From: Octopus vulgaris
Lineage: Eukaryota
DNA length: 64,000 nt
Assembly: GCA_951406725.2 (NCBI GenBank)
Contig: OX597823.1
Coordinates: 66,526,001 to 66,590,000 of the forward strand
Reading direction: 5' to 3'
This document shows, in pieces, positions 1 through 64,000 of this stretch (position 1 is its first letter; every line of letters starts with the position of its first letter). The position numbers and the translations under genes were made by a program. The notes below the pieces were generated by a model. The model made no database searches. It saw nothing but the letters and a program-made list of their open reading frames with translations, and was not told the DNA's origin.

Positions 1-76
1 TACTAATACATCTATTTGTTGTCTACACCACCTATCTTCGTCTTTTGTTTGTCTGTGAATTCTCCCTCTATGTATA

Positions 77-129
<53 letters not shown>

Positions 130-1140
130 ATTTATTTATTTATATATACAATAAATATATAGAACGCCGAAAAATATTTTAATAGATACAGTTATGGAGA
201 ACTGAAATCTAAGACCGATATCCGATTTTTAAAAAATTCATTTCTGAATGAGCTTGAAATAAACATTTTTTTTTTAAAATTAGTGTGGGGTATGTAGTAA
301 TGCTGCTATAGGTTCACACAGAACATGTTCATAGTTTGCTTTTTTAAACAGCATATATTTATATTGCGTATAGTATCAACAACTTTTATTTTACATCGTT
401 AAAATTCGTTATATTCATTTCATTTTGAGCTGAATTGCAATAAATCTAGCCGAGTGAATTCCAAAACATTCGTTCTTTTAAATTTTTTACGTCACTCTTA
501 GGAGAAACACTCTCAGTTGCCAGGTTTTGTAATCTTTTTCCAAGCTGTTTCTTTTTATATTTTATATTTTTTTGATAGCAGCAATTATTAGGACTGGTAA
601 TTCTGTGAATATCGTCATTGCATAAGCTCCAGGCAACGCCTCTTTTCTCCATTTCCGATTCCATACCCATTTTTCTTTTTCAGTTACGTCCTACTTGCAT
701 ATTTTCTTTCTATTCAAATATTCTTCTCTCAAATCCGTATTTATGGCTGTGGATGTAATGCTGCTGCATTAGGTTTTTGAGAGACTATTTATTATTTCTA
801 ATTTCTAGCCTCTAGAAATATTTACCACTCAAATCTACCCTCGACAAGTTGACGGAAATCGAATTAACATCATAATTACGAAATGCGTTTTTATGTAAGA
901 AGGGAAAGTATCTATTTTCATCATTAGGGAAGGTCGCGCCCGTAACATTTTACAAGGCAATCGAGGGAGGTGGAATGCATCCTCCAGCCAGTGACCTGGC
1001 CTGAGTGCTCGCTACAGTACAAACCCCGATAAAGTTAAACCCGGTAAAGGATTGAAACTAGCATCCAATTAAGCCGCGGGAGTATTTGAGTTTAGAAAGC
1101 AATGACTGCTAAGTATCTGATCTGACGTTCTAACATTTCC

Positions 1141-1330
1141 TATTTCTTTACTACCACTAACGGATTAGGTCGATTACTGGTACTTAATTTATCGATAACT
1201 GGTACTTAATTTATCGACCCCGAAAGGATGAAAGGCAAAGTCTACCTCAGCGAAATTTGAACAGCGGCAGACGAAATACGATTACGCATTTCGCCCGGCG
1301 TGCTAACGTTTCTGCCAGCTCGCCGCCTTA
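1141..1330 (-). mobile_element. SINE family A, internally rearranged, ~18-bp TSD
   Basis: TSD tgacgttc(t/g)aacatttcc at 1123-1140 and 1331-1348. Confidence 0.85.
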
Positions 1331-3769
1331 TGACGTTCGAACATTTCCACTAATAAGTCGCTCAGGGTTGTTACTTTATTTCTACCGAAATAAATTGAAT
1401 TTTAATTCAGTCGCATTTGAACTCGGTGATGAGAGTAAAAACAAGAAGAACGCAGAATTCTGTCCGACCCATTAACAGCTTTGTCAATTAATGAAGGGCG
1501 TGGAGAGAAACGCTACTGCCGTGCTGGAACTCCAATTCATTTTAAGCCCCTGTTGACGATTTTAGTTCACAATTTTGTGTCTCGTGAAAACGCAGCGAGT
1601 TTGATATATTGAGCAGCAACATGAGTTTGTATACGCGTTGTACTACATCATAGAGAGTTAAATGTCGTTACCACAAATTCTCAATGTTACTGAAAATTCA
1701 ATATCGTCCAAAAATTAGACCCATTTATAAATTTTTATTGGAAATGTAATCATTTTCAACCGGTTGAAGACGCAAAGTAATCACGTTTATTGCTCGTTTG
1801 AATAATTTAATGGACGACAAAATCGCTTGATCATTAACTGAACTCCAGTGCACGTTTGCCATTGACTTCTTTGAAGTATGACAATTTGCTCGGTATACAT
1901 TGTTCTGTTATAAATATAGAAACGTCTCAGAAATGTACCAAAAATACATTGGTTTCACATACAAAATGTATGATATTTCTTTTCGCTTACCTAGCATAAG
2001 TAACAATTATACCATATAAGAACCGGACCTATACAAGCAAAATGCAATGTGAAGTTTCTTTGTAATCCTATATTTCTTTTAAAGAATAGGAAGGGAACAC
2101 TTATACAAATTATGATGCGGAGATGGGTTCCTTTGTAGTCGTTAATCATTTTTCGTTGACCTGTCAATGATTTTCATTAGAAATGAGTTATAGAGATTGT
2201 CATGGACAAAATAAAGCAACAAATTTGAAGAAAGCTTCGAAAAGATTTCAGTCACACTTCTTAATTGAACATGACGAGATGAAAAAAGTTTTCTACTTAA
2301 TGGAATATATGAAAGTGTAGAGACAGAGTAATGGAAAGTATTAGCTGTCTACATTTACTTGAAAAGGAGTTACCTAATTAGGTCAGACATTTCAATTCGA
2401 TCACGAAATCTCGACGAAGTGTGGAAAGTACTTTTAATGTTATTTATAAAATAATTCGTGTACTATTTCTTAGAAGAATGAAAGGGAATTTAAAAAGATA
2501 ATGGAAAATGTGGAGATATTGTTTACGAGTTATCGATAAATATATTTACAAATATATCGGTTAATATACTTGCAATTATTGAAATGAAATCAGAATTTGT
2601 AGTATATCAGCTGGCATCACATACACGCTACAGAAACATAAAACAAACTTAATTACAATGATTTTCACAAAGTAGCACAAGGTAAAACATGGCTGTGATC
2701 TATTGACTCCACAAAAGTACATATTTTTGCTATCATTGGGTCAACAGAAAAAAATACAATTATAATTCAGAAGTAACTAGATTAGATACACGAGCTACGA
2801 CAGTCAAACACACGACCAATATTGTTAATCAAATGGCTTCACCATTATTGTACAATTTTCTTAAGTCAAGTGCAAAAGAGAGTTAGCAAGCTGCATTGTA
2901 CTATGTCGTATTGTCCTCTAACTCTACACCATTTTTTTGTTGCATTATGAAAATAAGCGTATCGAAAGCACCTGAGAACAACTTTGGAGTTTTGTGTGTG
3001 ATGATGTAGCACACATTCTAATGTTTTATGTAAAACTTTTCACAACTTTGCTTCGTGTTTTTATCGAGATTTTGTAGCAACAGCAATAATTCTAATAGTT
3101 GAATCAATTATTTGGAACAAGGCCAAACAGGAGTGGGTAATCGATTGCATCAACCGCAATATTGGACTGGTAACTTATCATATTGACCCCGACGGGATGA
3201 AAGGCAAAGCTGTTCTCAGGGGAATTGAAACCCACAACATGAAGATCCGGAAGAAATGCCGCAATGCTTTTTGTCTGACACTTTAACAATGATGCCAATC
3301 CGCCGACTTTCTAACACAGATACAAGGTCAGAAATTCGAGAGATGTTTGGCGATTAGAGAGTTTCCAGTATTTATCCGGTACATTACTTATCGACCACAA
3401 AATAGTCAGAGGCAAACCTTTGTTTCATCGGGATTTGAAGACAATAAAATATTCTTGAAAAAAACAGCATATTTGTGTCACTTTTCAATTTTCTACTAAA
3501 TAAAATTCTTAAATTCTTAATTTTGCCAATTTTGCCAATTCTGTATTTGCCAAAAAGGCTCATATTACAGATGAATTAAACTTTAAAACAGAGATTATAC
3601 AAATGTTGAGATGTATACGACAACGTTATAGATAACCAAAGAGGTCACAAATTCATACAATGAACATATTAAAAAATTCAGTTAGGATAAAAAAAAAAAA
3701 GGGCAGAACAAATATTTTGACAAAAATGAAACAATGAAAATACACAGCCGTGAGAAGTGACTAATACGG

Positions 3770-4900
3770 TGATGCTTAATTTTTCAATGATTCTACCCAG
3801 CTGATCATCGTTTTATAGAATCACGATATACTCCAAGCTGTTCGTGACCACTTTTGACGCTATGCTTAAAAGTACCCAGTATCTTCTGATTTTTTTTCTG
3901 TTTGATATTTTGATAAAGCATTGGCCTTATTTTAAGTAGCGACATATCTCTTGCCTGCCTTTTGTAAAGAATGTACCATTCACAGAGGCCTAACTCTGTT
4001 CAAAAAGTTTATTGCTTAATCTCATTCTGTGACTATATTTTCACCTCATGTAGAATCTTCTCTGTGTAATTAATATACATTCTAGTCTCGCTCATGGACC
4101 CTTTCCCTGCTTTTTTTCCATTTCATTATTTTTCCAGAGGTTTACCTATCCATTCTAGACTTTGCCCGATTCTCCATCCTTACAATTCAGTGTCATGCTG
4201 CTGCTAGTAAGGGAAGAGAGGATGGTCTTAGATATCACCCTTTTTCTGCAATCGAATCTGAAACGCTTTGCACCCGCCGCAAACGTTTGCTTTCATTGAT
4301 GCTGGTTCTGTTGTTGTTCGTTATTCTCTAACGTTCTCTGCAGAGAAACAGCAAGTTGTCATGGAATTATTGTTGCAGCAAGCATATTGGCTAAGCTTTC
4401 TTCCATGTACCGACAATCTGATATTCATTAGATTTCTACACCTACAGCAAGCAGCATAATGAGATTTTTATCCGTGTTCATTTCTCTTCAAGACATTTTT
4501 TATCACCTCGGCATATAAAATCTGCCCATATTGCAGAACAAACAGCCATTTTCCAATAGATCTACCACTGCTTCTCAATTACGCAGTTGTATTGCACTTC
4601 CCCGTGTACTGTATTTATGTGTAGAAATCTATGTTGGGAGGCTGAGTTCTCGTCCAATTTCAGCTCGAAACTTTGCTTCGCTCTGAGAGATGAGGTAGAC
4701 ACTATTATATGACTTATTTCGGATGATAATTACTTCATTACAAAATACGGTAACGGTACTCTTAAATTCGACGATTGATGGAATATACAAAGCATCCTTT
4801 CTCTTGTTGAGAAGAAGATTTATGTTAGCTTTCTCTTGCACAAACCCCTCGAGTATGAAATCATATTGATTTTTAACCTATTGATGCCAAACATTTTACT
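3770..4900 (-). pseudogene. Possible heavily decayed GVIN1/URGCP-like (very large inducible GTPase) C-terminal remnant
   Basis: Across frames: CGGCKA...DHPLFP..., YILYKKAGKRY..., RYW..., HEQLGVY...AG*. The order resembles the GVIN C-terminus as recalled (C-x-FCKA...DH...Y--YRKAG--YA-W...YW...W). Many stops; unverified. Confidence 0.3.
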
Positions 4901-5844
4901 CTTCATTTTCTTATCAGAAGCGTTATGTTTAAATCAGTTTATTGTCGCTTACTGTTAAGATAATCATTATAACTACACTCATGTCCATATTTATAAAAAG
5001 AGAAGTCATTATTTTTTCAATGAAATTGCCTATCTTACTACAAAGTATTCTTGTTCAAATTTATGTATTCTGCATCGAGTCCCAAATCTACAAGGACAGC
5101 CTTAGCTTCATGAAACGAAAAATAAAATTAAAGTCTAATTAAAATTATTCCCAGTTCACTGTAACAATGTATGAGACTAGGAGATTTTGTGTGAATTTTT
5201 GAAAATAATATTCGTACCAATATTTTTCAGTAATGTGTCCAAGTAACTGCGTAAATTATCTCCTTTCCTATCATAGAAGACCAGACTTAATTTTATACAT
5301 TCAAACTCTAAGCGGTATTCACAAACTTACATATCGACATGCTCAGCTATCTAACGATGTATTTGACACTTATTTTCCTTGACTAGCTTCTTTCAGTTTC
5401 TGCTTTAAGAGACTGGCTCTATTTCTACAGACTTTATAAATGGGTCTGTTTCTCCTTGTTTAACTAGCATTTTTCAAACCATCGTTCTTTTCTCAAAATT
5501 CTTTCTCTAAATTTTCCTTTTTATTTACATTTTGTATACTTATCTGTGTGTCATTCAATTCTTTCTTCTCTCTCACCGACTTCTCTTAAAAGTTCAAAAA
5601 TTATAGTATTCATTATTCTTGTCGCTAGTCACGAAATCTATTTGCCTCACCGAGGACCTGGATCAGTTATTGATTAAGTCCGCACAATTATAATAGTTGC
5701 ATATATTTTGTAGGGAATGGAAGAATCATAGCTCTTGCAGTTACAGAACAGGTGTCCACGGATAATTTGTGGGGATGAAACAAACTGCAATAAGTGTTTC
5801 AATCAGGTATTCTACTATTGAAAATTAACATCATCGGAACTAAT

Positions 5845-6040
5845 AAATGTTTCAAATTTTGGCACAAGGCCGGCGGTTTCGTGGAAGTGGGATAAGTCGA
5901 TTACATAGACCCTGATGCTCAACTGGTACTTATTTTCATCGACTCTGAAAGAAAGAACGCACAGTCGGCATCGGTGGAATTTGAACTTAGAACCTATGCT
6001 GGGCATCTTTCCAGGCGTACTAACGATTCTTCCAGCTCCC
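5845..6040 (-). mobile_element. Degenerate SINE family A (tail type 3)
   Basis: ttcaaattttggcacaaggcc...aagtcgattacatagaccc...actggtactt. Further degenerate copies lie near 3110-3305, 11150-11340, 38430-38790 and 63255-63395. Confidence 0.7.
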
Positions 6041-6062
6041 TACCCTACTCTCTCTCCTCATT

Positions 6063-6493
6063 CTTTTACTCTTTTACTTGTTTCCTTGTTTCAGTCATTT
6101 GACTGCGGCCATGCTGGAGCACCGCCTTTAATCGAGCAACTCGACCCCGGGACTTATTCTTTTGTAAGCCCAGTACTTATTCTATCGGTCTCTTTTGCCG
6201 AACCGCTAGGTAACGGGGACAAAAACACACCAGCATCAGTTGTCAAGCAACGCTAGGGGAACAAACACAGACACACAAACACACACACGCATATATATAT
6301 ATACATATATACGACGGGCTTCTTTCAGTTTCCGTCTACCAAATCCACTCACAAGGCTTTGGACGGCCCGAGGCTATAGTAGAAGAAACTTGCCCAAGGT
6401 GCCACGCAGTTGGACTGAACCCGGAACCCAGAACCATGTGGTTGGTAAACAAGCTACTTACAAGCTACTTATCACACAACCACTCCTGGGCCT
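6063..6493 (-). mobile_element. SINE family B: tRNA head, CORE-like GCACCTTGGGCAAGT, internal TA/TG microsatellite, (AGTAAAAG) tail; resembles octopus OR-type SINEs
   Basis: Near-identical to several other copies in the window. The family name is an inference. Confidence 0.85.
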
Positions 6494-8962
6494 ACCCTGT
6501 AGTAATATATGCGGACTGGTTCTGAAATAGTACACCGTGGCGAACTAGTACATCACGAAAGGTTGCCTTCATTCCACCAATTGTTAGAAATATAATGCTA
6601 AGCCATAGAAGATCCATTCTAATGGTTGCGTTGTCATGAAATATATATCATTTTTAATTTCGTATAATTAATTGAACAATATGAGCAATAGTTTTCTCCA
6701 CTATTTTCTAAAGTTTGGTTTATTTTTATATACTATAATAGAGTTTATTTTTTACCGTTCCATATGAAGCGCGCCTGAATTTTTTGTTTATATTCAGGTC
6801 ACCACGACAACATGCACGCACATACACACAAGCAAAAACACACACAGATATACATACGTGCTGGCGCATATACACACACACGCACACACACACACAAAGA
6901 GAATAGATTAAGAAGCAGTATATTAGAATTTAGATGTCGCTTTTTATACTTCATTCAAATTTTTACGGTGTCGTCTCTGTTCTTCGCCTTGCCTGGATCG
7001 ATATATTAAACTCAACACGTACGTACTTCTATTTTATTGAACCGATATCCAACACGGCAACAAACTTATGGTCCGTTACAAATATAAGAAATCAATATTT
7101 AGTTTCGATGTTATCTCTAAATTATTTATTTATATATTGGCTGCTTGTTGTACCTCAGAAGTCACTAACAACCTGACAGATTATAAAATTATTTATGGAA
7201 CATTAATGCCCAACATCGCTTATTTATTAGCTTTTTTATATTATCTATCAACACAATCAATTCTGTGTTAGATTTCGTTTTTTTTAAATAGCAATTGTCT
7301 ATAAGATGATTCATCATTTCATTACGTTTCTCGTGTAAGGATTTTAAGTCTCGTGGTAAAATATTTCGATGTATTTACAATTTATTTTTATAGAAAAATG
7401 AATTGGGCATATGTCACTCAAAATACTTTATTCTATTTTAGTATCATTTCGATTAGATTTAAAATACACAAAATGTAAACTAGAAATTAAATAAAGCAGT
7501 GTTCCACGATAGGAAGCACCATGAAATTTAATTTACTTCCACCGATTGCACTTGTAGAACTTAAATTTTAGTTCGTGTTAAGTTCATCAAATGTCTTCTT
7601 TTATGATTCCTTTATAATTGTCAATTTCCTTATCCTGAAGTAAATAAAATAGTCGGAGTGTCATATTATTAACTAAATATTAACTATAACTTCGATGCGA
7701 TAATATTAACTAAAGATCTTTTTGAAAAAAAAACATGAAACGATTTAGTTCAACTTTTTCATTGATACTTTGTTTCTGAACTTCTCTTGATGTGTCTTTC
7801 CTTCTTACAAAATATATCTCTAACCACATCTCTTACTAATCTATTCTGCTCATCAAAGAACACATTTTTCTTTTCCATTTTGATCCATTTCACATTATTC
7901 TGTCGATTTTCAGTGTCTCCTCCTTATTTTCATTTTTTTCTCTTTGTGCTTCCGCATGGTTTCACTTTCGTATCGAATTTTCTTTATGATTGCATATCTC
8001 CGTATTTTTCTCTCACTTCGTATACTCTAACGTCTTCATATTTTATTTAATCCAACTCTCTTATTCACCCTCTTCTTTTTCGCGAGCATTCACAGTTGTC
8101 CAGCTTCTCCCTCTTTATTCACAATTACATACAGAACCCTCATATATTGAAGGTCTCACTTAAACTTCTGTACATGTAGTCATTCACATTTTCAAAGTAT
8201 GCAAGTATATATATATTGAAGTGTTTGTATGCATGCATATATTTTTGTATGTATATATGTGTGTGAGCATATGTAAGGCATCTATATGCATATATACACG
8301 TGTGTGTAAACACGTATATTTATGTAAACGTCACGGACAGAGGGTCGTTGAAGTGGCAGCCAACCGTACATTGTCTTGTTGAATCTGCTATCACTATCAT
8401 GAGTCTAACTTGGTTGATGAGTCTATACCAAGATTTCTCTCCAGAGACATTAATCTAAGACTAATGTCTTGTATGTTGGTGTTTTTTCAATACCGCCTGC
8501 TTAAGTTACTTTTCGTCAGCTAAATAATACTACCAGCATTAGGTATATTAACACTAACTTATCTATTGTTTTTAATGCGAATGACATTTAAGAGAGATCT
8601 CAAGAGAGTAGTTTTGTTAGACGTTTCAAACAGTTCTTTTATCCTCAGTTATTAGCTGGGGAGCAATATTCATTCAAAGATGAATTATTCACTGCCAAAA
8701 TAAGTTTATTTGCTCTGTATAAGCTTCTGTATCCCATAAATACGCATGCTGATCACGATATTAGTAAAATAATCAGAATTTGGAATGCAGTGAAATTACT
8801 ATACCGTTATGCTTCCATAGGTTTCTTGGATATAAGAGCCTTAAGATGAAAAATACCTTTTTCTTTTTCCTTCTAGCTATTCAATTAAATGATTGTAGAA
8901 TTACAAATAAACAACTTCATTCGTAGCAATAATAATAATAATAACGAAAGTATATAAATATG

Positions 8963-9029
<67 letters not shown>

Positions 9030-9271
9030 ATATATATATGTATATTTGTGTATATATATATATATACACACACACACACAACGTATGAATATATACACCA
9101 TGTTATGTTATATATACATACTTAAACATATATGACATGATATGCTATATATATATATATATATATATTGTATATGTACATACATATTCATAAACACACA
9201 CACACTCATGGATACAGAAGGTCACGCACACACATATTTTGTATATACACACACACACACAAACACATACA

Positions 9272-9329
<58 letters not shown>

Positions 9330-10069
9330 ATAGGGGGATGAGAGAGATGGGGAGATGAAATGGAATCGAAGACCGAGATACTTAGAGAGATAGAAGGGTT
9401 GGAAATTAATATGACCATCGGTTGAACTGAACTGTAAGAAAATTTGATTTTGTGCGAGAACAATATCGATAAGATGATAAAACCTTTCTCGTAAAGTCTT
9501 AATATAAAGAAGCGGCTTGTAAAACTTCAAACGAGTAAGATAATTAAATAAACAAAGAAAAGAAAACGAGTTAGGAATAAAGACGGACAGAGGGAATAGA
9601 AAGAGAATGTTGAAATATATTTTTATTTATTCATTTATATATTTATTATTTAATGTTAAGAGAATCTAAACCGTCCGTAGTATTTTCAGGCATTCTTAGA
9701 ATGAAAGATAGGAATAACTGCTCGAGGTTAATGCGGTTAACATTCAATTTGAACTTTAAGATTGTAGGAGATAGCTAAGAAAATATATTTCCAGGATAAA
9801 AGCGATATATAGTTATTTAGTTTCTTACGTTTCGGCTTTGAGATTCAATATCTGCTAGTATCGACATTTATTGTCATTACTGTTGTGTGCGTTATATATG
9901 TGTATTATATATATATGTATGTGTGTGTGTGAGTGCGAGTGTGTGCGTCTGTGTGCGCAAAGACACACAAACACACACACACATACATATAGAAATATAT
10001 ATATATATATATATATATATACACTCAAGCATATATATATGTATGTATATGCATGTTTAGATATATATT

Positions 10070-10250
10070 TTTTTCTCCGTGTTCCCTTCCTTGGATCTTT
10101 CCTCTTCCTATGTTTCTGACGAAGAGCTCAGCTCGAAACGTTAAATCCTCCTTCTTTCTTCCCTTTTCTGGGCGTCTAATAGCACTATACTTGTTCCACG
10201 TGCTCACGTTGTTGTGTTTCTCTTTGTATTTTCATGTTTGGATTAACTTC
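10070..10250 (+). mobile_element. Penelope-like terminal fragment with minimal hammerhead-like motif
   Basis: CTGACGA-A-GAGC(TCA)GCTC-GAAACGTT at 10116-10142, embedded in (AT)n. Confidence 0.5.
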
Positions 10251-11535
10251 ATATATATATAGATATATATATATATATATATATAGCCAATTGTGGCTAC
10301 TTTTCTTCTTGCTACTCTTCTTCTTGTCTAAATCCGAAGTCAATCATGACCGAGCAGTCCTATATTCGAATTCGAAATCATGTCAATCATAAATATCATG
10401 CATATTTTTTTTTAATATGTTTTAGGTTATGTCTTGCTTATAATACATTGTATAGTGTGTGCTTACTACTTTTAGTATAGTAAGGTGTAGTTTAAGAGAG
10501 ACAGGGCGGCTGCGTAAACACTTTCTAATCTTAAATCGTTCCTCTATCTCTTCACAGGAGATTTTGTGATTAAAATAGAAATAAATATTTACTTTTCGAT
10601 GACGTTTATTAAGAGCAACACTCGAATCTCCATGTAACTACAAGGAATAAAATGCATGCTTCTGTTCCTGAGGAGAGTCAATTTGACATATAGTATTAAA
10701 ACAAGAAGACATGAAAATGTGGACGATTGAAAGAACACTCCTCTCTTAAAATAAGCAAACCCTTTAAACCTGATCAAATATTAACGGATAATATATGAAA
10801 ATTTATACAAGAAAAATGATTGGAGAAAAGATAGGTTATCTTCGGTGTTGAGACAGATTTTTCATCCAAGAAATTCCAACAGAGGCCATTCGTTAATTTT
10901 ATTCAGATAGAAATTATCTACGACTACATAATCCAATGTATATTGATATTTTGAAAATGATAGGAGTGACATAGGGATTATCTGTTGTTTCTAGCAGTTC
11001 GTAAGACCAGATAGAAGTTCTCAGGTTGCTTACGTAGAGCAGGAGACAGATGATTCGCAGTGAGGTAGCTAATAAAATTATTCAGTGGGTTTAGTATCAA
11101 TACACTAGTGTTTGCATGATCTCTTCTCCACTACAACAGTAAGGAAAAAACAAATTTTGGCACCAAGCCACTAATTTCGTGAAGATGTATAACGCGATTT
11201 ACATGAGCCCCCTGTTAAGCTGGTACTTCAATGGATAAGAGGCAAAGTCAACATCTGCGAAATTTGAACCCAAAATGTAAAGACAGACAAAATGCCGTTA
11301 AGCATTTTACTCGACCTGCAAACGGTTCTTTCAGCTCACCAGGAGGAAGAGGAAGGAGAGAAGGAGTGTTCTAAGCACTTTTAAGACTGCTAAAAGCTTG
11401 TGGACACCTAAGGCTACAAGTATTAACCCGCTACCTACATAAATCCTACCAGGAATAAGATCGAACCTGAGCCAAACCAAAATACTAATACTAATACTGC
11501 TACTGCTCTACTACTAATACTACTACTACAACAAC

Positions 11536-11620
<85 letters not shown>

Positions 11621-11729
11621 AAGAAGAAGAAGAAGAAGAAGAAGAAGAAGAAGAAGAAGAAGAAGAAGAAGAAGAAGAATGATAATAATAGTAATAATAA
11701 TAACAGCTCTGGGCTAAATAAATGCTAAA

Positions 11730-12460
11730 AACTATCAGAGGCTAACGTTCTTCAAAACAGTTCTCAGCCTAAATGCAGATTTTGCGACACATTTGACGAG
11801 ACAATAGACCATCTCTTCTGGAGAAATCCTGTGCCAACACTAAACAAATACAACAATCACCACGACAAGATAGGACAGTATTTACATTGGAAAATACGTA
11901 AACACTACAAATTCAGCACTCCTACTTACTGGTATGAACATCATCCTAAGTTAGTTGTTGAAGGTAAAACTGTCTCTATCTCTGGGATTTTTCAATCAAC
12001 GCGAGCAGAACGATCCAGGCTAATCGACCAGACAAAGTCATTAAGGACAGAGAAGATGTAGGTATTCCCACTGAAAAAACATATATGTAAAGGTATTTGA
12101 GAAAATAAATAGAAGGACCTGTAAATTGAAATACAAAAGATGTGGCATCTTAAAGCAAAAACTGTTCCTGTTATTATAGGTACCCTACGTATGATAAAAA
12201 AAGAGTAGATGTTAGGAACATCTAGATAACATTCCAGGAGAACCTTGTCCCAGAGTAATCCAAAAGATTGTGCTAACAAGTACAGACCACATTCTTAGAA
12301 ATACCCTATCAATTTAAATGTCAGTGTTGTATTACATGAAGATATTTCACTACTGCCCCTGCCACTTCCCCTCCCCAAGATTTCAGTCACACAGTAACAT
12401 TCCGTATCCTTCACTCGCCCTAGGATGCTGGGTGTAACTCGGAGAGTGATTATAGCAAAC
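11730..12460 (+). mobile_element. Older degenerate R4/Dong-like RLE fragment
   Basis: Remnants PKCRFCDTFDETIDH, HHDKIGQYLHWKI, WYEHHP, K(T)VPVIIGTL; adjacent to AAT/AAG arrays. Confidence 0.75.
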
Positions 12461-12561
12461 ATGCAGATTGAAAGTAAATAGAATGATAATGATAGTGATA
12501 ATAATATTTTTAATTATTGTTATTATCATTATTATTATTATTAATATTATTAATATTAGTA

Positions 12562-12632
<71 letters not shown>

Positions 12633-12724
12633 TACTTTTATTCTGCATGTCTGTTACAATTACGTGCAGAATCACCTGATGGCTGTGGACAGCTGACACT
12701 TCCAATCATACGCAGTCAAATAAG

Positions 12725-13670
12725 TTTCAGCACATGAAAAGAAGAAAGCATCATACTCGGTAACAAAACAGACAAGGGAATATATAAGTGAATTCCAAAT
12801 ACAAATTCCAGAATTTGACGTACTAGAAATAAGCAGAGAAACAGCTAAGCGTATGAAAACCTGTGCTAAAACTGCTGCCTCAGATATTGTTACAAATAAA
12901 TGGCAAGAAAAACCTCTCAATAGAAAATACCCAAAGACAGCTAATAATGCCGATGTTGACAAAGCTCTTACCCTTCAATAGCTAATGGCTTCTGGCTTAA
13001 AATCAGAAACAGAAGGTTGTATCATAGCAGCCCAAGATCAATGCTTACCTACAAGAATCTACCAGTCCAACGTATCTTCCCAACATGTTGTGTATATCAA
13101 CAACAAAATGAAACCATTGATCATGTCTCTTTGTGCAGTCTTCTTGTGCCTACAGAGTATCTCAATAGGCATGGTCGAGCTGCACAACATATTCACGGGG
13201 TAATTTGCAAAAACCTGGATCTGCCCCATGATAAAAACTGCTGGGAACATAAACCACCTCCAGTGATTGAAAATGACCACATCTCACTCCTCTGGAACTT
13301 CACCATACAAACTGACAGAAAGATATATGCAAATAGGCCAGACATTATATGGAAAGACCTTAGACAAAAATCATGCCTCCTAATGGATATGACTGCCCCT
13401 ATCGATATAAACGTATCTGTCAAGACCTACCAAAAACTGAGTAAGCATAAAGATCTTCAAATAGAAATTAGCAAAATGTGGAACCTGAAGACTAAAACAA
13501 TACCTGTTATCATAGGTGCCCTTGAAATGATAGCAAAAGGGGCTTGTTGCTACGTAGCTCAGATACTAGGAAACCCCAAAATGGCAGAAATTCAAAGGAT
13601 AGTGTTGATGGGAACTACCCATATCCTACGTAAAATACTGTCTGTGTAATCTCTAATTTTAAAACAAACA
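12725..13670 (+). mobile_element. Degenerate 3' part of an R4/Dong-like (RLE-type) non-LTR retrotransposon ending in (AAT)n
   Basis: Translates (with frameshifts and stops) to WQEKPL...GLKSETEGCIIAAQDQ...ETIDHV..C...EYLNRH...LWNFTIQTDRKIYANRPDII...LLMDMT...KLSKHKDLQIEI, i.e. CCHC plus PD-(D/E)xK endonuclease. Followed by (AAT)n. Confidence 0.85.
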
Positions 13671-13672
13671 TA

Positions 13673-13756
<84 letters not shown>

Positions 13757-13767
13757 GAAGAAGAAGA

Positions 13768-14401
13768 AGAAGGAATATATTCACAGACATGACAGAGTTG
13801 GACAGAGTTGGACAGAGTTGGACAGACTTGGAACTTACATACATTGGAAGCTATGCCAACATTATGGAATAACAACAGAAAAAAGATGGTATAGGCACAC
13901 ACCAGAAAAGGTCACAGAAAACGAGAAAGCAACCATACTCTGGGATATGCCGATACACACAGATAGAGAAATTAAGGCCAACAGACCAGATATAGTTGTC
14001 AGAGACCATGAAGAAAAAAAAATGCTTTCTAATTGATGTATCAGTACCGGCAGATGACAACGTGTCTCTAAAAGAAATGGAGAAACTCTCAAAATACAAA
14101 GACCTGGAAATAGAGGTAACTAGAATGTGGAATCTGAAAACAGAAACAATTCCTATCATAGTAGGTGCATTAGGCATGATAAAAAAATATTCAGACAAAT
14201 ACATAACAAAAACACCAGGACTTACAAACACATATAACATACAGAAAATTGCACTACTGGGCACTGCACACATCCTACGCAGAACACTTTCCATACAATA
14301 ACCATCAGAGCATCACAACAAATCACAGCACATACCCAAGGCACACAGAGCTGTGCTCGGTAGTGAAGTGAAAGCACGCTATAAAAATAAAAATAAAACT
14401 A

Positions 14402-14404
<3 letters not shown>
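13768..14404 (+). mobile_element. 5'-truncated R4/Dong-like element (family B), young copy with RLE domain and 3'UTR
   Basis: KEYIHRHDRV..GTYIHWKLC...LWDMPIHTDREIKANRPDIVVRD / CFLIDVSVP...EKLSKYKDLEIEV...GTAHILRRTLS. 3'UTR ends ...aaaactactg|aataataat. One frameshift in an A-run. Confidence 0.9.
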
Positions 14405-14482
<78 letters not shown>

Positions 14483-14485
<3 letters not shown>

Positions 14486-14779
14486 GACCTGGAAATAGAG
14501 ATAACTAGAATGTGGAACCTGAAAACAGAAACAATTCCTATCATAGTAGGTGCATTAGGCATGATAAAAAAATATTCAGACAAATATATAACAAAACACC
14601 AGGACTTACAAACACATATAACATACAGAAAATTGCACTACTAGGCACTGCACACATCCTACGCAGAACACTTTCCATACAATAACCATCAGAGCATCAC
14701 AACAAATCACAGCACATACCCAAGGCACACAGAGCTGCGCTCGGTAGTGAAGTGAAAGCACGCTATAAAAATAAAACTA

Positions 14780-14782
<3 letters not shown>
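14483..14782 (+). mobile_element. Short 3' fragment of R4/Dong-like family B inside (AAT)n
   Basis: Near-identical to 14098-14404; flanked by AAT repeats on both sides. Confidence 0.92.
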
Positions 14783-14834
<52 letters not shown>

Positions 14835-14861
14835 GTAATAGTAATAGTAATAGTAATAGTA

Positions 14862-14929
<68 letters not shown>

Positions 14930-14932
<3 letters not shown>

Positions 14933-15226
14933 GACCTGGAAATAGAGATAACTAGAATGTGGAACCTGAAAACAGAAACAATTCCTATCATAGTAGGTGC
15001 ATTAGGCATGATAAAAAAATATTCAGACAAATACATAACAAAACACCAGGACTTATAAACACATATAACATACAGAAAATTGCACTACTAGGCACTGCAC
15101 ACATCCTACGCAGAACACTTTCCATACAATAACCATCATAGCATCACAACAAATCACAGCACATACCCAAGGCACACAGAGCTGGGCTCGGTAGTGAAGT
15201 GAAAGCACGCTATAAAAATAAAACTA

Positions 15227-15229
<3 letters not shown>
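14930..15229 (+). mobile_element. Short 3' fragment of R4/Dong-like family B (tandem duplicate of 14483-14782)
   Basis: Same 5' truncation point (aaagacctggaaatagagata) and shared variants. Confidence 0.92.
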
Positions 15230-15937
<708 letters not shown>

Positions 15938-16223
15938 CAATTCTTTTTTATTGGCCACAAGGGCTGACACGCATGATTACATAAAGGGACAGGACAGGAC
16001 GAAAGGTTACAAAGGGTTTTGTCCGTTTGTTAAAAAATCCGTGTAAAAAAAAAAAACTTTAAAACAATGATTATTAAAACAATGAAAAACTCCCAAAAGG
16101 GGGAGACGTCTCGAAATGTTCCCGGTGGAAAAAACCCTACAAAAGCCAACGGGAGCCTGGTCAAAAAAAGGGGGTGTAGAGAGTCCCCTTTCTTCTCCTT
16201 TTACATTACCTTTTTCTTTGAAA

Positions 16224-19200
16224 TCACAGGCGAAACCAGAGAACTGGTCCATTTATACAGGCCAGTCTCGCACAATTCACCCACCTTTCATAAAACTTGC
16301 TATCGGACAGCACTTTCCTCTCTAACCTCATCTTCCTTTTCAAGTGAAACTTGAAAAAGTTGATGAGGCCTTGACCAAAGAGGAAAGTGTCTGTCTTTAG
16401 CCCTTTTAAACGAGTCCACCACACGACCTCTTTCGCCACAGCCACTAGGCACAAGAAAACGGCCTCGCCCTCCTTGTTAAAGGAGGTCGGCGGGGCAATC
16501 TTCACTATGGATTCGGCAGATAGTCGGATCCGTCCTACACGTGACAGTAGCTGTTCGACATAAACCCATATTTCAGCAATACTCGGGCACTGGACGAGTG
16601 CGTGCAGAACGGTTTCGTCGTCCTGGCAACACCTCGGGCAGGCCCGGCTGACGGCACTTCCGTGCCGGTAGAGTTTATCTCGAACAGGCAGAGCCCCTCG
16701 GTAGCACTGCCAGGCGAGAGACCTCTGGAAATTATCCATCGGCCCCGGCCCGAAAGTCCTCCCGAACAGACTGCTCAGTTCGTCGTCTTCAACGCCTAGA
16801 GTTTCCCCGAGAACGTCGTCGCATTTTTCCTCCACTAACCCTCTATAGAACGCTAGAGTGGAGCTGTAACCGACCGCATTGCCCGCCTGGTGGAGGGCGG
16901 AGAGGGCTTGACGGCACTCGAGGTGCCAAGCGCCCTTTCTCGGTCTACGTTTGATCCAGGTCTGCAGCTCCGTCAAAGAGACGAGCTGCGGAAAATCGCG
17001 TCTGACAAAAGACGACCACACCTGTTCACCGTCTAGGAAGCGCTTGAGATGCCGCAGCCTGAGCGCATGTCTGCGCAACAGCAACCACGGCATTCCAAGG
17101 CCTCCGTTCAGCGGTCGTTGACAGCAGATGGATCGCCTGACCAGTGGCACCTGACCCTTCCACAAAAAGTCGAAGAGCAGACGTACCAGCTTGGCCAACC
17201 AGCGGTTGGGACAAGGGACGACGGTCAAGCGGTAATAGATGACGGATGCGATGTACGCATTCGCCACCTCCGCTCGACCTTTCAGGGACAGCTTCCTCTC
17301 GGCCCATTTCTGGGTGAGACGTGCCACTCTGCTCGTCACCTCTTCCCAGTTCTTATCCACCTGGAGGTCCGGACCGAACCAGACCCCGAGCAGTTTAACG
17401 GGTCCGTCTGTCCAGCGCCCTACGACGCTGTTGGACGGCATGGGCTTGCCTCTCCAGGTGCCCAGTTGCAAGCCCACAGACTTTTCCGCGTTAATCTTTG
17501 CCCCTGTCACCGCTTCGTACTGGTTTAGCGTCTCGCCAATCAGGCTAATGTGCCTGTGGCTCGACACCACCACGGTGACGTCGTCGGCATAAGCAGACAC
17601 GCTGTTTCCGCCTCCTAGATCGCGCGGGATGCCCCTCAAAGCCTCCAACTTGCGCAGTAATGGCTCGAGAGTCAAAATGTACAAGAGGGAGGAGAGAGGG
17701 CATCCTTGGCGGACCGAACGCGAGATGTCGAACGGTTCCGAAAGGTGACCGTTCACCCGTATCACCGAGCAGATGTTGCTGTATAAAGCAGCGATCCACC
17801 CGCGGAAGACTGGACCGAAGCCGGCTGCCTTGAGGACAGCTGCCAGGTACTGATGGTCGACCCTATCGAAGGCTTTACTCTGATCCAAGTTGATCAAAGC
17901 CCCACCCGCGCCAGCGTCGTTACCCACCCTCTCTATGATGTAGCGCATGAGATGGAGGTTGTCGTGTATCGACCTGGTCGGCACGGCGCATGTCTGCGTC
18001 CCGCCGACCAGCTTGTCCACGACAAGCGCCAATCTCTTGGCTAGCACCTTGGCCAAAATCTTCAACTCTGCATTGAGCAGAGTGATGGGCCGGAAATTCC
18101 CTATAACGTCCCCCTTGTTTGGGTCCTTCTTTAGCAAAGCCACCACCCCTCGACAGACAAAAGCAGGAATTCTCCCGTTTTGCTGCCAGTTGCAGTAGAC
18201 GTTTGCCAACAGGTCCGCAAACAAGTCTGGCATCGAAAAGTAAAGCTCGTAGGGCAGACCATCCAAACCCGGCGATCTACCTCTCGTGCAACTCTTCATC
18301 GCTTCCTGTACTTCCCAGGCAGATATCGGTCCTTCGCAGCACTCCGCCTCGCTGTCCGAGAGTTGCGGCAGTCCGTCCAGGTACACACCGAAGTCTGTAC
18401 CGTTGGTGTCCGTTCCACCGCTCGTCCCAAACAGTTGAGCAAAGTGCCGCTGAAGCACCGTACACATCTGCTTCGGTTGGGTAACCTCGCGCCCGTTCTG
18501 GTCCACCAAAGACCGAATGGTTGCTTTGTTGCCTCGCTTCGCCTCCGCCACGCGGGCCCATCGAGCGGCTCTAGTCCCCTCCCCGTTTAGCGAACGTGCC
18601 TTAGCTCTGACAACGCAGCCTTCGTGTTTGGCGTCGAAGTGTTGGTCGAGGGCCAACCTTGCCGCCAACACGTCGGTCGCGATGCCAGTGTCAAGAGCCT
18701 CGTCTAGTTTCTTAACTAAATCCCGCTCTCTCTTTCTACGTTCAATAGCTAGAGTCTTACTATACCTAATCGACTCTACTCTAATTGCTCTCTTGAGGGC
18801 AAACCACCAGTTGTTGTTGATGATTGCCCCCGTGAGCGCCCGCTTAACTAGTAAACTAATCCGGTCTCTGTAAGCTTTGCACGCCGTTAACGACGCGTTC
18901 AGCTTCCAGTAGCCGGGTCCCTGTCTATGTAGCCTATCTAAGTCGACCGTACAGATCACTAATTTGTGGTCCGTATATTCGACTAGGTGGAATTGTGGAC
19001 ACCCTACGCTGTCCTTATCCGCTGGCCTACAAAACACTCTATCTAAGTACGATCTAGACGACCCGATGCGGTTTGTCCAAGTCCACATTGGCACATTCGG
19101 GTTGTCTAGTCGAAACCTGTCGGACAGCTGAAAGCGGCCGAGTAGGTTGGCGAGGCTCTTGCACCCTCCCCCTCTCCTAACAGACGCTCCCCTGCCCACC

Positions 19201-19658
19201 CGATCGAAACGTTCGTCTAAGACAGCGTTCCAATCCCCAACTAGTACTAGAGTGCGTGACGTTCCCAGGAAAACTTCCAGACGTTTGAAATAATCCGACT
19301 GCCCTGCTCCTGTCGGAGCGTAGGCAGCCAGCAGTCTGAAAGCACCGCCGTCACTACCGTCGACGTCGAGGACCACCAACTTACCTTCCGGATCCAAGAA
19401 GACTGTCCTTATTTTCAGGTCCAGGCCCTTCCGAAACAACACCGCAGTACCACCACCGCCCGCTCCCGGCCGACACGGAGATAGAAATATCTCGTATCCG
19501 CCGAAAAGGGCTGCGAGTTCCTGCGGGTCGGAGAGCCTGGTTTCACTGATGGCTGCTACATCCACATCATGAAACCTCAGGTCGTTTAACAGGTGACCCT
19601 GTTTCCAAGGTGACCCGAGGCCTCTCACATTCAAGCAACCGATTCTAAGATTTGCCAT
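16224..19658 (-). CDS. ORF2 polyprotein, 1144 aa: APE endonuclease + reverse transcriptase + C-terminal CCHC (zf-RVT-like), L1/Tx1 clade
   Basis: APE motifs GCLNVRG, AISET, VGDWN, SYLDR and TDH. RT motifs SPGLDGLP, FRPITLLN, LDQSKAFDRV, RQGCPLS, YADD and KLLG. C-terminal CPRCCQDDETVLHALVQC. No stops or frameshifts. Confidence 0.96.
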   Translation of the reverse strand: MANLRIGCLNVRGLGSPWKQGHLLNDLRFHDVDVAAISETRLSDPQELAALFGGYEIFLSPCRPGAGGGGTAVLFRKGLDLKIRTVFLDPEGKLVVLDVDGSDGGAFRLLAAYAPTGAGQSDYFKRLEVFLGTSRTLVLVGDWNAVLDERFDRVGRGASVRRGGGCKSLANLLGRFQLSDRFRLDNPNVPMWTWTNRIGSSRSYLDRVFCRPADKDSVGCPQFHLVEYTDHKLVICTVDLDRLHRQGPGYWKLNASLTACKAYRDRISLLVKRALTGAIINNNWWFALKRAIRVESIRYSKTLAIERRKRERDLVKKLDEALDTGIATDVLAARLALDQHFDAKHEGCVVRAKARSLNGEGTRAARWARVAEAKRGNKATIRSLVDQNGREVTQPKQMCTVLQRHFAQLFGTSGGTDTNGTDFGVYLDGLPQLSDSEAECCEGPISAWEVQEAMKSCTRGRSPGLDGLPYELYFSMPDLFADLLANVYCNWQQNGRIPAFVCRGVVALLKKDPNKGDVIGNFRPITLLNAELKILAKVLAKRLALVVDKLVGGTQTCAVPTRSIHDNLHLMRYIIERVGNDAGAGGALINLDQSKAFDRVDHQYLAAVLKAAGFGPVFRGWIAALYSNICSVIRVNGHLSEPFDISRSVRQGCPLSSLLYILTLEPLLRKLEALRGIPRDLGGGNSVSAYADDVTVVVSSHRHISLIGETLNQYEAVTGAKINAEKSVGLQLGTWRGKPMPSNSVVGRWTDGPVKLLGVWFGPDLQVDKNWEEVTSRVARLTQKWAERKLSLKGRAEVANAYIASVIYYRLTVVPCPNRWLAKLVRLLFDFLWKGQVPLVRRSICCQRPLNGGLGMPWLLLRRHALRLRHLKRFLDGEQVWSSFVRRDFPQLVSLTELQTWIKRRPRKGAWHLECRQALSALHQAGNAVGYSSTLAFYRGLVEEKCDDVLGETLGVEDDELSSLFGRTFGPGPMDNFQRSLAWQCYRGALPVRDKLYRHGSAVSRACPRCCQDDETVLHALVQCPSIAEIWVYVEQLLSRVGRIRLSAESIVKIAPPTSFNKEGEAVFLCLVAVAKEVVWWTRLKGLKTDTFLFGQGLINFFKFHLKRKMRLERKVLSDSKFYERWVNCARLACINGPVLWFRL

Positions 19659-19696
19659 GTCTCAAAGTAGGGGGAAAAAAAGGAGAAAAAAAGGCT

Positions 19697-20504
19697 CTAC
19701 TTACTGTTGTTGGTGGTGGGGGTGGCTCCCTTGTGCTTTTGCACGGGTGCTTCCACAATGTTTTTATAAAGTTTCTTCGAGAAACTTTTCCCTAGCGATC
19801 CCACATCGTTAGGGAATATTTGTTTGATTTCATCATATGATTTTGCATTTATTTTTATTGTGAGAATGTGTGCTGGTGGTGTGTTTTGTGTTGGTATGAT
19901 GAAATCGGTTATATTTGTACTAGTTTTGTTTTTTAAGTACTCCACTAGTTTTTGGTTCTTTGTGTTTATTGATGTAATTGTGTCTGTGTGTGTTTGTGTG
20001 TGTGGCAGTGGCAGTAGTGGTGTCGAAAGTGTTGTTGTTGTTTGTTGTTGTGAGTGTGTGTTGTTGTTGTTGTTGTTGTTGATGTTGGGAAGCACTATTT
20101 GTTCGTGCTTCCCCTGTAAATCTTTTTGTTTCTTCCTCCTTTTCTTCTTTGGAGGCACTATACTCCATTCTCCTTTGTTGGAATCAGAGCTCGCACAATC
20201 CGAGATCTCTTCATCCGGCAAAGGAATGGTTGAGGGGTCTGCTTCAGTAGCAGGACGAAAAGTTTCTGGTTCCACCGGTATCGGTGGTGCCGCTGCTCCT
20301 GTTACTGTTGATGTCGCTGCTGTCGACCTTCGAGGTACTGGTGTCGGTGTTGGTTTGGTGGTGGTTGTCGGTGTTGGTTTGGTGGTGGTTGTTGTTGTTG
20401 GAGGTGGTGTTGCTCGTCTTGGTGCTGGTGTTGGTGATGGTGTTGGTGGTGTGGCAGCCTTTGGTGTTTCTTGCTGTTTTTGTTGTTTCTGTTGTTGTTG
20501 CTTG

Positions 20505-20541
<37 letters not shown>

Positions 20542-21565
20542 GCTGCTGCCTCTTGCTGAAAGCCTCCATCCTCTTTTTGTGAATGGGACAGTCCCTCTTT
20601 AAGTGGCTTTCGCTGCTGCAGAGAAAGCATTTTGGCTTTCGCCCCTCCACAGCAACGTTTAGCCTAGTGCCGTCCGGCAAACTTACGAAATCAGGGACTT
20701 TACTTATATTCTCTTGCTGAATTTGCGCAAGAAGCAGCACTCCCATCCCCAACCAGTTTTTCGCCCTCACTCTCCTGACATCTAGAATGGTGGTAGTGTC
20801 CTCTATATCATAGAGGACAGCTGCCACCAGCCATGACATATTTAATTCAGGGGGGACGAGGTCGATTTTTATTTTTGTAACTCTTCGCCCGAGGTGGGTT
20901 GGAATTAGTAACAAATTCTCAGTTTGCAAGGGCGAAATGGCGTTCGCCCTTGCCAGCTCCTCTGTTGGGAAGCGAACCTCCACGGTTCCAAAACGCTTCC
21001 CCTTGGTTACGTAGCTCTTTTGGGCCCAAATGGGCTTTAGAGCTATCTCCAACTGTTGGGGTGTGGCATTTGTTATTCTTTTTAGTTTTCTGTCGAAAAC
21101 TTTGTAAATTATTGTTTGCTTGTTGGTGCTTTCAATCACCTCTTGTGGAGTATTGAGGAAGATACCATTGCCATCCTTCCTTAACAATTCCTTCGCTCTT
21201 TTCACATCTTCTAGAGTTATCTTAACTTCCTCCGAAATTTGCTTCGCAGCAGAAGCAAAATTGTTGGAAGTTTTTTCTTTTATCTCCGTGTCAATGTTTG
21301 TGATGATTTTTGTATTTGTTTTTTCTCCCTCCTCCTTCCTTACCAAAGCATTGGGTGAAGGCAGAGGGGGAAAATCAAGAATTACGTCGAACGCGACGTC
21401 ATGACTTGCATTTTCCTTTTGAACCGAGCGCGTGCTCTGCGGTTCGGAAGGAGAATCTTTGTTGCCTTTTAAGGCGTGAAGTGGGTGTTTTGTACGAGTT
21501 GTGCGTGTTTGCGGAGGGAGTGTATTTTGAAGGAAGGAACAGCCAACTGTTCGCTTCATAGCCAT
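19697..21565 (-). CDS. ORF1 nucleic-acid-binding (gag-like) protein with zinc knuckle
   Basis: Open frame directly upstream of ORF2. First ATG is at 21565 (MAMKRTVG); the track starts at an upstream TTG at 21607. Contains CX2CX4HX4C (CFLCSSESHLKRDC) after an RRM-like region, then polyQ, a Pro/Thr-rich linker and basic KKKRRKK. Confidence 0.88.
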
Positions 21566-21797
21566 GTTTTTTCTTGTTGTAATATTCAAAATGTTGAAAA
21601 ATGTCAAATGTTCAAAATTTTCAAACGCAATTTCACCCCGAATGGGGCAAAATTTCGCCCAACCGACGAGCTCCGCAAGAAGCCGGTCGGTTTGGCTACA
21701 GAAATATTAAAAAATATTCAAACCTATTAATAGATTTCCAATGAAATTGGTGTCAAATTCACGGAGCTGATTCACGTACGTCTAACGGCGTCGGAAG

Positions 21798-25374
<3,577 letters not shown>

Positions 25375-25882
25375 TTTCGTTTCAAGCGGCTGTAATTTTG
25401 AAGAAGACTTGAAAGTGCATATTCTCAGAAAATATTCTGAATCTGCTTCGCTTTCACTTCTCAGAATGTATGAAGAGAAGTATGTTTGCGACTTATTAAC
25501 ATCACGCCCTAGAGGAATGAATAAGATGACAGGAGAATATATTCAAATTTATACAATGGTGTTTGATTAAATATTCTTCTTTCTCTCTTTTTCTTTCCTT
25601 TTTTTCTGTCGTCTTCTTTTTCTGTTCTTTTCTTTCCGACTGTTATAAAATTGTAAATTAAAAACAGATGATGTCATTCCATCAACGTGTGGACGCTGGT
25701 TGCTCTCGTTCGTACATTACGTTTAAATTCCTGTAATTTTGAATTTTTATCGCTTCTTATTTTGAACTTCACAAAGACAGACGTACTGTTGAAATATCGT
25801 TCACCTAATAAAAATCTTACGATCGAATCTTGCTCTTCGTCTTGACTGTTTACCTTTGTGAAGAGTTACGCCAATCCTTTTT

Positions 25883-26813
25883 AAAATAGAAGAAGAAGAA
25901 GAAGAAGAAGAAGAAGAAGAAGAAGAAGAAGAAGAAGAAGAAGAAGAAGAAGAAGAAGAAGAAGAAGAAGAAGAAGAAGAAGAAGGAGAAGAAAAGAAGA
26001 AGAAGAAGAAGAAGAAGAAGAAGAAGAAGAAGAAGAAGAAGAAGAAGAAGAAGAAGAAGAAGAAGAAGAAGAAGAAGAAGAAGAAGAATAGAAATGTATA
26101 ACAAAAAACCCATCAGGGAAGAATGCTGCGAGATGATAAATGAAATGAAAAAAGAAATAAAGCAAAAAAAAAAGAGTATTAATATGAATGAAAAGATGAA
26201 AGAAATTAATGAATTGGGAGAAGTGAATGCAAAATGATAGTGAGATACGTAAATATAAGAAGATGCAGAAATTAGCGGGAGAAAGAGAAAGGAATGACCT
26301 AAATAGTAAATAACTACGACGGAGATTTAAATGATTAGATAAATTGGAGGCTATATGCTGTAGAGCGAAAGAAATAAAGCAAGGGAACAATGTATATGAA
26401 AAAAAAAAGAGAGGCATTTTCCACTATAGATACAAAGCCTGAAATGAAGTGGGAAGGATATAATCGAATGCATCGACCGCAGTGCTAAATTAATAATTAT
26501 TTTATTAACATCGAAAAGAAGATAGGTTAAGTTGACCTCGCTGGATGTTGAACTCAGAACATAAAAATGGACGATATGCCGCTAATTGTATTGTCTGGCA
26601 TGCTAAGGGTTGTGCTAGACCGATGACTTATAAAACAAACTTAAATAATGGTTTCAAATTTTGCCACAAGGGAACCCTTTTGAGGGAGGGGATGAGTCGA
26701 TTACATCGACACCAGTGTTTCACTGGTACTTAATTTATCGACCTCTGAAAAGACTAGAAGGGCAAAGTCGACCCCCAGCGGAATTTGAACTCATATCGGA
26801 GCGACGGGCGAAA

Positions 26814-26844
<31 letters not shown>

Positions 26845-27730
26845 AAGAAGAAGAAGAAGAAGAAGAAGAAGAAGAAGAAGAAGAAGAAGAAGAAGAAGAA
26901 GAAGAAGAAGAAGAAGAAGAAGAAGAAGAAGAAGAAGAGAAGAAGAAGAAGAAGAAGAAGAAGAAGAAGAAGAAGAAGAAGAAGAAGAAGAAGAAGAAGA
27001 AGAAGAATAAGAATTGTATAACAAAAAACCCATCAGGGAAGAATGCTGCGAGATGATAAATGAAATGAAAAAAGAAATAAAGCAAAAAAAAAAGAGTATT
27101 AATATGAATGAAAAGATGAAAGAAATTAATGAATTGGGAGAAGTGAATGCAAAATGATAGTGAGATACGTAAATATAAGAAGATGCAGAAATTAGCGGGA
27201 GAAAAAGAAAGGAATGACCTAAATAGTAAATAACTACGACGGAGATTTAAATGATTAGATAAATTGGAGGCTATATGCTGTAGAGCGAAAGAAATAAAGC
27301 AAGGGAACAATGTATATGAAAAAAAAAAGAGAGGCATTTTCCACTATAGATACAAAGCCTGAAATGAAGTGGGAAGGATATAATCGAATGCATCGACCGC
27401 AGTGCTAAATTAATAATTATTTTATTAACATCGAAAAGAAGATAGGTTAAGCTGACCTCGCTGGATGTTGAACTCAGAACATAAAAATGGACGATATGCC
27501 GCTAATTGTATTGTCTGGCATGCTAAGGGTTGTGCTAGACCGATGACTTATAAAACAAACTTAAATAATGGTTTCAAATTTTGCCACAAGGGAACCCTTT
27601 TGAGGGAGGGATGAGTCGATTACATCGACACCAGTGTTTCACTGGTACTTAATTTATCGACCTCTGAAAAGACGAAGGGCAAAGTCGACCCCCAGCGGAA
27701 TTTGAACTCATATCGGAGCGACGGGCGAAA
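25883..27730. repeat. Tandem duplication, ~920-bp unit: (GAA)n + unique sequence + SINE pieces
   Basis: 26088-26814 is nearly identical to 27008-27730. Confidence 0.93.
26648..26814 (-). mobile_element. SINE family A (tail type 3), truncated by a tandem-duplication junction
   Basis: Body gatcgacc...gcaaagtcgacc; a longer copy is at 27568-27770. Confidence 0.8.
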
Positions 27731-27770
27731 TACGTTAAGCATTTAGTCCAGCATGCTAACGATTCTGCCA
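27568..27770 (-). mobile_element. SINE family A (tail type 3)
   Basis: Homology to other family-A copies. Confidence 0.8.
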
Positions 27771-28639
27771 AACGAAAAATGTCGACAAAGGAATCATTTA
27801 CACAAAGGAGGAAATCAAAGAATGTGAGATAGAAACAGCAAATGTATTGTGAGACAGTAAAAGAGTGAAGAAAATCAAAGAGAAATAGAATGTAAAATGA
27901 CGATAATTATGAAAAAACAAATAAAGATAAACATTTTCGAAACAATGATAGAAAAGAATGAGGGAGGGAAAGTGAGAGAGAAGGGTTCAGGGAAGAGGCG
28001 GAATTTAAATAGAGATTTATGGGAAATAAAGAGACAGAGAGGTAAGAATTTAAGATATAAGTGCAGAATTTAAATATATATATATATATATATATATATA
28101 CTACATACATGCACACACACACATAAATATATATATAAAAGCAATCATGCAGTTGGAGTGATAGAGTGATAAGCCGAAATATGGGCAAATTTGATCTTTA
28201 TAAAACGTTTGTGCTTTTCCTGTGATCAGGCTAAGTGCATCAATAATTGCCGAAAGTTTAATGGTGGAAAATTATTTCATCGAGTAATCAAAAGCAGCTT
28301 ACCGACAACAGTCGATGTTTGGTTATAATGCAAAGGCTGTTTCGGAAATATTGTCTGTTCGATAAAACTATTGATCAATAATAGGTTAGTTAGTGTTAAC
28401 ATATTCACTACGAGAAACATTAAAAAGTGAACTGGAGTAATTTTGAGGCGTCGATGAATTAACTTCCGGTACTTAGTTATCTTTACGCATTTTCTCTGTT
28501 CTAATGCCGCAAGGATCAGATTTTTTTTTAATATCCTTCAATGGATAAGACAAAAGAAATATCAATCTAGTAGTGAAATAGATTTACTAGACAAATCCTT
28601 ATGGTTAAATTTCTGCCTGTGGTCGAAACATATTATTAT

Positions 28640-28840
28640 TGAGCTGGCAGAATTGTTAGCACGCGGGGCGAGATGCATAGCGGTATTTCGTCTTTCTTCA
28701 CATTCTGAGTTCAAATGCCAATGGGGTCAAATTTGCCTTTCATTCTTTCGAGATTGATAAATTAAGTGCCATTGAAACGCTGGGCCCAATATTATCAACA
28801 AGTCCCCACCCCACAATTTTTATCACCAGTAGAAAGGGTT
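28640..28840 (+). mobile_element. SINE family A followed by (ATT)n
   Basis: gagctggcagaattgttagcacg...gtagaaagggttattgttattatt. Confidence 0.8.
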
Positions 28841-28841
28841 A

Positions 28842-28944
<103 letters not shown>

Positions 28945-28957
28945 CATTATTATTATT

Positions 28958-29515
28958 GAGTGAGAGAACAGTGCATACTATCAAAGTGACCATGGAGTAA
29001 AATATACGAAGCCCAATATACCCATCATGACTACCCGTCTGATAAGGGTACACCAGGCACATGCATCACAACCATATGTGCGCGACATAATGATCTCATA
29101 TCAAGATAAACAGCGCATGATCTTGCAGGTGGGGTCCAGTTAGAATTTTCTATTGGTCGAGTAGCCCATCCCGCTCAAAAGATCCCTGAATAAGGATCGT
29201 TTAAGCATGTTGAACGAACCCCCATGTTTCCTGGGGTAATTATCCAAACCTCCAAGAATTCCTTTCAACACACGGCTGTGATGCTCCCCCACTACTTCTG
29301 TTCGTGATCAGAGATGCACATATCCTCATCCACTAAGGGACATGCTCAACTGGTTAAGGTCAAACAACTGACAATCAAATCTGTGGTATTGAGCAGAATA
29401 TTAGCTGTAGCCCATCTTTTATACCAAGACAAAATAATGTACATGATAATACTTCCAATCAGTTAAGGTCAGGAGCCATGAGGGCCACTGTCTGGTACTA
29501 CATTAGAGCATTTCT
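28958..29515 (-). mobile_element. Dispersed repeat family D ending in (AAT)n; probably a non-LTR 3'UTR or SINE
   Basis: Highly similar to 42768-43282 and, reversed, to 44425-44853. All three abut AAT/GAT repeats at the same end. Confidence 0.8.
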
Positions 29516-29799
29516 GCCTTTAGCTCTGAGTTTCGTAGTCATTAATGGGTGTGCTTCTGGTAAACATTATCGTGTTTGCTTTAGACCACATACGTCTGTT
29601 CCTACCTACCAGCCAATTGTTTATGTGCTTTTTTCTTTGTCATTAATTTTACTTTCTTTGCAAATACAATTGCCACACTTCTCACAGGCTGTTCAACCTG
29701 CGTATCGTTCATGAAATCAATAGCAAATTGCTTGTTATCCTTTGAAAACACTGACGCCTGTGGTACAGATAAAACAGAGGGAGTAATGCAGTTTTTACA

Positions 29800-30500
29800 T
29801 GAAAAAGAATTTGCATAGAATATCTGGTGTATCCATAGGTATAATCTTTTGTAATTCGCTTCTTTTGGGATTATATCATATCATTCCAAGTGCCCCAATA
29901 CTAATCGATAATGTTGTTAGTTTTGGATGCCACATTCTTCCGATTTCAATCTCAAGGCCCTTATATTTGTTCAGTATTTCAAACGTCTTCAGAGATGTCT
30001 TTTTATTGGCTGTAGCTGCAACATCTATCAGAAGATAAGTTTTTCAATATAATTTTTTACTATGAGATTAGGCCCTATCTTTTCAGATCAATCTGAACGC
30101 AGAAATTCTAAAGGATGGTTACCTCGGAATTCTGAGCAACTGTGGTCGCTTGTGTTCCCAACAATTGTTATTGTGAGGAGGTTTGTATGTGCAGTATATT
30201 AACTAGTGCATATACTGAGCTTCTCTGTTGTGCCTTTACAAGTATTCTGTTGGTGCCAGTCTGCTGCATCCAAAGATTATGTGGTCGACAGTCTCTGGAT
30301 GCTCTCTGCATATGCAGTGTGATGAGCTGTTTTCCTTTTCCAGGACATTACTCTGATAAAGCCTAGTTGGAAGGGGCTAGTCCTGGGCAGCAATGCTATA
30401 TTCCACAGATTCTGATTTGAAACCAGAGCATTACTGCCTTGATCTACACCATGATTCCTTATTCTAGTCGGATTTTTCCATGTAGTGGCCTTTACTCCTA
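29800..30500 (-). mobile_element. Highly degenerate R4/Dong-like RLE fragment
   Basis: Reverse-strand remnants KYKGLEIEIGRMWH...SIGALGMI, with upstream IAAQD-like sequence. Confidence 0.65.
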
Positions 30501-32099
30501 TCTTTCCTTAATTTAATGCAATGCAGTAGTTTCTTCCGAATGCATATGCTCTGATTTCAAATTCGCCGGACTTAGGTTAATTTTCAAACTTCCAGCGCCT
30601 TTGAAATCACATACTGGTCAAACATTGAGATCAATGGTATCAACTAAAATGTATCACTATGAATTGTTGGGCTTGTGTCTAAAGGAAATAGTTTATCATT
30701 ATTATTACTCAGAACTACCGCCACCAATGCGAATTCCTGCGAAGGAATACGTTTCCTCTAGGTTCCTGCAGAGAACAAATATACAGTTTTAAAAATGCTG
30801 AACAACTTCTGAAGATATGTAACTGATAAATACCCATATGATTAATGGAAACAATTGCCAGACACATTAGAGCTAACAAATGAGTGTCAACGAAGGACCG
30901 ACACACTGAAGTGTACACTCCCAAGTGGAATTTGCTTGTCAGAAATATGTTCAAATATAGATTTCATCTCAAATATCTGATAGTTTGGCATTGTCGAAGT
31001 GCAATTCCCGAATGAAGACCTCGCAGTACGGCATTCCGTTATCCCCTCTCGGAGTGAGAAAACTGTTCTCATTCTCATTTGGATGGGATTTAGGGTGTGC
31101 TGTCAGAAATGATCAGCTTGTGTATTGTAATGTGTGTCGTTTTGGAAGGATGCGTGCGACACACCTCTGAAAGTTAAAAATAAATAGACTAATAAATTCG
31201 TCCCGAGTAGGTTTGTCGGTTCAGTTACAGGTGAAAGCAGAACAACAGAGAAAATCCAGTTTTAATTGATCAGATTAATGAAATAACAATCTACGTTGCG
31301 GAGACGACGAGCATCTGAAAGCGAAGGTATCACCTCATCTTTCAAAAGAATAACGTAAGTAGACCTTATTTTCACGCATTCATTAACTGTGGCCATACAG
31401 AGAATAGGCATTATAGATGCAGGTGATGTGGGTTCACCTGAGAAGAAAAGCTACCTGTTGAATGTCCTCATGCCACTACAGATATATATAGATGTAGTGC
31501 TTGATATAGTGTTTGGACGACCTGTTAATTTCGTGCGGATTGAACGGCAAGTAGTTGGATGTGCTTAGCAAAATTTCAACCTCATAAATTTTAGATTTTA
31601 TAGAAATGGCAGCCTGTCACTCTCTTTTCATGTTGACAAATAACAATTGAATGAGCTTAGCAAAAATCTATTAATAATTTTTGGAAGTGGTTGGTTTAAA
31701 AGTACGTTGCCAACATCAACATAAGTTATTTATCCTTTAGATACTACCCTTTATATTTTAGTACATATAAACGTTGCCCTTATAGAAATAAACAAAACAA
31801 TATATTAACGAGTCTTTACATAATAGACGGTCGTCATCAGCGAAGCACTGTCTTTCTATGTACGAAAGACGTATCTCTTCTCTTGTTCTTTCCATTGTTA
31901 GCCAAGTGTTATGCAAATGTATACTACAATGCTACAAGAACCATCAATACTATCTCGACCCTGTTCTTAGACCTGGAAAATAAACTTCAATGTGCCTGGA
32001 AAATAAACTTCAATTTTATTTTATTTTTATGTAATTTTAGAGTCATTATTTTAAACAATCGATCGACTATTTGTTTGATAATGTCAATATTATATAAAT

Positions 32100-32642
32100 A
32101 TAAACGTGTATATATATGTATATATATATATATGTATATGTGTATTATGTATATATTCATGTATATATATATGTATATGTATATGTATGTGTGTGTGTAT
32201 ATGTATATATGTGTATATATATGAGTGTACGCGAGTATGTCGATGTATATGTAGGTATGTAGAGTTATGTGTATGTGCATGTATGTGAGTGTAGATACAA
32301 ATTGTAGATGTGTATATATATGTGTGTGTATATATACATGTATATAGGTATATGTATGTGTGTGTATATATATATATGTGTGTATATATATATATATGTA
32401 TATGCGAGTATGTAGAGATATAAGTATGTGCATGTGTATGTATGTGTGTATATATATGTATAGGTATGTGTATGTGTATGTATGTATATATATATGTGTG
32501 TGTGTATGTATGCATATGTGTATGTATGTTTGTATGTATATGTGTATGTATATATGTGTGTAAGTGTGTGTATATATGTATATGTAAGTGTGTGTGCGTG
32601 TATGAGTATGTATGTATGTTTGCACACATGTATATGTGTGTG

Positions 32643-32679
<37 letters not shown>

Positions 32680-32680
32680 G

Positions 32681-32719
<39 letters not shown>

Positions 32720-32940
32720 GTGTGTATGTGTATGTATGTATGTATATATATGCGTGTGTATGTGTATGTGTATATGTACATATACGTGTACGCTCGTGTG
32801 TTTATGTATATGTAGGTACGTAGAGTTATCTATGTGTGTATGTATTTGTACATGTGTGTAAGTATGTATATATATATATATATATATGTGTATGTGTGTG
32901 TGTGTATATATGTATATATATGTATATGTATATATATGTG

Positions 32941-32973
<33 letters not shown>

Positions 32974-33383
32974 ACATGTGTGTAAGTTTATATGTATGTA
33001 TCCGTCTATATAATAGGTAACTGCACGTACATATACTTAATATTTATTATTTATTTTTTGAGTATGCGTGTATGAATAACTGCGCGTATATATATTTTAC
33101 TATTTACTTATTTTTTGAGTATGCATGTAAGTATGAAGATAAGGAGGCGCGTGTGTGTGTGTATGTGTAAGCATAGATATATGTATACTTTTACGCATGT
33201 GTGTACTTATGTGTATATATGGATGCGCGTGTGTGTGTGTGTGTGTATGGGTACGCATGTACATGTGTATGTGCGTGTATGTGTATATGAGTATGTATGT
33301 ATGTGTGTGCGTATATCTGTATATGTATGTATGTATGTGTATGTGTGTGTATGTATATGTATATATATATATGTATATATATG

Positions 33384-33430
<47 letters not shown>

Positions 33431-34135
33431 ATATGTATGTATGTATATGTATATGCGTATGTGTATGTATTTGTATGTGTATGCATGCGCGTATATATAT
33501 ATGTTTGTATATGTATACGTGTGGGTGTGTGTATGTGTATAAATGTATGGATGTATGGATGTATGTATGTATATATACGTATATATGTGTATGTGTGTAT
33601 ATGTATGTATGTGTATGTGTGTATGCATGTATATATGTGTGTATATATGTATATATATATATATGTATATATATATATGTATATATGTGTGAATATATGT
33701 ATATATATGTATATATATACATGTATGTATTTGTATGTAGGTGTATATGTATGTGTGTGTATTTATATTTATTGGTGTATATGTATAGACTAGCCTTCTA
33801 AGAGTGTAGACATGAATCTGTAGGTACGCGTACGTATGTGTATATACGTGAATGTATGTAGATGTATGTATGTATGAATATAACGCGTGGGAGCGTGTAT
33901 GTGTATGAGTGCACGAATGAGTGAGTGTACGTGCTAAAGAGTGTGCGTGAGTGAATGAGTGCTTGTTTTCCAGTAGACAGATAAATGGACTGGCTGTCAT
34001 GGCCAAGATGTTTGTGACCAGCGGTCAAAGATAACAAAAGTAATAAATGAAGATAATAAAATTAAAATTAGGGAATGGGTCTGTATTTGTATGTGTATAT
34101 ATATGTGTGTATGTGTAGGTATGCATAGGTACACA

Positions 34136-34178
<43 letters not shown>

Positions 34179-34530
34179 ATGTATGTGTGTGTATATATGT
34201 GTGTATGTGTATATATGTGTATATAGGGACTAGTGTGCTGTGTGTGCATGTGTGTGTGTGGATATGTGTGTGTATGCGTGTATGTGAGTATGTGTGTGTA
34301 TGTGTATATATATTTTTCTGTGTGTATATGTATGTGTGGTCGTGTGTGTATATATACATGTGTGTATACGTGTATGCATGTGAGTGTGTGTATGTATACA
34401 TATATGTGTATGTGTAGATATGTATATGTATGTGTAAGTGTATATATATGTATATATGTGTGTGTGTATGTATGTGTGTATGTATATGTATATATGTTTG
34501 TATGTGTGTGGATATATGTATACATATGTG
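32100..34530. repeat. Large degenerate (TA/TG)n low-complexity block
   Basis: Directly visible; the source of many spurious ORFs. Confidence 0.95.
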
Positions 34531-34534
34531 CATA

Positions 34535-34920
34535 GGTATAAGTGAGAATCTCCTTATTTACCTAAAACTCTATTCCCCTTTTTTTTTATATATATTTTTA
34601 TATTTTATTATATTTTTTTATTTTTTTTTATTTATTCTTCTATCTAATTTAACACTGACTCCTTGACCACTCCCCCAAGTATGATATTTTGCACTATGCA
34701 CTATGCCTACCCCCAAAAAGTCCCCCACCAACACCCCTTTAAACCTGCCTAAATGTATAAATGCCAATACAATTCTTGTTAACTAGCTTCCTGAAGATTT
34801 CTCTTGAATGAAACAGTTCTAGTCCTGTAGAAGCTCCTTCTATATAATAAATTAATTTTACTCTGCTATGTATTGAGTACCTTATTTACTGTGGTTAACC
34901 CCGAATCAACCCGGGACCTA
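34535..34920 (+). mobile_element. Probable Penelope-like element terminal fragment carrying a hammerhead ribozyme motif
   Basis: Unique sequence between TA/TG tracts containing a type I hammerhead fold at 34785-34835. Confidence 0.5.
34785..34835 (+). ncRNA. Type I hammerhead ribozyme-like motif
   Basis: AGCTTC-CTGAAGA-TTTC(TCTT)GAAT-GAAA-CAG(TTCTAGTC)CTG-TA-GAAGCT: stem I AGCTTC/GAAGCT, core boxes CUGANGA and GAAA, GUA cleavage triplet. The first stem II pair is U-U. Confidence 0.6.
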
Positions 34921-34946
34921 CATATATATATATATATATATATATA

Positions 34947-35031
<85 letters not shown>

Positions 35032-35086
35032 TGTATGTATGTATGTATGTATGTATGTATGTATGCATGTATGTATGCATATATAT

Positions 35087-35881
35087 AGGTTCTTTAAGCT
35101 AAATTTTTTCAATTTTTCAGAAACAACTTGATACATCGGGGAACAGTCAACCGTGTTGGAGAGCATGAAAATTAAATTTGTAATTGAGAAAAATTTAGAC
35201 AACATGGATCGAGTGAATATTGCAAAATAGTTACTTGTATGATGATGATTCGCCCCTTGTATCAAATTCTGGCAACGGGCTCAATCCTCTGTGATTCTTG
35301 TAAAGGATGTAAGTCGTGACATGAACAGCTGCAACGGAGACTACGAAACCGTGGCCAACAGAAAGCGACACGATAAGTGTTTTGACTGCGTCCGCACGCC
35401 GATTTTCCGGCTCAATTCAGACGATTATGTCAAACTGCTGGACACGGTTGCTACGGGAAGGGTATATATGTAGCAGCAAGTTTCGGATGTATGCAACAGA
35501 TTCAGAAATAGACAGAGGTGGATGTCGAAGAATTTCCACGACTACACTAGCCCTAGTATCGTAATTATCTGATTGTAATCACATGGATGACTACGAGTAA
35601 TGGCTGGAGTACAATCACACTTCCAGGAAAACTAATGGCGTGCTGATGGCCAAGATCAAGGAAGAGTCTGATGATCTTATCAGATACAGAATGAGAAACA
35701 CATGCGCCACGTCATGGAGACGCCTTGAGGCCATGGTTGAAGCTAAGGACGGCTAATTTTAGTAAACTGTCATCTCCCAGTCATACTCTAGTTGATATTT
35801 TTGATTCTATTTAGAATCCTTTTTATTTTCGGATATTGAATTTTCCTATTATTCAAACTGTCAAATTTATCCCGAATACCC
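35087..35881 (+). mobile_element. Decayed Tc1/mariner transposon with C-terminal transposase remnant
   Basis: RLNSDDYVKLLDTV..., DCNHMDDY (SPD-N-MDY-like), LMAKIKEE...CATSWRRLEAMVEAKDG; weak terminal inverted similarity. Confidence 0.6.
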
Positions 35882-35943
35882 TCACGCACACACACACATA
35901 CATACACATGTACACATTCGCACGCGTGCACATGCTGATAGAC

Positions 35944-36009
<66 letters not shown>

Positions 36010-36118
36010 GCACACACAAACACACACACATTTATATATATACACGCACACGGACACGCAGACACGCACACAAACATATAAGTATAAAACTATATGTGTA
36101 TCTGTGTGCGCGCAGGTG

Positions 36119-36167
<49 letters not shown>

Positions 36168-36173
<6 letters not shown>

Positions 36174-36536
36174 CCATATGATAAGAACCTTGCTTCTCAA
36201 CCACACGGTTCCGGATTCCGTCCCATTACGTGGTACCTTGAGCAAGTGTCTTCTACTATAGCCTCAGGGTGACAAAAGCCTTGTGAGTAGGTTTGGCAGA
36301 TGGAAACTGAAAGAAGCCCGTCTTACATACATATATATATATATATATAAGTGTTTGTGTGTCTTTGTGCCTATGTTTGTCCCGCCACCATCATTTGACA
36401 ACCGATGTTGATGTGTTTACATCCCCGTATGTAAACGGTTCGGCTTACAAAGAATAAGACCTGGGTTCCATATTTTCGACTGAAAACCCTTTAATGGGAG
36501 CAGTCAAATGACTGAAGCAAGTAAAAGAATAAAAGA
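36168..36536 (+). mobile_element. SINE family B
   Basis: Homology to 54197-54562. Confidence 0.8.
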
Positions 36537-37020
36537 ATATACACGCACACATGCAAAAGTATACATATATGTTCTACTCAGAATACACGAGGTTTGAACT
36601 CTCAAGCTCTTAAAAGAGTCAATGTAGTGTCGAACTACACAGTATTTTCCACAGGAATAGAAAGACAAGCAGACAAACACGAAACCATAAAAGAAATAGA
36701 AGAATGAGGTCCAGTAGCGAATGGGTAGCATATTATTCGATGCAAGAGAATAAAACGGAAGCTGACTTCAGTATTATACAAACACAGATCATAGAGAAGC
36801 AGGACAGACATCAAAAGGATAGTGAGCCGATATTCTAATTATTCATCGAGTTGACAGATAGTAAAAAGGGTATATGTGTGCGTATGTGTGTGTGCGTGTG
36901 TATGTGCGTGTGTGTGTGTATGTGTGTGTGTGCATGTGTGTGTGTATGAATTGTTATGTGCATATAAACACACACATATATATGTATACATATATATAGG
37001 GAGAGAGGAGGAGGGAGATT

Positions 37021-37127
<107 letters not shown>

Positions 37128-38093
37128 GTATGAATTATTTTCTCAAAATCGGTACATGTAACGATATCAAATTTGACATCCGAAAATACCAAGAATCTAT
37201 TGATGTATAAATATTATAATGTTCCTCTTAATATGTGCTGAATACATGTTTCCGCTTCCTCTATTCGTCACTAATTTGTTTCTTATTCGATTGAGCATAT
37301 CTGAAATTGCCTGATTTAATACATTTAATTACGATTGTATTTTTAGCAAGTTATAACTATTAATATATAATATAGCTACGGAAACATCAAGATTATAATA
37401 GAGGTCTGACGTCACCAAAAGACGACATTTTGCAAGAGAATGGGAGGGAGTGAAGCAATATTTGATTATACTGATTATAGCAAATTGGTTGGACATTTTT
37501 GATGGGATCAATTTGCAGTTACAAGAAATGCATTAAGTAGCTGCCAAAGTTTCCTTCAAAGAGTACCCTGCTCCCTTGAAATAAGGCTTACAGCATTCAA
37601 TTTAACTTAATCCTGGTTGCACTATGTCTTTAATAACAACTGGATGATCAAAATTTAAATGTCCTTTTTGTTGGTTAGAATGATAAGGATTCACCGGAAG
37701 CGAAACACTGGACTATGAGCCAATCTGGGAGGTGTTCACCATAGATTAAAAACCAAAGTATGGATAATTTATGACTGACGCAGTGGCTCCTCAATATCAT
37801 AGTTCGTCCTGTTAAAAATTTACTCAAATCTCCATACAATCCCGCATTAACTTTTCCAGTAGTTAACGAACGAATTAAACGTGTAGTTCTACATATATAT
37901 ATAAACAGGGTATTCATGGCTGGAATGCTTTCCATTTCGATGTCTTCGACCTGGATTAATGTGAGGATAAAGACAAACAACAACAACAATATTGGAAGGA
38001 TGGAGAATAATATTGACTATAACTGGATTTGAATTCAGAATGACGTATTCCATCAGTTGTTTGAATTTTGCAATCTATTGCACTTTGTAAATA

Positions 38094-38234
38094 TAAGGTT
38101 GTCCCAAAAGTTCGTAGAAAGTCTTGGAAAATAATGGTCTTTATTTTGAGGAATAATTTTTGTTGTTTTTGTTAGTACTTGGCGAGTAAAAATTCAATTT
38201 TCGCAAGTGTTTACGAACTTTTGGGACAACCTAA
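38094..38234. mobile_element. Tc1/mariner-type MITE
   Basis: TIRs (t)aaggttgtcccaaaagttcgta / tacgaacttttgggacaacct(aa), flanked by TA. Confidence 0.85.
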
Positions 38235-40146
38235 TATATCAATTTCCAACAAAGGTACAATCCCATGCATTTTGTAGGACTATATAATCGATTAAGCATG
38301 TACTAAACATATGACTGGAATATATTTTATCGATATTTGTATATAATGTATGGAAGCGAATTCAGAAAGTTATGAATTAAGGAAAATAAAAATTGCATCG
38401 TAAAATAATGATTTATGGAATAGATATAAAGCCTCAAATTTGGCCGAAGGTATCTGTCAATTATATACACATGGGCATGTCACCGGTACTTTATTTCATT
38501 GATAGTAGAAGGATGAAAGATAAACTGGCCCTCAGTGGTACTTCAACGGTGTATTTAAGAACTGCAACTAGATGTCGCAAAAGTTTGTCCAGCTGCCCTC
38601 GATTCTGCCAAATGATCATTCTGGAAGTCACTAAACACTGATTTCTAATATAGAAGCAATTTCCCAAAGATGATAACAGTCAACAATTGCTTATATCGAG
38701 CCGCATTACTCGGCGGGTAATTTATTTAGCCGAGCTCGAATAGGTGAATAACAAAATTAACCTCAGCAGCAGTTGAACTCAGAACGGAAAAAAGAACAGA
38801 TGCTGCAAGAACTGCTGCAAGAACTGCCGCAAGACATTTAATCTAACGCTGTAATGGTTATGCATATCCAGCGCCCTCGGGAAGGGACCAAACATTGGAA
38901 GATATTTCATCATTCCCTTCACCGATTCTGCCAATCTACCAGATGTTTCATCGGAATAATTATTACGGCAAACGGTATATTTGTTGAGCGGTAGAGAGAA
39001 ATTAAGCATTTGTGCATGTACGAGTGAAAGAGGGAGAGAGAGAGAGGGTGGGAAGGATTAAGAGGTAATGAAAGAGAAGTGTTTGTACGTGCGTGGAAGA
39101 GAATATTAATGTTACGATTGTATTAATGGTAGTTGTTGTATTGCTGATTGTGGCCGTGAAGTGAATGGCAGTTTTAACCGTCGTAATAGAAGTAAAAGCA
39201 ATATTTGCGTTGGTTTAAGAGGTTCTGACTGATAGCAAGTAATGCAAGAAGAACAAAAACAGCAACAACTCTAAAACCTCTAGCATCAAAGAGAATAACC
39301 CGGATGGAGATATCAGCAACAACCTCATTTGCAATGCGGTCACTACATTAGCTGCATCAACGACAGCAATGCCAACAACAACAACAACAACGATGTTGTT
39401 GAAGCATTTAATTAAACATAATATTATCAACGACAAAATTAGCAGCAGCAGTAGAAGTAGTAAGGACGGCAATAATAACTTGAACATTAACAGCACCCTC
39501 AGTATTAACAATGACGAACTAAAGTAATGATAGTATAGCAATAACGTGGCTATGAGAAACAACCGCAAATAACACGAGTGAACATAGATTACATTATCCG
39601 TCGGTCTGTTAAATTAAGCAGTAAAATTTCCCCAAAATCACACACTATTGCCATGAAAAAGAAAAAGAACATTTTGATCAATTTTGTCATAGATAGCCAA
39701 AAGAAGTCGGTATTGTAAAATCTTGTATGCTTTTAATCATAATTCTAATGGGTCACGGCTCACCTAAGTCTAACCAAGAACAAGCAAAAGAAAAAAAGAA
39801 CCTATGACTAGCAGATCAACCGGCTTGAAAAAGCGACCACGCTTTAATCAAATCAGGCCACACTGTCTAAAACGCTGGATAACGCAAAACAATCAATGGC
39901 CAGCAAACAGTTCACTACTGCACAACAGAGAGTTACAAAGTGAATTTTGATGTACCATAGTTTTAAAAATTATAAGTGTATGTATATTCTATAATAATGA
40001 TTGTGTGTTTTGAAAAGTCTCTTTTTTTTTTGCTCATGTGTGATTCTCAAAACTGAGTATGCAATATTTCACATATATGTAAATATTTCTTTTCAAACTT
40101 TTAAATTTTGAAGCAGTTCTTTTGTTTTATTATTTATTTATTTTTA

Positions 40147-40370
<224 letters not shown>

Positions 40371-41411
40371 TTTTAAGTTTCCACAGACATTGGCTACTAA
40401 TGCACTAAAAGTTGTACACAGAGAGAGCTAAAACAGAGGGATAATCATGGCTGAGATGGTTTTTATCTTTCATTAACTCGATCAGAATGACACTGACAAC
40501 AACCCAAGGCAAGCAGTCTGTTGTTCATAACTAACATCGTATCAGCACATCTTGAACAGAGAGCGCACACAGACACCCAACCTCCCACATATCATAACAC
40601 ACACACACACTAACACAAACATATGCGTGCGCACACAATCTAATACACACATACCCAAATAGACAAAGACGGACTGTCTGCACAATGAATTTAATACATT
40701 TAAAATGAAAGAACACTACATGCGAAGGACAGTTTGTTCCTTGCAAAAAAAAATTGAACTCCTCATATTTCGGGCCAACTCCTGTACAATTGATTTCAAA
40801 TAGAAATCAAAACGAACGGGATTTTGAAGCACTACGTAGTCACACTTATTTTATTATGCTTTACGCTATGAGAACATAAATCTTTGACGATCCAATATCA
40901 TTTTGAGAGGTCTTTAGCAGCTTTTTTGCGTTACCCTATGTAACAACTATTTTTCTCACTTCACTCTAATCTGTTCTATAAGTTTCTTTGCTTGTGCAGG
41001 CTTTCGTTTTTCAGTTAGTCTTCTTAATGGTACATTTGGTATCCAGTCCCATCTCACTCTGGTGTGGGTGGCCTAGCCACCTCCGTTTCCGGCAAGTTAT
41101 TTTAAGGATTAAATAAAATCAACAGTTGTTGTTGTTGAACTATCAAAATTCCTTGAACCATCCATTTTTTTCCGAATAGTCCATAAGCATATACCACAAA
41201 TTAACAATACCAAAAAACGCAATTGCTGCAAAATATTATTGAAATGCACACCATCAATGATAAATCTATCTTGTTCGACTTTGACATTACAGCCACTGCC
41301 AGTACACACAAACACAGTCAAGCAGTCTGGACATAGTCTGCCACAATCTAAGATTAATTACTTCATATATGAGTGGACTATGTGGTCATAAAGTAGATGG
41401 TAGTGAAAATA

Positions 41412-41685
41412 CGCGTGTTAGTGGTTAGGGTATTCGGCTCACGATCGAAAAGTCAGGGGTTCGCTTCCTGGAGGCGCGTTGTGTCCTTAAGCATGGCGCT
41501 TTATTTCATATTGCTACAGTCCACTCAGCTGGCAAAAGTGAGTCGTACATGTAATTCAAACGGGCGAACTTGTCATATTCTCCCTGGGAACTACAACAGC
41601 CGCTTCCACATTAATTTCACGAGCAGGCTTTTCCGTCGATCGGATCAACTGGAACCCTCGTCGTCGTAACCGATGGAGTGCCAGG
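41412..41685 (+). mobile_element. Third tRNA-derived SINE (family C)
   Basis: tRNA-like head (TAGTGGTTAGGG...GGTTCGCTTCC) followed by CORE-like TGTGTCCTTAAGCA...CAGTCCACTCAGCTG. Confidence 0.6.
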
Positions 41686-42403
41686 TAACAGGGGTGTTAT
41701 AGAATATTCTTAAGGCCACTCACTGTGAGAGGGAGAGGCATGCGGTGTACATTACATCAGGGCATCGGAATTATCAGAAAACTTTGCACGTATTACCAAT
41801 CGAATAGTGTAGTGAAACTCTCAAACATATTGTAGCTTCCAATAAACTTCTTCTTAGAGACCCAATCTGAAGTAACAGCTACTTGGGTAGATGTTTAATA
41901 ATGAATTATAACAGTAACACTGTTATCAATATCATACATTAGACTCTCTACATAGTTATTCACAATGCTAAAAAGAGCAGTTAAATCTTAGTGCAATCAC
42001 ATTTAACAATATTTTTAAAATAAAAGGACACATCGGACAATGAACACCAAAACGTAAAAACTACAAAATAATGGAGAGATCAAAGCCAGAACGCCTTTGA
42101 TCATAGGTTTGTTTAATGAAAGTTGACCTCAGGTCAAAAAAACATCAACAACCACCACCACCACCACCACCACTACAACTACAAAAACAACAATGATGAC
42201 AGGATTTCCAGCGCAAACAAATGAGAGTAATATGAAAACATGTTAAATAGAAATAACAAGAACCACACAGAGAGCAACAATTGAAGCGTCTAAGACAACA
42301 ATAAAAAGAATAGAGAACATTATCTAAAAGAATAATAGAAGTGATGCACATGTACACATATACATACGTATGCACAAATATATACACATAAGTACGTGTG
42401 TGT

Positions 42404-42439
<36 letters not shown>

Positions 42440-42582
42440 AGAACTAACAGCAATACTGGCATCAACAACAACCAGCCAGGAATCTACTAGCTGCTGAGCT
42501 ACTAGTCATAACAGCCATATTAACCAAGTATTCAAACTACACTCTACTTCTGCTGCCGTAGTTACTGCTGCTACAACTACTA

Positions 42583-42655
<73 letters not shown>

Positions 42656-42699
42656 TACTACGACTACTACTACGACTACTACTACGACTATTACTACCG

Positions 42700-42732
<33 letters not shown>

Positions 42733-42767
42733 TTTGTTGTTGTTATTATTATTGATATTATCATTAT

Positions 42768-43282
42768 TGAGTAAGAGAGCAGTGCATGCCATCAAATTGA
42801 CACTGGGGTAAAATATACGAAGCCCAGTATACTCATCATGACTACCCGTCTGATAAGGGTACACTAAGCGCATGCATCACAACCGTATGTGCGCGACATG
42901 GTGATCTCATATCAAGATAAACAGTGCATGACCTTGCAGGTGGGGCCCAGTTAGAATTTTCTTCTGGTCGAGTAACCCATCTCGCTCAAAAGGTCCCTGA
43001 ATAAGGGTTGTTTAAGGATGTTGAACAAACCACCCATGTTTCCTGGGATGAATTATCCAAACCTCCAAGAATTCCTTTCAACACACGGCTATGATGCTCC
43101 CCCACTACTTCTGCTCGCGGTCAGAGATGCACATACTGTCAACCACTAAGGGACAGGCTCAACTGGTTAAAGTTAAACAACTGACAAGCAAATCTGTGGT
43201 ACTTAGCAGAATGTTTGCTGTAGCCCATCTTTTATACCAAGACAAAACAATGGATATGATAAGACTTCCAATCAGATAAGAT
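42768..43282 (-). mobile_element. Dispersed repeat family D
   Basis: Homologous to 28958-29515; adjacent to (ATT)n. Confidence 0.8.
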
Positions 43283-44162
43283 ACAAATTAAAACCTATAC
43301 TTTCTAACAAAGCTGAACTTCGTTTAAGAAGCACAGAAATGTGTATTTTTGTATCTTTTCCTTGATAGGCATTTATACAAAAATATTTTCCTTTCTCTTT
43401 CTCCTAAAATGTAATACGGTATTTTAAGCATAATTTTTTTCTCTTGTTTATCTTATTACATTGTTTCCCCATCTTTTTAAAATCCTCATGCTCATTGTTT
43501 AGTGATATGATATCGGACACGTTTGTGACATCGGCAAAAGAACTATTTTTTTGTTGTGATTTTCCTGCTGCAGCTGTTATTAGTATCACCATAGTTGCTA
43601 CAATTACTATTTCATATTGGTTTTCGTGTGGTGTGTGCCAATTAATAGTTTGCTACTACTGACGATTTTAAAAGCGTCTTTGCTTAGCAAGTAACTTTTC
43701 ATTTTGCTTCTATTCTTGTTGCTGCTATTGTTGTTGTTGGTGTTATTGTTGATGTTGTTGTTGTTGATGTTGATATAATTGTTAGTAGCTGTTGTTGACA
43801 CTATTTTTGCTGCTATCGATTCCATTGGTGCTATTTTTAATTATTGGCACATCAGCAGTATTATGTAGAAGAAAATGACTGCGAAAGGCGTTTCACTTTC
43901 TAAACCTCTCATTTCCCTTTCCTGTTCACGAGTCGTCAAAGCTGGCATCACTTTGATCTTTTTCTCTGAAGATGTTGACCCTTTGGGCGACTGACACAAA
44001 CGGAGGATTCTGATCAGCTGAGAAACGTGGTAGGGTAATTAAATCAAGAAAAACGGAATTCTCAAACAACCAGCACAACCTCACGAAGCTTCGAAAACAT
44101 GTTTAGTTTCGGCAATAACCAACAATAACAACTGAAGCAGCAGCAGCAGCAATAATAATAAT

Positions 44163-44390
44163 AATCCTTTCCACTATAGGCACAAGGTCTGAAATTTGGA
44201 GGGGGGCAGAGATAATTCGTTTGTATTGACCCCAGTGCGTAACTGGTACTTAAGTTTATCGACCCCCCCCCCCCCGAAAGGATAAAAGGCAAAGTTGACC
44301 TCAACGGAATTTTAAGTCATAAAGAAGCGACGGGTGAAATACCACTCGGCACTTTGCTTGGTGTGCTAACGATTCTGCCAGCCCGCCACT
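44163..44390 (-). mobile_element. SINE family A, tail type 2, ending in (ATT)n
   Basis: Same head and body; tail CAGACCTTGTGCCTATAGTGGAAAGG|ATTATTATT. Confidence 0.85.
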
Positions 44391-44424
44391 AAATGTTATC
44401 ATGCGCATGTTTTCTCTTGATATA

Positions 44425-44853
44425 AAAGATGTGCTATAGCAAATATTCTGCTCAATCCTGGAGATGTGCTTGTCAATTGCTTGACCTTAACCAATTGAGC
44501 ACGTTACTTTACTTAGTGGCTCATGATATGCGCATCTTTGATCATGAGCAGTAGTGGGAAAGAATCATAGCTATGTGTTGAGAGGAATTTTTTGGCGTTT
44601 AAATAATTCCACTCTGGTAACATGAGTGTTTCGTTCAACATCCTTAAACAGGCTACTCACCCTGAAGAAAATTCTGGGCCACTCTTGCTAAGTTATGCGC
44701 TGTTAATTTTTATATGAGATCACCATGTCGTGCACATATGGTTGTGATGCATGTGCCTGGGGTACTCTCATTAGACGGCTAGTCATGATGGGTATACTGG
44801 ACTTCGTATATTTTACTCCAGTATCGATCTGATGGCGTGCACTGTCACTCAGT
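44425..44853 (+). mobile_element. Dispersed repeat family D (older copy)
   Basis: Reverse-complement homology; followed by (GAT)n-like repeats. Confidence 0.72.
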
Positions 44854-44974
44854 AATGACGATGATGATGATAATGATGATGATGGTGATAATGATGATGC
44901 TAGTGATGGTGATGATGATGATGATGAAGATGATGATTCGGAGTTGAAATACAGTTGTAGACCAAGCAACAACT

Positions 44975-45430
44975 CATCAGAGGCTGAGAAGCTCAGGACT
45001 GAAAGCAGAGAGTGAAGGTTTCATATTGACGGTAGAAGATCAAAGATTGCTTACCAAAAGCTACCACACTAACGTTCTTCAAAACGATTCCGACCCTAAA
45101 TACAGATTATGCGATAAATTTAATGAAACAATCGATCATCTTGCTGCGGGATGTCCTGTACTGACACCAAACGAATACAAAATTCGCCACGAAATCAGCA
45201 CTCCTTGGTATGAACATCATACGGAGTTAGTCGTTGAAGGTAAAAATGTCACTATCCTCTGGAATTTTCCAATCAACGCCGGCAGAACGATCCAGGCTAG
45301 TCGACCAGACATAGTCATTAAAGATGGAAGAAAATTCTTGCAGACTAATAGATGTAAGTGTTCCCACTGATAAAAATATATCTGTAAAGGAATTTGACAA
45401 ATATAAGGTCCTGTAAATTGAAATGCAAAA
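44975..45430 (+). mobile_element. Degenerate R4/Dong-like RLE fragment
   Basis: DQRLLTKSYHTNVLQNDSDPKYRLCDKFNETIDHLAAGCPVL...WYEHH...ILWNFPI...IQASRPDIVIKD. Confidence 0.8.
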
Positions 45431-45450
45431 GTAGCAACAACAACAATAAC

Positions 45451-45547
<97 letters not shown>

Positions 45548-46461
45548 TTTTCTAATTCAGGCACAAATGTTGGTCGAAACCATCGACTCAAGTACTTGAC
45601 AGGTACTTTGTTTCGTCAACTCCCGAAAGGAGGAAAGGAAAGACTAACTTCCGTGGGTGGCAACGAGTTTTATCTGGACATCATGGGTCATTTTGGTACC
45701 GACATAAAACAGCAAAATGAGCGGATAGAGTCTATTGATTATGGCTTGGAAAATGTTATTAGTAAATTAAATAGTTCTGTCTAAGTACAATTCGATTCAA
45801 ATATAACTTTGGTCATTTAATATAAAAATTCTAATTTCCAGACCTATGCTCCAAACTTTTGGCCACGTCTGTATATGCCGGGAACAACTATAGTATCATA
45901 TAAAAAAAAATAACTAACATTCTACACTAGCCTTCCCGATCTCTACCGCATAAAGAATTTTAATAAAATGGGTATTATTCAAAATATGATAAGGAATAAC
46001 ATATCCCTACCATCTCATATAATTAACGGCAATACTAAACCCACAATATAGCATTAGCAGTATTAGTATCTCACAAAAAAAGCAAACGTATCAATAATAA
46101 TATTCTGCCAAAAAACAATTTCAATTTCGGTAATTGCATGTGTAATATAGTAGCTATAACAGTACCAACAGACTTAAAGAAAAACAACATTATTAGCAAT
46201 ATTTGCAGCCGAAATATTCTAACAGGAATAGCTTTAACAGACCTCCAGAGATAACATGAATAATAGTTCAAACCTGTAATATATATCATCTATAACTGCA
46301 TGGGTATACCTAGTGAAAAAACGGCATTGATGATAGTACTAGCAACTAAAATACTGTCACCATAATCAACATATATCTACAATAGCATTAATAAGAGTAC
46401 TGGAATAGAATGTACATCAGCTAAAATAAGTGATGTATCTATGATCGACATGGTTAAAATA

Positions 46462-46695
46462 TATTTCTTTACTACCCACAAGGGGCTAAACACAGAGAGG
46501 ACAAACAAGGACAGACAAACGGATTAAGTCGACTACATCGACCCCAGTGTGTAACTGGTACTTAATTTATCGACCCCGAAAGGATGAATAGCAAAGTCGA
46601 CCTCGGCGGAATTTGAACCCAGAACGTAACAGCAGACGAAATACCGGTAAGCATTTCGCCCGGCATGCTAACGTTTCAGCCAGCTCGCCGCCTTA
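46462..46695 (-). mobile_element. SINE family A, full length, 16-bp TSD
   Basis: TSD cgacatggttaaaata at 46446-46461 and 46696-46711. Confidence 0.92.
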
Positions 46696-47170
46696 CGACA
46701 TGGTTAAAATAGCTTCATTAATACCAGTCCACAGGCTGTAATATCATAATCACAGCAACAGTAATATTAAACAAAAAACACCCCTTTGATAATACTAGAA
46801 ACTGCAATGCTGTCACTATAACAGCACTAACATATCAAAACAATAGCATAAATAACTATATTAGCATCTAAACTATCGCGGCCATAACATTAAGAGTCTG
46901 CCTCCCCTAACTGCTTCAGTAACAGTACTAGCATTCAGATTATTCACAATAACAGCTATACCATTCACAACATTTTTGCTGTTTTTTATTGTGTTGTCAA
47001 GTTTTCTATTTAATTAGTGCTGTATCTGTTGTTATTACTGTCAACAATAAGAGCCACCAGCAAAATGAATCAAAAATGGACAACCATAAAAATCAATAAC
47101 CACAACAATCTATTCAATAAAGTCTTAAAATTGCAACAACCAGCCCCCCGCAATCTCCTACCTAGCTTAC

Positions 47171-47366
47171 ACTTAAGATGTATAGCGGAACTGTGATAAT
47201 CATATTGCAGAAGTGAGTAGAGAGACGGTTCATTATGGATATTGTAGTGTTGTATGAAAGAGGGAACTGGAACGTGTAGTGACGACAAAACAAAATAAGT
47301 TTCGCGGTTTTGTATTTCACGAAGTTACTGATGACGCTGATTCGATGGGGTTATAATATGTATAAC
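47171..47366 (-). other. Candidate host exon (5'UTR plus possible start MNRLSTHFCNMIITVPLYILS)
   Basis: Strong acceptor ttttatttccttcag| and donor |gtaagc on the minus strand. No homology recognised. Confidence 0.3.
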
Positions 47367-48055
47367 CTGAAGGAAATAAAACTGTGTTACGTCTTGACCC
47401 ATATGAACTTGAATATTCTCTGATATCGTTAATATTGCTGGTACTGAGGGGAAGACTAACATTTTGCGTTAAAGAGGACTGAAATCTTGGTAATCTCCAG
47501 TTAAAAGTTGGGAAACAAAATGTCTCGTCATATATACTTTTAAACTGTGTTGATCAAGACGAAAAATTTCCTCCCATGCTCTTTGTCAAGACTAATGCAG
47601 TTCATGATCGTCAACAAACACACGGAAAAAAGAGTAACCAAAGGAATTCAAGAGGTTTGACTCGCAAAGAAAGAATGATTGGAAAGAGTTGTTAATATGG
47701 TGCCAGGTTTAAGACTGCATGTGTGACGAGAGGAGATTCTCCTAGGCTGGATGTTGCTTGGAAGGTAGAGTAAACAACCAACTTGTTCTAAAAAGTATAG
47801 ACTGTTATCGCACGGGTACACAACAGTAAAATTAGATCGGCTCTTAACTAATGATGTTACTGTAATATTTTCTGTCCCTAAAAAGAAGTGTTATTTTGAG
47901 GGGACGCGAATTTTTATGCGTTGTAAATATGAAAAAGTTGGATAAATGCATATATTGTGTGTGTGAGTGTGTATGTGTGTGTGTATGTGTACATATATGC
48001 ATCAATATATATACACTCATTAACGCGCGCACGTACACACACACACATACACACG

Positions 48056-48375
48056 CAGTGGAACCTTGGTTTACGAAATTAGATGGTTTCTGAAGGCCGT
48101 TCATCACCCGAAATGTTCGTGGATCGAAACTATTTTTCCCAAAGGAAATTCAAGAGAAAGCATAGTGAAATCGAGTGGAAATGTGCCATGAGTGAAAGCT
48201 AGACAGCAACAGGCGTTTTCGCGCTGATACTCCCAGTATGTGTCCAACCGTTGTTGCTGATTTGCGTGCTCGTTACTCGAGGCATTGCTCGTTACCCAAG
48301 ACCTTTTATGTTCGAAATGCTGTTCGTAAACCTATTCGTTTGTATAAGAGATGTTCGTAAATAGAGGTTTTACTG
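48056..48375. mobile_element. pogo/Tigger-like MITE
   Basis: Imperfect TIRs cagtggaaccttggtttacgaa / ttcgtaaatagaggttttactg. Confidence 0.7.
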
Positions 48376-48407
48376 TTCCTAATTCATGTATTTCTGGCTT
48401 TCTAATC

Positions 48408-48567
48408 AGGCGTGAGTGTATGGCAAGAAGCTTTCTTCCCAACCACACGGTTCCAGGTTCAGTCCCACTGTGTAATAACTTGGGCAAGTGTCTTCTACTA
48501 TAGCCTCAGGCCAAATAAAGCTTTGTGAGTGGATTTAGTAGACGACAGGAATTGGAAGAAGCCTGTC

Positions 48568-48602
<35 letters not shown>

Positions 48603-48814
48603 TTGTTGTTCGTTTGTCACCCTCTATCGCTTGACAACCGATGTTGGTATATTTACATCCTCGTAACTGAGCGATTCGGCAAAAGAGACCGATGGAATAA
48701 TTACTAGGCATACAAAGAATAAGTCCTGCGGTCGATTTGTTCGACTAAAGGCGGTGCTCCAGCATGGTTGCAGCCAAATGACTGAAACAAGTAAAAGAAA
48801 AAAAAAGAATAAAA
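48408..48814 (+). mobile_element. SINE family B
   Basis: Homology to other copies. Confidence 0.85.
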
Positions 48815-48939
48815 GGTTACTAAGACGTTTTAGTATTTCATTATAAACAAACTGATTAAATGTTATCTACAAAAAAATTCTGATGCACAGATTAAAGTTG
48901 TTTACTGCTATGAAGAACAAATAATTGTTTATTCGTTTG

Positions 48940-49720
48940 CATCGCAGTGGAGGTCAAATAATTACGTATAGTGGTAGAAATTAAATAATATTCTCCTGTT
49001 GTAAGGCTCAAATAATCAGGTATATTTCTGAAAATCGAATTGTAATGTATTGCTATAAAGGTATAACAATCATGTATGGATGTGGAAATTATATAACCAG
49101 GTACATATTCCTTTACTACACACAAGGAGCTAGACACAGAAGGAACAAACAAGGACAGACACACGGATTAAGTCGATTACATCGACCCCAGTGCATAACT
49201 GCTACTTAATTTATCGACCCCGAAAGGAATTTAAGGCAAAGTTGACCTAAGCAGAATTTGAACTTAGAACGTAACTGTAGACGAAATACCTGTTTCTTTA
49301 TTACCCACAAGGGGCTAAACACAGAGAGGACAAACAAGGACAGGAAAACGGATTAAGTCGATTATATCGACCGCAGTGCGTAACTGCTACTTATTTAATC
49401 GACCTCGAAAGGACGAAAGGCAAAGTCGACCTCAGCTGAATTTGAACTCAGAACGTAACGGCAGACGAAATACCGCTAAGCATTTCGCCCGGCGTGCTAA
49501 CGTTTCTGCCAGCTCACCACCTTAAATATATGATATTATACCGTTGTGGGATTCATAAAACCGTTTAGTGTTGTGGGGATCAGATAATCAAGTATCACTG
49601 TGGCAGAGAAATCAATATGTATTAGCGCAGAGGTCGAATAACTGTGTATAGTTGTGGAGGTCATATAATAGGATATTGATGGAGAAGTCAAATAATTAGG
49701 TATCACTGTGGAGGTCATAC
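48940..49720. repeat. Degenerate ~30-bp minisatellite split by the SINE dimer
   Basis: Recurring gtggaggtca(a/t)ataat-like units about every 30 nt on both sides of 49105-49525. Confidence 0.6.
49105..49525 (-). mobile_element. Head-to-tail dimer of SINE family A
   Basis: A full copy (49290-49525) is joined directly to a 5'-truncated copy (49105-49290). Confidence 0.88.
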
Positions 49721-49977
49721 AGTCGTGTATTGTTTAAGGGATAAAATATGTGTGTACTATGGCAGAGTTCAGATAATGTACATTTTTTAAGGTGGAGTAC
49801 TACATATAGTGTTGTAGAAGTCTCCTGACGTGCAGGTGCATTAATTTGATACATTTGTGAAACTACTCTCTCCTGGAAAGACTCAAAGTTTGTGATAGAA
49901 TATTTAAGAGAAAAATATTTTATACACATGTCTTAATTATAAAGATAATTAATGTCAAGGAATAATAATAGTAATAC

Positions 49978-50172
49978 GAAGAAGAAGAAGAAGAAGAAGA
50001 AGAAGAAGAAGAAGAAGAAGAAGAAGAAGAAGAAGAAGAAGAAGAAGAAGAAGAAGAAGAAGAAGAAGAAGAAGAAGAAGAAGAAGAAGAAGAAGAAGAA
50101 GAAGAAGAAGAAGAAAAGAAGAAGAAGAAGAAGAAGAAGAAGAAGAAGAAGAAGAAGAAGAAGAAGAAGAAG
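49978..50172. repeat. (GAA)n microsatellite; others at 11592-11678, 25888-26087 and 26816-27005
   Basis: Directly visible. Confidence 0.97.
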
Positions 50173-50174
50173 AA

Positions 50175-50360
50175 CCTAGCAATGGCTGCAGAAAGGAGAC
50201 TTAAAAGGACCCACGAATGCATTAGTGTCCAGTGCTCAAGAACAAGCTCTCACAGCAAACTACTCCAAATATCACATTGATAAAAGCCCTGTCTCGCCAC
50301 AGTGTAGGATGAGCTCTGAGAAGGGAGAAAGTATGAGCCATATTGTTAGTGAGTGCTGTT
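50175..50360 (+). mobile_element. Small R4/Dong-like ORF fragment (pre-CCHC region)
   Basis: QWLQKGDLKGPTNALVSSAQEQALTANYSKYHIDKSPVSPQCRMSSEKGESMSHIVSEC. Confidence 0.75.
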
Positions 50361-50476
50361 TCTTGAGTAACGCTGCGATGGACTGGCGTCCCGTTCAGCT
50401 GGAGGCAACACATGCGTCACAGAAACCGGGAAACCGGGCACATGAGCCTGGCTCGGTTTGAAAAGGGCGACGTTTT

Positions 50477-50539
<63 letters not shown>

Positions 50540-50547
50540 TAATAATT

Positions 50548-50609
<62 letters not shown>

Positions 50610-50613
<4 letters not shown>

Positions 50614-50819
50614 TTCAGACAAATACATAACAAAAACACCAGGACTTACAAACACATATAACATACAGAAAATTGCACTACTAGGCACTGCACACATCCT
50701 ACGCAGAACACTTTCCATACAATAACCATCAGAGCATCACAACAAATCACAGCACATACCCAAGGCACACAGAGCTGCGCTCGGTAGTGAAGTGAAAGCA
50801 CGCTATAAAAATAAAACTA

Positions 50820-50822
<3 letters not shown>
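50610..50822 (+). mobile_element. Short 3' fragment of R4/Dong-like family B in a separate (AAT)n array
   Basis: Matches 14187-14404, with a different truncation point and AAT repeats on both sides. Confidence 0.92.
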
Positions 50823-50905
<83 letters not shown>

Positions 50906-50924
50906 TAATAATAATGATAATAAT

Positions 50925-51130
50925 CATTTTTACTATATGCACAAGGCCTAGAATTTTTACGGAGGAGAATAGTCGATTACATCGACCCTAGTGGTCAAAT
51001 GGTACTTATTTACTGACCCGAAAGGATGAAAGACGAAGTCGACCTTGGCAGAATTTCAACTCAGAACGTAAAGACGGACGAAGTGCCGCTGAGGATTTTG
51101 CCCGGCGTGCTAGCGGTTCTACCAGCTAAG
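50925..51130 (-). mobile_element. SINE family A, tail type 2, abutting an (AAT)n array
   Basis: Homologous to 44163-44390. Confidence 0.8.
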
Positions 51131-51906
51131 TATTCTTCAATGCTCTCATCGTTGATTTAGTCGCATTGCATTACGCGATTAAAAATACAGGTCTATGTAG
51201 TCGTCCAACCTTTTATAAAGAGCGCCAAAATCTCTCTCCGTCTCTAAGACACACTTAGAGTCTGGAAGAAAAGAGAAGAATATCACAGTTGAAATTCCTT
51301 TTATCATATGTCTAATCGATCAGGTCTCAGCTAGATTTAAATAGAAAAGACCGGAACCAAACCCGAATACCAATCATTGATATCTGATGCAGAAAACAAA
51401 GGCGCCAAATTTCAAATAAAGATGCTAATATCAATACTGATCTGATTTGCACCTTCAGTAGCCACCTCATTCAGAGAATGAGAAAGTCATAGCACAATAA
51501 AGAATTCTTCTGGTGATCCGTAATGATTTACATTTCAGTTACACTCGGAGCATTTCTTCTGCATTTGCTCTGTAAATCAATTATGAGCAGTAATACTACT
51601 AAACATAATAGTAACCAAGCCACTCTACTGGAAGTGAACCAGGTGGCAATACTTTACATGGAACTCTAAACACACTAGTTACAGTTTTCGTTTTTTTTTT
51701 TATATATCAGATGTACATACCAGATGTATAAGTATACGTATCTATCTATTTATCTATCTGTGTGGGAGTGTGAGTGTGTGTGTGTGTGTGAGTGTGTGTG
51801 TCTGTGTGTCTGTGTGTACGCTAATGTCAAACATAGAGAATTAGTGCTGAATAAATATTCTTTATTGTGGGGGAACAAGACTGAGACTGGTTTAATGTAG
51901 ATAGAA

Positions 51907-51951
<45 letters not shown>

Positions 51952-51958
51952 CATACAT

Positions 51959-52054
<96 letters not shown>

Positions 52055-52089
52055 ACATATATGTATATACAAATAGAGAGATATTGATT

Positions 52090-52190
<101 letters not shown>

Positions 52191-52729
52191 ATAGAAAGAT
52201 AGAAATACTCTCTATCCGACTTAGAATGAATATGGCATTCGGAGACTTTTTCTTGTGACTTTTATGTCAAAATGCGTTTAAAACAAGTGATAGTTTGAAA
52301 CATCTCGAACACACCCACACAGGAAAAAAAACAAAAAAGAAATTCATATAAGACCAAATCTTGGTAGTCATAACTGGCCATGGTCGGTGTGGTGTTACTA
52401 GCAAAGATCTCAAATAAGGAAACGGCTACGCACGATATTGTGCGGTGAAGAGCAATATGTAAATGGGAATGCACACAACACACACACATACACACACACA
52501 CGCACGCACACACACACACACACACAAGTATGAATGCGAGGAGTGCGTATATGTTTACGTGTGCGTGTATAATATAAACGATGCTATTGCTTTCTTTGCT
52601 GTTCGATCGGAACTTTACGAAGCATCATCACTCCTGAAGTAGCTAACTGCAACACAACACCTGCAGAATCAGCTACTTCGCTACTACTACTAAGACTTAC
52701 AGCGGCAGCAATAACAGCAACCGCACTGC

Positions 52730-52788
52730 AAGTAGTAGTAGCACTGGTAGTAGTAGTAGCACTGGTAGTAGTAGTAGTAGTAGTAGTC

Positions 52789-52855
<67 letters not shown>

Positions 52856-52904
52856 CAGCAACAGTGGTGCTGGTTCTGGTAGCAGCAGTGGTGCTGGTTC
52901 TGGT

Positions 52905-52945
<41 letters not shown>

Positions 52946-52949
52946 TAGC

Positions 52950-53032
<83 letters not shown>

Positions 53033-53045
53033 AAGTAGTAGTAGC

Positions 53046-53092
<47 letters not shown>

Positions 53093-53131
53093 CACCAGTA
53101 CCAGCAGCACCAGCAGCAGTATTATTATTAT

Positions 53132-53195
<64 letters not shown>

Positions 53196-53223
53196 GGAGG
53201 TAGTGGTGGTGGTGGTGGTGGCG

Positions 53224-53256
<33 letters not shown>

Positions 53257-53277
53257 ATGGTAGTAGTAGTAGTAGTG

Positions 53278-53347
<70 letters not shown>

Positions 53348-53400
53348 CAGCAGCAGCAGTAGAGGCGGCGGCGGTGGTGGTGGTGGTGGTGGTGTTAGGG
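52730..53400. repeat. Compound (GTA/GCA/GTG)n array
   Basis: Directly visible. Confidence 0.95.
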
Positions 53401-53674
53401 GGTGATAATAATAGACATTAAGTCATTTCTCTAACAGATCAATTGAGGTTGTGCTATTTTACTTGTTGGTTTTGCTGGTACCGCAGTTTCTAATGTTGGT
53501 TTGTTGTTGTTTTAACCAAACCCTACGCCACCCCTTAATCGACTGTGTTCAAGTGAAAATTCCATTAATTAATGGAATTTCAGTCATGAACATCTGATTG
53601 CCTTTTAGGCATGGTGTATCTGGGACTATATTATATCCAATGCGTCCTTGCATGGAAAATAGTAGGAAAATTGA

Positions 53675-54092
53675 AGTGGTAAGTAGCATGCTTAGGAGCC
53701 ACATGGTTCCGGGTTCAGTCTCACTGCGTGGCACCTTGGGCAAGTGTCTTCTACTATAGCCTCGGGCCGACCAAAGCCTTGTGAGTGGATTTGGTAGACG
53801 GAAACTGAAAGAAGCCCGACGAATATATGTATATATATGTATGTATGTATGTGTGTGTGTGTGTGTGTGTGTGTATGTTTGTGTGTCTGTGTTTGTCCCC
53901 CCTCCCCACCCAACATCACTTGACAACCGATGCTGGTATGTTTACGTCCCCGTAACTTAGCAGTTCGGGAAAAAGAGGCTGATAGAATAAGTACTAGGCT
54001 TAGAAAGAAAAAGTCCTGGCGTCGATTTGCTCGACTAAAGGCGGTGCTCCAGCATGGCCACAGTCAAATTACTGAAACAAGTAAAAGAGTAA
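53675..54092 (+). mobile_element. SINE family B
   Basis: Homology to other copies. Confidence 0.88.
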
Positions 54093-54196
54093 GTATGACT
54101 ACTGTTTCTAGAAAACTTTGCGACCACTTACGGTCCGCTTCGCTGACCGATTATTTGTTTACTTGCTAATAGGCGTGATGGTCAAGGGTGAAATGT

Positions 54197-54561
54197 CATG
54201 GTTCCGGGTTCAGTCCCACTGCGTGGCACCTTGGACAAGTGTCTTCTACTATAGCCTCGGGCCGACCAAAGCCTTGTGAGTTGATTTGGTAGACGGAAAC
54301 TGAAAGAAGCCCGTCGTATATATGTATATATATATATGTATATATGTGTGTGTTTGTGTGTCTGTATTTGTCCCACTAGCATTGCTTGACAACCCATGCT
54401 TGTGTGTTTACGTCCCCGTCACTTAGCGGTTCGGCAAAACAGACCGATAGAATAAGTACTGGGCTTACAAAGAATAAGTCCCGGGGTCGAGTTACTCGAT
54501 TAAAGGTGGTGCTCCAGCATGGCCGCAGTCAAATGACTGAAACAAGTAAAAGAGTAAAGAG

Positions 54562-54562
<1 letters not shown>
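54197..54562 (+). mobile_element. SINE family B (5'-truncated)
   Basis: Homology to other copies. Confidence 0.88.
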
Positions 54563-54603
<41 letters not shown>

Positions 54604-55411
54604 CTAGCAGCATAGCCCGGCGTTGCCCGGGTATGTAAGAGACCATAGTAGGCAACGACTAATCCCAATCTAGTCCTTTCCCTCTAGGGAAGGAAGGCGC
54701 ATGTGTAGGTTGCAATGTCTTCTCTTCACTCCCAAATAACTATCAAACAGCTATCGATAATTCAACCCAACCAATTCCTACCAGGAAGAAATTACATTCG
54801 AGACTTTACCCCCAACACCGCCACTTCTGCTAATAGCTACTGCAGCCGCAAGTTATTCGAATACTTTTTTTGTTTACACTTTCTTTATAACTACCACCCC
54901 AAACGTTTTACCTTAAATTTTTGACGTACCCTAAGGGTCCTCGGATGCTACTTGCAACCTCTTGGTTTATTATAAACCGCTTTTGTCGTGTGAATCAAAA
55001 AAACCTTTTCCATTCGTTTGTTCAGTTTGGTCACTTTTGATATTTACGTTGTTGTCACTCACATTGCTGCCCGCTTTTTTGCCGTTTTTGTACATTTTTA
55101 TACATTTTGGGATACTTACCCCACGTGTTCCGAGAGTTAAAAAGGTCGAGTTGCGTCCCCTAGACAGTCTGTAGAAAATGTGTTGCATATAAAAAGCTTA
55201 GATTCTCGACCCATGTCAAATTTATCGATTTTTTTTCAGAACTGGGGGAACTTTTCAAAATTTTCGCTGCGTTAGTTTTGAATTATGACATTGGGCTATG
55301 TGTGTGTCAAGTTTCATCAGAATCGGTTGAAAGCCGTGGTCAGGGTGAGGGTACAACCTGACAAACACACAGACACACAGACAGACAAACTGCCGTTTAT
55401 ATATAGAGAGA
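54604..55411 (-). mobile_element. Non-autonomous Helitron
   Basis: Minus strand begins A|TCTCTCTATATATAAAC and ends CCCGGGCAACGCCGGG hairpin, CTATGCTG, CTAG|T. Inserted at an AT within an (AT)n tract with no TSD. Confidence 0.88.
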
Positions 55412-55687
55412 TATATATATATACAGAGATTCATCCATACATGTACATACACACACATACATGTATAAGTGTGTATGTATATTGGAACTAACAGAAGAAA
55501 TAGAACTTCATAGATAGGTGAAATAATTTTCATAATACGCTGAAGAATTTTAGTAAGTGACTCAAGGACTTAGAGTTTCAGGAATCACAGAACTCTCGCT
55601 GCATGAGTTATTTAATTTGCATCTATTTAATACTTGCATACTTATGTGTTTGTGTGTCTCCTGTGTGTGTATACGTATATATGTATA

Positions 55688-55920
55688 AGGCGGCGAGCTG
55701 GCAGAAACGTTAGCACGCTGGGCGAAATGCGTAGCCGTATTTCGTCTGTCGTTACGTTCCGAGTTCAAATTCCGCCGAGGTCGACTTTGCCTTTCATCTT
55801 TTCGGGGTCGATAAATTAAGTGCCAGTTACTCATTGCAGTCGATGTAATCGACTTAATGCGTTTGTCTGTCCTTGTTTGTCCCCTCTGTATTTAGCCCCC
55901 TGTGGGTAGTAAAGAAATAT
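55688..55920 (+). mobile_element. SINE family A, full length
   Basis: A-box-like TGGCAGAAACG and B-box-like GAGTTCAAATTCC, plus conserved body and tail type 1. Confidence 0.92.
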
Positions 55921-56034
55921 ATACATACGTATGTATGTATCTATGTATGTATGTATGTATGTATGTATGTATGTATGTATGTATGTATGTATGTATGTAT
56001 GTATGTATGTATAGCTAGTTAGCTAGATAGATAG

Positions 56035-56072
<38 letters not shown>

Positions 56073-56225
56073 GCCCACATGCACATATATATACATCTAT
56101 ATATGTGTGTATACAAACAGACACATACATGCATACATAGATACATACATATGAGCGTACATATATACATACACATGTACGTGCGTACGTACGTACATAC
56201 ATACATACATACATACATACATACA

Positions 56226-56259
<34 letters not shown>

Positions 56260-56637
56260 CACGCACCTGTCTTCAATTTTCTCATTCTCTTCCCTTCCTC
56301 ATTATACGTGATTTCCTTTGTATCTCCGTACATCTATATTTCTGCCTATTCATGTCTTAAATCTATTTATCTATCTGTCTGTCAATTCAGACATCTACCT
56401 AACTATCATTTCTCTTATCTGTCACTCGCTGTATTTGTCTTTCTGACTTTATGTCTGTCCATATATGTATATATTATATCAATATATGAATATCTCTGCA
56501 AAACTATCCCTCTGTTTCACTTTCAGTTAATTCATCCGTCCTCGCTACATTTCTTCATTCTGTAATCTTTATTTCAGTCCCTCTTGTCGTCTTGCAGCTC
56601 GTACAAGTACACCACACTCACAGACACACAGACAGAC

Positions 56638-56668
<31 letters not shown>

Positions 56669-56841
56669 TACACACGCGAGTGGACACATGCACACACATA
56701 TGGAGACAAACACTCAAACTCGTGCACACGCATAATGCATACACGCACACACATGCACAGATACGCAGACACAAACTCTCAGACTCTCACACACACACAC
56801 ACACATTTATATATATATTTATATATATATTTATATATATA

Positions 56842-57130
56842 TAGGCGCAGGAGTGGCTTGCTTACCAACTACATGGTTCCGGGTTCAGTCCCACTACGTG
56901 GTAACTTGGGCAAGTGTCTTCTACTATAGCCTCGGACCGACCAGTCTTGTGAGTGGATTTGGTAGACGGAAATTGGAAGAAGCCTATCGTATTTGTTTAT
57001 GTGTATGTGTATAAATATATATATATATATGCAAATATATATGTGTGTATATATATATGTATATGTTTGTATAAATACAATCATTGGACTGTGGCCATGC
57101 TGGGGCACCGTATGAAGAGTTTTACTCAAG
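56842..57130 (+). mobile_element. SINE family B, partial
   Basis: aggcgcaggagtggc...gcaagtgtcttctactatagcc. Confidence 0.8.
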
Positions 57131-57264
57131 CGAATCCACCTCGTTATTTATACTTCAGACAGCTATATGCTACGAACGGAACACATGCACATGCACTCAA
57201 ACATATACACACACTCAGACAGTCACACACACACATATATACTAAAGGAAACCCGACGTATATA

Positions 57265-57400
57265 TATTTCTGAGAGTTAACGAAAAAAAACAAAAGACGA
57301 AGACAGGTGGTGTACAAAACAAACAGATGTATTATTATAACGCTCAAGAATAGAAAATGTCTTTTACGTTTCGAGCCTACGCTCTTCTACAGAAAGGGAC
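57265..57400 (-). mobile_element. Penelope-like terminal fragment; a related piece is at 1-70 (+)
   Basis: Minus strand CTGTAGAAGAGCGTAGGCTCGAAACGT followed by sequence homologous to window positions 1-70. Confidence 0.45.
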
Positions 57401-57613
57401 ACAATCATTTGATTGTGGTCATATTGGAGCACCGCCTTGAAGGTTTTAGTAGAACAAATCGACTCCAGGACTTATTTCTTTTTAAGCTTAGTACTTATTC
57501 TATCTAGACTTTTTCCCGAACCGCCAGAATACGGGGACGTAAACACACCAACATCGGTTGTCAAGCGGTAATTGGAGAAAAACTATTATACAAAGACGCA
57601 CACAGAGATACTT

Positions 57614-57683
<70 letters not shown>

Positions 57684-57995
57684 GTGTGTGTGTGTGTGTT
57701 TATTTATGTAAATATGACGGGCTTCTTTGGTCGGCCCGCGGGTATGGTAGAAAACATTTACGCTAGGTGTCACGCAGCGGGACAGAACTCAGAATCATGT
57801 GGTTGGGAAGTAAGCTACTTATTACGCAGACACACAGTCGTATATATAGGACGGACTTCTACCGTCTAAGAAATTCATTCACAAGGCTTTGGTCCGACTA
57901 TAAGGAGATGACACCAGCCGAAGTTGCCACGCAGTAGGGCTGAACTCGGTTCATTGTGATTGGTAAGCACACTTTTTACCTCATAGACATGCTAC
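57400..57995 (-). mobile_element. Degenerate SINE family B copies
   Basis: Reverse homology to the family-B consensus, in two pieces. Confidence 0.7.
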
Positions 57996-58290
57996 ATATA
58001 TATGTGCTTGTGTAAACACACACACACACAAGCTGCTATATACAAACACACATAAACCACACACATACACATTCAATGATACACACACACAGATATTGCA
58101 CCATGTCTCTCTCTCTCTCTCTCCCTGTCTCTCTCACTCTCTCTCTCTCTCAAATGTTATTTTCTCTCTGTCTCTCACAATCAAACTTTGAGTCTGTCTC
58201 TGTGTCTTGCTCATTTTTCTCTGAAACTTTCTCTCCCTATTTTATATTCCTTAGCCTTATTGTTACTAACTTTCTGCCTGACTGTCTGTC

Positions 58291-58350
<60 letters not shown>

Positions 58351-58620
58351 ACTCTCACCTTATTTTCACACCAAATCTTTTGCAAGGTTCCCATCAAATT
58401 ACAACGCCAAGAGCATATAAGCTAGAAAATACCTACTATATCCCTTATCTAAACTAGGCAGTTGTTGAAAAGCTTCGGTCAAATGGGATTACACATGCAA
58501 TTAGCAGATTCATATTCCCGTAGTTAAAACAAGTCATAGAAAACAGTCGTATGCTCGGCTAATCGAAATTTTCTGACAATGTCTGACATACCAAATAAAG
58601 AATGTCCAGATAATCCTTAC

Positions 58621-58684
58621 CCAGAGCACAGTTGAGATGATCATAGCTGGAATGTTTGTGATAATAGAAGTAATAGCTGAGGAA
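58621..58684 (-). other. Candidate short host exon
   Basis: Acceptor tttatttttttgtttctcctgtttatcag| and donor TGG|gtaagg. Confidence 0.27.

Positions 58685-64000: not shown

Follow-up and report, generated by a model that had tools for sequence, protein, structure and literature searches.

The tail of SINE-A, a short element repeated within the 64,000 nt of Octopus vulgaris DNA analysed here (hereafter the window), resembles the 3' end of a full-length L1-group LINE in the same window. We think it fairly probable that this tail originated from a Tx1-type LINE lacking poly(A), that its last ~30 nt are recognised, and that SINE-A is mobilised by a sister family of the LINE with a different target. 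A sequence-only reading had named a Tx1-type partner. The Tx1-type origin of the tail was retained, given a 3'-anchored match, a module specific to SINE-A and TSDs of 15–18 bp with a sign of a preferred target, but the assignment to this particular LINE family was not, as the tails are 71–74% alike with gaps and the LINE copy lies in (ATT)n and not at GGTATT. Tail sharing is itself a known principle, the match is weak, and the LINE copy in the window is probably not the direct partner.

According to our reading, a SINE body would have captured its tail from a Tx1-type LINE that lacks poly(A). In the proposed mechanism, ORF2 protein would attach to the final ~30 nt of the SINE RNA, consisting of a small hairpin with a CUUGU loop and an A-rich end, would nick a preferred DNA site and would start reverse transcription with the SINE RNA as template. 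A chimera of U6 snRNA and SINE-A would represent one such event, preceded by template switching or RNA ligation. For stringent LINEs, it is established that reverse transcription is target-primed and that the tail is recognised (PMC3747384; here and below, citations refer to the accessible parts of each paper). Stringent recognition of this tail by ORF2 is inferred.

Structure and classification of the LINE

The LINE (15938–21798, minus strand) is ~5.86 kb long, with both ORFs open and (ATT)n, in sense direction, on either side. ORF1 (19697–21565, minus strand; 622 aa counted from the first likely ATG) carries a C-X2-C-X4-H-X4-C knuckle, matched by Pfam zf-CCHC at E=0.046, under the curated cut-off, and its C-terminal half is of low complexity. 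Its closest Atlas clusters are CCHC proteins (scores 0.90–0.92), and no Pfam match to the L1 ORF1 family was obtained. A CCHC knuckle in ORF1 instead of the vertebrate L1 ORF1 domain is a feature of the Tx1 clade. A link between ZCCHC3 and Tx1 ORF1 was looked for in the literature and not found.

ORF2 (16224–19658, minus strand; 1144 aa) encodes an APE endonuclease, a reverse transcriptase and a C-terminal zf-RVT domain (PF03372, PF00078, PF13966). Compared with solved structures in the PDB, it matched human L1 ORF2p best (E=4e-52, residues 4–861), followed by R2 (3e-23), in a comparison of 11 matches that contained L1 and R2 only and from which RTE, CR1 and L2 were absent. The closest named relative of the reverse transcriptase region is an Argonauta hians protein with 71% identity. 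In a reverse transcriptase tree that included no named Tx1 reference, the LINE fell together with Argonauta (100/99) and, in a looser grouping, with proteins of fish and sea cucumber (97/96); the label Tx1-like comes from the architecture and from features of the clade. The LINE is an L1-group element with intact ORFs and without poly(A).

The 3' UTR (15938–16223, minus strand) measures 286 nt, lacks poly(A) and gave nothing near the gathering score in Rfam. Its terminal 70 nt (15938–16007, minus strand) form the tail that resembles SINE-A, with the informative part at ~15941–15969; the LINE end quoted in the sequence-only reading is exactly the reverse complement of 15938–16000. The family is multi-copy: in run X2, 7,892 contigs matched 1,063 nt of the LINE, 980 of them at at least 99%; a metagenome scan returned one locus, from which the 3' end was absent. 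Of 24 loose ends listed out of 1,684 for the LINE, none lay at its 3' end. Summed contig depth in all four runs was higher over the last ~100 nt of the LINE (15974–16045) than over the adjacent upstream UTR. Other families may share the terminal segment, depth being a poor measure of this. Related LINE fragments elsewhere in the window comprise a reverse transcriptase piece (74%, 63575–63688) and an ORF1 piece (35%, 30930–31100).

Genomic surroundings of the LINE

The window is AT-rich and microsatellite-rich. The LINE is placed between two long (ATT/ATC)n arrays (15230–25400 in total), one downstream at 15230–15937, which comes after a Dong/R4-like 3' end, and one upstream at 21799–25400, the end of which is approximate. 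It possibly belongs to a Tx1 family targeting (ATT)n, judged from this one copy. Fragments of a second LINE type, which we take to be Dong/R4-like from its motifs, were found at 12960–13649 and 14018–15229; they end in (AAT)n and have a weak zf-RVT match. At 25893–27732 a 925-nt tandem duplication with 98.8% identity was observed, its breakpoint at about nt 53 of a SINE head and beside a (TTC)n run.

A second SINE family of ~400 nt, SINE-B, is present at 59615–60020, 6063–6461, 53676–54092 and 54197–54603, with further copies at 48407–48815, 36170–36570 and 56852–57109. It has an inner microsatellite and carries the CORE motif CCTTGGG, as named in PMC5786205, and its middle resembles the 5' half of the SINE-A tail.

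SINE-A copies and tail variants

The head or body of the SINE was detected by blastn at ~18 places in the window, six of them with an A-type end. The remaining copies have tails designated T2 or T3, which terminate in short or long (ATT)n. All three tails, A, T2 and T3, sit on one shared head and body and diverge from the body at the same point. Examples of T3 are at 44155–44390 (minus strand), ending in (ATT)n, 50915–51130, 28635–28880 and 26415–26627, and examples of T2 at 5840–6044 (minus strand), 27560–27775 and 3095–3307.

Full SINE-A copies are located at 46462–46695 (minus strand, 234 nt), with a perfect 16-bp TSD, and at 55686–55919 (plus strand), with a possible 15-bp TSD in TA-rich flanks. 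A third lies in the tandem at 49105–49524 (minus strand), where the 3' end of a full copy is joined to nt 51, a GGTATTT site, of a headless second copy. A fourth forms part of the U6 chimera at 60211–60550 (minus strand), with full-length U6 snRNA (60550–60444) 5' of SINE-A (60442–60211). The four full copies are 88–90% identical to one another. The copy at 1141–1330 (minus strand) has an 18-bp TSD and is missing most of its tail, including the hairpin; either the tail was lost after insertion or the copy was inserted without a hairpin, the latter of which would weigh against strict recognition.

The 3' terminus of SINE-A is AAAGAAATA, without poly(A). The tail letters given earlier were recovered at 60211–60272, 46462–46523 and 55858–55919, with the difference that the closing GG already forms the beginning of the TSD. 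The TSDs given earlier for SINE copies were confirmed in four of the five SINE-A insertions, and both elements, SINE and LINE, are poly(A)-less; no TSD was found for the tandem at 49105–49524 or for the six other SINE copies tested. In run X2, 117,490 contigs were matched on 88 nt of the A tail, which is not a copy number. With regard to a tRNA-derived (SINE2) origin, the SINE has an A-box-like motif at nt 12–14 and no match to the strict B-box pattern. No tRNA was detected in the SINE by ARAGORN or Rfam, no Rfam family fitted it, its body matched nothing in the searchable MetaSINE supplement files, and a motif-based literature search for the sequences found nothing.

Similarity between the LINE end and the SINE-A tail

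Five SINE-A tails were compared with the LINE end under three scorings against dinucleotide shuffles, the control that had been proposed for the claim, and 14 of the 15 tests gave p<0.05 (range 0.0003–0.115). In the same controls p<0.05 was reached in 0/3 tests for the SINE-B tail, 0/3 for the Dong-like tail, 3/6 for T3 and 1/6 for T2. The SINE-B and Dong-like tails were ruled out as LINE-like by these shuffle tests (0/6) and by locus ranking. In a scan of 12,600 windows of 70 nt on both strands, with the A tails masked, the LINE end was the top non-self match to the A tail (109.7, followed by 98.7). With 110-nt windows and four scorings, it ranked 1, 1, 13 and 3 of ~920 loci, and when gaps were cheap two SINE-B copies ranked above it.

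In the alignment of the majority A tail with the LINE end (z=5.2), 42 columns are identical, 9 are mismatched and 19 contain gaps, and SINE-A tails are 71–74% identical to the last ~60 nt of the LINE over 54–57 columns. The LINE tail contains 9 extra nt relative to that of SINE-A. The match starts at the point of divergence of tails A, T2 and T3 from the common body. When full SINE-A copies were compared by blastn with the 5.85-kb LINE, the best match lay in its last 55 nt in three of four cases. The E-values ranged from 0.004 to 0.26 against the LINE alone, and the best was 0.069 at a library size of 100 kb. At the library cut-off of E<=0.01 (settings of PMC11481361) one of four copies passed against the LINE alone and none of four at 100 kb. 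When the window was searched with the LINE tail by plain blastn, E was 0.46. Taken together, the shuffle, ranking and blastn results indicate that the similarity is probably real, yet short and diverged. For comparison, the pairing of BivaCORE-SINE2 with L2 was accepted at 72% identity (PMC4824008, PMC11481361, PMC4758252).

The two halves of the tail behaved differently. A series of sequence blocks had been described as collinear between the two elements, and this was upheld for the 3' half, where the LINE ranked first of 2,069 loci by a narrow margin (last 29 nt: LINE 65, runner-up 62), but not for the 5' TGTCC..TGTCCC half, where it ranked 57 of 2,102 (first 33 nt: SINE-B middle 92 vs LINE 59.7). 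The informative signal, which is modest, is confined to the last ~29 nt, comprising a small predicted hairpin and an A-rich end. Among 24 of 295 loose ends listed, none showed a LINE-like continuation beyond the SINE tail.

The T3 tail also resembles the LINE end (z=2.8; rank 3 of 1,435), the T2 tail not significantly so (p=0.18), and the A tail is the variant closest to it. Since T3 resembles the LINE end and the A tail in turn resembles T3 (p=0.029), part of the A tail may derive from within the SINE family. Carried further, this would make the resemblance partly chance, the A tail a SINE-internal mosaic of the SINE-B middle and the T3 end, and another clade, for example RTE, the source of mobilisation. 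Such a mosaic would account for the better score of the 5' half on SINE-B, the rank of SINE-B under cheap gaps, the relatedness of the A and T3 tails and the failing E-value at library scale; RTE is moreover abundant in octopus (PMC8967140) and capable of 16–18-bp TSDs, as documented in hagfish (PMC7245038). It does not explain why the LINE end comes first for the 3' half; SINE-A also lacks the terminal microsatellite that is usual in RTE-related SINEs (PMC6007223), and the GGTATT bias described below fits a sequence-specific endonuclease. We consider this alternative rather unlikely, with a small but real chance of being correct.

Tail origin from a Tx1-type LINE is our preferred reading, and the reverse direction, in which the Tx1 lineage gained its 3' end from an abundant SINE by recombination or read-through and the tail is no recognition signal, is highly improbable: the SINE tail is far commoner than the LINE in run X2 (117,490 contigs on 88 nt and 7,892 on 1,063 nt, respectively), but the LINE UTR has no SINE body upstream of the tail and the direction that has been documented is the exchange of tails on a constant SINE body (PMC4824008, PMC5786205).

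Predicted terminal hairpin

A hairpin with a 3-bp stem and a CUUGU loop is predicted in the LINE tail at 15954–15964, and the same small hairpin appears in the predicted folds of all four SINE-A tails examined, with a loop change in one copy. Folding of the shared tail had been suggested as a check for a conserved stem-loop. The same 3–4-bp hairpin was indeed predicted, but the tails did not outperform shuffled sequences in folding (z −0.8 to +0.7). One pair of the three is swapped, being G-C in the LINE but C-G in SINE-A; over 12 tails the pair statistics were not significant, the covariation being equalled in 190/500 shuffles, and the T2 and T3 rows were out of register in this alignment.

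The pair probability of the hairpin was 0.33 when the LINE tail of 70 nt was folded and 0.03 with the whole UTR, and among full SINE-A copies it ranged from 0.01 to 0.92. A stable hairpin common to all three SINE tails was not supported, with pair probabilities of 0.00–0.11 in three T2/T3 copies. The window contains 125 CTTGT pentamers, 14 of which have a closing stem of at least 3 pairs, and 5 of the 14 lie in LINE or SINE-A tails. On the basis of these predictions the terminal hairpin is a candidate recognition signal.

Insertion sites and the U6 chimera

TSDs were matched at 16/16, 17/18, 17/18 and 14/15 letters in four of the five SINE-A insertions. L1-clade LINEs produce TSDs of 7–18 bp and RTE-clade LINEs mostly of 7–15 bp (PMC6007223). 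The U6 chimera, already described in the sequence-only reading, is real: full U6 and SINE-A, both in sense, are enclosed by a single 18-bp TSD that starts with GGTATT.

The SINE head contains GGTATTT at nt 51. GGTATT follows two of six SINE-A ends, in the tandem at 49105–49524 and at 60189–60210 of the U6 chimera, at a background of 0.00026 per position; at the other four ends 2–4 of the 6 letters match. One of the two junctions could be a tandem duplication instead of an insertion. In run X2 the consensus of loose ends past the SINE end, from 81 contigs, approximates the SINE head site with an agreement of 0.42, and in run X18 the core of that site was present in 1 of 76 contigs. SINE-A possibly targets GGTATT in its own head, as seen in this small sample. 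Tx1 families typically insert at specific targets (PMC4494074), and the GGTATT bias fits a sequence-specific Tx1 endonuclease.

The LINE copy in the window is inserted in (ATT)n, whereas SINE-A is inserted at GGTATT or other sites, and (ATT)n follows none of the six SINE-A ends. Because of this placement, and since its tail differs from SINE-A more than the SINE-A copies differ mutually, a sister family is proposed as the partner. That the very family of the window LINE mobilises SINE-A directly is unlikely. The copy is intact and its family multi-copy (7,892 contigs in X2), TATT is present in both targets, and the letters present in most family contigs at positions 15992 and 15993 agree with the SINE. 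These two letters improve the match only slightly, however: of 621 random double changes at adjacent positions, 86 gained as much, and the expectation of a clearly strengthened match from the family-majority letters was not borne out. The 9 extra nt inside the LINE tail, the different targets and the 88–90% likeness of SINE-A copies, which are nearer to one another than to the LINE, also speak against direct partnership. With their (ATT)n ends and weak resemblance to the LINE end, the T3 SINEs could, as a speculation, be passengers of the window LINE's family.

In the U6-fused copy, a variant 9-nt stretch at 60266–60274 (minus strand) is the reverse complement of the copy's own 3' junction (p=0.0015, with random flanks from the window as reference), and a 6-nt stretch of the LINE matches its (ATT)n junction in antisense (p=0.03–0.04). 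No such match between tail and junction was present in four of the five SINE-A copies. Of the six elements tested four show no match, and that tails help to choose targets is a tentative idea. Its fuller form, a poly(A)-less animal Tx1 group in which a small 3' hairpin picks passengers and the RNA tail also helps to choose the DNA site, is one that we regard as doubtful. If true, targets could be switched by a change in the RNA tail, and SINE-A would be passenger and landing site at once.

Comparison with known systems

SINE–LINE tail sharing is textbook knowledge for clades other than the L1 group. Tails of the L1 clade account for 3 of 58 listed tail-sharing SINEs, all from maize or Chlamydomonas (PMC3472496, PMC3747384). 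These cases, ZmSINE2 and ZmSINE3 with LINE1-1_ZM in maize and sorghum and SINEX-3_CR with L1-1_CR in Chlamydomonas, are like ours in having a 3' end of ~45–80 nt common to an L1-group LINE and a SINE and a predicted hairpin. The octopus case differs in coming from an animal and a Tx1-like lineage, in lacking a poly(A) or poly(T) end, in its smaller hairpin without significant covariation, and in the presence of a target bias.

For the crocodilian SINEU and Tx1-Mar (PMC4494074), mobilisation by Tx1 was likewise proposed, on the basis of a common target preference, and snRNA is found at the 5' ends. SINEU has poly(A), the accessible text reports no LINE with a common 3' end, and the target is Mariner, whereas SINE-A has a LINE-like tail, no poly(A) and, apparently, its own head as target. 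Stringent L2, CR1, RTE and Nimb pairs (PMC4824008, PMC11481361, PMC4758252, PMC4176376) share with SINE-A a modular structure, exchangeable tails and a LINE-like tail. The partners of bivalve SINEs are CR1, CR1-Zenon, L2 and Nimb (PMC11481361), unlike the Tx1-like partner considered for SINE-A; Tx1 is not mentioned in the accessible main text of PMC11481361 or PMC4824008, and partner LINEs of MetaSINEs are given as unknown in the latter.

Chimeric retrocopies of U6/L1 and snRNA/Alu (PMC4494074, 10.1101/2025.02.02.635956) also have a full U6 5' of a retroposon within one TSD; in the octopus chimera the 3' part is a poly(A)-less SINE of an invertebrate. The Tx1 families Kibi with (TC)n, Koshi with (TTC)n and those of crocodilians with (TTCC)n or (TTTC)n (PMC4494074) are, like the window LINE, flanked on both sides by a microsatellite, which in our case is (ATT)n and known from one copy. 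No animal SINE with a Tx1-derived tail was found in the literature searched; Repbase, Dfam, SINEBase, subscription journals and supplements could hold one.

Significance

Recognition of a tail instead of poly(A) would be unusual for the L1/Tx1 group in animals. Whether L1-group enzymes were ancestrally strict and lost this property in mammals and plants has been posed as an open question, with plant and algal examples only in the accessible text (PMC3472496, PMC3747384). A poly(A)-less Tx1-type LINE from an animal, intact in its ORFs and with a SINE as natural passenger, would allow that question to be tested. In O. vulgaris, SINEs make up 11.6% of the genome and 13 L1-Tx1 families are listed as recently active, their partners not being named in the accessible text (PMC13282606). 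The partnership proposed here, if true, would name the engine of a very abundant octopod SINE.
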